64,000 bases of DNA from an uncultured bacterium (GTDB lineage: Bacteria; Muiribacteriota; Ozemobacteria; Ozemobacterales; Ozemobacteraceae): NCBI GenBank assembly GCA_964428355.1, contig CAYRYU010000004.1, positions 3,261-67,260 on the forward strand, given 5' to 3'. Below the pieces are notes generated by a model. The model was not told where the DNA came from, did not search any database, and was given only the letters and a program-made list of their open reading frames with translations. Positions 1 through 64,000 of this stretch are shown here, piece by piece. The position numbers were made by a program, and so were the translations under genes. How positions within the stretch are numbered: the first letter of the stretch is position 1; every line of letters begins with the position of its first letter.

Positions 1-4
1 TCTG

Positions 5-1312
5 ATGAATCAGGAATTTGAGGGCTCATTGCTTGGTTCCCCGGTAGAAACATTGGAGGATTACCTCCATTCAGGAGGGATGAAAGGCTTGAAAAAGGCC
101 CTCAAACTTTCTCCGGGTGAAGTGATTTCCGAGATCAATGCGAGCAACCTCCGGGGCAGAGGGGGAGGGGCATTCCCTACCTGGAAGAAGATGGAGGGGG
201 TTTCGCGGGCCGCGGAAAAGGCGCGTTACGTCATAATAAATGCCATGGAATCGGGGTGCGGGTGTTTCAAGGATCGCGAGCTCCTTCGACGGAATCCCTT
301 TCGGGTTTTCGAGGGAGCATTGATCTCGGCCTACGCGGTTTCCGCCGGAACGGTGATCCTGCCCCTGAGCTGCCGGCAATCAGGTTTGGAAAAGCGTCTT
401 GGAGACGTTCTTGGTGATCTGAATGGCAAGGGCTTCTTCGGCCGCGGAATCCTGGGCTCCTCATTCGATTGCATAATCGAGACCCGCTGCGGGGGCGAAG
501 CCCTTTCATGCGGGGAGGAGACCGCCCTTCTGGAGTTCCTCGAGGGGAGGCGGGCGATTCCGCGCGAAAAACCCCCCTTCCCCGACTCGGTGGGCCTTTA
601 CGGAAAACCAACCCTGGTTTCCAATGCGGAAACCTTTGCGCACGTTCCCGGAATACTTCTGGAGGGGGGAAGCAAATTCTCCGGCTCCGGAAGGGTTCGG
701 TATCCCGGGTCCCGAGTGGTGAGTATCAGCGGGAGGGTAAGGAAGCCCGGAGTTTATGAGTTCCCCGCGGGTACAACCGTCCAGGGAATGCTGGATGCTG
801 CGGGGGGAGCCCTCGATGGCGAGGAAATCACGGCGGTCACCCCGTGTGGTGTCTCCTCCGGGTTTCTTCCCAGGTCACTTTTCAACACACCCATGGACCC
901 CGAATCCTTCCGAAAGATCGGGGTGAATTGGGGGCCGGGGGCCCTCATTGCGTATTCCGGTGTAAACTGTATCGTCAATCTGACCATGTGTCTGGCGCGG
1001 TATTTCGCGGCGGAATCCTGCGGAAAGTGTACCCCATGCCGGGAAGGAACCCGTCGGATCTTCCGGCTTCTCCAGGAGACCTGCGAAAGGAAGCACACAC
1101 CGCGGTCGGGAAAGTCCCGGATGCCGACCAACCCGGAGTATGAACCGGAGCCTCTTGTCAGATCGCTGGGTGAAACGATGCGCCTTGCGTCCAGGTGCAG
1201 CCTTGGGCGGCTCGCCGGCGGTGCGGTCCTTTCGGGGTTCACCTTCTTTCGGGAAGAGTTTCGCGCCCACTTCGAGGAATTCACCTGTCCGGCAGGAGTC
1301 TGCGGAGAATGA
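5..1312 (+). CDS. NADH-binding flavoprotein subunit (NuoF / HndC / HydB-like) partnering the downstream hydrogenase; possibly 5'-incomplete
   Basis: 435-aa ORF with the glycine-rich NADH motif GRGGGAFPTWKK and the C-terminal [4Fe-4S] motif ESCGKCTPCREG typical of 51-kDa NuoF-type subunits. Its TGA stop overlaps the ATG of the next gene (ATGA at 1309-1312). The ORF begins 5 nt from the window edge and the frame is open to position 2, so the true N-terminus may lie upstream. Confidence 0.85.
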   Translation: MNQEFEGSLLGSPVETLEDYLHSGGMKGLKKALKLSPGEVISEINASNLRGRGGGAFPTWKKMEGVSRAAEKARYVIINAMESGCGCFKDRELLRRNPFRVFEGALISAYAVSAGTVILPLSCRQSGLEKRLGDVLGDLNGKGFFGRGILGSSFDCIIETRCGGEALSCGEETALLEFLEGRRAIPREKPPFPDSVGLYGKPTLVSNAETFAHVPGILLEGGSKFSGSGRVRYPGSRVVSISGRVRKPGVYEFPAGTTVQGMLDAAGGALDGEEITAVTPCGVSSGFLPRSLFNTPMDPESFRKIGVNWGPGALIAYSGVNCIVNLTMCLARYFAAESCGKCTPCREGTRRIFRLLQETCERKHTPRSGKSRMPTNPEYEPEPLVRSLGETMRLASRCSLGRLAGGAVLSGFTFFREEFRAHFEEFTCPAGVCGE

Positions 1313-3087
1313 ACATGGAAAGGCCTGCAAGGGTGTTGATCAACTCCATTCCAGTCGAGGTACCCGCCGGAACGACCATCATCGAGGCGGCGGAAAAGGT
1401 GAACGTCATCATCCCCCGCTTCTGCTCCTCGAAGGAGTCTCGGCACAGCGGATCCTGTCGCATCTGCGTCGTCGAGGTGGAAGGGGAGGAGTATCTTCAG
1501 ACCGCATGCAACACGCCGGTTCGGGAGGGAATGGTCGTGACAACGAACTCCCCCCTGGTTCGGAAAACTCGCCGTATGGTTGCCGAGTTGCTGATTTCCG
1601 GTCACCCGGACGACTGCCATTCCTGTACCCGCCTGACTCCCTGCGGACTGAGGAAACTTGCCGCCGAAGTCGGAATCCGGGAGCGGGTTTTTCCCTGGGA
1701 GGGCCAGGGGCGGGCGATCGATGCCTCCCATCCATCGCTTGTCCGGAACCCCGAGAAATGCCTCCTTTGCGGAAAGTGCGTTTTCGTTTGCCGGGAAGTC
1801 CAGACAGTCGATGCGATCGGGTTCGCCGATCGGGGTCGCAACACTGAAGTAGCCTCAGGAGCTCCCAGCGGAATGATCGACTCCCCCTGCGTGGGCTGTG
1901 GACAATGCATCCTGGTTTGTCCTACCGGCGCGCTATCCGACTCGACCGACCCCGATGCCATCTGGAGCGTGCTGGCCGACCAGGGAAAGTTCGTCGTGGC
2001 CCAGGTCGCCCCCTCGACCCGGGCAACCTTGGGGGAGGAGTTCGGGTTCAAGGCGGGGACCAACGTCGCGGGGAAGATCGTCAGCGCCCTTCGCAGGCTC
2101 GGTTTCCGAAAGGTTTTCGATACCACTTTCGCCGCGGACCTCGTCGCGGTGGAGGAGGCCCACGAGCTTCTTGCAAGGCTGGAGAAGTCCTGGGCACAAC
2201 CCGACGGAACCCCGGAAAGCGCTTTCGGTTTGGGCCTTCCTCTCATGACAAGCAGCAGTCCCGCATGGGTCAAATTCTTAGAACATTTCTACCCCTCCCT
2301 GCTTCCCCTGCTTTCTACATGCAAGTCTCCCCAGCAGGTCGCGGGGGCACTCACCAAAACCCATCTCGCGGAGGGCATGGGGATCGACCCCGGGTCGATG
2401 GTGGTCTTTTCGGTAATGCCCTGTACCGCGAAGAAGTTCGAGGCCACGCGTCCCGAGATGGTCGTTTCAGGTATGCGGGAGGTGGATTTCGTCCTCACGA
2501 ACCGCGAACTGGCGCGGCTGATCCGGGAAGCGGGAATCGATTTCGCTAACCTTCCCGAAGAGGATTTCGACGACCCCATGGGCGTCTCATCGGGTGGCGG
2601 CGACATCTTCGGCGTTTCGGGCGGGGTCCTGGAGGCGGCTCTCCGTGTGCTGGCAGGGCTCGTTTCCACCGGGGAGCCGCCCTCTCTGGAGTTCCGCGAA
2701 CTGCGGGGCTTCAAGGACGTCAAAACCGCGATCCTCCAGTTCGAGAACCGTTCTCTCCATGTTGCCGTTGCGAGCGGGCTAGGACCTGCACGCGAGCTCG
2801 TGGAGGGATTGGTTTCCGGGAAGGGGCCGAAGTTCGACTACATCGAAGTGATGGCCTGCCCGGGAGGCTGCATCGGTGGCGGGGGCCAGATCTCGGCGGG
2901 CAACTTCGAGGTCCAGGCAAGAAGGGCCGCGACGCTCTACGCCCAGGATCGGGGAAAACCCGTCCGGAATCCGGCCGATAACCCCTTCATCAAAGCCCTT
3001 TACAAGGATTTCCTGAAAAAGCCCAACAGCCCGAAGGCAGTTTCTCTCCTCCATACCCGTTTCGTGGCCCGAAGCAGAGTCTGGTAA
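1309..3087 (+). CDS. [FeFe]-hydrogenase large-subunit-like protein (HydA / HndD family, M3 domain architecture) with a non-canonical H-cluster L1 motif
   Basis: The N-terminus has a [2Fe-2S] motif (CSSKESRHSGSCRIC), a His-ligated cluster motif (HPDDCHSCTRLTPC) and two ferredoxin-type motifs (CLLCGKCVFVC, CVGCGQCILVCP). The H-domain has L2 MPCTAKKFE and L3 EVMACPGGCIGGGGQ, but L1 reads MTSSSPAW (nt 2248-2262) instead of TSCCPxW. The true start is the ATG at 1309, not the track start at 1195, because it overlaps the upstream stop. Confidence 0.85.
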   Translation: MNMERPARVLINSIPVEVPAGTTIIEAAEKVNVIIPRFCSSKESRHSGSCRICVVEVEGEEYLQTACNTPVREGMVVTTNSPLVRKTRRMVAELLISGHPDDCHSCTRLTPCGLRKLAAEVGIRERVFPWEGQGRAIDASHPSLVRNPEKCLLCGKCVFVCREVQTVDAIGFADRGRNTEVASGAPSGMIDSPCVGCGQCILVCPTGALSDSTDPDAIWSVLADQGKFVVAQVAPSTRATLGEEFGFKAGTNVAGKIVSALRRLGFRKVFDTTFAADLVAVEEAHELLARLEKSWAQPDGTPESAFGLGLPLMTSSSPAWVKFLEHFYPSLLPLLSTCKSPQQVAGALTKTHLAEGMGIDPGSMVVFSVMPCTAKKFEATRPEMVVSGMREVDFVLTNRELARLIREAGIDFANLPEEDFDDPMGVSSGGGDIFGVSGGVLEAALRVLAGLVSTGEPPSLEFRELRGFKDVKTAILQFENRSLHVAVASGLGPARELVEGLVSGKGPKFDYIEVMACPGGCIGGGGQISAGNFEVQARRAATLYAQDRGKPVRNPADNPFIKALYKDFLKKPNSPKAVSLLHTRFVARSRVW

Positions 3088-3127
3088 ACCCCTTCGGCCA
3101 TTCCTGAACGAAAGTCGAGGGAGCGTC

Positions 3128-4564
3128 ATGAAAGTCAAGGAAAACGCCGCATCCGTGATCGATCCACCCGCCATCCACGCACTCCTCGGAAGTCTTCCGA
3201 AACCTGATCCCGGTCGGTTCCGCGAAGTCCTGGAGAAGGCTTCCCTCAAGAAAGGCCTTTCACTCGATGAGACCGCGTTTCTTCTCACCCTCACCGACCA
3301 CGAAATGATCCGGGAGATGACGGAGACGGCAGTCCAGGTGAAGGACGCGATCTACGGGAAAAGGCTGGTACTCTTCGCCCCGCTCTATTCGACGAGCCAT
3401 TGCATCAATGACTGCGAATACTGCGGGTTCCGGGTCACGAACGCCTGTCCCAGGCGGAGACTCTCGCTGGAAGAGATCCGCCAGGAGACCGAGGTCCTGA
3501 TCCGGATGGGCCACAAGCGGATCCTTCTGGTTGGCGGCGAAGACCCCGAGCTCTCGGTCGAAACGGTGGCCGCGCAGGTCCGCGCGATCTACGACGTCCG
3601 GATCGGCAGCGGAAACATCCGCCGGATCAACGTCAACATCGCCCCTCAATCCGAAGAGGGTTTCCGGAAGATCAAGGATGCCGGAATCGGCACCTATCAA
3701 TGTTTCCAGGAAACCTACCATCCGGAGACATACGCCCGGCTCCACCTGAGCGGGCCGAAATGCGACTTCGAAAACCGCCTGCGCGTGTTCGAACGCTGCA
3801 TCAAGGCCGGGATCGACGATTTCGGGGTTGGTTTCCTTTTCGGCCTCTACGACCACCGGTATGAGGTTCTCGCCCTGCTTCAACAGACCCGGCATCTGGA
3901 GGCGAATTTCGGGATCGGCCCCCACACCATTTCCATCCCGCGGCTCGAGCCTGCGGAGGGAACCGATTACTACCGTACCACACCTTGGAAAGTCTCGGAC
4001 GAAGAACTCGTCAAGACCACGGCGATACTACGCCTTTCCGTTCCCTATACCGGTATCATTCTCTCCACCCGGGAATCCCCCGAAATGCGGCATCGGCTTC
4101 TTCGCGTCGGTGTTTCGCAGATCAGCGCGGGTTCGATCACAAATCCCGGCGGATATGCCGAGGTTCAGGGGCCCCATCCCTCCGGCGCGGCCGGAGACGG
4201 CGAAGAAAAGGGTGTCGTTCCGCAGTTCGAGGTCCAGGATCACCGCTCTCTCGACGAGATCATCCGAATGGCCTGTGACGAGGGATACATCCCCAGCTTC
4301 TGCACCGGTTGTTACCGGAAGGGCCGCACCGGGGAGGTTTTCCAGCACCTGGCGAAGGACGAGCATATCGGTCCGATGTGTACCGTCAATGCTTTCGCGA
4401 CGCTTCAGGAGTATCTGGAAGACTATGCATCCCAGGAGACCAAGGATGCCGGGACCCGTTGCATCAGGAGATTCCTGGGCGACGAAAAGGATCCCGGGCT
4501 GAAGAACCGGATATCGGAAGGGATCCGTCGGGTCAAGACAGGGGAACGGGATGTCATCGTTTGA
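3128..4564 (+). CDS. hydG: [FeFe]-hydrogenase maturase HydG (radical SAM tyrosine lyase)
   Basis: 478 aa; radical-SAM motif CINDCEYC; C-terminal CTGCYRKGRTGEVFQHLAKDEHIGPMC matches the HydG auxiliary-cluster pattern CX2CX22C. A GAGGGAG RBS sits 6 nt upstream; the gene lies 40 nt after hydA. Confidence 0.9.
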   Translation: MKVKENAASVIDPPAIHALLGSLPKPDPGRFREVLEKASLKKGLSLDETAFLLTLTDHEMIREMTETAVQVKDAIYGKRLVLFAPLYSTSHCINDCEYCGFRVTNACPRRRLSLEEIRQETEVLIRMGHKRILLVGGEDPELSVETVAAQVRAIYDVRIGSGNIRRINVNIAPQSEEGFRKIKDAGIGTYQCFQETYHPETYARLHLSGPKCDFENRLRVFERCIKAGIDDFGVGFLFGLYDHRYEVLALLQQTRHLEANFGIGPHTISIPRLEPAEGTDYYRTTPWKVSDEELVKTTAILRLSVPYTGIILSTRESPEMRHRLLRVGVSQISAGSITNPGGYAEVQGPHPSGAAGDGEEKGVVPQFEVQDHRSLDEIIRMACDEGYIPSFCTGCYRKGRTGEVFQHLAKDEHIGPMCTVNAFATLQEYLEDYASQETKDAGTRCIRRFLGDEKDPGLKNRISEGIRRVKTGERDVIV

Positions 4565-5630
4565 ACCCGACAAGTTGATCGAATCGCTTTCGGCAAGGGT
4601 GTTCCCGACTCCCCCGCAGGCCGCATTCCTGTTTTCCGATGCGTTCGACCCGTGGCGGGGGAAGCTCTTCGCGGCCGCTGACCTTTCCAGGAAGGAACAT
4701 CTGGGAGACGACGTCTTCCTGCGAGGACTGATCGAATTCAGCAGTCACTGCGCGCGGGACTGCGATTATTGCGGCATCTCGACCCACAATCGTCTTGCGG
4801 AACGTTACCGGATGGACCGCAGGCAGATACTCGATTCGATCGGGGCGGCCATCGAGCTGGGATTCCGGTCCTTCGTCCTGCAATCGGGGGAAGATCCGCT
4901 TTTCGGTGCGGGCGAAATCTGCGCCCTGCTATCGGAAATCCGTGGAAAGTACGATGTCGCCGTCACCCTTTCCGCGGGTGAATGGTCGCGGGAGGAGTTC
5001 GCCGAATTCCGGAAGGCCGGGGCCGACCGTTACCTGCTACGGATCGAGACTTCCGACCCGGTTCTGTTCGCCCGCTTCCATCGGGCACGTCCCCGGGGCG
5101 GAGGCTCCGGATCACCCTGGGAGAACCGGTACCGCTGCCTCCAGGACCTACGCGAACTCGGATTCCAGGTGGGGAGCGGAATTCTGGTCGGCCTTCCCGG
5201 CCAGGATGCGGAGAGCCTTCGCCGTGACCTCGAGTTCCTGATCGCCCTGAAACCCGAAATGGTCGGAATCGGCCCGTTCATTCCCCATCCCGAAACCCCT
5301 CTCGCGGGGGAAAAGGGTGGTACGCTCGAATCCTGTTTGACATTCCTCTCCCTGCTCAGGCTTTTCATGCCTGATGCCTATCTTCCGGCAACGACAGCCA
5401 TGGGCACGGTCGATCCCCAGGGGCGCCAGCGGGCTCTAAGGGCCGGGGCAAATGTCCTGATGCCCAATGTCTCTCCCTTGGAGAACCGCCCGAAATACGA
5501 ACTCTATCCCGGGAAGATCTGCCTTTCCGACGATGCCGCGGTCTGCCGCGGATGCGTGGAACGTATGGTCATCTCCATGGGAAGGAAGGTCAACCTCGGG
5601 AAAGGGCACATCGTGAGACATGTCTATTGA
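4551..5630 (+). CDS. hydE: [FeFe]-hydrogenase maturase HydE (radical SAM, biotin-synthase-like)
   Basis: 359 aa; radical-SAM motif CARDCDYC; BioB/HydE-like TIM-barrel core; overlaps the hydG stop by 14 nt. Confidence 0.88.
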   Translation: MSSFEPDKLIESLSARVFPTPPQAAFLFSDAFDPWRGKLFAAADLSRKEHLGDDVFLRGLIEFSSHCARDCDYCGISTHNRLAERYRMDRRQILDSIGAAIELGFRSFVLQSGEDPLFGAGEICALLSEIRGKYDVAVTLSAGEWSREEFAEFRKAGADRYLLRIETSDPVLFARFHRARPRGGGSGSPWENRYRCLQDLRELGFQVGSGILVGLPGQDAESLRRDLEFLIALKPEMVGIGPFIPHPETPLAGEKGGTLESCLTFLSLLRLFMPDAYLPATTAMGTVDPQGRQRALRAGANVLMPNVSPLENRPKYELYPGKICLSDDAAVCRGCVERMVISMGRKVNLGKGHIVRHVY

Positions 5631-7032
5631 AAATGGTGAAACCTCCTTTCGCCGCGAAAAGGACTTCCTTGGAGAGAGGGAAGTCCCGGCGGGAGCTTAT
5701 TTCGGAATCCATTCCCTGAGGGCTTCCGAAAACTTCGCGCTTTCACCGCCCGGGGGGCCGGCTGGAAGGCTCTGCGCAGGAATGATCAAAGCGCTTGGCG
5801 TGGTGAAGAAAGCCGCCGCCGCCGCCAACCTGGCCATCGGGGAGATCCCGGGGGAGAAGGCGGAAGCGATCTTTCGGGCGTGCCAGGAAGTCATCGACGG
5901 AAAGCTCGACGGGCATTTCGTCGTCCATCCGCTTCAGGGCGGGGCGGGGACGGCATCCAACATGAACGTCAACGAAGTCGTCGCAAACCGGGCGAACGAA
6001 CTTTTGGGTTTCCCTCTCGGGTCTTACTCACCCGTCCATCACCTGGACGATGTCAACCGTTCCCAGAGCACGAACGACGTCTTCCCCACCGCGCTCCGGA
6101 TCGCCGCCATCTGGAGTCTGAGGGAACTGGTCGGGGAGATCGCCCGCTTCCAGGAAACCCTCCAGGCGAAGGAGGCCCAGTTCTCCAAAATACTCAAGAT
6201 CGGACGGACCCAGCTCCAGGACGCGGTTCCGATAACGCTCGGGGAGGAGTTTTCCGCTTACGCGGAGGCGATCTCCCGGGATCGCTGGCGTCTTTATCGT
6301 GTCGAAGAGCGGTTGCGGGTCGTGAATGCGGGCGGAACCGCGATCGGGACAGGGATAACAGCGTCCAGGGGGTTCCAGGCGGAGTTCATACGGATCCTTC
6401 GGGAAGAGAGCGGAATCGGTCTCGCACGGGCGGAGAATCTGGTCGAGGCCACCCAGAACGCGGATGTGTTCGTCGAGGTATCGGGCCTTCTTAAGCCTCT
6501 GGCGGTCACCCTGGGAAAGCTCGCTGGAGACCTGCGATTGCTGGCGTCCGGGCCCCATGCGGGTCTCGGGGAGATCCGTCTTCCCGCGGTCCAGGAGGGA
6601 AGCAGCATAATGCCGGGGAAGGTCAACCCCGTGATGTGCGAAATGATCGGTCAGATCGCAATGAAGGTATACGGTAACGATCAGATCATCACCCATGCCG
6701 CGGAGTCGGGGCAGCTCGAGCTGAATGCCTTCCTTCCGGTCATCATGGATTCCCTGCTCGGTTCCCTCGGGCTTCTGAAATCCGGAATCGCGCTTTTTCG
6801 GGAGAAATGCGTCTCCGGGCTGGAAGCCAACGAGAACCGGTGCCGGGACAACCTTCGGGGTTCACTCGGGGTTCTGACGGTCCTTGCGAAAAAGCTCGGC
6901 CACGCAACGACATCCGAGGTCTATCTGAGGCACCTCGAGACAGGACGGCCCATCGACCTCATCCTTGTCGAAGGGGGGTTCGCCACCCCGGGGGAGATCG
7001 AGGAGGCCCTGACCTCCTTCCGCGCCCGATAG
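5620..7032 (+). CDS. Aspartate ammonia-lyase / class II fumarase family protein embedded in the hyd maturation operon
   Basis: 470 aa; family signature GSSIMPGKVNP and the conserved TNDVFPT / QSTND region; overlaps the hydE stop by 11 nt. Confidence 0.85.
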   Translation: MSIENGETSFRREKDFLGEREVPAGAYFGIHSLRASENFALSPPGGPAGRLCAGMIKALGVVKKAAAAANLAIGEIPGEKAEAIFRACQEVIDGKLDGHFVVHPLQGGAGTASNMNVNEVVANRANELLGFPLGSYSPVHHLDDVNRSQSTNDVFPTALRIAAIWSLRELVGEIARFQETLQAKEAQFSKILKIGRTQLQDAVPITLGEEFSAYAEAISRDRWRLYRVEERLRVVNAGGTAIGTGITASRGFQAEFIRILREESGIGLARAENLVEATQNADVFVEVSGLLKPLAVTLGKLAGDLRLLASGPHAGLGEIRLPAVQEGSSIMPGKVNPVMCEMIGQIAMKVYGNDQIITHAAESGQLELNAFLPVIMDSLLGSLGLLKSGIALFREKCVSGLEANENRCRDNLRGSLGVLTVLAKKLGHATTSEVYLRHLETGRPIDLILVEGGFATPGEIEEALTSFRAR

Positions 7033-7059
7033 GGGAACGAGGATCCCGAAAGCGGGGTA

Positions 7060-7140
7060 GCCACAGAGGCACAGAGACCCAGAGGAAGTCCCAAACCGTA
7101 AAAGGTTCTCGGGTGTGGCCTCTTCTTCTCTGTGGTCTCC
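7060..7140. repeat. Small imperfect inverted-repeat element built from CACAGAG / CTCTGTG units (copy 1), between convergent genes
   Basis: gccacagaggcacagagacccagagg (about 7060-7085) and its inverse ctctgtggtctc (about 7128-7140) lie in the 155-nt gap between the aspartase-like gene (+) and sppA (-). The same motif recurs at 12.1-12.2 kb. Confidence 0.5.
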
Positions 7141-7187
7141 GAGGCTCGGTGGCTTTCCTGGTCTCCCAGAAATGGGCTTTGGGGAGG

Positions 7188-8219
7188 TCAGTTGGAGGCG
7201 GGTTTCAGCTGGAAGAGCAGTTTCGGGGTTCCGCCTTCGGAAAGGATCTCCTTGAGGCCTTCGAGCATGGCCGGAACGCCGGAGCGGGCTTCCATGAGAT
7301 CCGTAAGCAGGCTCTGGATGCCCTTCCTTGCCTTTCGCTTGACCAGTTTGGCGGTGTCGATTTTCGCGAGCTCCCGGATCTTGGCCAGGGCATCCTCCCG
7401 GTATCCGATTCCGTCGATGAGTCCGTTCGTAAGCGCCTGGGAAGCCGTGTAGATGCTTCCGTCGGCGAGTTTCGTGATGTCGGAAACGGGTTTCCCGCGA
7501 TTCTTCGAGACGATTTCCAGGAACCGGTCCTGGAGTGCATCGATGATCGAAAGAAGCATGGTGCGTTCCTCCGGGGTCATTTCCCGGAAGGGGGAGAGGA
7601 CGTCCTTCTTCGGGGTGCGATCCGATTTCAGCATGATGGACCTGTACCCCACGAGCTGGGCTAGCTTCTCGAGATTGGCGGCCTGCATCAGGACGCCGAT
7701 GCTTCCCACGACGCTGGTGGGGTGCGCCATGATCTTGGTAGCCGCGCAGGAAACGTAGTATGCCCCCGAGCAGCCCATGCTTCCGATGAGGGCAACGATG
7801 GGTTTGTCTTTCTCGGTAATCTTTCCGAGCTTGTGATGGATTATGTCGCTGGCGGTGACCTCACCCCCGGGGGAATCGACCTCGAGCAGGACCGCCTTGA
7901 CCTCGGGGCGCTCCAGTGCGCACTCGACGTCCTTGCGGATGGCTTCCATCGGATCCTTACGGACCTCGAACGCGTACCGGTCGGAATCATCGGCTTCCTG
8001 GATGACACCGCTGATCTTGATCAGGAGGATTTCGTTCTGGGCTTCCTTGTCGCCCTCCACGAACTCGACCTTGTGTTTTGCATCCTTCGAAGGGGCGGCT
8101 CCCATGGTGTCGAGAAGATCGAAAAGGGAGGCGGCGGAAGCTGTTTCGAGCGGCAGCGAAGCGGAAACGAGCAGTGTGGCAAGAAAAAGGGTGGCAAGAA
8201 AACCTGGTCTCATGGTCAC
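7188..8219 (-). CDS. sppA: Signal peptide peptidase SppA (S49 family, 36K type)
   Basis: 343 aa; N-terminal signal peptide (LFLATLLVSASLP); ClpP/crotonase-fold S49 core (GSMGCSGAYYV, catalytic Ser/Lys region). Confidence 0.75.
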   Translation of the reverse strand: MTMRPGFLATLFLATLLVSASLPLETASAASLFDLLDTMGAAPSKDAKHKVEFVEGDKEAQNEILLIKISGVIQEADDSDRYAFEVRKDPMEAIRKDVECALERPEVKAVLLEVDSPGGEVTASDIIHHKLGKITEKDKPIVALIGSMGCSGAYYVSCAATKIMAHPTSVVGSIGVLMQAANLEKLAQLVGYRSIMLKSDRTPKKDVLSPFREMTPEERTMLLSIIDALQDRFLEIVSKNRGKPVSDITKLADGSIYTASQALTNGLIDGIGYREDALAKIRELAKIDTAKLVKRKARKGIQSLLTDLMEARSGVPAMLEGLKEILSEGGTPKLLFQLKPASN

Positions 8220-8249
8220 CTCCGAATGGTGGATTTCACCTTTTCATTT

Positions 8250-9347
8250 TCACCGGTTCCATTCGGGAGTTTCATCCCGGTCGGGGCAACCCCTCGAGTG
8301 GAACCTGCATCGATTGCAGAGAAGGCACGGATTCACCGGCGTCGAGTCCAGGCCCCGGGCTTTCCGGACCCATTGGCGGTCCCTTATCAGGACGCGGCCA
8401 AGGGCGATGAAATCTGCGTCCCGGTTCTGGAGGATGTCGAACGCCATCTGCGGATACTGGATCTTTCCGACGACGGCGACGGGGATCGAAACCGCTTCCT
8501 TTATGTCTCTGGCGTCGTCGCGGAAGACCCCGGGAGGGGTGGTCGGGCCCACGATCGACTCGGGGCCATGCAACGAAGCATACATCCCTCCGGAAACATG
8601 AATCAGGTCGACTCCGGCTCCTTCAAGGGCTTTTGCCATGGTGACCGACTTCGCCAGGGTCAGCCCCCGGGGGAGGTAATCCCTGACCGACATCCTGTAG
8701 GAGATGGCCAGGTCTGGAAATGAGGAACGGATTGCGCTGACGACTTCCAGCGGGAAACGGTTGGTTCCGTCCGGTTCGAGTCGGTACTCGTCGTCGCGAT
8801 GATTCGTCAGGGGGGAAAGGAATTCGTGAAGAAGATATCCATGTGCCCCGTGGAGCTCGATTCCGGCAAATCCGGCTTCCCATGCGATCCCTGCGGCATC
8901 ACGGAACTTCCCGACGAGGTCCCGGATGTCGAGGATGCTCAGGGGTCTGACCGGCCGGTCGAGAACGGGGCATGGAATGGCCGACGGGGCAACGACCTCG
9001 AGGTTATCCCGGGAGGGAAGACCCTGTCGTCCTGCATGGTGAAGCTGGAGGAAGGGGACCACTCCGAGTTCCCTGATCGTTTCCGCGATCTGGGAGAGTC
9101 CATCCCGGGCCTCGGGGCCAGTGGCATCCAGCTCCCTCGACCAGCCCCGTCCTTCCTGCGAGACGAGGGAACCCTCCACGATTACCATTCCCACTCCGGT
9201 CAATGCCATGTGCTTGTAATACGAAAGCATGACGGGGGTGATCCGTCCGTTCTTGTCCGCGAACTGGGTGGCCAGGGGGGCGAACAGAATCCGGTTCCGA
9301 AGGGTCAGATGTCGTATCTTCCCCGGTTCGAAGGGGTTTGGAGACAT
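8250..9347 (-). CDS. Old Yellow Enzyme-family NADH:flavin oxidoreductase with C-terminal Cys cluster
   Basis: 365 aa from the ATG at 9347 (MSPNPFEPGK). OYE/FadH-type TIM-barrel motifs are present (HGAHGYLLHEFLSP, PLATQ). The C-terminus carries CLLCNRCRFHSRGCP (CxxCxxC-x5-C). The track ORF continues to 10649, but that upstream part is Arg/Pro-rich and overlaps a good + strand gene. Confidence 0.8.
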   Translation of the reverse strand: MSPNPFEPGKIRHLTLRNRILFAPLATQFADKNGRITPVMLSYYKHMALTGVGMVIVEGSLVSQEGRGWSRELDATGPEARDGLSQIAETIRELGVVPFLQLHHAGRQGLPSRDNLEVVAPSAIPCPVLDRPVRPLSILDIRDLVGKFRDAAGIAWEAGFAGIELHGAHGYLLHEFLSPLTNHRDDEYRLEPDGTNRFPLEVVSAIRSSFPDLAISYRMSVRDYLPRGLTLAKSVTMAKALEGAGVDLIHVSGGMYASLHGPESIVGPTTPPGVFRDDARDIKEAVSIPVAVVGKIQYPQMAFDILQNRDADFIALGRVLIRDRQWVRKARGLDSTPVNPCLLCNRCRFHSRGCPDRDETPEWNR

Positions 9348-9440
9348 GCTCCGATGATACCCATCCCGCCTCTCCCGGTCAAGGAGGATCGCAAAAAGGT
9401 GATGCCGATGTAGGTGGGGATGTGGTAAAATGGCCCGGAA

Positions 9441-10346
9441 ATGGACCGCTTGCCAGAATTCCCGTCCCAGACCGGATTGACCTTCGACCACAGGGATGCG
9501 GTTTTTACCTGTCTCGGTGCTTCGGGCATCGATTCCTCCGATTTCGCATTCTACAATCTCATGGGTTGGTACCGAACGCGTCCGGCAATGATTTCCAGGC
9601 TCGAGGGCAGGCTGCTTCTGTCGGTTGAAGGGCCTGAAGGGAACCAGCTTTTCCTTCCCCCGATCGGCGAGCCTCCTCTCGGGCCGGCACTCAAGAAGCT
9701 TCTTTCCTTGCTCCCGAAGTTCAACCAACCCCCCGTGCTTTCCTATTTCCCCGAGTCCATGGTCGAGGACGTGCGCCGGAGCTTCCCCGCGGCAGAGGTT
9801 TTGGCCCAGGAGAAGGATTTCGATTACATCTACCGGCTCCAGGAACTTGCGCTTCTGGCGGGTCGTAAATTCCACCAGAAGAAGAACTTCGTGAACCGGG
9901 TATTGGAAGAGGAGAAGCCCGAGGTCGAATTCATCAACGAGTCGAACCTGGACGAGACATTCCAGTTCCTCGACGCCTGGTACCGCGCCCATCCCCCCGG
10001 AGACCCCAACATGGAGATCGAATCCCTCGCGGCGAAACGGCTGCTTCCATTCCTCAAGGCCCTTTCCGGACTCGGGATTCTGGTGCGTATTCAAGGCCGC
10101 CTGGTCGGGTTTTCGATCGCCTGCCCCGTCCATTCGACGTGTTGGGTTGTTCCCCTGGAAAAAGCTGATCGATCGGTGAAAGGCTTGTACCAGTTCGTCA
10201 ACTGGGCATTGGCGAATCGTCTTCCCGAATTCGTGGTCCTGCTCAACAGGGAGACCGACCTGGGGATAGAGGGACTGCGAACCGCCAAGCAGAGTTACCA
10301 TCCGGTCAAGCTCGAGAAGAAATTTGAGATCAGGTTTCCGGCTTGA
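9441..10346 (+). CDS. DUF2156-like protein (resembles the C-terminal aminoacyl-transferase domain of MprF/LysX)
   Basis: 301 aa with balanced composition and no signal peptide; recognised by overall resemblance to the DUF2156 family. Family assignment is from memory of that domain, not from a search. Confidence 0.55.
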   Translation: MDRLPEFPSQTGLTFDHRDAVFTCLGASGIDSSDFAFYNLMGWYRTRPAMISRLEGRLLLSVEGPEGNQLFLPPIGEPPLGPALKKLLSLLPKFNQPPVLSYFPESMVEDVRRSFPAAEVLAQEKDFDYIYRLQELALLAGRKFHQKKNFVNRVLEEEKPEVEFINESNLDETFQFLDAWYRAHPPGDPNMEIESLAAKRLLPFLKALSGLGILVRIQGRLVGFSIACPVHSTCWVVPLEKADRSVKGLYQFVNWALANRLPEFVVLLNRETDLGIEGLRTAKQSYHPVKLEKKFEIRFPA

Positions 10347-10356
10347 GGTGTCGAAG

Positions 10357-10935
10357 ATGACGTTTGCGCGATCCATTCCCCGCCTTTGGGCAGGGGCGGT
10401 TTTCCTGCTCGCGGCCGTCATCTTTCTTTTCGGTTGCGGATCGGAGCATACGAACCCCCTTCCCGTGACCTCATATGGCGGAGCGCCCCCGGAGCAGGAA
10501 AGCGCAATGGTCGAACTCGATGCGAAAGGCTTCCTGAACGGCGAGCTGACCGGGGCGGTTTCCGTTCCCCAGTATGCGAGCACATACCCCGTCTCATACA
10601 CCGGCTCATGGACTCCGATACTTGCCGGAGCGAAAACCGGATGGTACATGATGTTCTCGGACTCGCCGGGGGCCCGGGTGGACGTTGTGGCAACGGTCTC
10701 GAGGGTGGTCTTCGATTTCTGGGATTACGAGATGTACCAGGGTGCCGGGGTTGTCAGTTTCTACCTGGACGGCGCCTTTCTCGGAAGCGCCTCACTCGTC
10801 GGAAAGAATGCGGCAGGCCAGAAGTTCATGGATTACCAGGTGGTGACGGGGAAAACGACGGTTTCCACGATCACGATGAAGCTCGATTCGGGAAACGCGG
10901 TCTTGACCGGCTTCGTGCTCATCTTCCCCAAATGA
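10357..10935 (+). CDS. Hypothetical lipoprotein
   Basis: The ATG at 10357 gives MTFARSIPRLWAGAVFLLAAVIFLFGCGS, a signal peptide with an LFGC lipobox. The track start at 10324 is a TTG inside the upstream gene's stop region. Confidence 0.55.
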   Translation: MTFARSIPRLWAGAVFLLAAVIFLFGCGSEHTNPLPVTSYGGAPPEQESAMVELDAKGFLNGELTGAVSVPQYASTYPVSYTGSWTPILAGAKTGWYMMFSDSPGARVDVVATVSRVVFDFWDYEMYQGAGVVSFYLDGAFLGSASLVGKNAAGQKFMDYQVVTGKTTVSTITMKLDSGNAVLTGFVLIFPK

Positions 10936-10968
10936 TGTCCGAGGCAGGAAGATGCTGATCGGCTGCCC

Positions 10969-12069
10969 ATGGCTTATGAGCTACCTCTCCAAAAAGGACC
11001 GGGACTGAACATGCTCAGGGAGTTGATGGATTTTCTGGGTCTTCTCCCGCCCGAAGAGATCCATACGGCCGTTGCCCGGGGTGAGATCAACGAAGTAAAA
11101 GCCTGGGGAAGGCGGATGGTCCATTCCCTGGAACTCAAGGACCCGGATGGCCGGACTCCCCTTCATACCGCGGTCGAGAACGAGAACATCCAGATTGTCG
11201 GGTATCTTCTCGATTCCGGTGTCCAGTTGAACGTCAAGACGAAAAAGGGGACTGCCCCAATTCACATTGCCGCATCGAAAGGGAATTTCAGCGTCGTCGA
11301 CATGCTCCTTGGCAAGGGAGCAGGTGTCGAGATCAGGGATTTCGAGGGAAGTTCCCCGCTGATGATCGCGTGCAACGCCGGTCACCTGGGAGTTTCGAAG
11401 ATCCTCATCGAGAGAGGCGCGGATATCAACGCGGCCAACCTCGAGGGGCAGACTCCCCTCCACGCCGCGGTTTCCTCGGGCAGGATGGAACTCGTCAGGT
11501 TCCTTCTCGGAAAGGGGGCGATGCTCGAAGCCCGGAACTGCCAGGGCTTGACGCCTTTCCTGGTTTCGGTCCGGAAGGGGAACCGGAGGATGGTGGAGTA
11601 TCTTCTGACCCGCGGGGCCAGCGCATCGACCACCGACGGAACCGGCCGGAACGCTCTTCATTTTCTCGCCACGGGGGGATCCCGCGCTCTGATGGAGAAG
11701 CTCATCAGGCGTGGCAACGATGTCAACATGAGGCAGAAATCGGGAGAGACCCCGCTCCATTATGCCGTATTCCTCGGAACCACAGAAATGGTGGAACTCC
11801 TTCTCAGAAGAGGGGCAGACCCGAACCTCGGAGACCGTGACGGGTGGACCCCTCTTCATTGGGGGTGCTGGACGGGCGAGCTGCCGAAAGTCCAGGTTCT
11901 TGCGGACTGGGGAGCCGATTTCTCCCGTGCAACGAAAAGTGGCAAGACTCCTCGAATGATCGCCCGGATGCTCGGGCGAAACCTCGATCGGATAACGGTT
12001 CCGGAGAGGTTCATGAAGTCCGCCACGGATCCGGACCTTCCGTCGCCGGCCCCGAGCAAACCCCAATGA
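10969..12069 (+). CDS. Ankyrin-repeat protein (cytoplasmic, at least 8 ANK repeats)
   Basis: 366 aa with repeated GxTPLHxAAxxGHxxxVxxLLxxGA units throughout; no signal peptide. Confidence 0.8.
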   Translation: MAYELPLQKGPGLNMLRELMDFLGLLPPEEIHTAVARGEINEVKAWGRRMVHSLELKDPDGRTPLHTAVENENIQIVGYLLDSGVQLNVKTKKGTAPIHIAASKGNFSVVDMLLGKGAGVEIRDFEGSSPLMIACNAGHLGVSKILIERGADINAANLEGQTPLHAAVSSGRMELVRFLLGKGAMLEARNCQGLTPFLVSVRKGNRRMVEYLLTRGASASTTDGTGRNALHFLATGGSRALMEKLIRRGNDVNMRQKSGETPLHYAVFLGTTEMVELLLRRGADPNLGDRDGWTPLHWGCWTGELPKVQVLADWGADFSRATKSGKTPRMIARMLGRNLDRITVPERFMKSATDPDLPSPAPSKPQ

Positions 12070-12104
12070 ACAGAGGAAATTTGAGGCCGTATCAAGGTAA
12101 CTGA

Positions 12105-12225
12105 CGAAAAATGCCACAGATCCGCAGAGAACTCAGGGAGAACTCCGGGGTTTCGGAAAAAGGGAAAAGCCGCCTGTCCGTTTCATTGACAGCCTCTGTG
12201 GCTCTGTGTCTCCGTGGCAATCCCA
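12105..12225. repeat. CACAGAG / CTCTGTG inverted-repeat element (copy 2) in the ankyrin-EEP intergenic region
   Basis: ccacagatccgcagagaac (about 12114-12132) and the inverse cctctgtggctctgtgtctccgtggc (about 12193-12218). The reverse complement of the latter matches 7060-7085 at about 22 of 26 positions. Confidence 0.5.
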
Positions 12226-12248
12226 TCAGGAATCCTGCTTCTTCGTTG

Positions 12249-13262
12249 ATGTTTTCCCGGAAACCATGGGCAATCGGACTGCTTCTGGGCATGGTTGCCC
12301 TGTGCTCCGGGGCTTGGGGTGCAAGCCGTTGGATGCCTCCCCCAGGGTTCCGGAATTCATTCGCATTTTTCCAGAACCTGGTGGCCTTTTTCGGTCACCC
12401 CCAGGTTTTTGTCCCCGTTTCCCCGGTCGCATCTCAGCCCGAACCGGTGGCGTTGTTCATCGGTTCCGCGACGGTTCATCCCCCGCTCGAACCTTTTTCA
12501 GGCCCAGCCGCAGAGCCGGGAAAGAACGGTGGGAAGGCCGACCTGAGGGTCCTTTCGCACAACCTGTGGCTCCTGCCCTTTCCCTTTGCGGTGGACATGG
12601 ACGGCCGGCTGGATCGGTTCTGCGGTTTCGCCCGGGATCTTGGACCCGACATCGTTCTCCTCCAGGAAGTCTGGTTCGCTCATCACTTGGAAGCGGTGCG
12701 CCGCGGGTTTCCAGGCTACTGGACGGTATCTTCCGGAGGCCTCGGTTACAACAGGAGCGGCCTTGTGATTCTCACGAAGAAACCCCCAAAAGACGCCCTG
12801 AGTGGGGTTTTCGCCGTGACCGGAAACCACAACTTCGAGGAACTGCTGGCTCGGAAAGGTTTTCTTCGGATCGTCCTGGAATCGGGCGGGGTGAACTGGA
12901 ACATCGCCTGTACTCACCTCTACGCTTCAAAAACAGAAGCCGAGAAGAACGAGAAATTCCGGCAGCTTCGGTCCCTTCAGGGAATCATCGGATCCCTGAC
13001 TCCCCCGGTTCTCATCGGAGGGGACTTCAACATCCGGTTCGAACAGTTTCTCCCGCTGAACGGGGATTTCCTAACGTTGGAATCCTCTCCGCCCCTTCCA
13101 ACGAACCGGAACCTGAATCACCCGGGGAAGATCGATTATCTCGTTGGCAGAGCCGGGAAGGGGAATCCCATTTCCATCGATTCAACGGTTCTTGGCGATC
13201 CCATCTTTTCCGATCACAAGATGATTCTTGCCACGGTGACACTGGAACTGGGTCAGGAATAA
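12249..13262 (+). CDS. Secreted endonuclease/exonuclease/phosphatase (EEP) family protein, sphingomyelinase-like
   Basis: Start is taken at the internal ATG giving the signal peptide MFSRKPWAIGLLLGMVALCSGAWG. EEP motifs are present (LRVLSHNLW, IVLLQEV, GGDFN, SDH). Confidence 0.7.
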   Translation: MFSRKPWAIGLLLGMVALCSGAWGASRWMPPPGFRNSFAFFQNLVAFFGHPQVFVPVSPVASQPEPVALFIGSATVHPPLEPFSGPAAEPGKNGGKADLRVLSHNLWLLPFPFAVDMDGRLDRFCGFARDLGPDIVLLQEVWFAHHLEAVRRGFPGYWTVSSGGLGYNRSGLVILTKKPPKDALSGVFAVTGNHNFEELLARKGFLRIVLESGGVNWNIACTHLYASKTEAEKNEKFRQLRSLQGIIGSLTPPVLIGGDFNIRFEQFLPLNGDFLTLESSPPLPTNRNLNHPGKIDYLVGRAGKGNPISIDSTVLGDPIFSDHKMILATVTLELGQE

Positions 13263-13840
13263 GCTTTCCTGATCATTGCAGCCGCTCCCACCAGGAAAGC
13301 GACTGCGAGGATCCAGAGGAAGTTTTCCCCCAGCCACTCGTCGGCGTAGGGACCGAATTTGTACCCTGCCCAGATCGAGATCGGGCAGGTCAGGATCGTA
13401 CGGGCGAAATCCCAGAAAAAGAACTTCCAGAAGCGGTATCCCATCGTGCCGCTCAGGAAAAATGTCGAGGCGCGGATCCCCGCGAAAAAACCCGCCAGGA
13501 ACACGGCGGTATCACCGTGCTTTTCGAAGAACGCTTTCGTTTTCGACAGCACTTTTTCGGAAAACATTATCCGGAATGGCCAGAGCCGGAGGATCGTCTG
13601 GCCGTAATTTCGTGCAAGGAAAAACAGGCAGATGTCCCCAAGAAGGACCCCGGCCACTCCGGTCGCGATCATTTTCCCAAGCGTACCGTTCCCGAGACTG
13701 ACCAGGTAACCCGCGGTGATGAACGTGGCTTCCTCGGGGACGGGGAGTCCCATTCCGCAAAGGACAAGCACGGTGAAGACCGCAAGGTAGGTACCGTTCT
13801 GGAAGAAAGGAAGAAGTTGGTCAAACCAATCCATACGCAT
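13253..13840 (-). CDS. DedA / SNARE-associated family membrane protein
   Basis: 195 aa, multi-TM, with the DedA signature region (GLPVPEEATFITAGYL ... FLARNYG). Its 3' end overlaps the EEP gene by 10 nt in convergent orientation. Confidence 0.8.
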   Translation of the reverse strand: MRMDWFDQLLPFFQNGTYLAVFTVLVLCGMGLPVPEEATFITAGYLVSLGNGTLGKMIATGVAGVLLGDICLFFLARNYGQTILRLWPFRIMFSEKVLSKTKAFFEKHGDTAVFLAGFFAGIRASTFFLSGTMGYRFWKFFFWDFARTILTCPISIWAGYKFGPYADEWLGENFLWILAVAFLVGAAAMIRKAYS

Positions 13841-14027
13841 CTTTGGAGGTGGAAAATCAACCTCCAGACCAAGGATGGTTCCAAGATATCCCTATCGGGC
13901 CGGTTCCGCAAGCGGAATTTCCAGGTTCCTCTGGGTGAAGGGCAGGGTAACCTTTTCTTTTGCCTTCGTTTCCGTGATAGAATTGCCCTTGGCGGAGGTT
14001 GTTGTGGTTTCATCCAGGGAACGGTTT

Positions 14028-14423
14028 TTGGTCGTGTGGGGCCTCCTTCTGGGGATCGTTCTGTCGTCCTTTCCGCTCGAGGGACAGGTTTCGGATCCAA
14101 ACAGGAAAATCTTCCTAGAAGGGGTAGTAACGAGTTTCCGCCACCTGTGCAAATGGGACCACTATGACGACGGCTCCTTCGAAGGTTACGACCAGCTGGT
14201 GTTCAGGATCACCGCTCCACCGAAGTATCGGGGCAAGGTCCTGAAGGTCTATTACGGTTCCTGGAAGATCCCCCACGGGATCGTCCCCTTGAAAGTCGGG
14301 GTCCTTTGCCGGTTTGCCCTCAAGGAATGGGTCCTGGAACTGAGCGAAATCTATTGGGACGCTCTCGAATTCTTCCGGATCGTTGCCTGGCCTCCGAAAA
14401 CGTACATAAAGACGATCCGCTGA
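14028..14423 (+). CDS. Hypothetical small secreted protein
   Basis: The C-terminal ~130 aa of track ORF 13875-14423 have protein-like composition. A putative TTG/GTG start near 14028 gives a signal-like VVWGLLLGIVLSSFPLEG. The overlapping minus-strand ORFs are Arg-rich junk. Confidence 0.35.
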   Translation: MVVWGLLLGIVLSSFPLEGQVSDPNRKIFLEGVVTSFRHLCKWDHYDDGSFEGYDQLVFRITAPPKYRGKVLKVYYGSWKIPHGIVPLKVGVLCRFALKEWVLELSEIYWDALEFFRIVAWPPKTYIKTIR

Positions 14424-14436
14424 CATCGGGAGAAGC

Positions 14437-14904
14437 ATGGGGAAAGAACGGTCGCCCTCGCGGAAGAGATTTTCCCTGCTTCGTCCCGGGACCGCGGAAC
14501 AGTTCGAACGCTACTTCGACCTTCGCTGGAGGGTTCTCCGGCAACCCTGGAGCCAACCCCGTGGAAGCGAGCGCGACGACCATGAAGAAGGGGCGTTTCA
14601 CCTGATGGCGGTCGATGAGGAGGGAGTCCCCTGGGCCGTAGGACGGCTCCACGTCGAGTCGCAGGGCTGTGGCAGGATCAGATACATGGCCGTAGAGGAA
14701 CGGGGCCGGGGAGCCGGTTTGGGCCGGATGGTCCTGGAAGGCTTGGAAAACGAGGCGCGGAACCGCGGACTGGCCCGGATGATTCTCAACGCACGCGAAT
14801 CGGTTGTGGGCTTCTACCTTCGCGCCGGATATCTCGTGACGGGGGAGGGGCCCCTTCTGTTTGGGGAAATTCGTCATTCAATCATGGAAAAGAGCCTGGT
14901 GTGA
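14437..14904 (+). CDS. GNAT family N-acetyltransferase
   Basis: 155 aa; acetyl-CoA binding motif RGRGAGLGRMVLEGLENEARNRG (Q/RxxGxG/A). Confidence 0.75.
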   Translation: MGKERSPSRKRFSLLRPGTAEQFERYFDLRWRVLRQPWSQPRGSERDDHEEGAFHLMAVDEEGVPWAVGRLHVESQGCGRIRYMAVEERGRGAGLGRMVLEGLENEARNRGLARMILNARESVVGFYLRAGYLVTGEGPLLFGEIRHSIMEKSLV

Positions 14905-15587
14905 GCTGGGAGGAAAGGCGTTCCCGGTTCGCGGTGGGAAAGAAAATCCTGGCGGTCCTTGTCGGGCTGTTGGCGACGCTGGTGTTGCTGGGGGTTTTCC
15001 TGCCCTCCCGCACGAAGAGGTTTTTTCTCCAGGATCTCCAGAGCGAACTTTCCGGAAAAGGCCAGGAAAGGGCGCAAGCCAGGTTCCGGCAACGTCTGGA
15101 AATTCTCAACCTCGATCCCAATGTCCTCCAACTGGAGCTTCTGGTCAGGAAAAAGGAACGCGTCCTGGTGGTGAGCAACGGCGAGACGGTCATCGCATCG
15201 TATCCCGTCGCCCTGGGGTTCAGTCCGGAAGGGCAGAAAGAGACCGCCAACGACGGGCGGACCCCGGAGGGAAGCTATTTCATCTGCTACAAGAAAGAGA
15301 ACAGCCGGTATCACCTTTTCCTTGGAGCGACCTACCCTTCGCCCGACGATGCGTCGCGGGCCCTTTCGAAGGGAATCATCTGCGCGACGGAAGCGGAAGC
15401 GATCCTGGAAGCTGGGATGAAAAGGGCTCGTCCTCCCTGGAACTCCCCGCTCGGAGGCCCTTTCGGGATCCATGGATTCGGCACGGGCGAGGACTGGACG
15501 GAAGGAACGGTTGCCATGTCCAATCCCCACGTCGAAGAGATCTTCTGGAACGTCCCGATGGGAACCCCCTTGACGGTCATCCCATGA
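14901..15587 (+). CDS. L,D-transpeptidase (YkuD) domain-like protein; catalytic Cys position appears to be Thr
   Basis: 228 aa; GTG start overlaps the GNAT stop (GTGA); N-terminal TM/signal. The C-terminal GIHGFGTGEDWTEGTVAMSNPHVEEIF parallels the YkuD motif HG...S.GCIRM.N.DV.EL, with Thr in place of the nucleophile Cys. Confidence 0.55.
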   Translation: MSWEERRSRFAVGKKILAVLVGLLATLVLLGVFLPSRTKRFFLQDLQSELSGKGQERAQARFRQRLEILNLDPNVLQLELLVRKKERVLVVSNGETVIASYPVALGFSPEGQKETANDGRTPEGSYFICYKKENSRYHLFLGATYPSPDDASRALSKGIICATEAEAILEAGMKRARPPWNSPLGGPFGIHGFGTGEDWTEGTVAMSNPHVEEIFWNVPMGTPLTVIP

Positions 15588-15624
15588 GAACCTCTTTCCT
15601 CGCGGATCTCATGGGCAGGGATTG

Positions 15625-17091
15625 TCACTTCTTCGGAAGGGCTTTAATGAGCCGAATGAACTCGACGGGATCGATGATCTTTGCACCACCCTTGGACTTT
15701 TCGGCGGATTCGAAAAGCACGTCCTTGATCTCGTCCGGGGTCAAGTCGGGACGGATCTGCCAGCCCAGGGCCAAAACTCCCGCGGCGTAGGGAATTCCCC
15801 AGCTCAGACCTCCGCGCCCGTTGTGTTGGAAGGAGAAGGTCTTTTCATGATACTGCTCCGCGGTTGTCCGGGGTGAGCATGGCGCGCAGACGTTTTCCGC
15901 GTCGACCCTGCTGGAAATCCTCCCAGGGAACCCGGGAGTGCATTTCGAGGGGCTTTCCGGATCCGAACGGTCGAAGAAACAGGGGCTGATGAATCCGAAT
16001 TTGTCCGAGGTGTCGATCACGAGTATCCCTGCTTTCCTGGCCTTTTCCACGGCTTTGTCCCACTGATCCCCGCCGGTCTTGAAGGGTGAACCGGTTCCGG
16101 AAGGGGAGGTGGAGACCGATACGACGCGGATTCCTTGCCCCGCGGGAAGTCCGGCGTTGATTGCGATGATCCATTCGAGGGCTTTTCCCAGGGGCGTCGC
16201 GTCCCGGTCACCGGATGGGAAGGCGGCGTAGTACAAGACGGCTTCGGGGGCGACGCCGCAGGTGTTTCCGACCAGGATGCTCGTCACCGCCGGACCATGC
16301 ATGCTGGACGTCTCGTTCAGATCCAAGTTCAGATACGAAGCGATCTTCCCGGCGAACTCCGGGTGATCAAGGTGCATCGCCTGGTCGATGATTGCCACTT
16401 TCACACCCTTCCCGGTGAACCCCTCCTGGTGGAGCTTCCGGACCCCCAGGCCTGGATTCTTCCAGTCCTCGATCGTCCTTTCGGGCGACCAGCCCGCGGG
16501 GAGAGCGGCGGACGCGGGCCAGACGGTCTTCTGGTTGAAATCGAGGGTTTCGAGCAGCTCGAGCTTGTCCCGGAAGTCGAACTTGCCCAGGTCGCGGTTC
16601 CGGACGTCGTCGAATTTTCCCGGGGCCCTGTTCGGGTCTTCCACTTTCGCCAGGCCCGGGCCGGGGGTAAGGGGAGGAGTCCCTTCCCGTTTCAGAACGT
16701 AGTATCCGGGGTCCAGGCCGTCCTCGGAGATATCCCCGCTTAACCACGGCAGGAAGAGGACCTCCTGTCCCCCCAGGTTTTCGATGAAGAATGGGTAGTG
16801 GAGATTTCGCTTTTCATCGATGATCTTTCCCTCCCGCCAGACGAGGGTGCAGAAGGCCGGGTCTTTCTGCAGGCCCATTGTCGTGGACCCGTTTTCCTCG
16901 AAGGCGAATCCCTTCAGGAACAATTCCCCTCCAAACTGCGTGTCTCCGGGTTTGAACTCCGTCGGGTCATCAACAAAATCGATTGTTTCCCACCGCCCAA
17001 CCGGAACCTTCAAGTTTGTGCCCCCAGCCGAGCAGCAGATCGAGATCATAGAGAAAAGGACGGCAAAGGACAGAACGGCTTTCTTTTTCAT
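15625..17091 (-). CDS. Secreted subtilisin-like serine peptidase (S8 family)
   Basis: Start at the ATG at 17091 (MKKKAVLSFAVLFSMISICCSAGG) with GGAGG 6 nt upstream. Catalytic motifs: VAIIDQAMHLDHPEF (Asp), HGPAVTSIL (His), GGLSWGIPYAAG (Ser). Confidence 0.8.
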   Translation of the reverse strand: MKKKAVLSFAVLFSMISICCSAGGTNLKVPVGRWETIDFVDDPTEFKPGDTQFGGELFLKGFAFEENGSTTMGLQKDPAFCTLVWREGKIIDEKRNLHYPFFIENLGGQEVLFLPWLSGDISEDGLDPGYYVLKREGTPPLTPGPGLAKVEDPNRAPGKFDDVRNRDLGKFDFRDKLELLETLDFNQKTVWPASAALPAGWSPERTIEDWKNPGLGVRKLHQEGFTGKGVKVAIIDQAMHLDHPEFAGKIASYLNLDLNETSSMHGPAVTSILVGNTCGVAPEAVLYYAAFPSGDRDATPLGKALEWIIAINAGLPAGQGIRVVSVSTSPSGTGSPFKTGGDQWDKAVEKARKAGILVIDTSDKFGFISPCFFDRSDPESPSKCTPGFPGRISSRVDAENVCAPCSPRTTAEQYHEKTFSFQHNGRGGLSWGIPYAAGVLALGWQIRPDLTPDEIKDVLFESAEKSKGGAKIIDPVEFIRLIKALPKK

Positions 17092-17132
17092 GGGTCCTCC
17101 AAAAATTTCCCCCGGTCGCTGTGAAGGGGGCA

Positions 17133-17660
17133 TCAATCCCTTTCGGGACGGAGAAACGAGACTTCGGTGAAACCGCCTTCCTTGAATGACAGAAGTCCTC
17201 CCTGACAGAAGCTGAAGGGCTTCCCCCATCTGGAATGGTCGTCCTCGGGAAGGCAGGCGACCAGTGCGAGCTCTACCAGTCCGCCGTGGGAGATGACCAG
17301 GATTCGCTTTCCCTTGGGGGTCTCTTTTGCGAGGTCGAAAAGCGCCTTCGCAAGAGAGTTACCCAGCTTCTGCACCTTTTTGCTCTTCCGGTAGGCCTCA
17401 GAGATCGCGGGGAAACCGCCCCCCCATTCGATCTCGCCTTCGAGGTCATCGGGATAATCGCCCAACACTTCGATCTGATCATCGACCGCGAAGCCCATTG
17501 CGATGGCGGTTTCCAGTGCCCGGGGAAGGTCACTGGTGAAGACTTTGTAATAGGGGCCCATGTCTCGCCCGACCTTTCGCGCGAAATCCAGGCCCTCCTG
17601 CGTGAGGTGCGGGCTGGATTTGTCTCTCTTCGAGTGACGGCGGATTTCGATGGTTTTCAT
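17133..17660 (-). CDS. Histidine phosphatase superfamily protein (phosphoglycerate-mutase-like)
   Basis: RHS(K) catalytic motif IEIRRHSKR near the N-terminus and LVISHGG later. Start at the ATG at 17660 preceded by GGAGAGG; the track M1 is a TTG. Confidence 0.75.
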   Translation of the reverse strand: MKTIEIRRHSKRDKSSPHLTQEGLDFARKVGRDMGPYYKVFTSDLPRALETAIAMGFAVDDQIEVLGDYPDDLEGEIEWGGGFPAISEAYRKSKKVQKLGNSLAKALFDLAKETPKGKRILVISHGGLVELALVACLPEDDHSRWGKPFSFCQGGLLSFKEGGFTEVSFLRPERD

Positions 17661-17763
17661 GGGTTGCAATCCTCTCCTCTTTGGAAGATGGGCAAATGAT
17701 ACGAAAGGGAGCTACCGATGGCAAGCATTCCGGGAGGCCGCCGTCGCGATCCTGGGAATGCCT

Positions 17764-18939
17764 TTACTGGAGGGGAGGGAGATCGACCGTTACCTTGGGT
17801 GTCTGGGAAGCCGCGTCGGCCGGGTCGGAAACCGTGGAAAGGGATCTCCATCCGCCGCTGTTTTCCTTGATCTGGGGAGGTTGGAATCCCTGGGAGGCAG
17901 CCGGAGTCGGAGGAGGGCTTGCCACGGGGGACGGAGAGGGTGGTGGGGTGGGGGAGGGAAGGGGATGCGCGCCCTTCGGCAGAGGGGGAAGTTCGAAGGT
18001 CGTGCTTCCGGTGAGCGTCTTGTCTCCGATAGAAACGGCGATCAATGCGTTGCGCCTGTTTTCGGCCCGATCGGGATTGGGGGAAAGATACCCGATCGTG
18101 AAATGGCGTTCCTTTTTCAGGCGTTCGCTTATCTTCCGGTAGACATCGAAAAGTTCCTTTCCTCCGGGTGCGAAGAGGTACCAACCGTGCGTGACCGCGG
18201 CCATCTTTTTCAGGACGGGTTCATCGATTTCAGTCCCCATCCCGACCGTGATGATCCGGATGTTCTTTCGGGTCGCGAGATTCAGGACATCCTCCAACGA
18301 CCGGATCGACATCTTCTGTCGGAGGGCCGGGGTTTCGTCGCGGCCGTCGGTAAAGAGGACCAGGGTCCGGAGGTCCCTGGGGTCGGAGGTGGAATGCAGC
18401 TGATCGCAGGAGAGATATGCAGCGTCGTAAAGCGCTGTTCCACCCCAGGGGCGGATCCCCTCGATCGCGTGGATCAGGTCGGATTTCCGGTCTGTGAAAT
18501 CCTGGTTGATTTCGAAATCGCTCGCGAAGGAGACGACACTGATCCGGGCTTCCTGGATCAGGGAGGAGACGAACCGGGCGGCTGACCTCTTGATGTCCCC
18601 GATGGCAGGTTCGACGCTCGACGAGCGGTCAAGCATCAGGAGCAGGAACTGCTTGGGAAGAGCCTTCGTCACGGAGACGTGTTCGACGGAAGCCCCGTCC
18701 TCCGAGATCGAGATCGAGCCGGGTGTCAGATCGATCGGCTCGGAAGCCGTGATCTTGATGCGAAGTGTGATCTGGGGGAAGTCCAGGCTCATCGGGGTGA
18801 CGGAGATCCGCGTTGGGTCCCCGTCGGGGGAAACCGGGAGTTCTCCCTGACCGAACCCCCGGATGGGGGTAACCAGGGTCAGGGCAGCAAAAAACGCTCC
18901 CAACAAGATTATCCTGGCAAACCATGGAAGAATACGCAT
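17764..18939 (-). CDS. Secreted von Willebrand factor type A (VWA) domain protein with Pro-rich C-terminus
   Basis: Start at the ATG at 18939 (MRILPWFARIILLGAFFAALTLV signal peptide). MIDAS motif LLLMLDRSSSV, plus GGTALYDA and LVLFTDGRDE. The C-terminus is PSPTPPPSPSPVASPPPTP low complexity. Confidence 0.75.
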   Translation of the reverse strand: MRILPWFARIILLGAFFAALTLVTPIRGFGQGELPVSPDGDPTRISVTPMSLDFPQITLRIKITASEPIDLTPGSISISEDGASVEHVSVTKALPKQFLLLMLDRSSSVEPAIGDIKRSAARFVSSLIQEARISVVSFASDFEINQDFTDRKSDLIHAIEGIRPWGGTALYDAAYLSCDQLHSTSDPRDLRTLVLFTDGRDETPALRQKMSIRSLEDVLNLATRKNIRIITVGMGTEIDEPVLKKMAAVTHGWYLFAPGGKELFDVYRKISERLKKERHFTIGYLSPNPDRAENRRNALIAVSIGDKTLTGSTTFELPPLPKGAHPLPSPTPPPSPSPVASPPPTPAASQGFQPPQIKENSGGWRSLSTVSDPADAASQTPKVTVDLPPLQ

Positions 18940-19580
18940 TTGCACAGTGTACCATTCCCCTTCCCTCAAGGCAATCAAAGAACCAATCCAAGGTCGGGGG
19001 CCGAAGGGAAAAAATCCCCCGGGGGTTACAATCCGGAAGATGCCTTCTGGAAAAGGTCGTCCCAGAACTCCTCTTTGCGGGCTCCGACGATCTTCATGCG
19101 TATCTGCCCGTTCCGGTCGATGAGGTAGGTCTGGGGGAAGTTCTCGCACTTTCCGCATCGGACGCACTTTCCCGAATCTACGGTGATCCGGAACAGACTG
19201 AACCGGTTGAATGAAAGAAAAACTGGAAGGAACAAGGCGAACACGAACAGGGCTACGCCCCGAAAACCCTCAGGGCAATGAAGAAAAGGAAAGCAAGCAG
19301 CCTGGACTTTTTCATCGATGCCCAGTCGGGGGGGATTTCGGTGCAATGGTCCGAACAACAGTTTCCGAGGACTTTTCGATGATGCCCTCCGGCTGGCCTT
19401 CCTCACAATCCCTCACCCCTTCATCAACGATGGCGGAACGGAATACCCGAATTTACTTTTCCCGGGGTTTGGGATAGATTTGTTCCGGCCGGGTCCTTGG
19501 CCATTCCTGGGGTTCCGGGTGCAGGAATCGTTTCTGGTGAAAGCCCCGGCCGGAAAAAAGATCTTGGGAGGTGATTCGCT

Positions 19581-21356
19581 GTGTCTTCAAGGAGTGCCCG
19601 CCCCATTGTTCCCCGGACCGGGCCTATCGTCCACGGAGGGCGATGTGCCCGATTTTCGCCCGGATGGCGAAGTTTTTTCGGGCCTTTCGTCCACGGAGGG
19701 CGATGTGCCCGATTTTCGCCCGGATGGCGAAGTTTTTTCGGGCCTTTCGTCCTGCTCCTCTTTTCGATCGGATTTCAAGGCATCCCTTCTTTCGCAGGGG
19801 GAATTGACGCCACGCTCGGTGCGCTGGCCCTCCGAAGGTCCGTGATCGCCGCTCCTCCGCCCTCTCGGGAAGTCCTCGCCCCGGAAGGTGCTTTCATTAC
19901 TGTTTTCAACGATACGGTCGCGGAGTGGGTTTCCGCGCCGCTCGATTCTTCGCTCCTGAAGGAGATCCGAAGGACACTCGCCCCACACCTGCGGATCGAG
20001 CTCAACCCCCGGGGATTTGCGCCTGCCGCCACCCGGACAGATGGAGACGAAGCCGATTCGACCAACTACGATGCCATCTGGGTCAGGGACAACGTCTGGG
20101 TGTACATGGCCCTGGTGCGTGACCCCGAACGGCGCGCGGATGCCCGGAAACTGCTGCTCGCGCTCTGGGATTACTATGCGACCCCTGCGCAGATGAGCCG
20201 CTTCAGGAACGTCTGTCTCAACCCTTCCCTTTCTCTCGACCAGATGGCGATGCCCCACATCCGCTTCGACGGCAAGTCCCCGGTCCTCGGAGACGTGATG
20301 GTCGACGGGAAACCTGAAACCTGGAACCACCGGCAGATCGACGCCCACGGCCTGTTCTTCGTTGCCCTCGGGTCGGCCGCGATGGAAGGATTGATAACCC
20401 GTGACGACCTGACAGGCGATCGTTTCGGAGTTGTTTGCATGTATCCCTGGTTCCTGGAGAGGATCTCTTTCGATACGTATGAGGATGCGGGAGCCTGGGA
20501 AGAGCTTCCCCGGCGGAATACCAGCAGCATCGCGCTTGCGACGCGATCCCTTCAGGTCTGGCGGGATCTGCTCGCGGCCAAGACCGGCCCCGGGAAAGCA
20601 TTCGGAGACCATTTCCGGCATCTTCTCGAGCAGTGTGGGACTGACGACATACATGGCTGGTCGCCAGGCTTCATCGGAGAACTGATCTCCCGCGGTTTGA
20701 ACCGCGTGAAGCGACAACTGGAGCTGGGGGGGGAATCTCCCGACTACGCTCCCGGGGACATCCATTTCAGGCAGGCGGATGCCGCGCTTCTCGTCCTCTT
20801 GCAGCCGTCTCCGTTGGAGGGGTTGAGCGAGTTGGAACAACGGACCGTCCTCAGGATCGTCAAGACGCTCGAACGCCCGGCTGGAATCCTGAGATACGAT
20901 CTTGACAGCTACCAATCGGGGAACTTCTGGATCAAACCCCCTGCCCCGGCGGAGCCCGACAAACCCACCTTGACGGGGGATACTTCCTCAGACGCGGCTT
21001 TCAGATGGCGCCTTTCACAGCTTCTCCCGAATACGGAAGCGCAGTGGTTTTTCGACAGCCTCTCCTGCCTCGCCCGCTTGTACATGGCGGAACACACATC
21101 CAACGCGGGCCTTCGGAAACAGGATCTCCATTTTGCCGCCATCCATCTCAAGAGAGCGTTGGGGCAGATCACGGGCCCCGCTCTTGCCGCCGATGGACAG
21201 CCTGTCAGGAGCTGGCAGGCTCCGGAAAGCATCAATACCGTGGTTCTGGGGGGGCGGAGGATCCTTGTTCCCTCCCCGATCACGCCCCTGAATTGGGCCA
21301 AAGCCGCATTGGATCTTGCCCTGCGTGAATACTCCCGGGTCGCCCTGGGAAAATAA
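19581..21356 (+). CDS. Glycoside hydrolase family 15-like protein (glucoamylase-related (alpha/alpha)6 barrel); start uncertain
   Basis: Long ORF with a GH15-like core (YDAIWVRDNVWVYMAL, QIDAHGLFF). The track start is a GTG at 19581, so the 60-bp tandem repeats fall in its N-terminus. The real start may instead be downstream of the repeat (about 19760-19870). Confidence 0.65.
   Translation: MSSRSARPIVPRTGPIVHGGRCARFSPGWRSFFGPFVHGGRCARFSPGWRSFFGPFVLLLFSIGFQGIPSFAGGIDATLGALALRRSVIAAPPPSREVLAPEGAFITVFNDTVAEWVSAPLDSSLLKEIRRTLAPHLRIELNPRGFAPAATRTDGDEADSTNYDAIWVRDNVWVYMALVRDPERRADARKLLLALWDYYATPAQMSRFRNVCLNPSLSLDQMAMPHIRFDGKSPVLGDVMVDGKPETWNHRQIDAHGLFFVALGSAAMEGLITRDDLTGDRFGVVCMYPWFLERISFDTYEDAGAWEELPRRNTSSIALATRSLQVWRDLLAAKTGPGKAFGDHFRHLLEQCGTDDIHGWSPGFIGELISRGLNRVKRQLELGGESPDYAPGDIHFRQADAALLVLLQPSPLEGLSELEQRTVLRIVKTLERPAGILRYDLDSYQSGNFWIKPPAPAEPDKPTLTGDTSSDAAFRWRLSQLLPNTEAQWFFDSLSCLARLYMAEHTSNAGLRKQDLHFAAIHLKRALGQITGPALAADGQPVRSWQAPESINTVVLGGRRILVPSPITPLNWAKAALDLALREYSRVALGK
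19621..19752. repeat. 60-bp tandem direct repeat (2.2 copies)
   Basis: The unit ggcctttcgtccacggagggcgatgtgcccgattttcgcccggatggcgaagttttttcg is repeated at 19621-19680 (1 mismatch) and 19681-19740, with a partial copy to 19752. All three + frames are open across it. It is homologous to the repeat at 45676-45795. Confidence 0.9.
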
Positions 21357-21395
21357 GACATTAAAAAGGGGACATTAAATGTTCCCAATTCAATG

Positions 21396-22118
21396 TCAGG
21401 GTTGGAGGGAGGAGAGGTTCCAGTGAGGATTTCGCCGGTCGGCAGCTATGAAGCGGCTTCCCAGGGTTGCCGCCATGGCAAGGGGTTGAGGGGCCTGGCC
21501 GTTGTCCTGGTCCTCGAGGACTTCGAAAGAGACCCAGAGCAGCGGAACCTCGGGACTGGCTTCATGGGCATATGCCTTGAAACGGGCGTTCAGGATGCCG
21601 TGGAACTCCGTCCGGCCTTTCGGGGTTGAACGGACCAGGGTACGGGTTTTGGGGTCGAAGGAGTAGCGGATCAGCTCCAGGGGCGGAACCATCTGGTCCT
21701 TTGGGCAATCCATGCCGAACGCGAAAAACTCGATTCCGTCGAGAAGAAGGCGGATGGGGGAACTGTTGCCGGTTCCCGCGCCCCTGGGGCCGAAGGAGAT
21801 GGGAAAACGTCTCGAGACTTCCCGAAAAGCCGCTTGATCGGAAGCAGAAAGAAAGGGAACCGCCCGGGAGAAATCCCGGCGAAGGGAAGCCAGGGCCAAC
21901 CGTGCCGACTGGAGGTTCTGGAGGTCTCCGCTCCCCTGCCGGAACTGCCAGGTCAGAACCCCCATCCCTCTTCCAATTGCCAAAAGAAGAAAAGTCCCGA
22001 TGAAGAAGGCGACGAGCGCTTCGATGAGGGTGAACCCCACCCTCGATGGCACCACACGCCCGCGGAGAAACCCGCAAAACCATGTCTCTCCGCCGGGGCA
22101 CCGGCGTCCTTCCTCCAT
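21396..22118 (-). CDS. Type II secretion / type IV pilus minor pseudopilin (prepilin-type N-terminus)
   Basis: Prepilin processing motif GFTLIEALVAFFIGTFLLLAI (G|F..IE with Glu at +5). The proposed ATG at 22118 overlaps the upstream gene's stop as TGATG, suggesting translational coupling. Confidence 0.6.
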   Translation of the reverse strand: MEEGRRCPGGETWFCGFLRGRVVPSRVGFTLIEALVAFFIGTFLLLAIGRGMGVLTWQFRQGSGDLQNLQSARLALASLRRDFSRAVPFLSASDQAAFREVSRRFPISFGPRGAGTGNSSPIRLLLDGIEFFAFGMDCPKDQMVPPLELIRYSFDPKTRTLVRSTPKGRTEFHGILNARFKAYAHEASPEVPLLWVSFEVLEDQDNGQAPQPLAMAATLGSRFIAADRRNPHWNLSSLQP

Positions 22119-22714
22119 CAATACTCCTCCCGGTCGTCCGTCAAGAGTGTAGACATTGTAAGGCTTCTCATCCGGTCGGGTTTTCCGCCCACCGAATCGA
22201 TATGTTCGGGTGCCCGGCCCTCGTTCCATGACACGTCAACGGTGACACGGTACAAGAATACTCTTCCGTCGGGGTTGGGAACCGGATTCACCGCGATGGT
22301 CCGGTAAAAAAAAGCGCTGTCATACTGCTTTGGATAGGCGAGGGGCTGGGTCCCCGAAGTGATGGAATAGAGCCCTGTAGTGGCCTCCGGAAGCGGAACG
22401 GGTTTGTTGGTGGCCGGATCGAGAAGGGAACCGGTCTGGTTCAGCATGGCTTTCAAGCCCTGGGCGTCGAGTTGCGTTGCCCGTGCCCAATCGATCGTTT
22501 CCTGCGCGATTTCGAGGGCCCTGAGGTGATGGATCGCCCTTTTTGTGCTCTCGCGGGTTTTTCCCATCGAGAAAAAGAGAATTCCCGCCAGGGAAATTAC
22601 TATACCGACGGCGACGACGATTTCGATGAAGGAAAATCCTTCGTGGGAGCGGCTTCGAAACTGACAGGGCTTGAAGAAAATCACTGGCCCTCTCCTTCCC
22701 GCCAGGCCCGCCAT
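22118..22714 (-). CDS. Minor pseudopilin (prepilin-type N-terminus)
   Basis: 198 aa with GFSFIEIVVAVGIVISLAGILF (G|F..IE) near the N-terminus; small globular C-terminal domain. Confidence 0.6.
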   Translation of the reverse strand: MAGLAGRRGPVIFFKPCQFRSRSHEGFSFIEIVVAVGIVISLAGILFFSMGKTRESTKRAIHHLRALEIAQETIDWARATQLDAQGLKAMLNQTGSLLDPATNKPVPLPEATTGLYSITSGTQPLAYPKQYDSAFFYRTIAVNPVPNPDGRVFLYRVTVDVSWNEGRAPEHIDSVGGKPDRMRSLTMSTLLTDDREEY

Positions 22715-23124
22715 CTCTTCTGTTCTTCGGCAAGAAGGTCATTCACGGCCAGTTCCGTCACAGCGCCCTGGACGATCTGTTTCAGGCCCTTCTGGACATC
22801 GGGCATGGGGGCGGGTTGGAAAGAGCCTTCCGGGAGGCCCTCATCGGGAGATCGGCCCGACGCCTGAGCCGGGCCGTCCACCCCTGATTCCGTTTCCGAA
22901 GACGACCCCTGTCCCAGGCGAAATCCTGGACTGGCCGGTGGGGCAGCCGACCGAGCGGGCATCTCAAAGCTGCTCGAGGAAGCCACTTCCCTCCGGGGCT
23001 GTTCAGGAACAGGTGCTTCGCCCCCGCAGCCCAACAGCCAACCCCCAACGAGAAGGAGTGAAAGGAAAAGCGCGGTTCCGGAAAACCCCCGCTGAAGCTT
23101 CGCCCTCCTCGCCCTTTCAGTCAT
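22681..23124 (-). CDS. Hypothetical lipoprotein in the pseudopilin operon
   Basis: 147 aa; signal peptide with lipobox LLLVGGWLLGCGG; Ser/Pro/Ala-rich middle region. Confidence 0.5.
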   Translation of the reverse strand: MTERARRAKLQRGFSGTALFLSLLLVGGWLLGCGGEAPVPEQPRREVASSSSFEMPARSAAPPASPGFRLGQGSSSETESGVDGPAQASGRSPDEGLPEGSFQPAPMPDVQKGLKQIVQGAVTELAVNDLLAEEQKRWRAWREGEGQ

Positions 23125-25279
23125 CGGCGGTCACCGAGAAGAACGTGGGAATAGGCCCGACGCTGAACCGAAAGGGATCCAGGGGAAGGAACAGCTCCGG
23201 GTCATGGGTTATCCGTAACGTCGAAGCGCCCGTTTTTCCCCTTCCGAGGTTGAGATCGTCCACCACGAGATTCCCCAAGATCTGAACCTCCGCGGTCTGG
23301 AAATAGATGGTTCCCTGCTGCTGGGGTTGGATGCCCGAGTTGTCGGGCGGGGAGAGCGTGGTGGCGACGAGCGAGGCCTCGATCCTTGCAGGCTTCCCCT
23401 GGCTGCCAAGGAGGAAACTTCCGGAAAGAAGGTAGATCTTGAGCCGGTCCCTTTGGGGGTCGGCTTTGGTCAGCGAGTCGATTTCGCATTGCCCCCGGAA
23501 AAGAATGATCGTTCCTTTTCCGACGAAGTTGCGGATAGATTTCAGGTCGAGGGGGGCTCCGTCGATACCGTGGATAACACTGATTCCGTCCAGAAAAAGA
23601 TGGTCCTGGCCTGAACGGGAACGGACCCTGTCGGCGAGGAACTCCCCGACAGTGGCATAGAAGTGGGATACCGTCCTGAGATTGGGGTCCAGGACCGGGA
23701 AAATGTCGCCTCCGTTCCGCGTTCCACCCTTTTGCTGAGGCTGTGGCCGGGGCTTGGACTCGTTGAAAAAGAAAGTGTTGATGCTGATTTCATCGACCGC
23801 GCGGCTCATGAGGGTTTCTTCGATTCCATGGATCTTTCCGACGGGGCGGTTTGAAAGAGAGATGGGATCGGTGGGGCCGGCGAAGTTCAGGGGAATCTCG
23901 GGAAATCTCATTGTTTTCGGGCCCTGCCTCATCGGAAGGAGAAGAGGGAACTCGTCAAGGAATGCGACCTTGAAGAACCTGAGGAAAACGTTTCCTTCGA
24001 CGAATACAGGGATGTCGCGGTTTTCCCCGAAAAGTAAAGGCATCCTGCCTCCCCGGACCCGGAAGGGGTTGAACTGATCGTAATAGATGAAGAAGTTCTG
24101 GATTCCGGAAAAGTGGGGGAAATCGGCAATGAAAGGGGTTAGACGATCGCTGTTTCCCTGTCTGATGTGGGAGTAGTCGGTGTAGCCGTAATGATACTTC
24201 CAGGCTTTCTTGCACAAATCGGCGATGGTCTTGAACAGCTGGGAACCGGCGGGTTTCCCTCCTGCCTGGTTGAAATCCTGCATTATCTCGAAGGGCACTG
24301 TGTTCGGATCCGAGGAGTAGGGGCGGGCTTTGTCGACGATTTCCTTGATGTAGAAATCGGTCAGTGTCCGGACCTGACAGAAATCCGAGAAGGGATAGCG
24401 GTCAGCAACGACCTTGAAATCGACGGCGGGGGTGTGGGCGGCGAAGAGCTGCCCGGAGCTGACGCCCCCTGCCCCTGCGCTTTTGGGGGCGAAGCCGCAG
24501 GCGTTTGGGCTCATGTTGCTGATCAGAGCTTTGTCCCCCAGGAAATCCAGGTCCAGGAAGATGGGTGGCGGACCCGAGCCCTTTCCCCCGTCAGGGAACT
24601 CCGGAACGGGCGGATAGAAGCGGCTTCCGAGATACACCCGTGAATGGGCGTTGGGAAGCCGGACTCCCTCGATGATGAGGCGGCGGTCGATGTCGTTGAG
24701 TGTGGGGCAGAAACTTTTCAGGTAGAGGGCGTACTTGTCGAAGAAGAGATCCCGAAGGTCGACTCCCCGTATCTCGCGCCGTTCCCTGACGATGAGAGGA
24801 TGGCCGGTTCCGTGGCCCCCGATGGACTTGCATTCCAACTCCAGGAAGCCCAGCAGGGAAAACGGGGTGGTGGAAGTCTTCACGGGGAAAACGAACCGCG
24901 CCAGGCCGACGAACTGCCCCTTGGAACTCAGGGTTGCCTTTGCCAGGGAGTTGGTCTGCGGGAGGCGTGGGGGGGAAAAATCCACGGCGAAGGAGAGGGG
25001 GGCCGCAGACCCGCCTCCGCCCGCGACAACGCCGAACAGTTTCCGACAGTCATTGCCGATTGGCGTTTTGGGGTCATTGACCTCGGCCTTGATTACTGCC
25101 AGCATTTCCTGGATTCCGGACTGGCCCAGTTGAACGATGCGGCTCTGGTCGATGGTCTTCGAAAGCTGGTCCGCTTCGCCGAGGTGGAACTGGAAGAGGG
25201 CGGCAAAAAAGATCGCGCCGCATGCCAGAAACGCAAGGAGGATGTAGAGTAGGGATCCTCCCCGCCACGGGGATTTCAT
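23117..25279 (-). CDS. Large membrane-anchored hypothetical protein, GspK/PilX-like N-terminus
   Basis: 720 aa. The N-terminus MKSPWRGGSLLYILLAFLACGAIFFAALF resembles the RG-x-ALL hydrophobic leader of GspK-type minor pseudopilins; the rest has no recognisable motif. Lies in the same operon as the pseudopilins. Confidence 0.55.
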   Translation of the reverse strand: MKSPWRGGSLLYILLAFLACGAIFFAALFQFHLGEADQLSKTIDQSRIVQLGQSGIQEMLAVIKAEVNDPKTPIGNDCRKLFGVVAGGGGSAAPLSFAVDFSPPRLPQTNSLAKATLSSKGQFVGLARFVFPVKTSTTPFSLLGFLELECKSIGGHGTGHPLIVRERREIRGVDLRDLFFDKYALYLKSFCPTLNDIDRRLIIEGVRLPNAHSRVYLGSRFYPPVPEFPDGGKGSGPPPIFLDLDFLGDKALISNMSPNACGFAPKSAGAGGVSSGQLFAAHTPAVDFKVVADRYPFSDFCQVRTLTDFYIKEIVDKARPYSSDPNTVPFEIMQDFNQAGGKPAGSQLFKTIADLCKKAWKYHYGYTDYSHIRQGNSDRLTPFIADFPHFSGIQNFFIYYDQFNPFRVRGGRMPLLFGENRDIPVFVEGNVFLRFFKVAFLDEFPLLLPMRQGPKTMRFPEIPLNFAGPTDPISLSNRPVGKIHGIEETLMSRAVDEISINTFFFNESKPRPQPQQKGGTRNGGDIFPVLDPNLRTVSHFYATVGEFLADRVRSRSGQDHLFLDGISVIHGIDGAPLDLKSIRNFVGKGTIILFRGQCEIDSLTKADPQRDRLKIYLLSGSFLLGSQGKPARIEASLVATTLSPPDNSGIQPQQQGTIYFQTAEVQILGNLVVDDLNLGRGKTGASTLRITHDPELFLPLDPFRFSVGPIPTFFSVTADD

Positions 25280-26400
25280 CAGTTCCCGCCCAGGTTAAGA
25301 CCCGGCTTGGGTTTGGGGGCACTCTCGGAGGGGTCGGAAACCACGCCGATGGTTCCCGAGGCGGTCGAAACGACTCCGATCACTCCCGATTCGGAGGCTG
25401 GGCCACTTTTCCCGGTTCCGGAGGTGGGATCGGAGGAACTCGGGGTTGTGGTCTGCGTGTTATCATCCGTCGCGGTCGGCTCGGGAGTGGGGGAAGGGGG
25501 CGTGGGCGGCACCTGGGAGGTCTCCCCCGCGCCGTCGCTGTTGTCGAATGCCTGGGAAACGGCTCCCGAAGTGTTCTCGGACCCGCCTCCCGACTGGGTT
25601 CCCCCCATGCCGCCAAGTTGTGAAGCATATCCGGAGTCCGCCGCCGAAGCTTGCTGTGCCTGTTGGATCAGCTCATTCCCCGCCGCGATCAATCTATTGG
25701 CGGCGGCTTTGAGCTTTTCCGCGACCTGGGTCAGCTGGGCTTTAATGTCGGCGGGTTTCATGTATTGAACGAGATTGTCATCGATTCCTCCGGCGAAACT
25801 GGCGAACTCGTCGGCCTTGTTTTGCAGCTCCTTGCCTTTCTCGATTGTCTGGTTTCCGGTATTTTCCATGGTGGTCTGCCAGGAGGATTTCCCCTCAGCG
25901 GTTCCCCCCATTCCCCCAGAGACACCTTTCGAGGCACTTTGGGCCGCTTTGTAGGACGTCTGGACGCTGACCCAGCTTGCCTCATTCAGGAGGGCATCCC
26001 CCAGGTTTCCTTTCTTCTCACGAATGAAGTTGTTGATCTTTTCCGCCTCTTGCACGATTTCCGACTTTTTGGGGGAAACTTCCTCCTCAGCCCTGGTTTT
26101 CAAATATTCCTGGCTCGGGACCAAGGGGTAACCGTTCGCCAACTTCTCAGCATTTGAAAGGGACAAAATCTGGCTCATGATTTCTCCCTTTTTCTTAGCG
26201 ACCATGGATTCGAATTTTCCCCCTTCAGTCTCATCGATCGAAACTGTGGGCAAACCTCTCACCGCCCCATTGGCGTCACGGGCCATTCCTATTGCGTCAT
26301 CGATCGCATCAGCGCGGGTGGCAGGGTTGACCGCAATGATTCCGGCCACGACAAGGGCGAAAACAAAAATCGCGGAGCAGTTCCCCACGTTTCTCTTCAT
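25279..26400 (-). CDS. Secreted hypothetical protein with Ser/Thr/Gly/Pro-rich C-terminus
   Basis: ATG at 26400 with AGGAGGG 8 nt upstream; signal peptide MKRNVGNCSAIFVFALVVAGIIAV. Coiled-coil-like middle; C-terminal low complexity PPTPPSPTPEPTATDDNTQTTTPSSS. Confidence 0.55.
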   Translation of the reverse strand: MKRNVGNCSAIFVFALVVAGIIAVNPATRADAIDDAIGMARDANGAVRGLPTVSIDETEGGKFESMVAKKKGEIMSQILSLSNAEKLANGYPLVPSQEYLKTRAEEEVSPKKSEIVQEAEKINNFIREKKGNLGDALLNEASWVSVQTSYKAAQSASKGVSGGMGGTAEGKSSWQTTMENTGNQTIEKGKELQNKADEFASFAGGIDDNLVQYMKPADIKAQLTQVAEKLKAAANRLIAAGNELIQQAQQASAADSGYASQLGGMGGTQSGGGSENTSGAVSQAFDNSDGAGETSQVPPTPPSPTPEPTATDDNTQTTTPSSSDPTSGTGKSGPASESGVIGVVSTASGTIGVVSDPSESAPKPKPGLNLGGN

Positions 26401-26433
26401 TTTGAATTCCCTCCTGAAAAATCCAGTCAAAAT

Positions 26434-27069
26434 CTACTTTGCAGTTTCGGGTTGCCGGTTACAGGAATCCTCTTTTCCTTTCTTCCCTGACGCGGGGGGC
26501 AGAGGATCGACTCCGTACATGAACCATTGGCCTTCGATCCGGCAGCCGTAACCGGCGGCTTTGGCGATGACCTGAAGAACGGCCCGGCATGGAACCCCGA
26601 AAAAACGGCACGAGACCGGGGTCTTGTCGCCCCGTTCAGGCTCGATGCGAAGGCTTGCCCTTTTCGCGATGAAGTGAAGGACGGCATCGAGGCTGACTTC
26701 CCTGAAATCCATCGTCACCCGTTCCGATTCCGATGCGCCCGGAAGGGAGGGGAATGGAATCGCCCCACTTTCCCACGGCACATCCCTGAAAACCCATATC
26801 CCGTCGATTTCTTCCAGGAGCGACCCGGTGGCGGTCGCGACCAACCGGAATCCGTCAGGACCCGGCTTTGGGGAAAGACCGATGGGGATTGCGCCGCGGA
26901 TTTTCTTGCCGATCGCGACGAAAGAGAACCCGGAAGCTTGGGAAATCCTTCCGAGGAGCTCGATTCCGGGCGGAATCGGGTTGACCTCCTCCCGTTCTTC
27001 AGCCCGGGCAAGACGAGGGAGGGTTCCCAGGACAAGGACGAGCAGGAAAATGAGGCTTCTGATTCTCAT
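26434..27069 (-). CDS. Secreted protein with secretin/TonB N-terminal (STN)-like domain
   Basis: 211 aa; signal peptide MRIRSLIFLLVLVLGTLPRLARA. The C-terminal VTMDFREVSLDAVLHFIAKRASLRIEPE ... fits the short STN-domain pattern (xDFxxxxLxxVLxxIAxxxGLxI). Confidence 0.5.
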   Translation of the reverse strand: MRIRSLIFLLVLVLGTLPRLARAEEREEVNPIPPGIELLGRISQASGFSFVAIGKKIRGAIPIGLSPKPGPDGFRLVATATGSLLEEIDGIWVFRDVPWESGAIPFPSLPGASESERVTMDFREVSLDAVLHFIAKRASLRIEPERGDKTPVSCRFFGVPCRAVLQVIAKAAGYGCRIEGQWFMYGVDPLPPASGKKGKEDSCNRQPETAK

Positions 27070-27132
27070 CTTGTGATAGAATGATACCTCAAATCCCGGG
27101 AAGGTCCAAGATGGTGGGATGGTGAGGTTCAG

Positions 27133-28995
27133 ATGGGATATTCAGTCGAAGAAGTGATCGCCCTCCTCGACTCGGCGGACCATTCGACGAAGGCCTTCGC
27201 GCTCCAGTTCCTGATCAGGAACCTTTCCCTGACGGGGGATACCAAGGTCAGGGAGAAGGTCGACCTCCTGCTCCGCGACGATGATGTCACCATCCGCTTC
27301 TGGGCACGCAAGCTCGCCGAATGCTGTGAGCGTCTGGAGCGCAAGGAGGAGGAACTATCCCAGGGAAAACCTGCGGCTTATGGTGACGAGCTTCCGGCCG
27401 CCCTGGCGCCTGGAGACCTGGACCGGCTCTTCTCCGACCTCGTGAAGGCGGCCACCGGGAAGGACGGAGTCGAGATCCTCAAGGAGATCCTGACGCATGA
27501 TTCCCCAGGCCTCTCCGCGCGCCTCGTCGAATACCTGAAGGGTTGCCGGGATGTCGTGCAGGTTTCCTTTCTGACGAAACAGATCGGCCTGCGTTATCCT
27601 TCCCCCGAAACCCTGGTTGCCCTGGCCCCCTACCTCACCCACGAGGACGATCGCGTTGTCGCGAACACCATCGAAGGGATCGAAACTTCCGAGGATCCCA
27701 AGGTCGTCGCCCTCTTCGCCCAGCTCCTGAACCACCGGAGCCACCGCGTCAGGGGAAACGCGGCCCAGGCCATATCCAGATTCGATCCTGAGGCCGCCAG
27801 AGGCGTGGTTTCGAAGATGATTGGCATGCGGGAGCGACCGAACTTCGTAATCGCCGCCTGTCACGCCGCCAAGCAGATGAAGGACCGGTCCTTTCTTCCC
27901 GCCCTCCTGGCGTTGACCGATGACACCTGGGCTTCCGAGGAAGCGACCGGGGCTATCCTTGCCCTGGTTGTCGATGACGCATTTTCCGAAATGGAAAAGC
28001 TGCTCAAATCGCGGCCCCTCGATGTCCGTGCGGATTCCCTCCTGAAAACGCTTTGCGAGCGAGCCGAAGCGATCCGGAAGGGCTTCTCGAAACCCGATCC
28101 GGGTTTGAAATCATCGGGGGCTGGGGAACCGGGAAACCCGAACCAGGGCCTCTTCGGCCAGGACCGGGACGAAAACCGGATCTTCGATTTCCAGGTCCTC
28201 GAAAGAAAGATATTGGCGCTCGAGGAAGCGATCAACCTCGAGCAGGGTCAGGCGATGGCCCTCGAAAACCGCATCGAAGCCTTCGGACTTTTCTCCCGGA
28301 TCATCTACAGGCCACAGGAAAGCGAGATTTCCCTCATCTACTCCGAGACCAGATACGAACCTTTCTGGGACGTCCGTTTCCGGACCTTCATCGATTATTC
28401 CCGGCTGCGGGAGGCCGTCCTTCCAACCGACAAGCCTGTCGCGGAAGTGAAGATCGGCGGGCAGATAATCAAGGCCACGGATGGGAAGGTCAGGCTCAGC
28501 CTGGGGGAGCACTGTTCCGAGGAGAGCTGCCACGAGGTTTTCATCGACGCGTGTTCCGGAAAACGGGTCGACCTTTCGGTTCATGCAGCGAACCCGAAGC
28601 ACGAGATCGGGACTCCCGAGGAACTGCACGTAGCCGACTTGATTGTCCTTCCCGCAAAAGTGAAGGCCTCGGTGATCATGCGTGAGCTTCTTGCCGAGTT
28701 CGTGAAACCCGTAAAAGCCGATGAGATCAACGGTGAGAAGATCACGATCGAGCGGTTGAACCTGATGTTCAGGCCGATACACGCCTTCGAGTTCCAGTGG
28801 GGGCAGAAAACGGCTGTTCTGGAGATCGATGCGCTGACCGGTGCGATTTCCGCCGGCCGCGCCGTTAAGGAGCGGTTCCAGGCCGTATTCTCCACCGATA
28901 AGCTTTTCGAAATCGGATCGGAAGTCTTCGGGTTGGTGGTTCCCGGAGGGGAGATCGCCCTGAGACTTGCCCGCGCAGTAATGAAAAAGGGTTGA
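27133..28995 (+). CDS. HEAT-repeat (PBS-lyase-type) protein with unknown C-terminal domain; first gene of the phosphatase operon
   Basis: 620 aa. The N-terminal ~300 aa consist of HEAT-like repeats (VRGNAAQAISRF..., DDRVVANTIEGI...). The C-terminal half has no recognisable motif. The stop overlaps the start of the next gene. Confidence 0.7.
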   Translation: MGYSVEEVIALLDSADHSTKAFALQFLIRNLSLTGDTKVREKVDLLLRDDDVTIRFWARKLAECCERLERKEEELSQGKPAAYGDELPAALAPGDLDRLFSDLVKAATGKDGVEILKEILTHDSPGLSARLVEYLKGCRDVVQVSFLTKQIGLRYPSPETLVALAPYLTHEDDRVVANTIEGIETSEDPKVVALFAQLLNHRSHRVRGNAAQAISRFDPEAARGVVSKMIGMRERPNFVIAACHAAKQMKDRSFLPALLALTDDTWASEEATGAILALVVDDAFSEMEKLLKSRPLDVRADSLLKTLCERAEAIRKGFSKPDPGLKSSGAGEPGNPNQGLFGQDRDENRIFDFQVLERKILALEEAINLEQGQAMALENRIEAFGLFSRIIYRPQESEISLIYSETRYEPFWDVRFRTFIDYSRLREAVLPTDKPVAEVKIGGQIIKATDGKVRLSLGEHCSEESCHEVFIDACSGKRVDLSVHAANPKHEIGTPEELHVADLIVLPAKVKASVIMRELLAEFVKPVKADEINGEKITIERLNLMFRPIHAFEFQWGQKTAVLEIDALTGAISAGRAVKERFQAVFSTDKLFEIGSEVFGLVVPGGEIALRLARAVMKKG

Positions 28996-31799
28996 GGCCC
29001 GATTCCTTGGGCGGCTCCTTCCGAAACTGGGTCCTGATCGTCCTGTTTTTCGTCGCTTTGCCCGGCTTTTTCGCGGATCGGGCATTGACCATCCTCCGGG
29101 ACGAGTCGAACCGGAAGGAGCGGGAGGAACTCTTCCAGGATATGGAAGACGTCCTTCACCGGATCCTCCGGAGGGGTGCGCCGGAGTTTTCGGTGAAAGC
29201 CCTGGTCGACCGGGCATTCAAATACGGCCGTTCCGAAAAACTGCTTCTGCAGCTTCTCGAGCGGCTCCAAAAGTCGTATCGAAATCAATGGGAGTTCTTC
29301 CTTTTCGACCGGTCTGGAAAACCAGTTCCCTTCGGGGGAAGTCTTCCCGACAAGATTTCCGCCCGCCAGAGGGTTTTCCGGGCTCTCCTGGAAGCGAAGT
29401 TCGGGGGAAAGACTCCGTCCAAGACCGATGAGAAGCTCTCCCAGCAGATTCTTGGCGACAAATCCGCGATACTGAATCTTGCCAAAAGCCGGGGACACCT
29501 CCGGAAGCTGGGAAGCCCGATCCGTTACTCTTTCGGTGGTCTCTGGGAGATTCCCGGCGGCGGAAGCAGGAAGTTCCTTCTGGTCATGGTCCGGAAAGAT
29601 GGTTTCCCCTCTTTGCAACTTCTGAAGCAGGCCGTCAAAGTCGCGGGGGAAAAATGCCGGAAATTCTTCGACCTCACCCTGGTGGGAGATGAGCGAAGTC
29701 CGTCATTTGCGAAGCTTCCGGAGGAGGTCCGGGAAGTCCTGGCGGGTTCCAGTGCAAGGCAGGACGTTTTCGTCCGTGGAGCTTTCCAGGGCGCTTTCCT
29801 TGCCTGCCAGGGGGGAATGACCGCCCTGGCCTCGAACCGGAACCCCCTTTCGGCTGGGAAAACCATGGACGATCTTCGGGTCCTCGTGTGCGGGCTGGGG
29901 ATGTTCTTCGCTCTGGTCCTTATGAAACTGGTCGTGATAGGGAATCCGACCGAGATCTCCCTGCGCTGGGCGATACCCTTTCTCATCCTCGGCGCGACAC
30001 TTCCCGCCCTTGGTTACCTCGGAATGAGCATGACCGAACAACGGAAGCGGGTCCTCGAAAAGGAAACCTACGAAGCCCATCGGAATCTCGAAAACAGCCT
30101 GGTAAGGATCGACCAGGGCTTCTACCGTGAACTGGAAACATTGGCCCAGAAATACCAGGAAATCCTTGCCGAATTCTGCCAAAACCCCCTCACCCTGGGT
30201 ATGGAATCCGGTTCTGCGTCCGCTGTCCCCGAAATTGCCCGGGAAGCCTACATCTTCGATCAGGACGGTAAGATATCCCGGACGCTGAAATCGAATGCCG
30301 ATCACCCGGCCGATTCGAAGGCCCTTGCGGGGGGGTTCGTGGCGAAACTGACCGATGCCGTGTACGGAAGGGCTCCGATCGAGACTTTCGAGGATCCGAT
30401 CCTCCCTCACTACCTCAAACACCTGGGCTGGTTCACCGAGATCAAGCTGCTTGACGAGTACCTTTCGCAGTTCGTCGAAATGAGACCCGTTCCCCAGACG
30501 GGAGGGATGCTCGGAATCTTCGTGAGCCATCTCCTCCCCAAGCTCGTCCGTCTCCACCTCCGGAAAGTGCTGAGGAACCCTGCGGACCGTGGAAACGCCC
30601 CGTTCGCAATCGTGGCCTTCGATGGGGAAACCCTGCTGGGCTCGATCCCGCGTTCTTTCCTTCGAAACCCAGACGGAATGCGCATTGCCGAAAGGGTTCT
30701 CCAGACCGGGAAAGCCGTTGACGGGACGATTCTCAACCCCACCGGGCAGCGGCTGCTCCTGACCGCTTTTCCCGGTCGCAGGCTGGACGGGTTCATCCTG
30801 GTTGCCGGAAGCGACCCGGAACCCCTCAACCTGGGAGACCATCTCCTTGTTGACTGGACCTGGAAAACCGCTGGGGTTCTCATCCTGATCGCGTTTTTTT
30901 CCGCGGGTTTCCTCGTCAGGAAGATCCTGGGGGCGCTGAGGGTTCTCACGGGAGGAATCGACCGGATCCGTTCGAAGGATTTCCTGATGGAACTGCCTTT
31001 GGAGGGGACCGACGAGTTCGCGCAGCTCGCCAGGGGAATAGAAAAGGCGGGAGTGACGCTCGAGGAGATATTTTCGTCCCTTCCAGTCCAGGAAACGCTG
31101 GTCCGATGCGAGCCGTTCAAACACCCAAACATCCGGACCGGGAGCATCTTCTTCCCCTGCGAAGAGCCGGGGGGTGACTTCCTGGACGGGTTCCCGACTT
31201 CCGATGGGAAGTTCCTGTTCGCGATAGGCGATGTCCTGGGGGAAGGATGGCAGACGACCCTGGTGACAGCGGCCATACGGATGGGCCTGCGTGTTTTCGC
31301 CGAACGCGGATTCGCCTCTCTTACAGATCTTGGTCACCGATTGAACCGGCATTTCATAGGTTTCCGGGGTTCGAACCGCCGGATGACGATCCTCCTGGGA
31401 CTTCTCGACCCTGACAATGGTGATCTGGAGTGCGTGGGGGGAGGCCATTGCCTTCCGATCCTGCTCGGGCGGGACGGCCCAGCCTGGCTCCCTCGGGCGG
31501 GACTTCCACTCGGTTCGACCGGAAAGAAGGCCATGGAGGCATTTTCCCGGCGCCTTTCACCCGGCGACTCGCTGCTGTTGTACACCGACGGATGGGCGAA
31601 AACCTCCAATCCCGCTTCCGAACCACTGGGTTACGAAAGGTTTCTTCGGATCGCGGGGGATTTGAAAGGAACATCCCCTGATGAGAAGCTTCTGGACCTG
31701 GAAAAAGGGATCATCGAATCGGGGTTTTCAAAATCCCCTGAAGATGATAGGTCGGCCCTCCTCATCTCCTTTGGTAGGGAAAGGGAGGGTGGGAAATGA
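28992..31799 (+). CDS. Membrane sensor with HAMP and PP2C-type (SpoIIE / RsbU family) phosphatase domain; phosphatase signature degenerate
   Basis: 935 aa with N-terminal TM, large periplasmic region, second TM block and a HAMP-like segment. The C-terminal PP2C domain has GGDFLD, TILLGLLDPDNG, GGGHCLPILL and LLLYTDGW, but IGDVLGEG where canonical enzymes have GDVSG(H/K)G. Confidence 0.8.
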   Translation: MRPDSLGGSFRNWVLIVLFFVALPGFFADRALTILRDESNRKEREELFQDMEDVLHRILRRGAPEFSVKALVDRAFKYGRSEKLLLQLLERLQKSYRNQWEFFLFDRSGKPVPFGGSLPDKISARQRVFRALLEAKFGGKTPSKTDEKLSQQILGDKSAILNLAKSRGHLRKLGSPIRYSFGGLWEIPGGGSRKFLLVMVRKDGFPSLQLLKQAVKVAGEKCRKFFDLTLVGDERSPSFAKLPEEVREVLAGSSARQDVFVRGAFQGAFLACQGGMTALASNRNPLSAGKTMDDLRVLVCGLGMFFALVLMKLVVIGNPTEISLRWAIPFLILGATLPALGYLGMSMTEQRKRVLEKETYEAHRNLENSLVRIDQGFYRELETLAQKYQEILAEFCQNPLTLGMESGSASAVPEIAREAYIFDQDGKISRTLKSNADHPADSKALAGGFVAKLTDAVYGRAPIETFEDPILPHYLKHLGWFTEIKLLDEYLSQFVEMRPVPQTGGMLGIFVSHLLPKLVRLHLRKVLRNPADRGNAPFAIVAFDGETLLGSIPRSFLRNPDGMRIAERVLQTGKAVDGTILNPTGQRLLLTAFPGRRLDGFILVAGSDPEPLNLGDHLLVDWTWKTAGVLILIAFFSAGFLVRKILGALRVLTGGIDRIRSKDFLMELPLEGTDEFAQLARGIEKAGVTLEEIFSSLPVQETLVRCEPFKHPNIRTGSIFFPCEEPGGDFLDGFPTSDGKFLFAIGDVLGEGWQTTLVTAAIRMGLRVFAERGFASLTDLGHRLNRHFIGFRGSNRRMTILLGLLDPDNGDLECVGGGHCLPILLGRDGPAWLPRAGLPLGSTGKKAMEAFSRRLSPGDSLLLYTDGWAKTSNPASEPLGYERFLRIAGDLKGTSPDEKLLDLEKGIIESGFSKSPEDDRSALLISFGREREGGK

Positions 31800-34700
31800 C
31801 CCGCGGTCTGGCAGGGGAACCAAGGAACCGTTGGGGGCTCCCCGCATGGTTCCTCTTGGTAATCCTTTTCTGGCTTCCCTTCGAATTCCTGTTGATGAAC
31901 GGACTGCACCGGTCACATGAAGCCTTGGTCGAAGGAGCGGATGGGATCGTCCGGAACCTCCTCAGGGGAAAGATCCTCGAGTTCAGATACCTTCTCCAGG
32001 CGGAAAACGCCCTTTCCGCGAGAATGAAAGTCGCGGTCGAGGTTGCCAGGACCTCCGGCTCTCCGGAAGAATGGTTCGGACGGGTGAAAGGGGCGCTGGG
32101 AGATTTCCCCGCGGGTTCCTTCGAACTGCTCTTGACCAATGGAAGAGAGGTCATACCGGTCACCCCCGGCTGGGATCCTGCGACACTCTCGCATTTTCTG
32201 GGGATCACCATCGAAAAGGCGGAATGCTTCTCCAATACCACACTGGCGGCGGCCTACCTTCGAAAACATATCTCGGACGCGGAATTCTTCGGGGTGGAAC
32301 GTTTCTCAAAATGGAAATGGATCCCTCTTCCCGGAAAGCAGGGATTCCCCAACCAGGTTTTCGATCGAAACTGGCTTCCGGATACGGTTTTCACGATCTA
32401 CCGGACACCGCGGAATACCTGGGGCGCTTTCGGCCGGGTTGGGGAGGAGGGTTGGACGTATCTGATCCGGTTCCACAGACAGAACCTTCCGGAGGGCTTC
32501 CTGTTGGGGATTTCCGACCAGGCGGCCCGCGAGCGGGGAATTCCGGTTACACGCGAAGGTTTCGGGCCCCCGGTTCCGGAAGAGTCGAAGCCCGGTTGGT
32601 TGAGCGAAATCCATGAGGCAATTTCCGGCAGGGGAGTGAGTCTGCGGGAGTTCGATGAAAAAGCGGGCTGGCTTGTGGGGCGCGGAAGGATTCCCCGGAG
32701 CCTCTGGGCTTTTCTGATCCTTGCGCATATCGCGAACTTCTTTCTGAGCATCGCAGCTCTGGGCGGGGTTTTCCGGCTTCTCCAGGGGGAAAGTTATGAC
32801 CGGTTGGCGGTTTCGAGGAAGGTTTTCCTCGGTTTGCTCGGAGGCGCGGGGTTGCCGCTGGTCTTCGCCCTCATCGCAACGGAGGGGGCAACGGGTGCCC
32901 GTATCTTCCGCGAAATCCAGAAAAGCCAGTTGGAAATGGACCAGTCCCTGCGGCTGATCGAGTCGGAGTTCGAGAAGTTCACCCAGGAGATCGGCCAGGA
33001 TCACCGGGAGGACGCGAAGGGGATAGAATACCCCTGGGACCCGGTTCGCGGGGAGAGATGGGTCGACCAGATGTCCACCCGACATGAGGTGATTTCCCAG
33101 ATTGAGGTGATTTCGTCGGCCGGGGTCAGGCTGACTGCCCGCGGACCCTTCTCCTGGTCGTGTTATCGTGCGTCCCGTCTTCCGAGAGAACCTCGGGAAG
33201 AACATTTCCGGAGGTGGTCGAGGCGGGGGTTCCTGTTTCTCAAGGAAGACCTCGACATGCTTTCCCTCGATGATCCCGGTCAGCCCTCCCCAACCAGTGA
33301 CAAGCTTTTCCGGCTCGTAACGGAGCTTGCGAAGAACAACCCAAAGATGATCAAGCTGAGGTTGATCGAGGTCCTAGGGAAGAGGGTCTGTGCGGCGGTG
33401 AACGGAATCGGGGACACGGGCTCCGAGGAATCGTCGGGAGGCGGTGACGCCCTGATCGAGGTGGCTTTCAAGGGACGCGATGCCGAATTCTTCCAGGACA
33501 TCCTGGTCTCGCTCGGGTTGCTCAAGCCGGTCCAGTTCGGAATGTTCAGGGGCCTTTCATTTTCCGACGTCGTTCGCGACAAGACAGGGCGGGCGCAGTT
33601 CTTCGTCGTGATCTTCCACCGGGTCTCCGACCTGACTGAGAAGTTCCTCTACCAGGTCGGCTCCCGCAGACTGTTTCCCGACCGGTACTCCTTCCTCGGA
33701 ATCTCGATGTTCTACGCCAAGGTGGATTTCGGAGGGGGCCTGGAAGAGAGCCGGAGGCTCATGGTGGAAGACCTTTTCACCGAGATCGGACAGAACTTCC
33801 ACGGGATCCTCCCCGACGAGGAGGGCTATCCCCGGCTGTTCGCGATCAGCCGGGGGCGGGGCACCCCTGATTACACTCTCGCCCTTTCCCTTCCCATGGC
33901 CGAAATCGCCAGGTCGATAATCCAGGAGAGACGGCTGCAGATTTCCTTCCTTCTTTTCCTGCTTCTTGCGCTGATCGGAATCTCCTGGTGGCTTCGGCGG
34001 TTGCTGTTGAAGCCGCTGGGCAACCTCCAGACCCTGGTGAACGCCATGGTCAACGGGACCTACGAAGGCCTCCGGATCGAACCCGGGATAGGGGAGCTGG
34101 GCACCCTGGCAGGCTTGTTTGCCGACACCCTCGACGGAATCCGGCAGATGGACATGGCCCGGATCATCCAGGACCAGCTCCTCCCTTCCGCCCCGGTCGA
34201 GGCAGGGGGATTCCGGATGGCCGGGAAGTCGCTGATGATGTCCCAGGTCGGAGGGGACTATTTCGACATGATCCCCCGCGGGAAGGACCGTCTTCTTCTC
34301 GTGGTCGGGGATGTATCCGGACATGGGCTTTCCGCCGCGATCATCGTGGCGATGATGAAATCGGGGCTGACCGCTCTCGCGGAGACCGACCTGGAACCCA
34401 ACGATATCCTCCAGCTGATCAATGGCGTGATGTTCAAGACGCTGGCGAGGAAGAAGATGATGACCGTTTTCCTCGGTAGCCTGGACGTAATCGGCGGCCG
34501 CTTCACCTACACGAACGCAGGCCACAACTTCCCCTACCTCCGCCAGCAGTATGGGGACGGGACATTCCTCAAGCAGGCGAATCTCCCGCTGGGCGCAGTC
34601 GTGACCCGAAAGTACAAGGTTGATTCGATAGTCCTGGGCAAGGGTGATCTCCTGATCCTTTACTCCGACGGAATAACCGAGGTGGTCAACCCTGCCGGAA

Positions 34701-34861
34701 AGATCCCGGGTTATGGGGGGGTGAAGGAGTTTTTGGATTCGGTGGAATCGAGAGACCCGCTGGTGGTTGTGCCCGCCGTGATCGAGTTCGCCCGCGGGTT
34801 TTCCCAGGGTGTCCCCTTCCAGGACGACCTCACCGTTCTTGTACTGAATCGCCTCGGATGA
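31796..34861 (+). CDS. Membrane sensor with HAMP and canonical PP2C-type (SpoIIE family) phosphatase domain
   Basis: 1021 aa, start overlapping the upstream stop (ATGA). Two TM blocks and a HAMP-like linker. The PP2C motifs are GGDYFDM, VVGDVSGHGLSAA, TYTNAGHNFPYL and LLILYSDGITE. It is a paralog of the preceding gene. Confidence 0.85.
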   Translation: MTRGLAGEPRNRWGLPAWFLLVILFWLPFEFLLMNGLHRSHEALVEGADGIVRNLLRGKILEFRYLLQAENALSARMKVAVEVARTSGSPEEWFGRVKGALGDFPAGSFELLLTNGREVIPVTPGWDPATLSHFLGITIEKAECFSNTTLAAAYLRKHISDAEFFGVERFSKWKWIPLPGKQGFPNQVFDRNWLPDTVFTIYRTPRNTWGAFGRVGEEGWTYLIRFHRQNLPEGFLLGISDQAARERGIPVTREGFGPPVPEESKPGWLSEIHEAISGRGVSLREFDEKAGWLVGRGRIPRSLWAFLILAHIANFFLSIAALGGVFRLLQGESYDRLAVSRKVFLGLLGGAGLPLVFALIATEGATGARIFREIQKSQLEMDQSLRLIESEFEKFTQEIGQDHREDAKGIEYPWDPVRGERWVDQMSTRHEVISQIEVISSAGVRLTARGPFSWSCYRASRLPREPREEHFRRWSRRGFLFLKEDLDMLSLDDPGQPSPTSDKLFRLVTELAKNNPKMIKLRLIEVLGKRVCAAVNGIGDTGSEESSGGGDALIEVAFKGRDAEFFQDILVSLGLLKPVQFGMFRGLSFSDVVRDKTGRAQFFVVIFHRVSDLTEKFLYQVGSRRLFPDRYSFLGISMFYAKVDFGGGLEESRRLMVEDLFTEIGQNFHGILPDEEGYPRLFAISRGRGTPDYTLALSLPMAEIARSIIQERRLQISFLLFLLLALIGISWWLRRLLLKPLGNLQTLVNAMVNGTYEGLRIEPGIGELGTLAGLFADTLDGIRQMDMARIIQDQLLPSAPVEAGGFRMAGKSLMMSQVGGDYFDMIPRGKDRLLLVVGDVSGHGLSAAIIVAMMKSGLTALAETDLEPNDILQLINGVMFKTLARKKMMTVFLGSLDVIGGRFTYTNAGHNFPYLRQQYGDGTFLKQANLPLGAVVTRKYKVDSIVLGKGDLLILYSDGITEVVNPAGKIPGYGGVKEFLDSVESRDPLVVVPAVIEFARGFSQGVPFQDDLTVLVLNRLG

Positions 34862-34953
34862 CCGGGGCCAAAAATGAACGCGGCCGTGACCAACTTCGAC
34901 TGGTCAGGGCCGCGAGAAACTGACAGGGTGCTCTTTGAAAGGTCCGCTTTTCG

Positions 34954-35454
34954 CTATTTTGGCTTGCGGACTGCGACGGCGAAGAATCCCGGGGCGGTGT
35001 GGTCACGATCACGGAAATAGGCTTTTCCATCCCAGAATTCCACATAGTATGATTTGTCCGAAGGGGGTTCGCATGCGTCGGCCCAGGCGGATTCATCCCC
35101 GATGGGAGAGTTTGATTGGACTTCCTTGTACAGCTCCTGAAGGTCCTGTCTGGTGGGAATATCCCAACCATCATCGAGACTCAATATCCACTTCACTGAA
35201 TCGTCCCAGGAGATGCAGTTGCTTCCCACACACCATTCTCTTCCGGCGGCCTGGAAGGTCCTCACGGGCATTTCAAAGGCACCGGCGTTGTTCGAGCTCC
35301 TGACCGCTTCATTATCCAAAGTCTGCACGGTTTGTTCCACGGCAGTCTGGTTTTCCCCGTATTCCGGGGTGTTCTGCCCAAAAGCCATCCCATTTCCGAA
35401 CAATCCAAGGACCAACAGGAAGTATAGACACCCTGAAATCACCTTGCTGTTCAT
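34954..35454 (-). CDS. Secreted DUF1566 (Lcl C-terminal domain)-like protein
   Basis: ATG at 35454 with GGAGGG just upstream; signal peptide MNSKVISGCLYFLLVLGLFGNGMA. DUF1566 signature DDGWDIPTRQDLQELY. Confidence 0.55.
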   Translation of the reverse strand: MNSKVISGCLYFLLVLGLFGNGMAFGQNTPEYGENQTAVEQTVQTLDNEAVRSSNNAGAFEMPVRTFQAAGREWCVGSNCISWDDSVKWILSLDDGWDIPTRQDLQELYKEVQSNSPIGDESAWADACEPPSDKSYYVEFWDGKAYFRDRDHTAPGFFAVAVRKPK

Positions 35455-35671
35455 ATTCCCTCCGCCTTCTTTGTCCTTAAGGACAGGTTTCTTCAAGTTC
35501 TCACATTATTGAAAACGTCCGAGTCGGCAGGGGTGTTGAAGTTTTCGCGAAGGGTGGAAATTTTCCCCCCGGGCCGGTGTATCCCGCCCGTGATGGTGGA
35601 GATTGAGGGAAATGAAGCATTCCCGCTTCAACCGGGCGTCAGAAAGGTGGGAAGTGTCGCTTTCGGGGCCC

Positions 35672-37747
35672 TCAGCGGAGGTCGACGACGAGGCATGTGA
35701 AATCGTCGTGAAGGTTGTCCGGTCCGGCGAATCCACGGACTTCCTTCAGGATGGCCTCCGCTGTCGCCTGTGGTGGAAGGGATGATGTCTCCCTGAAAAG
35801 TTTCCGGAGACGGTCCTCACCGAAGAAATCCCCTTGTTTGTTTCGCGCTTCCAGGACCCCGTCGGAAACGAGGAGAAGGCGGTCGTTGGTTGAGAAGCCC
35901 GTTGTCCGGTTCGTCAGTGGAACATCGTTACGCAAACCAAGGGGTGCGGATTCCGAAGGATGGGAGGCGATCTCCCCCATTTCTCCACCAAGTACAAGGA
36001 CGGCGGGATGACCAGCGTTCATGATGGTGATGGTTCCCGCTCCCAGGTCGATCCGGCAGTAGACCATCGTCACGAAAACCGACAGGCGTTCGAGGCGGGG
36101 TCCGATGTCCTTCTGAAGTTCTGCAATGATCGCTTCGACCCGGGGAAGGACCCCGTGCCCGCTTCCGACGAGCCGGGTAACGATCCTCAGGACGGCCTCC
36201 TTGGTCGATGCCCCGATCAGGGCCGCCGAGATTCCCTTCCCCATCACGTCTCCGATCACGATATCGATGATGTGATCGTTCAGGATGATGAAATCCGTGA
36301 AATCCCCGTCGACCAGGAGGGAGGGGCATGAACAGAGGCCGAACTCAGCCTTTTGGAGATTCCGGGGAGGCTCGCTTGCCAGCAACGTCTGCTGGATCTG
36401 GACGGCGGTATTCTCCTCCTGGAGACGCACCTGCCTCAACTCCTCCTCGATCCGTTTCCGGGGGGTTATCACCATCGCGATTATCATCCCGAACTGGACC
36501 TCGCCTGCGGGGTTCCGAACCGGGGCGAAACGCATCTCGTACCAGTCTTCCTTGAAAAACACTTCCATTGTGCTGTCCCTGCCTTTCAGGACTTCGCGGA
36601 TTCCCTGGTGGATCCCGGGAAAACGGTCTTCCGGGAAGAAATCCACGACAGGCTTGCCTTCGAGGGACTTCCGGAATCCCTTCAGGTTGCGAAGGTTCTC
36701 CCCGGCCGCCATAACGAATCGGATGTCTTGGTCGAAGAGAAGCACCATTCCGCTCGTGAAGTTCCGCATCAATGCACGGTATTTGGAATCCGTCGTCTGG
36801 AACTTCCTTTCCGCCCGGAAACGAAGCAGGGAGTTGGCGAACAGTTCGGCGGTAAGTCGGAGAAGGCTCAGGTCTTCATCGGCCCAGGCCCGGTCTGCCT
36901 GGCATCCATCCACTCCGAGATATCCGATGGTCCTTCCCTTGACTTTCAGCGGAAGACCCAGATGGGTGTGAATCCCCCGGCTCCGAAGGTATTCGATCTC
37001 CTGCTGGGACATCGGGGGGGAAACCAGGCACGAAGGCGAGTTGCACCTGCTCATGATCCCGGATGCCTTCGTGTTTTGGATTACGGAAAGGCTGATTCCC
37101 GAGATCCTGCCCTTGCGGCTGAAAATTCCCGAAAGGCTCCATTCGAAGACCTTTTCGACGGTCTTCTCGTCTTCTGAAAGCAGGAAAAGAAAGGCGTGGT
37201 CGGCCTGGATGTACCGGCCGATATTTTCCAGGCTGGAGGTAATCGTCGCCTCGATGTTCTCCCCGTCGATCATCAGGAATCCCGCGGAAAGCTTGCAGAC
37301 AAGAGCTTCGATCTCGAACCTCTTCTGGAAGATTGAAAGAAGCGGGTGTTCCAGGAGCGGATCCCGGCAGACAGCAAGGAATACATCCCCGTCTCCGAAG
37401 GGAACAGGAGAGAATTGTACCTGGAGGGGTTTGGCGGTTCCCTCGGAGGTGACGAAGGTGAAAATGTTCTTCCGCGAGGACGGCGGGATTCCCGTTTGGA
37501 AGAAGTGTTTCGCGGAATCGCTTTCCGCCGATCTCAGAAGGTCTGCCCAGTGGGCTCCGATGAGGTTGTGGGGTGTACGCCTGAGGGTCTTCTCGAAAAT
37601 GGGATTCACCAGCGTGATGATCCCGTTGAACCGGACTGCGAAGGCAGGTTGGTCGAGGGAATCGAGGAAATCCTGGAACTCCGGGGTGGACGTGGCCTCG
37701 GGATCGTGGCCCCAGTTTGGCCCAATTGCTTTCAGGGGGAATTCCAT
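35672..37747 (-). CDS. Cytoplasmic PAS-GAF-PAS PP2C-type phosphatase (RsbU / SpoIIE family)
   Basis: Sensory PAS/GAF-like regions (e.g. GRTIGYLGVDGCQ), then the C-terminal PP2C domain with VDGDFTDF, VIGDVMGKGISAAL, ITIMNAGHPAVL and LLLVSDGVLEA. The start at MEFPLK (37747) or at the track M1 (37786) is uncertain. Confidence 0.8.
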   Translation of the reverse strand: MEFPLKAIGPNWGHDPEATSTPEFQDFLDSLDQPAFAVRFNGIITLVNPIFEKTLRRTPHNLIGAHWADLLRSAESDSAKHFFQTGIPPSSRKNIFTFVTSEGTAKPLQVQFSPVPFGDGDVFLAVCRDPLLEHPLLSIFQKRFEIEALVCKLSAGFLMIDGENIEATITSSLENIGRYIQADHAFLFLLSEDEKTVEKVFEWSLSGIFSRKGRISGISLSVIQNTKASGIMSRCNSPSCLVSPPMSQQEIEYLRSRGIHTHLGLPLKVKGRTIGYLGVDGCQADRAWADEDLSLLRLTAELFANSLLRFRAERKFQTTDSKYRALMRNFTSGMVLLFDQDIRFVMAAGENLRNLKGFRKSLEGKPVVDFFPEDRFPGIHQGIREVLKGRDSTMEVFFKEDWYEMRFAPVRNPAGEVQFGMIIAMVITPRKRIEEELRQVRLQEENTAVQIQQTLLASEPPRNLQKAEFGLCSCPSLLVDGDFTDFIILNDHIIDIVIGDVMGKGISAALIGASTKEAVLRIVTRLVGSGHGVLPRVEAIIAELQKDIGPRLERLSVFVTMVYCRIDLGAGTITIMNAGHPAVLVLGGEMGEIASHPSESAPLGLRNDVPLTNRTTGFSTNDRLLLVSDGVLEARNKQGDFFGEDRLRKLFRETSSLPPQATAEAILKEVRGFAGPDNLHDDFTCLVVDLR

Positions 37748-37795
37748 TTCGAAGAGCCTCCCGGTCAATTCAGAGCACGGCCCCATTTAATATTG

Positions 37796-37812
37796 TGGTA
37801 CCCAAGGTACCA
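37796..37812. promoter_or_regulatory. Perfect 7-3-7 palindrome TGGTACC-CAA-GGTACCA in the divergent promoter region (candidate operator)
   Basis: Lies immediately upstream of the PAS-GAF-PP2C gene (minus) and 150 nt upstream of the STAS gene (plus). It is flanked by the AT-rich tttaatatt, and this is the lowest-GC spot in the region. Confidence 0.4.
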
Positions 37813-37963
37813 TGCAAGAAGACAACCAGGGAATATCATGGGGATTCGACCAAAAATGCGGAAATTTTCCCTTCTTTCGGGGAGAATTTCCCTTTACATC
37901 AAGGGGATGCGCCGAAGGGGAAATCGTGGTATTATTCCGCAAAATCCATTGGAAGTGCAGGCA

Positions 37964-38323
37964 ATGGTCGAACTCGAAACGCAAGAAGTCACCAAGAATT
38001 GCATTCTCATCAGGCCCAAGGGATACCTGGAAAGGCTCCTGGGGGAGAAGCTGAAGCAGACCGTTCACGATGTCGAGGGGCGGGGTTTCAAGATATACAT
38101 CTTCGATTTTTCGCAGGTTTCGATGATCAACTCTCTGGGAATGTCGGGTCTGATCGATTCGATCGACACGATCGAGAGTGCCGAAGCCATGGTCTGGTTC
38201 GCCGATATCGACCCCGTGGTTTATCCGATCCTCGAAGCGGCAGGGGTGCTCGAGATGGTTCCAGATGTGCTGACTCTTGCCAAAGCACTGGAACGCGCAA
38301 AATCCGAAGCCGACCGCCCCTGA
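37964..38323 (+). CDS. STAS-domain anti-sigma factor antagonist (SpoIIAA / RsbV-like)
   Basis: 119 aa from the internal ATG (MVELETQEVTKNCILIRPKGYL...); STAS fold pattern with the conserved phosphorylatable Ser region FDFSQVSMINSLGMSGL. The upstream 200 aa of the track ORF is antisense to the PP2C gene and was discarded. Confidence 0.7.
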   Translation: MVELETQEVTKNCILIRPKGYLERLLGEKLKQTVHDVEGRGFKIYIFDFSQVSMINSLGMSGLIDSIDTIESAEAMVWFADIDPVVYPILEAAGVLEMVPDVLTLAKALERAKSEADRP

Positions 38324-38467
38324 GACCAGACCCCGGAACCGACCGGGGGCGCCGGGGGATCGACACAAAGGCGCGAAGAATACCAAGATCACAAAGGGGG
38401 ACAAGAACCCTGCCCTTATTTGTGGACTTCGTGTCCTTGAGTGCCTTTGTGGTGAGCGTTTCTCCGG

Positions 38468-40969
38468 TCAGCGAAGGAAAGGGCCGTCGACGCCGATCTT
38501 GCCGGTACCGTTCAGTTCCCAGATCCCGGCCGAGTTGGACTTGACGGTGAAGGAAATGTCGGGGGACCCTGTTGCAACCTGGATCTGGCTTCCCGTGACC
38601 GCGTCCCGGTAGTTTCCAGGTCTGACGCGCTCGACCGTGATCTCCTGGTCGGCTCCCGTCGAGAGGCCCACCACGACGTAGCTGGTTCCGTTCTTGAAGT
38701 CCCGTACGAAACTGATCCCGTTGTCCCATTCCTTGCCGTTCGAAACGGTTCCCATCTGGAGGGCTGGAATCCGCGACCGGATAAAGTTCAACCGCTTCAG
38801 GTGCTGATGGATCGCGTTGCTCTGGGTCATCGGGAGCTGGGAGTCCGTCAGCTTGTCTCCGAAATATGCCAATCCGGTCTGGGCCAGGGTCGAGTTCGAG
38901 TTGGGGAAACCGATGGGAGCACCTTTCTGGAATTCCACTTCTTCCCCGAACCAAAGGCACGGAATTCCACGCATCGTCCACAGGAGGTTGTATGCTATCG
39001 CGGCTTTCCATGACTCTCCCCCGAAACGGCTCATGTGGTCCGGGCCGTGGCCCCGGGTCTGGTTCTGGAAGAAGGTGATCAGGAAAGTGGGATCGCCGTA
39101 GATCCAGTCCCATGTGATGGTCGTCGCGATCCCGCCGAAAGCTCCGGATGCGATGCAGGAGTAAAGTTGATCCTGGAGAACGTAATCCAGGACTCCGATT
39201 CCCGAGGCTCCGCCCGAGTCGGGATTGTTCGGGTCGGTTCCGGTCCGCGAATACCACCACGGGGTCAGCTCTGAAGGGAGTTTGTCGGGTCCGAGCATAC
39301 CCAGGCCCGTCCCGAAGGGGGGGACGTTCGCGCCCACGAACAACCCGGGCTTGTGTTCCTTCCAGATGCTGTAGAATGAGGGAAGTTCGCTCCGGCTGGT
39401 GAAGACGGCATCCTCGATGACGACGGCATCGACTCCCCAATCGAGATACCGGTTCACCGCCTGGTTGATGTAGTTTTTCACGAGCCAGTTCTCGGTGGCA
39501 AGATCGAGCATGTTCTTGCCCCAGTGCATCCCCTGCACGTTCGCCACGGTCACCTCGTCGGTGGATTGAACCCAGCCGTTCCTGTGGTACCACTGTGAAT
39601 CGAGGGTCTTCTCGTCGGTCCCGAAGAAACGTTCGGAATCGTAACCTTCCTTGGGAAGCACGGTTCCGGTTTTCTGGTCGGTGAGGGGGCCCTTCCCCCA
39701 GGGGTCGCTGATCAGGAGATCCTTGAACCAGTCGGGTGCCAGGCGGTTGTCGTTGTCTTCGCGGAAGGGGTGCTTGTAGTTTCCCAGGTTGAAGACATAG
39801 GGCCAGGGGACTTTCATCCCCGCTGCCCGATAGAACTTGTGGGGGAGTCGATCGACGAAGACCTTGCCGCGAATCCCGTAGTTGCAGGAATGGTTCAGGA
39901 CCACCGACTGGATGACCCGGATTCCCCGGTCGTGGGCGGCAGTGATCAGATCCGTGAAGGAAGCGCCCGCGGATTCCAGGCGCGGATCCACGGTGTCCCA
40001 GTCGTAGGCGAAGAATCCGTCGAAATCCAGCCCACCGCGGTTCTCCACGGGTGGGGAAAGGAGTATCGCGGTAAATCCCAGGTTCCGGATGTAATCGAGC
40101 CGGTCGATGAGACCCCGGAAATCGCCCCTCCAATGTGGGTCGCCCTTGGCAACGCGTTCACGGCAGTAAAAGTCGTTGTCTTCATTTCCGTTGTAGAACC
40201 GGGTCGTGAGAACGGAGTAGATCGTTTCGGACCGGAAATCCCGGTCGAGGGAAACCTGATTCTCGACGGTGATCGTCAGGGAATCCTCGGCGGTGTTCCC
40301 CGAATCGTCCGTCACCGTCAGGACGACCTCGTACACCCCTTCGAGATCATACCGCATCGTGGCCTGCATACCGGACAAGCCGTTGCTCCATGCGTAGCTG
40401 GCGATGGTCCCATCGGGGTCATACGAGTCGCGGGCATTGAACTGGACGATGGTTCCCGGTGCCACCCTTTGATCCTCCCCGGCCCGGGCGACCGGGGGAA
40501 TAGCCCCTCCCGCGGGAGTGAAAGAATAACTTCCGTCGGTCTCGTCGAAACGGATCCGATACTGGGTTCCCGCCGGAATGGTGACTTTCAGGTTCCCTCC
40601 CTGGCGTTTAGTGATTCCCGAGAGTCCGGAGGGGGGCTCGGCGGGATCGAGACCCCACCAGACCTGCCATGTCCGGTTGGCGACAAACCGGAATTCGTGC
40701 GTTCCCGAGGAAACGAATGTGAAGGTTTCCCAAAGGCGGCCTTCGGGGTTTTTCAGCAGGCCGTAGGTGTCACCGAGGTTCCATCGGTTGTTGAGTCCCG
40801 TTATCTGGAGGGTCTTGTACCCTGATTCGCCAACCGGGTAGGTGGGTTGGGGCAGAGGGCCCGGGGTTCCTTCGGGGAGTCCGGGTTCCTGGGCAAGGAT
40901 TCCAGGGGATAGCATGATCACCACCTGGACAATCACCAGGAAAAGCGTCACCCGGAAATCATGAAGCAA
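38468..40969 (-). CDS. Secreted GH13 alpha-amylase-family glycoside hydrolase with N-terminal starch-binding-like and PKD-like domains
   Basis: Catalytic-region motifs VVLNHS, GVDAVVIEDA and FGEEVEF. A PKD-like segment (DPDGTIASYAWSNG...VVLTVTDDSGN). Signal peptide VTLFLVIVQVVIMLSPGILAQEP. Putative TTG start near 40969; the ORF's long upstream part is Arg/Gly-rich and unlikely to be translated. Confidence 0.75.
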   Translation of the reverse strand: MLHDFRVTLFLVIVQVVIMLSPGILAQEPGLPEGTPGPLPQPTYPVGESGYKTLQITGLNNRWNLGDTYGLLKNPEGRLWETFTFVSSGTHEFRFVANRTWQVWWGLDPAEPPSGLSGITKRQGGNLKVTIPAGTQYRIRFDETDGSYSFTPAGGAIPPVARAGEDQRVAPGTIVQFNARDSYDPDGTIASYAWSNGLSGMQATMRYDLEGVYEVVLTVTDDSGNTAEDSLTITVENQVSLDRDFRSETIYSVLTTRFYNGNEDNDFYCRERVAKGDPHWRGDFRGLIDRLDYIRNLGFTAILLSPPVENRGGLDFDGFFAYDWDTVDPRLESAGASFTDLITAAHDRGIRVIQSVVLNHSCNYGIRGKVFVDRLPHKFYRAAGMKVPWPYVFNLGNYKHPFREDNDNRLAPDWFKDLLISDPWGKGPLTDQKTGTVLPKEGYDSERFFGTDEKTLDSQWYHRNGWVQSTDEVTVANVQGMHWGKNMLDLATENWLVKNYINQAVNRYLDWGVDAVVIEDAVFTSRSELPSFYSIWKEHKPGLFVGANVPPFGTGLGMLGPDKLPSELTPWWYSRTGTDPNNPDSGGASGIGVLDYVLQDQLYSCIASGAFGGIATTITWDWIYGDPTFLITFFQNQTRGHGPDHMSRFGGESWKAAIAYNLLWTMRGIPCLWFGEEVEFQKGAPIGFPNSNSTLAQTGLAYFGDKLTDSQLPMTQSNAIHQHLKRLNFIRSRIPALQMGTVSNGKEWDNGISFVRDFKNGTSYVVVGLSTGADQEITVERVRPGNYRDAVTGSQIQVATGSPDISFTVKSNSAGIWELNGTGKIGVDGPFLR

Positions 40970-41034
40970 GGTACGGGGAAGTTCACTCCCCCGCTTCCGA
41001 CGTCCTCCGAGGAGACCGCGTCCGGAGGCGTGAT

Positions 41035-41529
41035 TCAATGGCAGGTGAGTCCGTTGGGAGAGTTTTCCGCCTGAACCTTCAGCGCGATTGCCTCGGAGAA
41101 TGCCTCCGTCGTCGCTTCCGGCCCATCGCCGAAGTTGAGGTGTGACCCGGAGTTCCACTCGCAGAAAACGGTGCGGTGGGTTCCGTCATCCCGGAAGCCG
41201 AACTCGAGGGTGAAAAAACGGGGCTGCCCCTTGGAGTTGGTTTTCTTGGGAAGGTAACATCCCACCAGGATCGCTTCCGCAATGATTTCCGCCGGGGGAA
41301 GGGCGATGATCGCAAGGGTGGAATCTGGGGAGTTTCGCAGATCGAGGGAGATCTGTTCGTGCGGAAGGACCTCCTCTTTGGGAAGGTCGTCCCCAACGCG
41401 GTCCCATACGGCTTCGAGAAAACTCCTTCCCTGCTTCTTCAAGGCGCTGATGAACCGTTGGGGCTCCGTGAGGAACATGTTCCGCATCGCGACGTGGGCG
41501 AAGATGTAGTGGTGGTTTCTCGGTTGCAT
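41035..41529 (-). CDS. Hypothetical protein, likely co-transcribed with the macro-domain gene
   Basis: 164 aa with normal composition and no recognisable motif; starts 45 nt after the macro-domain gene's stop. Confidence 0.5.
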   Translation of the reverse strand: MQPRNHHYIFAHVAMRNMFLTEPQRFISALKKQGRSFLEAVWDRVGDDLPKEEVLPHEQISLDLRNSPDSTLAIIALPPAEIIAEAILVGCYLPKKTNSKGQPRFFTLEFGFRDDGTHRTVFCEWNSGSHLNFGDGPEATTEAFSEAIALKVQAENSPNGLTCH

Positions 41530-41573
41530 TCTTTCCTCCGGATGGAGAACTGGTCAACCCCTTATCGGCAATT

Positions 41574-42113
41574 TCAGGAGTTTTGTGGAATCTGCGACTC
41601 CAGGGCTTTTTCGAAGATTCCCAGGTCACCGACGGACCAAAGGCAGAAGATCACTTCCCGGAGGCTGGATGGACCCGCTGAAAGGAAATCCCGCGTGGTG
41701 GAAATCATGATCTTGGCGCAGATGTCCTTCGGGAAGCCGAAGATCCCCGTGCTGATGGCTGGAAAGGCGACGGTCTCGATTCCGAGTTCCGAGGCCCTTC
41801 GCAGGCTGTTGAGGGTGGCGTTCTTGAGTTTCATGTCTTCATTGCCCTCCCCTAGACGTGGGCCGACGGCATGAATGACGTATTTTGCCTTGAGTCGTCC
41901 TCCCCCGGTCACCACTGCCTGCCCGACGGTGGTTCCGCCGAGCTGGTAGCACTCGTCCTGGATCGTTTGTCCGCCCCGGGCAAGGATCGCCCCGGCGACC
42001 CCACCTCCAAGGACGAGCCTGTCGTTGGCTGCATTCACGATCGCGGCAACTTCCAGGTCGGTTATGTCCCCCTGGATGAGGCGGATTGTCTTTCCTCCCA
42101 CTGTCCTGTCCAT
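41574..42113 (-). CDS. Macro-domain protein (ADP-ribose binding / O-acetyl-ADP-ribose deacetylase, YmdB / MacroD-like)
   Basis: ATG at 42113 (MDRTVGG) with AAAGGA RBS. Macro-domain motifs IVNAANDRLVLGGGVAGAI, VIHAVGP and ISTGIFGFP. Confidence 0.75.
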   Translation of the reverse strand: MDRTVGGKTIRLIQGDITDLEVAAIVNAANDRLVLGGGVAGAILARGGQTIQDECYQLGGTTVGQAVVTGGGRLKAKYVIHAVGPRLGEGNEDMKLKNATLNSLRRASELGIETVAFPAISTGIFGFPKDICAKIMISTTRDFLSAGPSSLREVIFCLWSVGDLGIFEKALESQIPQNS

Positions 42114-42194
42114 GGTCGTTTCCTTTCTATCGCCCGTGCAGTTCCAATTATCGATGATATCATGGGTTTCCGGGGGGGGCAAGGGCGGGGGCGC

Positions 42195-45100
42195 TCAAAC
42201 CGTTGTCTCATCGGCTGGGTTGAAGAGGTATGCCTCGACGGATCTCGTCTTTCCCTTAATGGGGGGGAGCTTGAGCCTCCGAAGGCCTTTCACCAGGTCC
42301 GCTCGGGAGGATTCCCCGACGAGACGGAAGGTCCCCTCCGCAACGACTACCCCGCCGACCGATCCGTGGTAGTCGGGAAGCACGGTTCCGTCCTTCGAAA
42401 CGCGCAGGGAGATGTCTCCAAGACGGGATGCGAGGTTGACCGTATCCCCGATGACGGTGTATTCGAGCCGGACCTCATCCGTGCCCATGATTCCAGCCAG
42501 GACAGGTCCGGAGACGATCCCAATCCCGAGGGGGTTTCCCCCGAGTTCCGGGATCTCGGCCATCCGCCTCCTCATCTCGACTGCGGCCTGGAGGGCGGCC
42601 CCCGCAGCTTCCCGGGGGCCTCCGAGTCGGCTGGGATGGAAAACCGCGAGAACCTTTTCGCCGATGAACTTGTCGATGTCACCCTTTCGGCCTCGGATGG
42701 TCCGTGCCATGGTTTCGAGGAAGCGATTGAGCGTGTGGACAAGGGTCCCCGGCGGGATGGTGGCCATCAAGTGCTTGAAATCGGCAATTCCAGCGAACAG
42801 AACGGTGACCTCGATGTTTTCCCCCTTCTGGGCCGAGTCGCCCCGCTCGCGGTCGCTCGCGGCGACGCGGACGGACTCCGAAACGAACCGGCTAAGGAGG
42901 CGACCTTCCTCCACCCCGGCTGCCATCGAATTGAAGGCTTTCGCGAGGCGTCCGAATTCCCCGCCCGTGCCCTCTTCGAGCCTCGTTTTGAAGTTCCCCC
43001 CCATGATCTCCCGCGCCGCATCCGAAAGGGCGAACACGGGAACCAGGAATCGTCGAGCGATGCTCCAGGCCAGGATCACCGAAAGAAGCAAGATGAAGGC
43101 CAGGAAAACCCGCTTCAGATCGCGGACCGCGTCCCCCTGCTCGAGGATTTTTCCGATCGGGATCTCTCCGATCAGGAGGTTCGTCTTGAGCGCGTTTCCG
43201 GATACGCCCGTCATGAGAAATTCCTCTCCGTTCCTGTCTACCCTTTTCGACCAGGTATTCTGGCTGGACCCTGTCAGGATAGCCAGATCGACGTATTCCG
43301 GGGGGGGCGGTGTGGTCAAAGACTTGAATTTGACCACGTTTTCATCACGAGGTGTCGGATAGACCATCGGAGGCCAATAGATTACTCCAGGAAACCTCTT
43401 GAAACCGATGTTGTATCGTGGTCCGAACGGACCACACGATCGGGAGGATTTCCCGAGGGCGTTGAAAAGCTGGAAATCGACGGCATCCTTGTTCAGATTC
43501 GTCTGAAAGCTGTACCGGGGATATTTCCCGTACCAGAGGTGGGTGCGCAGGAAGCACTCCTGGCCGCTGAACGTCACCATGTCCGACATCGCCTTCGGCG
43601 CAAGGAGCATCTCCGCCCCTCTTTCGGGTGGGATGATGGCCATGAGGAGTGCCCTGAACTCTTCGATTCCGGCTCCAAGCAGGAGGTTCTCGGTTTCCCC
43701 TGCAAGGCCTTTTCCGGCGGTGAATTCGGGGTTCAACTGTTTCAATGGAGGGGTACTGAACTCGTTCATCAGCGACATGACGAGGGAATTGTTCTTCTGG
43801 TCCTCCTCCTCCTCGGGATCGGCAACCTCCCCCTCCGGTTCGTCCCCACGGGTGTTGAAGCTGAGAAAGAACCGGCCGGGACCAGTCAGAAGGATCCGAT
43901 ACACGGGGTATCCCATGTTCCGCGATGCCACGTAGAAACGCTTCAGGAAAGGAGTCCCCTTGGTCCGCATTTCCTTCTTGTTCAACTTCTCGAGCTCGTG
44001 GAACTCCCGGACGCATCCCTTCCGCCTGGCAAGGGTGGTGGTAACCCTGTTCGCCCAGCCGAGGTACAGGTCCCTGGCCTCGTCGAGCGCACGGAGTGAG
44101 TGTGCCAGGGACTGTGCCCTGCTGGCTTCTTCCCGGAGCCGTGCTTCCTGGAATGACCGCTCCGTGACGAGTGCCGCGAAAGCGATCGCGGGAACGACAA
44201 GCAGGAGGAACATACCCGCAAGCTGGACGAAAACCGAGATCGCAAGGGGTTCCTTCCGGAATACGAACTTCCGCATCATCCAGGTCCCGAGGAGGAACCA
44301 GAACAAAGTCAGCATGGAGGCTGACGTCAGCAGGGTCTTGAACGGTGAATCACGGGTCGGGACAGGGCGTGCCGCCACGACGAGAAAGGAGTTTTCCCTC
44401 AAAACAGGTTCCGAGGTGATAAGCCAATCATTTGAAACGGACTGGCTCGCCACCGGGGAGTCAGTTTCGAGCCATCGCTTCAGTTCCGGGTAGCGGAGGA
44501 AGGTCCGGTCGTCGTCCGTCCACACCTTGCGGTTTCCGGAAGCGACATCCGTCTGGACCACCGCCAGCTTGCAATCGTGGCTCTGAAGGTTCTTCATCAG
44601 CAGGCGGACTGCCAGATCAAAGGTGAGGGTTTCGGGATCGAGAAGGAAGGCGGCTCCCCCACGGAACGTCGCCCGGGTGAAACCTTTCAGGTCCTTTCCG
44701 ATCAGGTTGCTGTCGGGGCCCTTCCGAAGTTCCCTGAAAAAGGCGGGATCGAAGAAGGGGTGGACCAACAGATATCTTGTCTTGCCAAAGGGACTGACAG
44801 GTATGAGATTGTCGGTTGCCGTATCCCCCAGTTCCCTGAGGTCGTCGATCTTGAGCAGGGAGGTCCAGCTTCTGCGGAACTCACCATCCAGATACGGGTC
44901 CACGACTCCGTAGAGCAGGGTCTTGTAGTAGGCCAGGAAGTCCCGCCACTCCACCCGGTTGAAGGGAATGCTCCGGCCTATCGTGGGAAACAACCTGGTT
45001 CCCAACCGGTTGCCCAAGGTTCCCACCCCTGTTTCAAGCTGGGGGCAATGAAGGAACATCGAACAGGAGATACCGGGGAAGAGCTTCTGGAAATCCTTTC

Positions 45101-48100
45101 CGCGGCCCGCGAGGAATTCGAAAATCCTTTGGGGTCCGTGGGAGGGGTCGAGTCCCGCGGCCTCCGCCGTTGCCAGAGTTTTCCTGAGGAAAAGGGTTGC
45201 CTGGGTCTTCGGATCGATCGAGTTGGCGGCCAGCTTCACAGTTTCCTTCAGTTCCCCGAGATGCTGGTTTCTCCAGCGTTCGAGGTCCCTCTGGTCGTTT
45301 GCCCAGAGCGCGTAGATAAGGAGGGCGGGGGGAACCACCAGGAGGAATAGGAGTTGCCAGATTGCATGAAGATGGGTTTGGCCCCCGCTTTGTCGGGCGG
45401 CCCCGGGGGAAACCTGCGGAGTCGGGCCCTCGATCGCTTCCTCAGGGGAAGGGGAAACGCCGGATGGGGATCCTCTCACCTGTGGGGAAGCAGGCGCCGG
45501 GCCGCCGGCTTGGCAATCCAAGGGTGGCACTGACCTCGCTCCGGTGCCCGAAGGCGGCTTGGATTCGCCCGCGGGAACCGGCTCAGGAACATCAATGGGG
45601 GCCGATTTCGTCTCCGGCAGTGGGAGACCCGTGCAAGGTCGGGTGGGGGATTCCCCGCCGGTGCCCGCGCTTGATGAAGCCTCGCCCTCCTGGCGAGCTC
45701 CGTGCACGCCGCCCTCCCTGGACGTCAGGCCCGGAGAAGCCTCGCCCTCCTGGCGAGCTCCGTGCACGCCGCCCTCCCTGGACGTCAGTTCCCAGCAGTT
45801 GGGGTTTGAGGGGTCCTCCAGGGGGATGAAGGGGAAATCCTCCCCCGCGAGTTTCCTGACCTTGTCGGAACAGATGATGAGCCGGGCTTTTCCTTTTTTC
45901 GATGCCGCCTCCAGATCGTTCGCCCGTTTGAAGGGTTCCCCCAGGACGGTGAAGTCGAGCCGTTCGAGGGGATCTCCGAGGACCCCGGTGACGACCTCCC
46001 CGATCTCGATCCCGATCCCGATAAAGTATGGGAACCGCCCTGCAGCCTGCCGCTGGTCGTTGAGGTTCCGGTGCGCATCCATCATGTCGGATGCTGCAAA
46101 AAGGGCGCGTCTGACCATGGACTCCCCCTTGCCGGGGTAGAAAACCGCCTGGATCGCGTCTCCGATGAACCGGTCGATCGCTCCGCCGTGTTTCTGGATC
46201 GCCCGGGTCATTACCTGAAGGTGGCTGTTGATCAGAGCGAAGATTTCCTTCGGGGGGTGGGCTTCGGACATGGTGGTGAAGCTCCGGACATCCGAGACCA
46301 TCAAAACGACCTCACGGTGCCGGGGTTGACAGGCCTTGTCGAAATCGCCCTGGCCAACCACCTCTAGAACCTGGGGGGCGACGAAACGGCTCATCACGGT
46401 TCGCTCACGGAGCCAATCCGTCATCTGGTCGAGGGTCCGGCTCGCGTCTCCGATCTGGTCCGCCCGGTTTTCCCTTACCCGCACCTCGAGGTCTCCCGAA
46501 GCGATCCGGTCGAGTCCTGCGGTCATCCGAACCAGTGGGGAAGCCAGCCACCGAGAGAGAGCCGTCCCTCCAATGAATGTCACGACCAACAGCAGAAGGA
46601 TGGCTGACGCAATCTTTACCTTCTCGAAAAAAATGAAGGACTCGACGGGCTGGAAAGTCGTCACCGCGGTGAGGATGAACCCCGGCATGCGGGTGCTTCG
46701 CAGTGCGACCATGAAGTGCTGGGGATCAGGTGAGAACAGGGTTCCCCGGCGGACCTTCCGGGCGGCGAGGGCGGAAGCCTCATCCCTTTCCTGGATCGCC
46801 ACGGGTTCCAATCCCTGGGGTTCGTCCTTGAATGCCGCGAACCTGATTTTGGGATGGCCGGAGTTGACCCGACGGATCTCCTTCTCCAGAAAATCCCTGA
46901 AGACGGGCTCCTGATCCCAGAAAAGGAAGATGATGTTCCTGACCTTTCCTTTGGAAAGGATCTGGTTGAAATACCGGGTGGAGTGTCGGGAGCCCGCCTG
47001 GAAGAGGTGAAGCACGTTCGGGTCGCCCAGCAGTTCCCGGTTCCGCTTGTAGAAGCCCTGATAGCTCATCGCCATTGCGTTCCGGAACCTCGTGATCTTC
47101 GTCCAGGAAGGGGGCGGGGCGTCAGGGGAGTCCGTCACGGAGCCGCTGTTTCCGCCGAGCATTCTGACGAGTTCGAGGGAGATCACGAGGTGGAAAAGCT
47201 TCATGGACCACTGTGTCTCACCCTTGAAAATGCTGTCCGGGGGAAAGAAGAAGATGGCTTGGGGGCCTCCAAGGATCATCACGGCAGAGGGTTTGTCACC
47301 TGCAGGCTTTCCGTCCGTGGTCTTCCTTCGGGGCCACCTTTGGAAGACCTTTTCCTCGAGAAGTCGGTCGATGGCCCTCTCTCTGGATCCGCCGTCCAAA
47401 GAATCCAACGCGTCAAGGGCGGGTCCAAGGTCAGGATCGAGGGAGATGTTCCTGCAAGCCTGGAGGAAACGAAGGTTTTCCTGCATGCTTCCGGTGTCGA
47501 TCCTCTGGAGGGTCTGCTCCAGTTCGTCGCGCAGGGCGAACTCCGAGGTCGCGGAAAGGTCTTCGGAAAGCCGGATTCCGGCAGTTGCCATCAGGGTGAT
47601 CGGGATCGCGATCAGTCCGATGAACCAGAGATACAGCGAGGTCCGGATCCTGAAACCCCCAATCCTTCCGCGAAGATGAAGGAAGGCGAAAGTGGGCAAC
47701 CAGCAGAAAAGAATGCAACAGCCATACACGTTCGCGACCCCTTCAAGAATCGTGCAGGGCGGGCGGGGAATCCGGGACACAAGAACGCCCACATAACCGA
47801 TGATCGGATCCAGCGCGGTAAGGAAGAAACGGAACCCTCCCATTTCGATCGACTCTCCGAACTCGCGCGGGAAAAGCGAGACCTCTCCGACCTGGAATTC
47901 GGGTCGTCGTGGGGAAACGGTCATTCTGCGACGGAGCTTTTCGAGCAGACGCCTCATTCCCGGTCGTTGAAGGGCGGGGTGAAAGATCCCTGCTCCGGTA
48001 CCCCCGCGGCCTGTGACAGGGAACGGCAGGAAAGCCGGAAACATCCTTGGGGAGGAGGGGGGTACGTATTTCCCCCAGTTCCGGATCGCGGCCCGCAGAC

Positions 48101-48821
48101 CGATGTTCTGGAATCCGGACGCGATCTGGAAGACCATGAAGTAAACCACCGTGTTTTTCCCGGGGGGTGTTTTGAGGACGTTCCATATCGCGATCGAATG
48201 GCGCTGCTGGAAGATCACGAAAAATGGCCGTCCCATCTGCCCGCGGCTGAAAAGGTCCGGAGTGCAGGCTTCGCCGAATGTGGTTTTCAGAATGCCCGAT
48301 TTCGCCTCAACCTGGCTGGGGCTTTGTTCGCAGTCCAGCAGGGTTTCCCGGAAAACTCCCGAGAAAACCGTCCGGAAGGTGGTTTCGAACCCCTTGAGTG
48401 TTACCAGGGATGCGGGTCCGTTGGCGCCCTCGGGAAAACGGAAAGCCCAGATCCGGAAGGGGGGGACTCCAGGGAGTCGGCATCGCGTGCGGGCATGGTG
48501 GAATGCCGATTCGATCCGTCCGGTCGAAAGAAGCTCCCGCCCGCCGAACGTTTCGAACTCTCCGAGAAACCGCTGACTCACTTCCCGGATCCAGAACTTC
48601 GGGTCGGTGATGACCTGGAACTGTTTCGAAACCTGGCGGACTTCATCGAGCCATTTCCGTTGGGAGTTCGCTTCTTCCAGGGCAAGAAGGCCCGTGTAGG
48701 AAGCCTTCGAAAAGCGGAAGCCCCTGAGTTCGGCCTGGAGTATCAGGAACGGGATCAGGCTTATGAAAAAGGGCAGGATGATTCCCGGACCATGGACCTT
48801 CCGCGATTTGTCACCATTCAT
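42195..48821 (-). CDS. Giant (2208-aa) membrane protein containing two complete HAMP plus class III nucleotidyl cyclase modules in tandem
   Basis: Single uninterrupted ORF. Module 1 comprises TM helices, a HAMP (LASPLVRMTAGLDRIASGDLEVRV...), a cyclase domain (VVLMVSDVRSFTTMSE, IDRFIGDAIQAVFYP) and a Pro/Gly-rich linker carrying the 60-bp repeat. Module 2 is a second TM/periplasmic block, a HAMP (FALSDAAREIMGGNFKTRLEEG...) and a second cyclase (VLFAGIADFKHL, DKFIGEKVLAVFHP, EYTVIGDTVNLASRLGD). Confidence 0.8.
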   Translation of the reverse strand: MNGDKSRKVHGPGIILPFFISLIPFLILQAELRGFRFSKASYTGLLALEEANSQRKWLDEVRQVSKQFQVITDPKFWIREVSQRFLGEFETFGGRELLSTGRIESAFHHARTRCRLPGVPPFRIWAFRFPEGANGPASLVTLKGFETTFRTVFSGVFRETLLDCEQSPSQVEAKSGILKTTFGEACTPDLFSRGQMGRPFFVIFQQRHSIAIWNVLKTPPGKNTVVYFMVFQIASGFQNIGLRAAIRNWGKYVPPSSPRMFPAFLPFPVTGRGGTGAGIFHPALQRPGMRRLLEKLRRRMTVSPRRPEFQVGEVSLFPREFGESIEMGGFRFFLTALDPIIGYVGVLVSRIPRPPCTILEGVANVYGCCILFCWLPTFAFLHLRGRIGGFRIRTSLYLWFIGLIAIPITLMATAGIRLSEDLSATSEFALRDELEQTLQRIDTGSMQENLRFLQACRNISLDPDLGPALDALDSLDGGSRERAIDRLLEEKVFQRWPRRKTTDGKPAGDKPSAVMILGGPQAIFFFPPDSIFKGETQWSMKLFHLVISLELVRMLGGNSGSVTDSPDAPPPSWTKITRFRNAMAMSYQGFYKRNRELLGDPNVLHLFQAGSRHSTRYFNQILSKGKVRNIIFLFWDQEPVFRDFLEKEIRRVNSGHPKIRFAAFKDEPQGLEPVAIQERDEASALAARKVRRGTLFSPDPQHFMVALRSTRMPGFILTAVTTFQPVESFIFFEKVKIASAILLLLVVTFIGGTALSRWLASPLVRMTAGLDRIASGDLEVRVRENRADQIGDASRTLDQMTDWLRERTVMSRFVAPQVLEVVGQGDFDKACQPRHREVVLMVSDVRSFTTMSEAHPPKEIFALINSHLQVMTRAIQKHGGAIDRFIGDAIQAVFYPGKGESMVRRALFAASDMMDAHRNLNDQRQAAGRFPYFIGIGIEIGEVVTGVLGDPLERLDFTVLGEPFKRANDLEAASKKGKARLIICSDKVRKLAGEDFPFIPLEDPSNPNCWELTSREGGVHGARQEGEASPGLTSREGGVHGARQEGEASSSAGTGGESPTRPCTGLPLPETKSAPIDVPEPVPAGESKPPSGTGARSVPPLDCQAGGPAPASPQVRGSPSGVSPSPEEAIEGPTPQVSPGAARQSGGQTHLHAIWQLLFLLVVPPALLIYALWANDQRDLERWRNQHLGELKETVKLAANSIDPKTQATLFLRKTLATAEAAGLDPSHGPQRIFEFLAGRGKDFQKLFPGISCSMFLHCPQLETGVGTLGNRLGTRLFPTIGRSIPFNRVEWRDFLAYYKTLLYGVVDPYLDGEFRRSWTSLLKIDDLRELGDTATDNLIPVSPFGKTRYLLVHPFFDPAFFRELRKGPDSNLIGKDLKGFTRATFRGGAAFLLDPETLTFDLAVRLLMKNLQSHDCKLAVVQTDVASGNRKVWTDDDRTFLRYPELKRWLETDSPVASQSVSNDWLITSEPVLRENSFLVVAARPVPTRDSPFKTLLTSASMLTLFWFLLGTWMMRKFVFRKEPLAISVFVQLAGMFLLLVVPAIAFAALVTERSFQEARLREEASRAQSLAHSLRALDEARDLYLGWANRVTTTLARRKGCVREFHELEKLNKKEMRTKGTPFLKRFYVASRNMGYPVYRILLTGPGRFFLSFNTRGDEPEGEVADPEEEEDQKNNSLVMSLMNEFSTPPLKQLNPEFTAGKGLAGETENLLLGAGIEEFRALLMAIIPPERGAEMLLAPKAMSDMVTFSGQECFLRTHLWYGKYPRYSFQTNLNKDAVDFQLFNALGKSSRSCGPFGPRYNIGFKRFPGVIYWPPMVYPTPRDENVVKFKSLTTPPPPEYVDLAILTGSSQNTWSKRVDRNGEEFLMTGVSGNALKTNLLIGEIPIGKILEQGDAVRDLKRVFLAFILLLSVILAWSIARRFLVPVFALSDAAREIMGGNFKTRLEEGTGGEFGRLAKAFNSMAAGVEEGRLLSRFVSESVRVAASDRERGDSAQKGENIEVTVLFAGIADFKHLMATIPPGTLVHTLNRFLETMARTIRGRKGDIDKFIGEKVLAVFHPSRLGGPREAAGAALQAAVEMRRRMAEIPELGGNPLGIGIVSGPVLAGIMGTDEVRLEYTVIGDTVNLASRLGDISLRVSKDGTVLPDYHGSVGGVVVAEGTFRLVGESSRADLVKGLRRLKLPPIKGKTRSVEAYLFNPADETTV
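45676..45795. repeat. 60-bp tandem direct repeat (2 copies) inside the giant cyclase gene, homolog of the 19.6-kb repeat on the opposite strand
   Basis: gaagcctcgccctcctggcgagctccgtgcacgccgccctccctggacgtcag... at 45676-45735 and 45736-45795. It encodes PGLTSREGGVHGARQEGEAS twice in the gene's frame. The reverse complement aligns gaplessly to the 19621-19752 unit at about 44 of 60 positions with the same 60-nt period. Confidence 0.85.
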
Positions 48822-48911
48822 CTGCCGTGGTTGGATCCTCTTCTTGGCTTGACACCACGGACCACATTATAATAAATATCCCGCACCCAGTAAACCGAAA
48901 GGACCCCCCCC

Positions 48912-50666
48912 TTGAAGAACAGACCACTTCCCCCGCCTGCAGAGAGGCTCATCCTTGGGCTCGGGGTTTTCGCCCACGACACCTCCGCCGCATTCATGCG
49001 GAATGGAAAGGTGCTCTTCGCGGCTGAGCAGGAGCGGTTCGACCGGGTCAAGCACAGTCGCGCCCTCCCCATGGATGCGGTCGCGTCAGGTTTGCAGTTC
49101 ATCGGGGCCGGACCGGAGGATATCGACGAGATCGTGATCAACTATCATCCCGTCCGGCTCGTGGCATGGTATTTGAGGCACGTCTGGAACTACCTCCCCG
49201 CAACGCTACGGATGCTGTTCGAGCCTCTCCGTCTGAAGAACGTCTGGCGGAACCGCGCGTATCCGGCCGCGCTGCGGGAAAGGTTCGGAACGGATTTCCG
49301 GTGGGCGGAGTGGAGCGGGGTCGATCATCACCTTTCCCATGCCGCGTCGGCCTTCTTCCGGTCAGGGTTCGAACGGTCCGCGATCCTCACCAGCGATGCG
49401 CTTGGGGAGTTCGATTCGGTCCTCTGGGCGAAGGGCGAGGGAACACGGATAGGGATCCTGGGCAGGCAGAGATATCCCCACTCGATCGGGGCGATCTATT
49501 CCGCGGTCACGGATCACCTGGGTTTCCGAATCTACTCCGGAGAGGGAACCGTGATGGGCCTTTCGGGTTTCGGAAAGCCCCACCCTGAATCGGATCTTTC
49601 CGAGACGGTCACTTTCCTGTCCGATGGAAGGTTCTCGATCGATGAGCGGTTCTACAGATACCACGTCCTTCCCTGGACCCACGAGGACTGGGTTGGGAAG
49701 GCCTTCCTCAGGCGGTATGGTCCCAAGCGTGCGAAAGGGGAACCCCTTCGGGACGGGCATGCCAACCTCGCCTGGAGCCTCCAGGACCTTACGGAGGGAC
49801 TGACGATCCATCACTGCCGACGCCTGGAAGCCGCCACGGACGAAACGCGCCTTTGCTATGCCGGTGGGGTTGCCCTGAACGGCTACACGAATTCGAAGAT
49901 CCTTTCGGACACAAGGTTCAAGGAGCTTTTCATCCAGCCCGCCGCGAACGACGGGGGAACAGCGATCGGGGCCGCGCTCTACCGTTCCCACCACGTTCAC
50001 GGAATTCCGCGCTCGGACCTGGGGTCTCCGACAGACGTCTTCCTGGGGCCTTCTTTTTCCCCAGGAAGGTGCGAGGAGGCCCTTCGGAAATCCGGTTTGG
50101 AATTCACCCGCCCGGCGGATCCCCTCAAGGAGGTCGCGGACCTCCTGGCCAAAGACCGCGTGGTGGGTTGGTTCCAGGGAAGGATGGAGATGGGGCCCAG
50201 GGCCTTGGGGCATCGAAGCATCCTTGCGAATCCCTGTTCCCCGAGGATGAAAGACCATCTGAACCTGGAGGTCAAGCACCGGGAACCGTTCCGGCCGTAT
50301 GCCCCGGTGGTCCCCGAAGAGCTTGCCGAAAGGTTTTTCGAGATGCCCTGCCGGGTCTCGCCCTACATGCTCCTGATCATGAAGGTCCGGCCTGAATGGC
50401 GCGACCGGCTTCCCGCGATTACCCACGTGGACGGCACCGCCAGGGTCCAGACCGTGACCGAGCCGCAGGATCCCCTCTACTACAGGCTTCTTGTCGAGTT
50501 CGGAAAGCGCACCGGGGTTCCAGTCCTGCTTAACACATCCTTCAATGGCCCCGGAGAACCCATCGTCTGCAGTCCGGAGGACGCGGTCGGGTCATTCCTC
50601 AAATGGGATCTCGACGAGCTCTTCATCGAGGGTTTCCTGGCAAAGAAAAACCGGCGCGCCTACTGA
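48912..50666 (+). CDS. Carbamoyltransferase (NodU / CmcH family)
   Basis: 584 aa; ASKHA-fold N-terminal domain with the HxH / VDHHLSHAASAF metal-binding motif; NodU/CmcH-type C-terminal carbamoyl-transfer domain. Confidence 0.85.
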   Translation: MKNRPLPPPAERLILGLGVFAHDTSAAFMRNGKVLFAAEQERFDRVKHSRALPMDAVASGLQFIGAGPEDIDEIVINYHPVRLVAWYLRHVWNYLPATLRMLFEPLRLKNVWRNRAYPAALRERFGTDFRWAEWSGVDHHLSHAASAFFRSGFERSAILTSDALGEFDSVLWAKGEGTRIGILGRQRYPHSIGAIYSAVTDHLGFRIYSGEGTVMGLSGFGKPHPESDLSETVTFLSDGRFSIDERFYRYHVLPWTHEDWVGKAFLRRYGPKRAKGEPLRDGHANLAWSLQDLTEGLTIHHCRRLEAATDETRLCYAGGVALNGYTNSKILSDTRFKELFIQPAANDGGTAIGAALYRSHHVHGIPRSDLGSPTDVFLGPSFSPGRCEEALRKSGLEFTRPADPLKEVADLLAKDRVVGWFQGRMEMGPRALGHRSILANPCSPRMKDHLNLEVKHREPFRPYAPVVPEELAERFFEMPCRVSPYMLLIMKVRPEWRDRLPAITHVDGTARVQTVTEPQDPLYYRLLVEFGKRTGVPVLLNTSFNGPGEPIVCSPEDAVGSFLKWDLDELFIEGFLAKKNRRAY

Positions 50667-50725
50667 GCGTGCCGGCGGGTTTTTCCGGGTTCCGGAGGGC
50701 TCGCCTGGGCGGCCTCTGAAGGTGA

Positions 50726-51514
50726 TCAGCGCCGAGGCTGCGGGATTCCCCCATTGTGGAGTGAGTCGAAAGAGGTTTTGGCCTTTAGGAGGTCGATAAC
50801 CGACTTTTCCTCTTCCTCGACCGCCCAGTCGAGAGGGGTTTTGCCTTCCTTGTCCTTCGCGTTGGGATCAGCGCCCTTGGAAAGGAGAAACTCGACGGCT
50901 TCCTTTTCGCCGGCCGCGGCGGCGGCGTGCAGGGGAGTGATTCCGTCCTTGTCCGCGACTTTCACGTCCGCGCCCTTTTCGACCAGGATCTTGTAGATTT
51001 CGACCCGGCCGACGAGGTCTTCTTCGCCGTCCCCTGCAGCGTAATGGAGGCAGGTCATCCCGATGTTGTCGGTGGCCTTTACGTCAGCTCCCTTGGCGAC
51101 CAGGAGTTCAATGACGTCGGTGTTGGCATCGGCGGCGGCCGTGAAGAGGGCGGAAACGCCGTCGTTGTCCTTCAGGTTGACGTCGGCCTTCCCGTCGATC
51201 AGCAGAAGGGCGGTTTCGGTGCAGTTGCCCTCCGCGGCGATCATGAGGGGGGTGGTTCCATCGGCGTCCTTGGCGTTGACATCGGCATTTTTGCCCAGGA
51301 GCAGCTTCACGATCGCGACCTGGTCTTCGGAAACGGCAATATGGAGCGGTGTCTCGGCTTTGGGGGTCTTGGCGTTCACTGCGGCCGGGGTTTTGGCGAG
51401 AAGCGCTTCGATCTTCTTGAAGTCACCCGCCTTGACCGCGGTATGGATTGCCGCGGCGAAAGCGGAGCCCGAAAGCATGAAACCGACGAGAACCAGGGCG
51501 ACGAGTTTCTTCAT
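50726..51514 (-). CDS. Secreted ankyrin-repeat protein
   Basis: ATG at 51514 with GGAGG upstream; signal peptide MKKLVALVLVGFMLSGSAFAAA; 6-7 ANK repeats (TPLHIAV..., TPLMIAA..., TCLHYAA..., TPLHAAAAAG...). Confidence 0.75.
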   Translation of the reverse strand: MKKLVALVLVGFMLSGSAFAAAIHTAVKAGDFKKIEALLAKTPAAVNAKTPKAETPLHIAVSEDQVAIVKLLLGKNADVNAKDADGTTPLMIAAEGNCTETALLLIDGKADVNLKDNDGVSALFTAAADANTDVIELLVAKGADVKATDNIGMTCLHYAAGDGEEDLVGRVEIYKILVEKGADVKVADKDGITPLHAAAAAGEKEAVEFLLSKGADPNAKDKEGKTPLDWAVEEEEKSVIDLLKAKTSFDSLHNGGIPQPRR

Positions 51515-51682
51515 TTGTCCAGGAACCTCCATCGTCGAATTGGGGGAATTCACCCCGCTGACATGACAAGCATAACGGAAACGACCCTTCAGGTCAATGG
51601 CGGTCGGACCGGGATGGAAATTTTGCGTGGGATCGGGAAATCGCATATAATGGAGTCATAGAATGATACCGGGGGGGAACAG

Positions 51683-52789
51683 ATGAAGAGACGGTTCGTT
51701 CTCGTCACCGTGATGATCATCCTCGCAGCTTCCGTTGCCGGGGCGGGGGAGTTCGGACAATGGCTGAAAAGATCGCAAGGCGAGCACTATCAGCAGCCGG
51801 GGCTCCAATACGAAGATCCGAAGGGTGATTCCTTCCTGATCCGACGCCTCGACCAGATTCCCAAGAAGCTGATCCAGACCCTGATCAAGGGTTCCTACCC
51901 CCAGGCCGAGATCGAAAAGGAACGGGAGCTTGGTTTCGCGGAAAGGGCGGACGAGGTTTCCCGAATGACCACCGTTCCCTTCGAGACCGGAAAAACTCAT
52001 CCCCTCAACGTTACCAGGCTGATCGACAAGATCCACGAGATCATTCTCGAACACCCTGAAATCCAGCCCGTCATGGGGGAGGAACACCGGTGGTCCCCTC
52101 CCGCCCAGCGTTACCTTTTCTTCGGTTTCTGGCACCGTTTGGGCCGGTTGATCCTCGGAAAACAGAAGGAGTTTCCATCTCCGCTCTTTTTGAGGTCAAA
52201 GCTGTTCCTCCTGCTGGCCTGCGGCTGGACCTGCAGATACGCGGTCACGGGCAATGAGAAGGCTCTCGAGGAGAGGATCCTGTCCTATCCGGACGGGGCT
52301 GCGCAGATCCACGACGTTTTCAGGGAAAGCTACCTGCTCAACCGCGGAAACATGTATCTGACTTTGCTGACCTGCGAAAACGTCCTCGCCTCCGATCCCT
52401 ACCGGGTCGATCGCGGGAAGGACGAACTGCATAAAAAGCTCGCCTACATCAGGAACGATTCTTCCCCTGACGGTGACAACTACGGGGCCTGGTACCATTT
52501 CTTCGGAATCGGGTTGTACGGGTTCGTCAGGGCTCCTATCGTGGCAAGGGCCGTGGCCGAGATCGAAAGCTTCGGCTCGGTTTTCCTCGAGGGGAAGGAT
52601 CGTCAGGAGGCCTACATCAACCGCCTCGGAGCCATCTTCGGCCGGAAACTCAACCGCCTCGTGGAGAAGAGGATCTATCTCCAACCACTTCCGAAAGGAA
52701 CCCGCACGGACTACATGCTGAACGGAAGCCTGTCTTCCCCGCCCCCGAACCAGGGATCCCGGGGACCCGATCCGGAGATGCCGCGATGA
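51683..52789 (+). CDS. Hypothetical secreted protein
   Basis: 368 aa; signal peptide MKRRFVLVTVMIILAASVAGAG; no recognisable motif; the stop overlaps the start of the TPR gene. Confidence 0.55.
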   Translation: MKRRFVLVTVMIILAASVAGAGEFGQWLKRSQGEHYQQPGLQYEDPKGDSFLIRRLDQIPKKLIQTLIKGSYPQAEIEKERELGFAERADEVSRMTTVPFETGKTHPLNVTRLIDKIHEIILEHPEIQPVMGEEHRWSPPAQRYLFFGFWHRLGRLILGKQKEFPSPLFLRSKLFLLLACGWTCRYAVTGNEKALEERILSYPDGAAQIHDVFRESYLLNRGNMYLTLLTCENVLASDPYRVDRGKDELHKKLAYIRNDSSPDGDNYGAWYHFFGIGLYGFVRAPIVARAVAEIESFGSVFLEGKDRQEAYINRLGAIFGRKLNRLVEKRIYLQPLPKGTRTDYMLNGSLSSPPPNQGSRGPDPEMPR

Positions 52790-54324
52790 GCTCATCACTG
52801 TTTTCCTTCATGAAAGGCGTTATCAAAAGCGGGGGCGAAGTCCTGGGCGCCCTGAAAGACCGTGCCGGCCTCGAACTCGAGATCAGGAAGGTGAACGGTC
52901 TTATCCGGGAACTGGACCTCAAAAGGGAGGCCCTGGAAAAGGAGATCCTTGGAAAGGCCCGGGAAAAAGCCAAATCAGGGACTCTGGCAGACAAAGACCT
53001 CGCCGACCTCTGCCGCCAGATCGATCAGGCAGAGAAGGATACCCTCCAGCATCAGGAGCAGATCAAAGCGCTGAGAGCCGAGCACGAGAAAAGGAAGGCC
53101 GAGGAAAAAGCCCAGAAGGACGCCCTCCTCGATGGTGCAGAAAGCGGTGAAAGAACGTCCGATTCGGAGATCGCAGCCCCCCAACCCGCCGCCCCCCCGC
53201 CCGCGGAATCCGACCTGGGAATCGATACCGGCCTGTTGGAAGGCATTTCCGGCGCACCTTCCGCCTCGAAGCCCGACCTGAAGAGGACCGTCCACGAAAA
53301 CCCCATGGACCCGAGAACCTGGCAGGAGATGGGCGAGTCGCTGCTTGCCTCGGGCAACGCCGGTGACGCATTCGAAGCTTTCCGGAAAGCCTATTCCCTC
53401 GATCCCAACATTGCCGGGGTCGGCGAAACCCTGTCCCGTATGCTTTGCGAAGAAGGGGACAAGATGCTGTCCTTCGAGAAGCTTTCCGAGGCGAGCGCTT
53501 TCTTCCGGAAATCTCTTGCCTACGATCCTGCGAACGAACGTGCTCTTCAGGCTCTGGAATCGATGTTGCCGGGGACGGTTTCCCCCGAACGCGAGGGCAA
53601 GGCCAGGGCGATCTTCGATCAGGCGCAGAAACTGGTCCAGGAGAATTCCCTTGAAAAAGCCGTTTCCCTTTATGCCTCTGCGGCCGCTGAAAATCCGCGG
53701 TTCACCCAGGCGTTGAACCTGCGCGGAATCGTGCTGGGAAGACTCGGCAAACCCGCCGAGGCAGTCGAAGCACATCGGTTGGCCCTCGAAACCGACCCCC
53801 AATACGTGCATGCCTGGCGATATCTCGGTCTCCGCCTCTGGGAAACGGGGAAGATCCGGCAATCCGCGGCCGCGATGAAGAGGGCGACCGACCTCGCTCC
53901 GAACGATGCGCATACCTGGTACTGTCTTGGAATCGCCTACCGTGACCTGAACATGATCGCGGATGCGGAACCCGCTTTCCTGAAGGCTCTCGAGCTCGAC
54001 CCCGCCAAGATCGACGCCTGGTATGACCTCGGAACCCTCCGCCTCAAAGCCAACCGGGCCCGGGAAGCAAACGAAGCTTTCTCCCGGGGGTTGAAGGTGA
54101 AACAGGACTCCGCCGACTGCTGGGACGGACTTGCCCATGCAACCCACCAGCTTGGCCGGAAGGACCTCGCGCTCCAGGCGGCCCTGAAGGCGACCGCCAT
54201 CGACCCGGGAAGGGCCGAGTCGTGGGAGTTTTTGGGGGCACTCTACGAAGAGACCGGGGAAAAGGAAAAATCCCGGGAAGCCCTTTCGAAGGCCTTCGCC
54301 CTCCGAAAAAACACCCAGAAATGA
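52786..54324 (+). CDS. TPR-repeat protein with N-terminal coiled coil
   Basis: 512 aa. The N-terminal ~120 aa are charged coiled coil (KREALEKEILGKAREKAKS...). The C-terminal ~330 aa contain multiple TPR units (AWRYLGLRLWETGKIRQSAAAMKRATDLAPN, TWYCLGIAY..., AWYDLGTL...). Confidence 0.7.
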   Translation: MSSSLFSFMKGVIKSGGEVLGALKDRAGLELEIRKVNGLIRELDLKREALEKEILGKAREKAKSGTLADKDLADLCRQIDQAEKDTLQHQEQIKALRAEHEKRKAEEKAQKDALLDGAESGERTSDSEIAAPQPAAPPPAESDLGIDTGLLEGISGAPSASKPDLKRTVHENPMDPRTWQEMGESLLASGNAGDAFEAFRKAYSLDPNIAGVGETLSRMLCEEGDKMLSFEKLSEASAFFRKSLAYDPANERALQALESMLPGTVSPEREGKARAIFDQAQKLVQENSLEKAVSLYASAAAENPRFTQALNLRGIVLGRLGKPAEAVEAHRLALETDPQYVHAWRYLGLRLWETGKIRQSAAAMKRATDLAPNDAHTWYCLGIAYRDLNMIADAEPAFLKALELDPAKIDAWYDLGTLRLKANRAREANEAFSRGLKVKQDSADCWDGLAHATHQLGRKDLALQAALKATAIDPGRAESWEFLGALYEETGEKEKSREALSKAFALRKNTQK

Positions 54325-54355
54325 ATGCCGGTTCTCCCCGGGGCCTGGCCCCCCT

Positions 54356-54709
54356 TCAATCGGAGCCGTACATCGCCCTGTAGAAAGACATTATCTTGGG
54401 GATGGCTTCGGCGAAATAGGCTGCCATGAAAACCAGCACCACGTAAAGGACGGCGAAAAACTCGATCGACCTTTTCGATACCGGAATCCGGGAAAGCTGT
54501 ACCCAGAGCTCTCCTTCAAGCGCCCTTCCGACAAACCCGAGGACGTTGTCCCGCTCCTTCCGGTTCAGGACGAACCATGAAGCGAAGATGCAGACCCAGC
54601 TGAAAAGCGTGAACTTGAAAAGGACCCAGCTGAAAAGGGACCCTGGAAGGATCACCGCCTGTCCCGCGATCAGGAAGGCGGTGAACCAGAGGTAACCCCT
54701 TTTCAGCAT
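54356..54709 (-). CDS. Small hypothetical membrane protein (3 predicted TM helices)
   Basis: 117 aa and hydrophobic (WFTAFLIAGQAVILPGSLFSWVLF, FAVLYVVLVFMAAYF). Convergent with the TPR gene, with a GC hairpin (ggggcctggcccc) in the 30-nt gap. Confidence 0.4.
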   Translation of the reverse strand: MLKRGYLWFTAFLIAGQAVILPGSLFSWVLFKFTLFSWVCIFASWFVLNRKERDNVLGFVGRALEGELWVQLSRIPVSKRSIEFFAVLYVVLVFMAAYFAEAIPKIMSFYRAMYGSD

Positions 54710-54725
54710 GGGCGGTGGAAGAACC

Positions 54726-55970
54726 TCAACCGAGGGTGACTGTTTCCCGCCGTTTCCATTCCCGGGGCATTTCCTTGAACGTGATCAGGTTCCGTACAGG
54801 GCAGACGAAGCTGCAAACCATGCAACTTAGGCACTTGTCCTCATCCAGCTTCGGCCTGCGGTGCTCCCCGTCCCAGTCGAGGGCCGAACCGCCGGCGTCG
54901 CGGCAGACAGTGAAACACTGTCCGCATCCGACGCAGCGGTCGAGGTCGTATGAGGCGATTCCCTGGCGCTTGATGTCGAACTCGCCGGTTTCGTGCACGT
55001 TCCCCGTGGCTTTTCCCACCAGATCCGCGACTTTCTTGATCTTCCGTGAAGCCATGAAGTCGGAGAGCCCTTCGATCATGTCCGTCACGATTCCGTAGCC
55101 GTAGTGGATGATTCCCGTCGTGACCTGAACCGTGGATGCGCCGAGCAGGATATACTCCAGCGCGTCGATCCAGGTCTCCACACCGCCCATTCCCGAAAGG
55201 GGAAGCCCGAGTGCCTTGTTCTTCGCCATCTGGGCGATGAAACGGAGGCCGATGGGCTTTACCGCCGGCCCCGAGAAACCGCTGATGGCGCCTTTTCCGA
55301 AGACGTTTGGGCGGGGGGTGAAGTCGTCGAGGTTGACTTCCGACAGGCCCGCAACAGTGTTGATGGCCGAGATGGCGTTGGCCCCGCCCCGTTTTGCCGC
55401 CATCGCAGGTTCGTTCATGTCCGCGATGTTGGGCGTGAGCTTCGCGACCAGGGGAAGGGAAGTGACCTTCCGGACGGTTTCGGTGAACTTCTGGACCAGA
55501 TCGTGAACCTGTCCGACCTTCGCTCCTGAGCCTTCGACCGTCATGTGGGGGCAGGAAAAGTTCAGCTCGATCATGTCGGATCCCGCGTCGGTCACCGCTT
55601 TCGCGAGGTCGGCCCACTCCTGGTTGGAGAAGCCCATGATGCTGGCCATCACGACATTCTTCGGATACCGCTTCTTGAGATAGCCGATATCCCTGAGATT
55701 CGGGGCGAGTCCCCGGTCGGTGGTCTGTTCCACGTTCTGGAGGCCCACCAGCTGTTTGCTTCCGTAATCGTATCCGTGCATGCGTGGAGACGGATGGACG
55801 ATCGGGATCCGGTCGGTCACCAGGGTCTTGTAGGCAACCCCGCCCCACCCGGCTTCGAACGCTCGGCCGACCATCTCGGCGCTGTTTGAAACGGGGGAGG
55901 AGGAGAGCATGAAGGGGTTCGGAAACTTCACTCCGCAAAATTCGATTCCAAGATCGGTCTTCTTCATCAT
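54726..55970 (-). CDS. preA: NAD-dependent dihydropyrimidine dehydrogenase subunit PreA (DHODH-like TIM barrel plus 2x[4Fe-4S] ferredoxin)
   Basis: 414 aa; DHOD/DHPD family core (NFSCPH, LVAKLTPN); C-terminal CVGCGQCFTVC and CLSCMVCSFVCP. Confidence 0.85.
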   Translation of the reverse strand: MMKKTDLGIEFCGVKFPNPFMLSSSPVSNSAEMVGRAFEAGWGGVAYKTLVTDRIPIVHPSPRMHGYDYGSKQLVGLQNVEQTTDRGLAPNLRDIGYLKKRYPKNVVMASIMGFSNQEWADLAKAVTDAGSDMIELNFSCPHMTVEGSGAKVGQVHDLVQKFTETVRKVTSLPLVAKLTPNIADMNEPAMAAKRGGANAISAINTVAGLSEVNLDDFTPRPNVFGKGAISGFSGPAVKPIGLRFIAQMAKNKALGLPLSGMGGVETWIDALEYILLGASTVQVTTGIIHYGYGIVTDMIEGLSDFMASRKIKKVADLVGKATGNVHETGEFDIKRQGIASYDLDRCVGCGQCFTVCRDAGGSALDWDGEHRRPKLDEDKCLSCMVCSFVCPVRNLITFKEMPREWKRRETVTLG

Positions 55971-55983
55971 TCTTTCGCTCCCT

Positions 55984-57345
55984 TCAACGGCTTCCGCCGT
56001 GGGATCGGGGCTTGAGGAAGTCCAGGATCGCCCCGGCGGCCTTCTTCCCGTCGGAAATCGCCTCTACGACGGTGGCGGGGCCCCGGACGATATCGCCTCC
56101 CGCGAAGATCCCGGGAATGGATGTGCCGCAGGTCTTTTCGTTGGTTCTTATGAGGCGTTCCTTGTCGACAGGGACCGACGGGTAGAGGGCGGGGGAATCA
56201 CCCGGGGCCTGGTTCCCGATCGCCTCGACCGCGAGATCCAGTTCGAGGACCCAGTCCGACCCGGGAACCCGGACGGGGCTCCGGCGGCCGGAGGAGTCTT
56301 CGGAACCCAGCCTGGTGCGCGCAAGTGAAATACCGGTGAGGCTTCCGCCCTGGTCGCGCCGGTAACCCAGCGGCTGGTTGAGCAGGAGGAAATGGACCCC
56401 CTCCTGAAGGGCTTCAAGGCGCTCATCCTCTTCGGCAGGCATCTGTGGAAAGGAACGCCGGTAGATCAGGTAGACGTCCCCCGCCCCGAGTTTTATGGCG
56501 ACTCGCGCGCAATCGATCGCGACGGAACCTCCCCCGATGACCCCGACAGTCTTTCCCTTGACCCGCTTTTTCAGGTCGTCCGGTTTCTTGCGGAAATCCT
56601 CCAGGAAGGCGATCGAGGGCAGTACCCCGGATCCGGTTTCCTTTTCGGCGGTCAAGGTCAGGGGCTTCCACAGGCCGGTTCCCACGAAGACGGCCTTGAA
56701 CCCCTTTCCCAGAAGTGATTCGACCTCGCCCGGTTTCAGCAACCCGTGCGAACATTTTATCTCGACTCCGAGGGAGTCGAGGTCACCCAGCTCCTTGTCG
56801 AGGAATTCGCGGGAGAAGCGGAAGGTGGGGACTCCGAAACGGAGGACCCCGCCCGGTTCGGGCTTGTCCTCGAAAACGACGGTCTTGATGCCGCTTTTTG
56901 CGAGCTCTGCCGCGCAACTGAGGCCGGCGGGGCCGGCTCCAACCACGGCGACTTTCTCTTCGCGTCGGGCAGGTTTTTCCCGGCGCGGATCCTGAAAGGT
57001 CCGGAACCCGATCTCCCAGGAATGTTCGATCAGGAACCGTTGGATCTTCCCGATGCGAATCGGCCTGTCGAGGCCGGTTGCGCTGCATTCTTTTTCACAG
57101 AGGCGGGGGGTCGGACAAAGGACCCCGCATGCGCCTCCAAGGATGTTGTTTTCCTTGATGGTCCGGATCGCGCCCAGGATGTTGCGCATGCGGAGCTTGC
57201 GGATGAAGGTCCCCGGATCGGTTCCCGCGGGGCAGCCTTTCGAGCAGGGCGCATCGTGGCAGAGAAGACACCGGTCCGCCTCGGCCAGAGCCTGGTCGAA
57301 GGTGAATCCCGGAGCCATTCCGGGGTTGTCCTCTGATCTGGTCAC
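55984..57345 (-). CDS. preT: Dihydropyrimidine dehydrogenase subunit PreT (GltD-like NAD(P)H-dependent oxidoreductase)
   Basis: 453 aa; N-terminal Fe-S Cys motifs (CLLCHDAPC, CPTPRLCEKEC); dinucleotide-binding VAVVGAGPAGLSCA and a second Rossmann GKTVGVIGGGSVAIDCA. Confidence 0.85.
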   Translation of the reverse strand: MTRSEDNPGMAPGFTFDQALAEADRCLLCHDAPCSKGCPAGTDPGTFIRKLRMRNILGAIRTIKENNILGGACGVLCPTPRLCEKECSATGLDRPIRIGKIQRFLIEHSWEIGFRTFQDPRREKPARREEKVAVVGAGPAGLSCAAELAKSGIKTVVFEDKPEPGGVLRFGVPTFRFSREFLDKELGDLDSLGVEIKCSHGLLKPGEVESLLGKGFKAVFVGTGLWKPLTLTAEKETGSGVLPSIAFLEDFRKKPDDLKKRVKGKTVGVIGGGSVAIDCARVAIKLGAGDVYLIYRRSFPQMPAEEDERLEALQEGVHFLLLNQPLGYRRDQGGSLTGISLARTRLGSEDSSGRRSPVRVPGSDWVLELDLAVEAIGNQAPGDSPALYPSVPVDKERLIRTNEKTCGTSIPGIFAGGDIVRGPATVVEAISDGKKAAGAILDFLKPRSHGGSR

Positions 57346-57366
57346 TTCGAATCTCCTTCCTGAATG

Positions 57367-58815
57367 TCAGAACCAGCGGGTGGAGACGACCTTGCGGTCG
57401 GTGTAGAAGTCGATGGACTCATGGCCGTGGGCCTTCAGATCGCCGAGGAAAGACTGCCGGGCTCCACCGAAGGAGAAGAAGGACATCGGGGCCGCGATCC
57501 CTATGTTGACGCCGCACATGCTGGCGGGAAGCCTGTATCCGAACTCGCGCGCCCATTTCCCCGAGGAGGTGAAGATGCTTCCGGCATTGGCATAACGGCA
57601 CTCCTCGATCATCCGCATCCCTTCCTCGAAATCCTTTGCGCGCAGGAGGTTGACGACGGGGCCGAAGATCTCCTCCTTTGCGATCGTCATTTCGGGGGTG
57701 ACATCGTCGAAGATCGTCGCTCCGATGTAGAAGCCGCCCGGGTGCTTTTCCACCTTGACCTTCCGGCCGTCGAGCAGGAGCTTCGCCCCCTCCTTCACAC
57801 CCTTTTCTATCAGGGAGAGGATCCTTTCCTTAGCGCTTTTCGAAGCGATCGCGCCCATCTGGATTCCGGATTCGAGGCCATTTCCGACCTTCATATCCCG
57901 GGCCTTGGCGAGGAGGGCTTCCTTGAGCTTCCCGTGGGCGTCGCCGATCGCGACGATGTTGCTGCCCGCGAGACACCGCTGTCCGGCGCAACCGTAGCAG
58001 GAGCCCATGAGGGCGTTAACGGTGGCTCCGATGTCGGCGTCGGGCATGACGAGAATGAAATTCTTCGCCCCGCCTAGAGCCTGGACCCTTTTCCCCGTCT
58101 TCGCCGCCTCGGCATAGATGTGCCTTGCGGTAGCGGAAGAGCCCACGAAGCTGACTCCCGCTATTCCTGGATCCTGGAGGAGGCCATTGGCAACGTCCTT
58201 GCCTCCGTTGACCAGGTTGACCACACCGGGTGGGAGGTTCAGCTCGTCCAGGACCTCGAAAACGAGCTGCTGTGAGAGCGGAACCTGTTCCGATGGTTTT
58301 ACGATAAAGGTGTTTCCCGTGGCGATAGCGGGAGGGAGGAACCAGAGCGGAACCATGAACGGAAAGTTGAACGGGGCGATTGCGGCGAACACGCCCAGAG
58401 GCTGGCGAAATACGGTGCAATCGAGCCCCGCAGCGATATCTTCGAGGCTCTGGCCTTTCATCAGGGTCGGGATCCCGGCCATCACCTCGACCACCTCGAT
58501 GCTCCGGCGGACTTCTCCGCGGCTTTCCTCGAGGGTCTTTCCGACCTCCATCGTGCAGAGTTTAGCGGCCTCCTCGAACCGGTCTTCGAGGGCCTGCTTC
58601 AGCTTGAACATGTATCTTGCGCGGGTGACGGGAGGGGTGGCGCGCCACTCGGGGAAAGCTTCACGAGCGGCTTTGACTGCGGCCTTGACCTCCTCTTCCG
58701 TCGAAAAGGCGACCCTGGCCATCGTCTCCCCCGTCGCGGGGTTGATCACTTCCTGGGTTTCCTTGCCTTTGGGTTCTGTCCATTCGCCGTTGATGTAGTT
58801 TCTGACGGTTTTCAT
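57367..58815 (-). CDS. mmsA: CoA-acylating (methyl)malonate-semialdehyde dehydrogenase, aldehyde dehydrogenase family
   Basis: 482 aa; ALDH catalytic Cys region CAGQRCLAGS; Glu region; ends ...YTDRKVVSTRWF, typical of the MmsA subgroup. Confidence 0.85.
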   Translation of the reverse strand: MKTVRNYINGEWTEPKGKETQEVINPATGETMARVAFSTEEEVKAAVKAAREAFPEWRATPPVTRARYMFKLKQALEDRFEEAAKLCTMEVGKTLEESRGEVRRSIEVVEVMAGIPTLMKGQSLEDIAAGLDCTVFRQPLGVFAAIAPFNFPFMVPLWFLPPAIATGNTFIVKPSEQVPLSQQLVFEVLDELNLPPGVVNLVNGGKDVANGLLQDPGIAGVSFVGSSATARHIYAEAAKTGKRVQALGGAKNFILVMPDADIGATVNALMGSCYGCAGQRCLAGSNIVAIGDAHGKLKEALLAKARDMKVGNGLESGIQMGAIASKSAKERILSLIEKGVKEGAKLLLDGRKVKVEKHPGGFYIGATIFDDVTPEMTIAKEEIFGPVVNLLRAKDFEEGMRMIEECRYANAGSIFTSSGKWAREFGYRLPASMCGVNIGIAAPMSFFSFGGARQSFLGDLKAHGHESIDFYTDRKVVSTRWF

Positions 58816-58884
58816 CTTTCGGAATACTCCTGTTCTTTTTCACTGGGCCCGACCTCTGGGGCCGGCCGGGAGCGGGGTTCCGGG

Positions 58885-60168
58885 TCAGATTGCGGAGAAG
58901 ACTTTCTCGAGGATCCCCAACGCCCGATCGACCTCGGCCCGGGTTACGGCCATCGGGGGGCTGATCCGGAGGATGTTTCCATAAAGGCCGCCCTTTCCGA
59001 TCAGCAGTCCTGCTTTGCGGGTCTCCTCGAAGACCTTGAGAACGGCTTCCGGGTTCGGTGTCTTGGACTTCTTGTCCGTGACAAGCTCGACCCCGATCAT
59101 CAGGCCCATGCCGCGGACGTCGCCGATGGTTTTGGAGCTTTTCGCCAGCTCCCCGAGGCTGTTGCGGAAATGCGCGCCGAGCTCGTGCGTGTGGTGCAGG
59201 ATGTTTTCCTTCTCGATGCATTCGATCGTGGCCATCGCCGCTTCGCAGGAGACGGGATTCCCGCCGAAGGTGGAGATGGACGGCCCCTTGAGAGAATCGG
59301 CGATTTCCGGGGTGGCGATCGTCCAGCCGATCGGGAAGCCGTTTGCCATGCCTTTCGCGGAAGTCATGATGTCAGGCTCGACACCGAAATGCTCGATTCC
59401 GAACCACCGTTTTCCGGTCCGGCCCCAGCCGGTCTGGACTTCATCGGCGATGAAAACGCCGCCGTGTTTCCGGACGATCTCGGCGGCGATGCGGAAGTAT
59501 TCCTTCGGAGGGACTATGAATCCGCCGACGCCCTGGATCGGTTCGGCGATGAAAGCGGCAATTTTCCCCGAGGTTTCCGTTTTGATGAGCTCTTCGAGAT
59601 CCCGGGCGCAGGCGATGTCGCAGGCGGGATAGGTGAGATGGAACGGGCACCGGTAGCAGTAGGGTGACATCGCGTGATGGATTCCGGGAAGGAGGGTCTT
59701 GGAAACGCGCCAGGTGGAATGCGCGGTGAGGTTCATCGCCAGAGCGGAGCGTCCGCTGTAGCTGTGCCTGAGGGCGATCACCTCCTGGTTGCCGGTGTAA
59801 TGCTGCGCGATCATGATCGCGGTTTCATCCGCTTCGGTTCCGCTGTTCGTGAAAAAGCTCTTCTTCAGTTTGCCCGGGGCGAGTGACGCGAGCTTTTCGG
59901 CAAGCTGGGCTGCCGGAAGGGTGGGATAGAGGGTCGATGCGTGCTGGAGACGCTTGACCTGGGCGATCACCCTTTCGTTGATCCTTTCGTGGCAGTGTCC
60001 GACGGAAACGGTTAGAATTCCGCCGAAGAAATCGAGATACTCCCTGCCTTCGAAATCCTTCACCTGACATCCTTTTCCCGATTCGATGGGGAGAGGATCC
60101 TTGTAATAGGTTATGACCGCGGGGAACAGATATTCCTTGTACTTTTCCGTTACCTTCTTGTTATCCAT
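58885..60168 (-). CDS. Class III PLP aminotransferase (beta-alanine / omega-amino acid transaminase)
   Basis: ATG at 60168 (MDNKKVTEKY...) with AAAGGA RBS; this start does not overlap the dihydropyrimidinase gene. PLP-lysine region TSAKGMANGFPIG and GGILTVSVGHCHERI. Confidence 0.85.
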   Translation of the reverse strand: MDNKKVTEKYKEYLFPAVITYYKDPLPIESGKGCQVKDFEGREYLDFFGGILTVSVGHCHERINERVIAQVKRLQHASTLYPTLPAAQLAEKLASLAPGKLKKSFFTNSGTEADETAIMIAQHYTGNQEVIALRHSYSGRSALAMNLTAHSTWRVSKTLLPGIHHAMSPYCYRCPFHLTYPACDIACARDLEELIKTETSGKIAAFIAEPIQGVGGFIVPPKEYFRIAAEIVRKHGGVFIADEVQTGWGRTGKRWFGIEHFGVEPDIMTSAKGMANGFPIGWTIATPEIADSLKGPSISTFGGNPVSCEAAMATIECIEKENILHHTHELGAHFRNSLGELAKSSKTIGDVRGMGLMIGVELVTDKKSKTPNPEAVLKVFEETRKAGLLIGKGGLYGNILRISPPMAVTRAEVDRALGILEKVFSAI

Positions 60169-60217
60169 GTCGTTCCTTTCTTCGAAACAGGAGGCTGAAG
60201 AGGCGTTCAACCTGAAT

Positions 60218-61654
60218 TCAGACCAGGGAGGGATCGAACTTCTTCCGGGGGAGGAACTCTCCAAAACCTTTCCGACCCTCGAAAACGTCGTTCCTGGCGA
60301 CGATCTCGCCCCGGGATAGTGTCAAGACCGGGAGTCCCGTGAGTTCGAATCCCTCGAAAGCCGAGTAGTCGACGTTGTGGTGCGTGGTCTTGGCGGTGAT
60401 CCTTCCCTTTTTCCGCGGGTCGAAAAGTACGAGATCACCGTGGGAACCGACGGCGATCGTTCCCTTCTCCGGGTACAACCCGAACATGCGGGCAGGGTTG
60501 GTGGACGTGATCGCGGCGAACAGGTTGCGGGAGATCAGTCCGGTTCTGACTCCATGTGAATACAGGAGGTTCAACCGGTCTCCGACGGCGGGAATGCCGT
60601 TGGGGATCTTGAGGAAGTTGTCCTTGCCCATATCCTTCTGCCCCTTGAACCGGAATGAGCAATGATCGGTCGCCACGGTCTGGATGAACCCGTCCCGGAG
60701 GCCGTTCCATATCTTGCCGTGGTTCGAGGCGTCCCGAAGGGGGGGGGACATCACCCATTTTGCCCCCTCGAAACCGGGTTTCCTGTAGAGTTCATCGGAA
60801 AGAAGCAGGTATTGCGGACAGGTTTCCGCGAACACGCGCAGTCCACGGGCGCGGGCGGCCTTGACCTCCTCGAGCGCTTCGTTGCAGCTCAGATGGACGA
60901 TATACAGCGGAGCCTCGGCCATCTGGGCGAGGGCTATCGCACGGTGGGCGGCCTCTCCCTCCGCCAGCGCGGGGTGGGCGATCGGGTGGAAGCGGGGGGC
61001 GGTCTTTCCATCCTCGATCAACCTGTTCATGACGAAAGACAGCATGTCGCCGTTTTCGGCATGCACCGAAACGAGCGCTCCATGGTTCTTTGCGGCGAAA
61101 AACACCTCGAGGAGCTGTGCGTCGTCGACCATCAGGGCTCCCTTGTAGGCCATGAAACATTTGAAGCTGGTGATTCCCTCGGCGACGACCTGGGGGATGT
61201 CGGCCAGGACCGTCTTGTCGGCATCGACCAGGGCGATGTGGAACCCGTAGTCTATGACCGCTTTCCGATGGGCCTTGCGGTGCCATTCCTCGAGTGCCTT
61301 GGTGATCCGCTGGCCCTTTGCCGGGATGACGAAGTCAACGATGGTGGTCGTTCCCCCGCATGCCGCGGCGATCGTCCCGGTCTCGAAATCATCCGCCGAG
61401 ACCGTTCCCATGAAGGGAAGGGAAAAATGGGTATGGACGTCTATCCCGCCCGGGTAGATTTCCAGGCCGCCCGCTTCGATGACCTTCATCATCGGGTTTG
61501 ATTGGATCTTCTCTGCAATCTGGGTGATCACTCCGTCGACGATCAGGATATCGCCCTGAAAAGTGTCGGCGGCGGTATAAATGGTTCCCCCGTGGACGAG
61601 AACCTCGCGAGAACGGGTTTCACGGGAGGATGATCGGTTGTTCCTGGCTGGCAT
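60218..61654 (-). CDS. Dihydropyrimidinase / D-hydantoinase (cyclic amidohydrolase)
   Basis: 478 aa; metal-binding GGIDVHTHF; carboxylated-Lys region KCFMAYK; His/Asp motifs (VSVHAEN, TDHCSF). Confidence 0.9.
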   Translation of the reverse strand: MPARNNRSSSRETRSREVLVHGGTIYTAADTFQGDILIVDGVITQIAEKIQSNPMMKVIEAGGLEIYPGGIDVHTHFSLPFMGTVSADDFETGTIAAACGGTTTIVDFVIPAKGQRITKALEEWHRKAHRKAVIDYGFHIALVDADKTVLADIPQVVAEGITSFKCFMAYKGALMVDDAQLLEVFFAAKNHGALVSVHAENGDMLSFVMNRLIEDGKTAPRFHPIAHPALAEGEAAHRAIALAQMAEAPLYIVHLSCNEALEEVKAARARGLRVFAETCPQYLLLSDELYRKPGFEGAKWVMSPPLRDASNHGKIWNGLRDGFIQTVATDHCSFRFKGQKDMGKDNFLKIPNGIPAVGDRLNLLYSHGVRTGLISRNLFAAITSTNPARMFGLYPEKGTIAVGSHGDLVLFDPRKKGRITAKTTHHNVDYSAFEGFELTGLPVLTLSRGEIVARNDVFEGRKGFGEFLPRKKFDPSLV

Positions 61655-61672
61655 TTTCCTCTCCTTTTCCGG

Positions 61673-62545
61673 TCAGGGCAGAAGCATGACCATTTCTTCG
61701 TAGGTCTCGGGCCTTCGGTCGCGGTAGAACTGCCAGGTTTCCCTCACCTGGTCAATCTTGTCCAGATCGATGACAGCGGTGACGAGTTCGTCGCGGTCTT
61801 CGCTGCCCTCGGCGAGAATCTCCCCACGCGGATTGACGAAGTAGCTGTGGCCGTAGAATTTCCCCAGGTTCCAGGGCCTTTCGGTTCCCACCCGGTTGAT
61901 GCATCCCATGAAATATCCGTTCGCAACGGCGTGGGCGGGTTGTTCGAGTTTCCAGAGGTGTTGGGAAAGGCCAGCCACGGTCGCGGACGGGTTGAAGACG
62001 ATCTCCGCACCGTGAAGGCCGAGGATCCTGGCGCCTTCGGGGAAGTGCCGGTCGTAACAGATGTACACCCCGACCTTTCCATAACGGGTGTCGAAGACGG
62101 GGTAGTCGAGGTTGCCCGGTTTGAAATAGAACTTTTCCCAGAAACCCGCGACCTGGGGGATGTGGATCTTGCGGTATTTCCCGAGATACTCACCATCCGC
62201 GTCGATGACCGCGGCGGTATTGTAGAAGACCCCGGCGGTGAGCTTCTCATACAGAGGAACCACGATGACCATCTTGTACTTTTTGGCGTACTTTGCCAGC
62301 AGCTTGGTGGTCGGTCCCGGGACCGACTCGGCAGTGGCATACCATTTCGGGTCCTGGGAGGGGCAGAAATACGGAGTGGAAAAGATCTCCTGGAGGCACA
62401 GGACCTGGACACCCTTTTTCCCTGCCTTCTCGATGAACCCGAGGTGTTTCTCGATCATGGCTTCCTTGATCTGGGAAACCGTACCCTCCCCCTCGTGAAG
62501 GGGAAGACTGCATTGGATCAACCCGCACGTTATCTTTCTCGACAT
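61673..62545 (-). CDS. Beta-ureidopropionase / N-carbamoyl-amino-acid amidohydrolase (nitrilase superfamily)
   Basis: 290 aa; CN-hydrolase catalytic triad context LCLQEIF (Glu), YRKIHIP (Lys) and VGVYICYDRHFPE (Cys). Confidence 0.85.
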   Translation of the reverse strand: MSRKITCGLIQCSLPLHEGEGTVSQIKEAMIEKHLGFIEKAGKKGVQVLCLQEIFSTPYFCPSQDPKWYATAESVPGPTTKLLAKYAKKYKMVIVVPLYEKLTAGVFYNTAAVIDADGEYLGKYRKIHIPQVAGFWEKFYFKPGNLDYPVFDTRYGKVGVYICYDRHFPEGARILGLHGAEIVFNPSATVAGLSQHLWKLEQPAHAVANGYFMGCINRVGTERPWNLGKFYGHSYFVNPRGEILAEGSEDRDELVTAVIDLDKIDQVRETWQFYRDRRPETYEEMVMLLP

Positions 62546-62712
62546 GATTCCTCCTTTGATGCTCTTTTCTCGATTCCGGGAAATCCGGACGGAAAGCGTG
62601 AAAACGAAAGTTCCGACCCGTCAGGTCACCCGCATGAAGAAGGACGGGAAATGCGGCGGCCCGAAGGGATTGCGACTTGTGGGGGTGGCGTGGAAAACGT
62701 CCGGACGAGGGG

Positions 62713-63123
62713 TCATCCCTGTCCGAGGTCCCTCAGTTCGGCGAGAAGGCGATCCTTTTTCGCGGCGAGTTTCTCGAAAGACCTCTTCACTTCCTTGAGG
62801 TTGACAGCCCGGGCGGCATCCTCGAGGAATCTCTTCTGGCACTCGAGCAGCCTTTCCCAGCTGGCGGGGGGAGTTCCGGACTTTCCGGAATCGGGTGAAT
62901 ACCCGGATTCGGAAAGGCTTTCACATGGCTCCATCACGAGTTCCGTGACGTTCTCACGCAGAATCGTCTGCAGAAGTTTCACATTTCTTTCCCGATCCGC
63001 TTCGAGGCGGCCGAAAAACTCTCCGAGGGGAGTGGAAAGACCTTTGGGGTCGGGTGGAATGAGAGTGGTCTTTTCCAGACTGATGGCGAAATCCAGGAAC
63101 GCGCTGAAGGTATTCAAGCCCAT
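62713..63123 (-). CDS. Hypothetical protein
   Basis: About 137 aa from the internal ATG (MGLNTFSAFLDF...); protein-like composition, no motif. Confidence 0.35.
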   Translation of the reverse strand: MGLNTFSAFLDFAISLEKTTLIPPDPKGLSTPLGEFFGRLEADRERNVKLLQTILRENVTELVMEPCESLSESGYSPDSGKSGTPPASWERLLECQKRFLEDAARAVNLKEVKRSFEKLAAKKDRLLAELRDLGQG

Positions 63124-63201
63124 TCGGTACACCTCCCGACCAAGGGTAATATAAACGTTATTGTACGTCCACCGAAAACCCGTACCCAAACCTGTGCGGG
63201 G

Positions 63202-64000
63202 TCAGGAGGATTCCTTCCAGAAACGAGGGTCCTTCATCCGGTAGAAGAGGTTGTAGGCGCAGGCAGAAATCAGGCGTCCCTCCGGATCGGGAACCTGGTC
63301 GGGGCAGGTGGAAACGCGTGCGACATCGAAGTTGTCCTCGTCCATGTGGGCATGAAGATAAACGGTGAGAACGTACTTCTCCCCGATCCGCTGCCGCTCG
63401 GAAATGCTGGGTGCCGCTCCGGAACTGGGATACAGCTCCCGTATGATCGCCCGGAATCCGTCGAGGAGGTCTTCGTTCCCGCCTCTGGTCCATAGGCGGT
63501 CGAGAGCTTCCCTGAAAAGGCTCTCGGTTCCGTCGCCCGGCCTCATGAGATAGCCACCGGCAAGCAACTGGTCGAACTCCCTTGAGTCGAAGATCTCGGA
63601 AAAGTCGTAGAGCCTTTCCTTCCATTTGAAGACATAGGCGATCTGGTAACAAAGCGGATGGGCCGATGGGAGGGGCCGGAAAAACGACCTTTTGAGTCTT
63701 CCCCCGGTTGCCTCTTCGATCACGCGGGCCGCCCGGTCGAGAGGAAGGTGTTGCCGCGGCTGGAAATCCTTGCCTCCGAACCCCGTGTAGGTCATGGTCT
63801 GGACCGTGATGCTGCGGACGACGGAATGTCCGAGCGCGAGATCGAGGATTCCCCCGAACTCACCGTCGTTGACCTCGGGAATCATTACGTGGAGCAGCGT
63901 CGTTCCAACTCCCGCCTCCTGGAGATTGCTCAAAGCGAGTTTTTTCCTGGCGACGAGGTCGGCTCCGTGGACTTTTTGGGAGGTTGCGGAGTCGAGTGTG
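63202..64000 (-). CDS. Partial CDS (5' end beyond the window), C-terminal part of a larger enzyme, possibly radical-SAM-related
   Basis: The frame is open from the window edge (…TLDSATSQKVHGADLVARKKLALSNLQEAGVGTTLLHVMIPEVNDGEFGG…) down to the stop at 63202; the track M at 63933 is a TTG. Family is not resolved; the ...CPDQVPDPEGRLISACAYNLFY tail suggests an Fe-S or auxiliary domain. Confidence 0.4.
   Translation of the reverse strand, partial: TLDSATSQKVHGADLVARKKLALSNLQEAGVGTTLLHVMIPEVNDGEFGGILDLALGHSVVRSITVQTMTYTGFGGKDFQPRQHLPLDRAARVIEEATGGRLKRSFFRPLPSAHPLCYQIAYVFKWKERLYDFSEIFDSREFDQLLAGGYLMRPGDGTESLFREALDRLWTRGGNEDLLDGFRAIIRELYPSSGAAPSISERQRIGEKYVLTVYLHAHMDEDNFDVARVSTCPDQVPDPEGRLISACAYNLFYRMKDPRFWKESS

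Follow-up and report, generated by a model that had tools for sequence, protein, structure and literature searches.

A STAS gene facing a PAS-GAF-PP2C phosphatase gene in an Ozemobacteraceae genome: probable input module of a split partner-switching system after local rearrangement

In an uncultured member of the Ozemobacteraceae, a stretch of 64,000 nucleotides (the window) carries a locus that probably provides the input to a split partner-switching system and would be an ordinary module that has been rearranged locally. This reading is based on the membership of the STAS gene in a conserved three-gene unit, the insertion of a PAS-GAF-PP2C gene into that unit and the chance-level occurrence of the palindrome lying between the two genes. 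An earlier note on this DNA described the PAS-GAF-PP2C and STAS genes as a divergent pair facing each other across the perfect palindrome TGGTACC-CAA-GGTACCA, which it took for an operator. Orientation and palindrome are both exact in the sequence (Table 1). Taking a divergent pair plus a palindrome as an operator-controlled unit is nevertheless a tempting misreading, which the comparisons below correct, and the STAS protein can now be assigned to its real conserved partners, the membrane phosphatases PP2C-A and PP2C-B.

Table 1. Coordinates of the genes and candidate control elements in the window (strand given as + or -; a dot marks an unstranded element).
Feature	Position	Strand	Basis or remark
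HEAT-repeat protein, 620 aa	27133-28995	+	Pfam HEAT_2
PP2C-A, membrane sensor phosphatase, 935 aa	28992-31799	+	4 predicted TM, HAMP, SpoIIE-type PP2C
PP2C-B, membrane sensor phosphatase, 1021 aa	31796-34861	+	4 predicted TM, HAMP-like linker, PP2C
Predicted secreted protein, function unknown, 166-180 aa	34954-35496	-	signal-peptide-like N-terminus; downstream gene of cassette
Third GGARAWWTTCC copy, palindromic, GGAAATTTTCC	35556-35566	.	~100 bp upstream of secreted ORF
PAS-GAF-PAS-PP2C cytoplasmic phosphatase, 691 aa	35672-37747	-	Pfam domains, catalytic motifs
Palindrome TGGTACC-CAA-GGTACCA	37796-37812	.	49-65 nt upstream of PAS-GAF-PP2C start codon
Weak sigma-54-like -24/-12 element, TGGTTGTCTTCTTGCA	37813-37828	-	hypothesis only
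Two GGARAWWTTCC copies, 21 bp apart	37860-37870 and 37881-37891	.	upstream of PAS-GAF-PP2C
STAS promoter block, GGGGATGCGCC followed by extended -10 TGGTATTAT (37927-37935)	37903-37935	+	comparison between loci
Single-domain STAS protein, 119 aa, SpoIIAA/RsbV type	37964-38323	+	Pfam, fold, conserved Ser57
2208-aa protein, two HAMP and two cyclase domains	42195-48821		Pfam

The protein identities given in the earlier note were borne out. Pfam finds three SpoIIE-family genes, a single STAS gene and a double cyclase in the window, which is indeed a signalling-rich neighbourhood, and the RsbU-like and RsbV/SpoIIAA-like assignments of the divergent pair agree with Pfam, catalytic motifs, fold and Ser57. 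The STAS protein scores 32.1 bits against Pfam STAS (PF01740; cut-off 22.6, E = 1e-7) and falls below the NCBIfam cut-offs for TIGR00377 (ant_ant_sig; 20.1 vs 53.45 bits) and TIGR02886 (SpoIIAA; 27 vs 114.75), and it represents a divergent subfamily; the low NCBIfam scores count against the reading favoured here. Its homologs had to be collected by exhaustive HMMER search, as a word-based search recovered the query only; their N-termini agree with the start at 37964. Ser57, part of an INSLG motif, aligns with the SpoIIAA phosphoserine in a phmmer alignment and is invariant in 15 aligned family members, which argues for phosphorylation of STAS. In an AlphaFold2 model (pLDDT 93.8), it is placed at the N-terminus of helix 2 (residues 57-72). 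The model has the alpha/beta STAS fold, and its best PDB matches are SpoIIAA (1thn, 1tid, 1th8), RsbV (6m36) and TM1442, with TM scores of 0.76-0.82.

The conserved partners of STAS are encoded by two genes overlapping by 4 nt. PP2C-A matches Pfam HAMP and SpoIIE (E = 5e-27) and carries GEGW instead of the usual GHG motif, with the metal-binding Asp residues retained, and PP2C-B (SpoIIE, E = 6e-41, Pfam) has the canonical motifs GGDYFD, GDVSGHG, SDG and DD. The order PP2C-A > PP2C-B > STAS is found intact and on one strand in L011, L012 (Ca. Ozemobacter sibiricus), L013, L015/L016, L019 and L020, the closest relative of the window's STAS being that of L019 (50% identity). Full-length PP2C-B orthologs (35-43% identity) lie directly upstream of STAS in L011, L012, L013, L015 and L019, and full-length PP2C-A orthologs (34%) precede PP2C-B and STAS in L012, L013 and L015. 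In the paralogous loci L004 and L008, the PP2C-A copies are degenerate by motif alignment and seem to have become pseudophosphatases. Together with the H-to-E change in the window, these copies indicate that PP2C-A and PP2C-B are not a pair of two simple enzymes, a point against the reading favoured here. Searching 185,579 species genomes with a degenerate DNA pattern, built by hand for the STAS subfamily, returned 6 loci, all from Riflebacteria/Ozemobacteraceae except one 'uncultured bacterium' MAG, and a metagenome scan with the same kind of pattern added 3 more. Judged from these scans, the STAS subfamily and the three-gene module are so far confined to Riflebacteria. The stop codon of the 620-aa HEAT-repeat gene overlaps the PP2C-A start, making this gene a possible extra operon member that the other loci do not keep. 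A different HEAT-repeat protein gene lies 12 bp upstream of the paralogous STAS gene in L006; a link between the two was dropped, the similarity being at the repeat level only.

In the window, PP2C-B and STAS are separated by a 3.1-kb cassette on the opposite strand, made up of the PAS-GAF-PP2C gene and the secreted ORF. Pfam recognises PAS, GAF, PAS_4 and SpoIIE domains (SpoIIE, E = 5e-41) in the minus-strand ORF 35672-37786, with PF07228 and all catalytic motifs intact (GDFTD, GDVMGKG, SDG, DD). Translation almost certainly begins with the ATG at 37747 rather than at 37786 (691 aa vs 704 aa), since a GGGAGG Shine-Dalgarno sequence lies 9 nt upstream, the gene as called in the database (P0001) encodes 691 aa, and the alignment with the ortholog starts at residue 3. 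Only one ortholog was found (P0002, 55% identity, Ca. Ozemobacteraceae, locus L002). It has no STAS gene within 10 kb, and in both genomes the gene lies a few kb from a tandem HAMP-PP2C pair. The secreted ORF, for which the gene caller places the start at 35454 (called as 166 aa in L001), has no Pfam or NCBIfam match and is absent from all related STAS loci. No repeats were found at the insertion boundaries. Compared with the uninterrupted gene order of the six other lineages, the cassette is a later insertion, so that the divergent arrangement is secondary. Among the loci compared, the PAS-GAF-PP2C/STAS pairing is unique to the window's genome. The comparison does not support a conserved functional pair, because STAS orthologs follow tandem membrane PP2C genes in six other loci and the PAS-GAF-PP2C ortholog occurs without STAS; the divergent pair as a unit, proposed in the earlier note, is thereby not upheld. 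The PAS-GAF phosphatase is tied to the window's STAS by nothing but proximity in one genome.

The two genes diverge across 216 bp, in which the palindrome is perfect and unique in the window. However, the window has 68 perfect inverted repeats whose arms are 7 bp long and whose spacers measure 0-10 nt, vs 51 +/- 9 in shuffles; 11 of them have a 3-nt spacer, and two of the 68 are fully intergenic, where the share of intergenic DNA would give ~4. Statistically, the palindrome is therefore unremarkable. Its conservation upstream of orthologs, put forward in the earlier note as a check, was looked for as well: the palindrome is absent upstream of the L002 ortholog and from all other STAS upstream regions compared. 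Being neither rarer than chance nor conserved, it lacks both properties sought in a shared operator. It is located outside the conserved STAS promoter, ~115 bp further upstream, and most likely arose by chance in the leader or promoter region of the PP2C gene.

A consensus sigma-70 scan of the intergenic region gave no promoter. Comparison between loci points to an extended -10, TGGTATTAT, 28 nt before the STAS ATG in the window; TGnTAnnnT occurs 27-33 nt before the STAS ATG in the window, L019, L020, L021, L011, L012, L013, L014 and L004, in most of these loci preceded by a GGGGGTGCATCC-like block. This conserved element, which would place the STAS transcription start near 37942, is visible only through such locus-to-locus comparison. 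The motif GGARAWWTTCC is present at three sites in 64 kb (0.1 expected from shuffles), all beside the PAS-GAF-PP2C gene. The L002 ortholog, too, is preceded by two copies, 22 bp apart and about as far from the gene, and 8 other Riflebacteria loci have none. The tandem motif is thus a candidate for the real regulator-binding site of the PAS-GAF-PP2C gene. The sigma-54-like element agrees with the consensus at 8/12 positions, a level at which matches are common (63 in the window at 8-9/12), and its GC lies 67 nt before the PP2C ATG. In its counterpart in L002, CGGCATGCAAATTGCG, the GC precedes the ATG of the ortholog by 70 nt. A promoter of this kind in the window would start transcription near 37802. 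Neither a sigma-54 factor nor an activator protein was seen. Searches of the intergenic regions for an RNA element gave no Rfam match, with folding z-scores of -1.3 and -0.8.

That the window lacks an RsbW/SpoIIAB kinase, a sigma factor and a DNA-binding regulator, as the earlier note had it, was confirmed. HATPase_c/HATPase_c_2, Sigma70, Pkinase and genuine HTH domains are absent from every annotated gene of the 64 kb and from the remaining 107 ORFs of at least 60 aa. Further, six-frame tblastn and phmmer searches of the window with the RsbW-type kinase of the outgroup locus L017 returned nothing, and no DNA-binding regulator is encoded in the 64 kb. A match to the HTH family PF24407 was rejected as a spurious overlap within an ankyrin-repeat protein. 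At permissive E-values, Pfam revealed no cryptic kinase among the unknown neighbours in the window, L004, L006, L008, L011 and L012. Similarly, ~150 kb of related loci, comprising at least 10 STAS-subfamily loci and including 3 paralogous modules of one genome, contain no kinase or sigma factor. A GHKL kinase gene adjoining the STAS gene, the mark of a canonical single-locus partner-switching operon, is found in neither the window nor the related loci but only in L017. With no kinase or sigma factor in any of this DNA, a canonical kinase stays an assumption. The 'unusual wiring' suggested in the earlier note is not established by this, as scattered partner-switching genes are well known. Examples are Chlamydia, where rsbU, rsbV1, rsbV2 and rsbW are dispersed through the genome, and B. 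subtilis, whose rsbP is not part of the sigB operon and is thus encoded apart from the kinase. Literature searches returned no account of partner switching in Riflebacteria.

In the most likely scheme, one STAS~P receives input from several sensor phosphatases, and the kinase and the output are encoded elsewhere. The conserved core is the Riflebacteria unit PP2C-A > PP2C-B > STAS, with two paralogous four-TM HAMP-PP2C sensors and a STAS gene under its own promoter. In the window's genome, a two-gene cassette on the opposite strand has entered this unit between PP2C-B and STAS, ahead of the STAS promoter, bringing the PAS-GAF-PAS-PP2C gene, its own control region with tandem GGARAWWTTCC and the small secreted protein. 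Gene order, insertion, conserved serine and fold follow directly from the data, whereas we infer that STAS is phosphorylated, that a kinase and an output of the following kinds exist and which phosphatases act on STAS. A GHKL (RsbW/SpoIIAB-type) serine kinase would phosphorylate Ser57; the membrane phosphatases, probably as a dimer, would remove the phosphate from STAS~P in answer to signals from the periplasm or the membrane, and the PAS-GAF phosphatase may do so in answer to cytoplasmic ones; and unphosphorylated STAS would bind the kinase, whose target (a sigma factor or some other effector) would be set free. Mechanistic background on STAS-only proteins and PPM/STAS docking is available (PMC8256260 and PMC11418112), and PMC11418112 describes the flap, switch and alpha3/4 loops of the docking. 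The compact module of two large HAMP-PP2C sensors and a STAS protein with its own promoter, together with the candidate cis-regulatory motif, offers modest but usable entry points into the signalling of an uncultured phylum.

Other explanations were weighed against this one. The divergent genes could form a dedicated two-component unit that is co-regulated by TGGTACC-N3-GGTACCA and works with no kinase, as their adjacency, their orientation, the palindrome between them and the lack of a kinase in the window would suggest. The comparative data appear to have largely refuted this already: the pairing is confined to one genome, the palindrome is within chance expectation and missing upstream of the ortholog and of all other STAS genes, STAS has its own conserved promoter ~115 bp away and invariant Ser57 speaks for phosphorylation. 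We consider such a unit very improbable. It is rather unlikely, though less so, that the cassette is unrelated to STAS and that a chance rearrangement placed there an independent phosphatase gene with another substrate, possibly dependent on sigma-54 or on an activator and controlled via GGARAWWTTCC. The motif goes with PAS-GAF-PP2C in two genomes, not with the STAS loci, no STAS gene lies near the ortholog and the sigma-54-like element sits at a like distance from the ATG in both genomes. However, that element is a weak match, the neighbouring tandem HAMP-PP2C pair in both genomes hints at a functional link, and convergence of phosphatases on one STAS is a known design.

The kinase itself raises a further question. 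Riflebacteria may have no RsbW-type kinase, with another enzyme (e.g. Hanks-type) acting on Ser57 or with unphosphorylated STAS regulating PP2C-A/PP2C-B, either as a subunit or by mimicking a substrate. In M. tuberculosis, the Hanks-type kinase PknD phosphorylates Rv0516c. None of the at least 10 subfamily loci, the three modules of one genome included, has a GHKL kinase beside it, whereas the outgroup locus does; the pseudoenzyme trend in PP2C-A and the HEAT-repeat gene 12 bp from one paralogous STAS gene fit this scheme as well. However, absence from the flanks of the loci examined says little, as kinases are often unlinked, and STAS is very close to SpoIIAB-bound SpoIIAA both in fold and in the surroundings of the serine, so that a kinase-less phylum seems unlikely. 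A more specific version, to which we give still less credence, is a lineage-specific Riflebacteria module of heterodimeric HAMP-PP2C sensors, one drifting to a pseudophosphatase, plus STAS, in which another kinase class acts on Ser57 or STAS directly controls the two phosphatases or a target other than a sigma factor. If the phylum truly lacks RsbW-type kinases, the module would become a case on which to test STAS switches that need no kinase or are phosphorylated in another way.

The split input module favoured here resembles known systems to different degrees. With RsbU/RsbP-RsbV-RsbW-sigmaB and SpoIIE-SpoIIAA-SpoIIAB-sigmaF of B. subtilis it shares a STAS protein of one domain, whose phosphorylatable serine is placed where helix 2 begins, and SpoIIE-family PP2C proteins with N-terminal sensors (PAS is found in RsbP too, and SpoIIE likewise resides in the membrane); RsbU and RsbP converge on one STAS, RsbV, as is proposed for the phosphatases of the window. 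Unlike those systems, the window locus has no linked kinase/anti-sigma or sigma gene, its membrane phosphatases are four-TM HAMP proteins of ~1000 aa in a tandem pair, and its STAS is too divergent for the NCBIfam cut-offs. In Chlamydia trachomatis, RsbU is a membrane sensor PP2C whose targets are STAS proteins, and the system does not feed into a dedicated alternative sigma factor (PMC8256260). The likeness to the window lies in this membrane sensor PP2C acting on STAS and in dispersed genes, but the Chlamydia system demonstrably has RsbW and has no counterpart of the tandem PP2C pair and the STAS-specific promoter. SiaABCD and HptB-HsbR-HsbA of Pseudomonas aeruginosa likewise combine a HAMP-PP2C (SiaA) or a PP2C-containing regulator with a small phospho-switch protein. 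Their outputs are non-sigma, e.g. a diguanylate cyclase, and a large cyclase lies 4 kb away in the window. In contrast to the window, the kinase (SiaB or the HsbR kinase domain) is encoded beside the switch protein, and SiaC is not a Pfam STAS protein; the NCBIfam SiaA model gives weak matches in the window, far below the cut-off. The outgroup locus L017/L018 has the order HATPase_c_2 kinase > STAS > GAF-SpoIIE. Its STAS (P0090), the nearest outgroup sequence, carries the GYL and INSxG family motifs and adjoins the GAF-PP2C phosphatase as in the window, whereas its canonical kinase of 143 aa has no equivalent in any Riflebacteria locus examined. The position of P0090 in this canonical cluster, a single outgroup locus, suggests that the STAS family may descend from a standard partner switch.

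By its homologs and annotated relatives, the window belongs to the candidate phylum Riflebacteria, close to the family Ozemobacteraceae. The STAS gene of the window, encoding a 119-aa protein of the SpoIIAA/RsbV type, belongs to a conserved arrangement with two large membrane phosphatase genes of the SpoIIE family, PP2C-A (28992-31799) and PP2C-B (31796-34861). At six loci, a STAS ortholog is located directly 3' of, and on the same strand as, full-length orthologs of PP2C-A (34-38% identity to the window gene) and PP2C-B (35-43%), with a gap of ~90-250 bp before STAS. The window keeps the three genes in that order and orientation, with 3.1 kb between the PP2C-B stop (34861) and the STAS start (37964); this interval comprises two minus-strand genes, for a predicted secreted protein of 166-180 aa and for the PAS-GAF-PAS-PP2C phosphatase (PAS-GAF-PP2C hereafter). 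Because the six other loci hold PP2C-A, PP2C-B and STAS uninterrupted, the interval is, by parsimony, a lineage-specific insertion or rearrangement. The sole ortholog of PAS-GAF-PP2C (P0002, 55% identity) occurs in another Ozemobacteraceae genome, where no STAS gene lies within 10 kb of it and a paralogous tandem HAMP-SpoIIE pair is 1.5 kb away. The earlier note had regarded the divergent PAS-GAF-PP2C and STAS genes as a pair with a palindromic operator; given that STAS orthologs follow PP2C-A/PP2C-B and that P0002 has no STAS partner, this pairing is an accident of local rearrangement. The locus adds a new, phylum-restricted member to a well-known kind, that of PP2C/STAS partner switching.

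Paralogous loci show other arrangements. At L004 and L008, STAS is divergent from an operon in which PP2C-A is degenerate and PP2C-B intact, while at L006 the gene of a HEAT-repeat protein (775 aa) ends 12 bp before STAS. The PP2C-A start in the window is overlapped by a HEAT-repeat gene too (27133-28995; 620 aa), and the two HEAT-repeat proteins are similar at the repeat level only. Divergent from the HEAT/PP2C-A/PP2C-B operon is a run of four consecutive minus-strand genes (22681-27069; 147, 720, 383 and 211 aa), for which Pfam gave no match when thresholds were relaxed either.

The domain matches agree with the gene identities proposed earlier for PAS-GAF-PP2C, which has the full set of catalytic motifs, and for STAS. 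Translation of PAS-GAF-PP2C most likely begins at the ATG of 37747 and yields 691 aa, because this codon has a Shine-Dalgarno sequence (GGGAGG) 9 nt 5' of it, database gene calls (P0001) have this same length and the alignment with the 55%-identical ortholog begins at residue 3. For STAS, homolog N-termini back the start at 37964 and disfavour the 155-aa call on the Logan assembly.

Both membrane phosphatases have four predicted transmembrane segments enclosing two large extracytoplasmic regions, followed by a HAMP domain or HAMP-like linker and a PP2C domain. PP2C-B has all catalytic motifs, whereas PP2C-A keeps the aspartates but has the active-site motif GHG replaced by GEGW (in the window and at L013), and its counterparts at L004 and L008 have lost these metal ligands entirely. 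This difference suggests a catalytic-plus-regulatory pair in which PP2C-A would be a pseudophosphatase partner of PP2C-B.

In a phmmer alignment, Ser57 of STAS (motif INSLG) falls on the phosphorylated serine of Geobacillus SpoIIAA. The AlphaFold2 model (mean pLDDT 93.8) places this residue at the N-terminus of helix 57-72, and the closest solved structures (TM-scores 0.76-0.82) are those of SpoIIAA bound to SpoIIAB, followed by RsbV and TM1442. STAS scores below the cut-offs of the curated NCBIfam anti-sigma-antagonist models; taken with the fold match, this places it, as judged from sequence and model, at a divergent position within a known fold and functional type. An exhaustive HMMER search returned 77 relatives at E <= 0.001 and just 8 at E <= 1e-10. 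Among the close relatives, which make up a subfamily, Gly20-Tyr21, Gly27, Ser57 and Gly59 never vary, and Asn56 and Trp78 hardly do. A degenerate DNA pattern built from the invariant residues, scanned against one genome per species (185,579 species), hit six loci with zero random matches; five carry the annotation Riflebacteria or Ozemobacteraceae, and the remaining one is a MAG titled only 'uncultured bacterium'. Three further short contigs came from a metagenome scan.

Comparison of upstream regions revealed an extended -10 element, TGnTAnnnT, conserved 27-33 nt before the STAS ATG at nine loci and preceded in most by a GGGGGTGCATCC-like block. Loci with an intact operon, in which STAS comes after PP2C-B, have the element as well; STAS thus has its own promoter there too. 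The insertion lies upstream of this promoter.

The palindrome TGGTACC-CAA-GGTACCA, proposed earlier as the operator, is present at exactly 37796-37812, ~115 bp from the STAS promoter. Perfect inverted repeats built of 7-bp arms around a spacer of 0-10 nt number 68 in the window and 51 +/- 9 in shuffles; 11 of the 68 have a 3-nt spacer. Just two lie wholly between genes, so that intergenic DNA, 6% of the window, is not enriched for them. The palindrome occurs neither upstream of the sole PAS-GAF-PP2C ortholog nor upstream of any STAS relative, its region has no unusually stable RNA fold, and no Rfam family matches. It is no more than chance would give, which leaves the operator reading unsupported. 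The more promising candidate regulator-binding site, on sequence grounds, is the near-palindromic GGARAWWTTCC, with exactly three sites in 64 kb against a mean of 0.1 in shuffles; eight other Riflebacteria loci have none. A weak sigma-54-like -24/-12 element (8-9 of 12 positions) precedes the PAS-GAF-PP2C ATG by 67 nt in the window and 70 nt in L002, the P0002 locus. Since matches of equal quality are common (63 in the window), a sigma-54 promoter for this gene is offered as a hypothesis; were the element genuine, its -12 part would have the TGGTACC palindrome immediately 3' of it.

In line with the earlier note, the window contains three SpoIIE-family genes, one STAS gene and a double cyclase, and searches for a kinase, sigma factor or DNA-binding regulator came back empty. 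HATPase_c, sigma-70, Hanks kinase and genuine HTH domains are found in no annotated window gene nor in the 107 further ORFs that reach 60 aa or more, and a six-frame search of the window with an RsbW-type kinase gave no match. At the Riflebacteria loci examined, STAS likewise has neither a GHKL kinase gene nor a sigma factor gene in its vicinity. P0090, the nearest outgroup STAS (locus L017; 23-30% identity, varying with the alignment), has the GYL and INSxG motifs in common and sits in a canonical cluster with a 143-aa HATPase_c_2 kinase gene and a GAF-SpoIIE gene, and this single outgroup locus therefore suggests that the family descends from a canonical partner switch, with the serine as kinase target. 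Unlinked partner-switching genes are common: the rsb genes of Chlamydia are scattered, and rsbP of B. subtilis is outside the sigB operon. Many non-sigma outputs of partner switches have been described in reviews (PMC8256260). That Riflebacteria are without RsbW-type kinases altogether is improbable; such an absence, if true, would be the sole route to a wider significance of the locus.

In the mechanism that we consider most probable, the membrane PP2C-A/PP2C-B pair, and possibly also the cytoplasmic PAS-GAF-PP2C, would dephosphorylate STAS-Ser57~P. Unphosphorylated STAS would then sequester a serine kinase or anti-sigma factor encoded elsewhere, thereby freeing its target.

Coordinates and attributes of features in the window (G+C ~59%) and at the related loci compared (L numbers)
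Feature	Locus	Position	Strand	Remarks
PAS-GAF-PP2C ORF	window	35672-37786	-	domains PAS, GAF, PAS_4, SpoIIE (PP2C)
STAS gene	window	37964-38323	+	119 aa; Pfam STAS 32.1 bits, cut-off 22.6
STAS extended -10	window	37927-37935		TGGTATTAT
Conserved STAS promoter block	window	37903-37935		equivalents in L004, L011-L015, L019-L021
GGARAWWTTCC sites	window	35556-35566, 37860-37870, 37881-37891		all flank PAS-GAF-PP2C gene
GGARAWWTTCC pair	L002	9849-9859, 9871-9881		22 bp apart; similar distance upstream of 55%-identical ortholog
Sigma-54-like element	window	37813-37828	-	
Sigma-54-like element	L002	9917-9932		
PP2C-A counterpart	L004	5607-8450		
PP2C-A counterpart	L008	4777-7569		
HEAT-repeat protein gene	L006	7662-10339		
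Intact gene order	L011			GCA_012517355.1
Intact gene order	L012			Ca. Ozemobacter sibiricus BY5
Intact gene order	L013			Ozemobacteraceae MAG
Intact gene order	L015/L016			
Intact gene order	L019			closest relative, STAS identity 50%
Intact gene order	L020			partial
Kinase + STAS + GAF-SpoIIE cluster	L017 (and L018)	9288-12455		48% G+C
Cyclase protein	window	42195-48821	-	2208 aa; ~8 predicted TM, two HAMP, two class III cyclase domains
NuoF-like flavoprotein	window	5-1312		
Hydrogenase large subunit	window	1195-3087		
Two radical-SAM maturases	window	3128-5630		resemble HydG and HydE
Aspartase/fumarase-family lyase	window	5620-7032		
Ankyrin-repeat protein	window	10969-12069	+	Pfam, GC3
Exo_endo_phos protein	window	12111-13262	+	Pfam, GC3
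VTT/DedA protein	window	13253-13840	-	Pfam, GC3
GNAT acetyltransferase	window	14437-14904	+	Pfam, GC3
Histidine phosphatase	window	17133-17669	-	Pfam, GC3
Macro-domain protein	window	41574-42182	-	Pfam, GC3
CN-hydrolase	window	61673-62545	-	resembles beta-ureidopropionase

A longest-ORF rule gets several genes wrong in 10969-14904, 17133-17669 and 41574-42182, where Pfam matches and GC3 set the real ones; the lone HTH match in the window was a spurious overlap within the ankyrin-repeat protein. The cyclase gene lies 4 kb from the STAS gene. Towards the ends of the window are an [FeFe]-hydrogenase cluster (5-7032) and, on the minus strand, an apparent cluster for reductive pyrimidine or beta-amino-acid catabolism (54726-62545), with the CN-hydrolase gene of the table and genes for dihydropyrimidine-dehydrogenase-like PreA/PreT subunits, an aldehyde dehydrogenase, a class III aminotransferase and an amidohydrolase resembling dihydropyrimidinase.

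Follow-up and report, generated by a model that had tools for sequence, protein, structure and literature searches.

The minus strand of the window, the whole 64-kb stretch of DNA analysed here, encodes a 2208-aa protein that is probably a class IIIb adenylyl cyclase (AC) of the pseudo-heterodimeric type, built as a single chain with eight predicted transmembrane (TM) helices; from the sequence, we assign this reading a probability of about 0.8. Two non-identical cyclase domains (CHD-N and CHD-C) lie in one polypeptide and have reciprocally lost catalytic residues. Since each half lacks catalytic residues kept by the other, the two halves should jointly form one active site.

Domain organization of the tandem protein

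The open reading frame, given in the earlier note as a single 2208-aa ORF, comprises 2208 codons plus a stop codon and is uninterrupted, with no internal stops; its product is identical to protein P0001 of an NCBI contig (174 kb). In each half, the order of elements is TM1, region A, TM2/TM3 hairpin, region B, TM4, HAMP, and CHD (Table 1). Each half was scanned separately at the Pfam gathering thresholds (HAMP, 25 bits; Guanylate_cyc, 21.9 bits). The HAMP profile (PF00672) matches directly behind the last TM segment of each module, and Guanylate_cyc (PF00211) matches CHD-N with 48.1 bits and CHD-C with 50.2 bits. Both profiles thus exceed their thresholds in each half, in agreement with the two TM/HAMP/class III cyclase modules described previously. 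Hydropathy predicts four TM segments per half, eight in total, with both HAMP/CHD units in the cytoplasm; because TM2' is only weakly hydrophobic (1.48), the 4 + 4 topology is a prediction. The PFFISL motif of TM1 in module 1 is also kept in P0002. Region A of module 1 contains the conserved motifs LPGVP, GFET, PFFVIFQ, and FPAFL, and CHD-N ends in a CWEL motif, the point at which stand-alone N-type proteins terminate. Between the two modules, the minus strand has no promoter-like site, and Rfam and tRNA scans of the 64-kb window found nothing.

Table 1. Features of the tandem cyclase gene and its product (window coordinates)
Feature	Coordinates	Strand	Basis or remark
Tandem two-module membrane class III cyclase, complete ORF	42195..48821	-	2208 aa + stop
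Sigma-70-like promoter match TTTACT-17-TATAAT	48866..48894	-	45 nt 5' of ATG; consensus match only
TM1, module 1, aa 14-32	48726..48782	-	hydropathy 2.14
Extracytoplasmic region A, module 1, aa 33-361	47739..48725	-	no Pfam/PDB matches
TM2 (aa 362-383) / short basic loop / TM3 (aa 398-416) hairpin, module 1, aa 362-416	47574..47738	-	hydropathy
Extracytoplasmic region B, module 1, aa 417-736	46614..47573	-	no Pfam/PDB matches
TM4, module 1, aa 737-755	46557..46613	-	hydropathy 2.43
HAMP 1, aa 755-802	46416..46559	-	PF00672, 42.0 bits vs cut-off 25
CHD-N, C1-like, aa 830-1012	45786..46334	-	PF00211 + residue alignment
Cytoplasmic low-complexity linker, Pro/Gly/Ser/Ala-rich, aa 1013-1153	45363..45785	-	composition
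Perfect 60-bp tandem duplication, 1.9 copies	45676..45788		TRF score 226, 100% identical, in frame
TM1', module 2, aa 1154-1172	45306..45362	-	hydropathy 2.18
Extracytoplasmic region A, module 2, aa 1173-1496	44334..45305	-	no Pfam match
TM2' (aa 1497-1516, weak) / RKFVFRK loop / TM3' (aa 1530-1552)	44166..44333	-	hydropathy
Extracytoplasmic region B, module 2, aa 1553-1904	43110..44165	-	no Pfam match
TM4', module 2, aa 1905-1923	43053..43109	-	hydropathy 2.36
HAMP 2, aa 1921-1970	42912..43061	-	PF00672, 51.4 bits vs cut-off 25
CHD-C, C2-like, aa 1997-2208	42198..42833	-	PF00211 + residue alignment

The halves are joined in frame by a stop-free linker of about 137-141 aa. Composition (14% Pro, 13% Gly, 11% Ser, and 10% Ala over aa 1001-1180, linker included) and TRF confirm the Pro/Gly-rich linker with a 60-bp repeat that had been noted earlier. 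The repeat duplicates 20 aa at the N-terminal end of the linker, where LTSREGGVHGARQEGEAS(PG) is encoded twice (aa 1012-1049), and no occurrence of the repeat peptide or the repeat DNA was found outside this window. Across the family, the linkers are of low complexity, non-conserved, and 29-471 aa long. The disordered linker would serve only as a tether between CHD-N and TM1', and the 60-bp duplication would be a neutral change of length private to this sequence.

An assembly or sequencing artefact in this repeat-bearing, GC-rich linker, with a split operon as the true state, is extremely improbable. Although split operons are known in relatives and assemblers at times mishandle perfect repeats such as this one, the 141 in-frame linker codons contain neither a stop nor a Met codon usable as a start for module 2, and more than 40 complete fused ORFs in independent MAGs and approximately 98 tandem cluster representatives show the same fusion. 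The frame breaks in four MAG copies (L037, L041, L042, and L059) might also point to an artefact; however, these copies were rejected as split genes because they are frameshifted fused genes, in which the N-frame continues through the linker into TM1', whereas true split N genes end approximately 5-35 aa past the [WFY]E[LV] motif.

Catalytic residues and their conservation

Residues were mapped on the structures of two class IIIb cyclases, OaPAC (5x4t) and CyaB (3r5g), and by direct alignment of the two halves. At the six catalytic positions (metal Asp 1, Lys, metal Asp 2, Asp/Thr, Asn, and Arg), CHD-N carries D, R, D, T, K, and D, and CHD-C carries G, K, E, T, N, and R. CHD-N keeps the metal-binding residues D844 and D888, has T958 at the Asp/Thr position, and replaces the adenine-binding Lys with R884, Asn with K965, and Arg with D969. 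CHD-C keeps K2051, T2122, N2129, and R2133, together with an IKGK motif (aa 2188-2191); its FAGIADF sequence places G2011 at metal Asp 1, and its IGE sequence places E2055 at metal Asp 2. The alignment thus confirms the non-canonical character of the second domain (IGE, GIADF) proposed in the earlier note and extends it to the first domain, which had not been flagged and is non-canonical in a complementary manner. The full six-residue set is found only across CHD-N and CHD-C together, and neither an N-type nor a C-type domain is predicted to be able to form an active homodimer. E2055 might in principle still ligate metal; this position is Asp in half of the family.

In class IIIb cyclases, as reportedly defined by Linder & Schultz 2003, the substrate-defining Asp is replaced by Thr, giving a Lys/Thr pair. 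CHD-C carries T2122 with K2051, and its closest solved relatives are all IIIb; the top PDB matches of the CHDs are CyaB, OaPAC, bPAC, CyaC, CyaB1, and sAC. From the Lys/Thr pair, ATP is predicted to be the substrate, and cAMP would be the product.

Relatives were collected by exhaustive HMMER search; the family comprises 400 or more members. A word-indexed protein search missed nearly all of them, recovering two members with the full protein, two with an 8-sequence profile, and none with the sensor alone, when the query itself was missed. An initial genome scan with two-sequence patterns gave no matches, and the 33-sequence alignment was too diverse for patterns. Among 98 tandem cluster representatives, CHD-N keeps the two metal-binding Asp residues in 97 and 98 cases, respectively; Asn is present in 8 and Arg in 6. 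The first metal Asp of CHD-C is present in 4 of the 98, and its other residues are nearly invariant (Lys 97/97, Thr 96/97, Asn 97/97, and Arg 96/97). For the Riflebacteria genome loci, the corresponding counts are 68 and 69 for the Asp pair, 8 for Asn, and 6 for Arg in N-type domains (n = 69), and 2 for the first Asp, 65 for Lys, 64 for Thr, 65 for Asn, and 65 for Arg in C-type domains (n = 65). All named genome loci belong to Candidatus Riflebacteria/Ozemobacteraceae, and each sampled Riflebacteria genome contains 5-12 or more paralogs.

These counts also bear on the possibility that the protein is not a cyclase and that both CHDs are degenerate, forming a nucleotide-binding or scaffolding pseudo-enzyme. 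This would agree with the absence of a full catalytic set from either CHD alone and with the Arg that replaces the adenine Lys in CHD-N, but it is very unlikely given that the composite-site residues are strictly conserved on the correct partner family-wide and that the variable positions are those facing the dead site. Such conservation is a signature of purifying selection for catalysis. Collectively, the alignments strongly support a C1/C2-like pseudo-heterodimer. The earlier idea of a catalytic plus regulatory pair in one chain is therefore upheld at the level of sequence, with the degeneracy being reciprocal and conserved throughout the family.

Sensor regions and origin of the fused gene

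Halves 1 and 2 share 25% identity across HAMP-CHD, and pairwise BLASTP detected no similarity between sensor regions 1 and 2; on these grounds, a recent internal duplication of one module was rejected. The dissimilarity of the sensor regions indicates two different sensor modules, not the duplicated ones assumed previously. In family comparisons, a weak cross-match between the halves is restricted to the TM2/TM3 region. None of the four extracytoplasmic regions matched Pfam, either here or in 8 family members, and a 33-sequence family profile gave no match in the PDB outside HAMP/CHD. AlphaFold2 models of the separate halves, built on a 2-sequence alignment only, are of low confidence (pLDDT 34.9 and 31.4). 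Region A of module 1 is homologous to the corresponding region of split N-type genes, and region B of module 2 is homologous to split C-type genes.

Both split and fused organizations are found in relatives. About 40 complete single-module N-type proteins were identified, and in some relatives the halves are adjacent genes, with the N-type directly upstream of the C-type (L073, L076, L077, L079, L083, L086, L089, L091, and L092; in L076, the N gene is cut at the contig start). The split N and C partners are collinear with the respective halves of the window protein. Dozens of independent MAGs carry fused genes, at 25-40% identity, with complete fused ORFs at at least 40 genome loci, and Candidatus Ozemobacter sibiricus has a partly syntenic copy, likewise fused and without the repeat. 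Because this copy is fused without the repeat, and the repeat is confined to the window, the fusion is old and was not mediated by the repeat. The earlier suggestion of a recent, repeat-mediated fusion of adjacent genes thus holds in outline for the adjacent genes, for which the collinear N/C operons make a fusion origin plausible; its recent, repeat-mediated part was rejected in view of the many divergent fused MAG copies, the unique repeat, and the non-conserved linkers.

Regarding the evolutionary route, a 4TM-HAMP-CHD gene may have been duplicated to give an obligate pair of N-type and C-type genes, which would then have been fused in Riflebacteria, with expansion of the fused gene into many paralogs. 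P0069 is a fused form in which both CHDs are canonical, and P0072 is a copy with inverted polarity. Together with the N/C gene pairs and the fused chains, these two forms appear to represent extant stages of the proposed route. Since both split operons and fused genes are extant, the route of duplication, subfunctionalisation, and fusion is directly testable by comparison.

Proposed mechanism and comparison with known cyclases

We infer that CHD-N and CHD-C would pack head-to-tail within one chain to form one competent active site, to which CHD-N would contribute the metal-binding pair D844 and D888. The contribution of CHD-C would be K2051 and T2122 for adenine recognition and N2129 and R2133 for ribose and transition-state binding. 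The pseudo-symmetric second site, composed of G2011 and E2055 of CHD-C and R884, T958, K965, and D969 of CHD-N, would be catalytically dead and might serve as a regulatory pocket. HAMP1 and HAMP2 would form a hetero four-helix bundle, and the signals of the two non-identical sensor modules would thereby be combined in one cAMP output.

In bacterial receptors, HAMP and TM sensor domains normally act as homodimers. The same residue complementation could therefore arise between chains, with CHD-N of one tandem chain paired with CHD-C of another, homodimeric HAMP/TM bundles (N:N and C:C), and two active sites per complex; the long, flexible linker does not enforce intramolecular pairing. However, each split operon comprises a single N gene and a single C gene, which fits a 1:1 N:C unit, the shortest family linkers are 29 aa, and HAMP1 and HAMP2 share approximately 25% identity, as heterodimer partners may show. 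None of these points is decisive, and we consider inter-chain pairing unlikely relative to the intramolecular dimer. For the relatives as a whole, we place at even odds the broader proposal of a large, undescribed Riflebacteria IIIb family that is obligately hetero- or pseudo-heterodimeric and the first bacterial counterpart of C1/C2, with all stages extant, a ligand pocket in the dead site, and two-input integration.

In the prevailing view, pseudo-heterodimeric ACs are a eukaryotic invention, and a 2022 review describes this two-half complementary arrangement as unknown in bacteria. Our literature search, in which coverage of subscription journals was thin, found no published account of any class III cyclase from bacteria that is fused or heterodimeric, or of any cyclase from Riflebacteria. 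In this family, the same design as in eukaryotes, in which one site is active, the other is degenerate, and the two membrane sensor halves differ, would have arisen in bacteria. The family proteins may express more easily than mammalian ACs and could provide a model for asymmetric cyclase regulation and possibly a natural two-input receptor scaffold. With 5-12 or more copies per sampled genome, they may be a major environmental-sensing system of this uncultured phylum.

Among known systems, the obligate heterodimers animal soluble guanylyl cyclase alpha/beta and chytrid RGC/NeoR (PMC7655827) resemble the split N/C operons in that the products of two genes, both catalytically incomplete, form one active site; they differ in being unfused eukaryotic guanylyl cyclases with H-NOX or rhodopsin sensors. 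The module order, in which a membrane anchor is followed by a transducer (HAMP or helical) and a CHD, is shared with Mycobacterium tuberculosis Rv1625c/Cya, the HAMP-containing Rv3645/Rv1319c type, and Pseudomonas aeruginosa CyaB, and the closest solved CHDs are those of CyaB (3r5g), CyaC (1wc0), OaPAC, and bPAC. In contrast, the homodimeric Rv1625c/Rv3645/CyaB type has all six residues in one CHD and two symmetric sites, whereas the CHDs of the window protein are each incomplete and covalently linked. Engineered complementary Rv1625c mutants indicate that such heterodimers can work, according to the mention of Guo et al. 2001 in PMC9552081.

Mammalian soluble AC (sAC; ADCY10; PDB 4clf, 4oya) is also a IIIb enzyme in which a single chain carries two non-identical CHDs in tandem, forming an active site and a regulatory (bicarbonate) pseudo-site. 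It was found as a sequence relative, although it is much less similar than the homodimeric IIIb cyclases of cyanobacteria and Pseudomonas. However, sAC is a soluble protein whose C1 and C2 lie next to each other at the N-terminus, with no TM, sensor, or HAMP between them, whereas the window protein has 8 predicted TM helices and CHDs approximately 1000 residues apart with a full sensor module in between.

The eukaryotic membrane enzymes AC1-9 (class IIIa, TM1-C1-TM2-C2) likewise comprise two membrane domains and two CHDs in one chain, with a variable segment between the halves. Their first CHD gives the metal Asp pair and their second gives Lys, Asn, and Arg, resulting in one active and one degenerate pseudo-symmetric site, and these enzymes have been proposed to descend from a bacterial single-module cyclase that was duplicated and fused (PMC9552081). 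In contrast to AC1-9, the window protein has four predicted TM helices per half instead of six, large extracytoplasmic regions, a HAMP before each CHD, the IIIb Lys/Thr instead of the IIIa Lys/Asp pair, a bacterial host, and extant split two-gene relatives. It is an analogue of AC1-9, not a member of that family.

Architecture and catalytic residues of the cyclase

As the earlier note had claimed, one ORF encodes two membrane-HAMP-cyclase modules: its 2208 codons are uninterrupted, a Pfam scan of the product found two HAMP and two Guanylate_cyc stretches, and the halves, scanned separately, both exceeded the gathering thresholds for HAMP (42.0 and 51.4 bits; threshold 25) and for the class III cyclase homology domain, CHD (48.1 and 50.2 bits; threshold 21.9). 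Hydropathy predicts four TM segments in each half, and TM2 and TM3 are predicted to be joined by short basic loops. The topology prediction places the linker and both HAMP-CHD units in the cytoplasm and four regions, each of ~320-350 aa, in extracytoplasmic positions. The HAMP-CHD units of the two halves share 25% identity in pairwise alignment, and pairwise BLASTP detected no similarity between their sensor regions. A promoter-like match lies immediately upstream of the cyclase ATG.

Positions of the cyclase, its catalytic residues and neighbouring genes (nucleotide positions in the window unless a locus is named)
Feature	Position	Strand	Details
Cyclase ORF	42195..48821	minus	2208 codons + stop, uninterrupted
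TM segments, half 1	aa 14-32, 362-383, 398-416, 737-755		hydropathy
TM segments, half 2	aa 1154-1172, 1497-1516 (weaker), 1530-1552, 1905-1923		hydropathy
Linker	aa 1013-1153	minus (ORF)	joins half 1 to half 2
Perfect 60-bp tandem duplication	45676-45788		in frame; 1.9 copies, 100% match
Metal Asp 1	CHD-N D844; CHD-C G2011		alignment
Adenine Lys	CHD-N R884; CHD-C K2051		alignment
Metal Asp 2	CHD-N D888; CHD-C E2055		alignment
Thr/Asp position	CHD-N T958; CHD-C T2122		alignment
Transition-state Asn	CHD-N K965; CHD-C N2129		alignment
Transition-state Arg	CHD-N D969; CHD-C R2133		alignment
Macro-domain gene	41574-42182	minus	PF01661, 132 bits
SpoIIE/PP2C-type phosphatase genes (two, large)	31796-34861; 35672-37786	plus; minus	near cyclase
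Bacterial ankyrin-repeat protein gene	50726-51646	minus	306 aa; upstream of cyclase
PKD-alpha-amylase gene	38468-41158	minus	adjoins cyclase
Glycogen-debranching enzyme (GDE_N/GDE_C) gene	L001 3594-5579		directly upstream of P0002

The six catalytic positions were read by aligning both CHDs, CHD-N of module 1 and CHD-C of module 2, with the solved class IIIb cyclases OaPAC (5x4t) and CyaB (3r5g) and with each other. The second CHD had been described as non-canonical, and the alignment bears this out, with G2011 and E2055 at the metal positions. Additionally, CHD-N is degenerate too, exactly reciprocally to CHD-C, a feature absent from the earlier note. On this alignment, CHD-N is C1-like, retaining just the metal ligands, and CHD-C is C2-like, retaining just the residues for substrate and transition state. 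Class III active sites lie at a head-to-tail dimer interface, where opposite subunits contribute the two residue sets. Given this interface and the reciprocal degeneracy, an N:C pair would form one complete and one dead site, and N:N or C:C pairs would form no complete site.

Fused and split members of the family

A word-indexed protein search returned P0002 as the sole family member, a collinear protein of 2134 aa from a JGI metagenome with 32% identity to the window protein and an identical residue pattern. Module 1 was searched exhaustively with HMMER against 1.84 billion cluster representatives, which yielded 460 matches at E<=1e-30. Among the best 150 of these, 98 contain two CHDs (lengths ~1900-2400 aa) and ~40 are complete proteins with a single module, 950-1045 aa long, which end just past the CHD and are C1-like without exception. 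The complementary residue pattern hardly varies among the 98 tandem proteins. CHD-N carries metal Asp 1 in 97/98 and metal Asp 2 in 98/98, with Asn in 8/98 and Arg in 6/98. CHD-C has the first Asp in 4/98, otherwise mostly Gly/Ala/Ser/Thr, and Asp or Glu at the second metal position; Lys (97/97), Thr (96/97), Asn (97/97) and Arg (96/97) are kept.

Two proteins are exceptions in the family, written as residues at the Asp 1, Lys, Asp 2, Thr/Asp, Asn and Arg positions. P0069 (1971 aa) has two fully canonical CHDs (DKDTNR/DKDTNR) and resembles an undiverged linked dimer, and P0072 (2111 aa) has inverted polarity, C2-like first and C1-like second (HKDTNR then DKDTNG). P0003 (2997 aa) is an unrelated giant of odd architecture, with several FtsX/MacB-type permease repeats, HAMP and a canonical cyclase domain.

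Scanning species-representative genomes with patterns gave 212 relatives that were confirmed, and 70 loci were kept. The taxon-named loci all belong to Candidatus Riflebacteria or Ozemobacteraceae (phylum Ca. Rifleibacteriota); Ca. Ozemobacter sibiricus BY5 has at least five genes of the family, and one MAG has 12 loci. ORF and HMM analysis of the genome loci gave >40 complete fused N-then-C ORFs. The residue statistics agree with the tandem protein set: N-type domains (n=69) have the two metal Asp in 68 and 69, Asn in 8 and Arg in 6, while C-type domains (n=65) have the first Asp in 2, Lys in 65, Thr in 64, Asn in 65 and Arg in 65. Full-length fused paralogs stand in tandem, head to tail, in L006 (three; 3338-22825) and L062 (two; 4013-17474), which shows that gene amplification is ongoing in Riflebacteria.

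With single-module proteins as queries, a scan of metagenomes found N-type genes directly followed by C-type genes. The split N-type genes (~970-1030 aa) keep D.D and lack Asn/Arg; the C-type genes (~975-1033 aa) have Arg/Ser/Thr at the first metal Asp and keep K, N and R. L073, L077, L079, L083, L086, L089, L091 and L092 contain both genes in full, whereas in L076, L080, L081 and L088 the contig begins inside the N gene. L010 is a split pair from a genome. In L095 and L096 (5350-10798) the order is reversed, the C-type gene (GKQTNR) lying upstream of the N-type gene (DRDLRY). Both organisations considered in the earlier note, split and fused, occur among the relatives. L037, L041, L042 and L059 were ruled out as split genes and are fused genes with frameshifts. 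Their frameshifts or runs of N lie within or just past the linker, so that these genes are either pseudogenes or products of misassembly where low-coverage MAGs have GC-rich low-complexity linkers.

Split N genes align with almost all of module 1, split C genes align with module 2 from TM2' on, and N and C modules show weak cross-similarity near the TM2/TM3 hairpin. Collectively, these alignments argue that the fused gene is an N gene joined to a C gene, and that N and C are old paralogs of each other. A crude neighbour-joining tree, too unreliable for event counts, groups fused and split forms into large clades, most of them pure, and implies six or more state changes; fusion or fission may have occurred more than once.

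Linker and neighbouring genes

The Pro/Gly-rich linker with a 60-bp repeat reported previously was recovered: P, G, S and A are abundant in aa 1001-1180, and the linker opens with two copies of LTSREGGVHGARQEGEAS, which the duplication encodes. In contrast, the idea that the repeat mediated the fusion is ruled out, because neither the repeat peptide nor the repeat DNA occurs elsewhere in the family or the window, and the linkers of 45 complete fused genes (29-471 aa, median 60) are low-complexity and without conservation. In-frame slippage within a hypervariable tether accounts for the duplication, which is private to this sequence. GVHGA (aa 1018-1022) lies within the duplicated 20-aa unit, and P0002 has GVHEA once just after CHD-N; because of this common G-V-H-x-A motif, the start of the "linker" may still be part of the C-terminal strand of CHD-N.

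The Macro-domain gene starts 12 nt past the cyclase stop codon on the shared strand, and the two are therefore probably co-transcribed; a match to it was not found in L002, a Ca. O. sibiricus locus. The L002 cyclase gene is fused and, in common with the window, has an ankyrin-repeat gene upstream (45% identity) and a PKD-amylase gene downstream (54% identity); it is likely an ortholog of the window cyclase. The source of the window is therefore most likely an Ozemobacteraceae genome, one outside the set of genomes scanned. In L002 and L027, ankyrin-repeat counterparts (45-49% identity) likewise lie upstream of fused cyclase genes, which suggests that the neighbourhood is conserved. Signalling genes are dense around the cyclase, with two SpoIIE/PP2C-type phosphatases, one having PAS-GAF-PAS sensors and the other of 1021 aa with its N-terminal 800 aa unassigned. 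A glucan-metabolism gene adjoins the cyclase in both the window and L001, which may be a coincidence.

Predicted pairing and relation to known cyclases

We propose an intramolecular pseudo-heterodimer, in which TM4-HAMP1-CHD-N would pair with TM4'-HAMP2-CHD-C. D844/D888 together with K2051/T2122/N2129/R2133 would form one Mg-ATP site, and the main rival reading has identical chemistry with pairing between chains. In the proposed intramolecular dimer, G2011/E2055 and R884/T958/K965/D969 would form a dead pseudo-site that could hold a regulator; forskolin or bicarbonate bind as regulators in eukaryotic adenylyl cyclases. The CHD-N dead-site residues are partly conserved in Riflebacteria loci (the Lys position is Arg/Lys in 68/69; the Arg position is acidic in 48/69), which hints at a function but is no proof of one. 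Given the Lys/Thr pair and relatives in class IIIb, the product is predicted to be cAMP. Moreover, the two unlike sensor modules suggest integration of two inputs.

Public databases contain family proteins under non-specific names (JGI: "class 3 adenylate cyclase"), and a full-text literature search of incomplete coverage returned no published description of this family, nor any of heterodimeric class III cyclases from bacteria. The window protein is predicted to work like the eukaryotic membrane adenylyl cyclases and sAC, yet belongs to neither family. Eukaryotic membrane adenylyl cyclases have six TM segments per half, whereas four are predicted here; unlike these enzymes and sAC, the window protein combines HAMP domains, subclass IIIb membership and full sensor modules between its CHDs.
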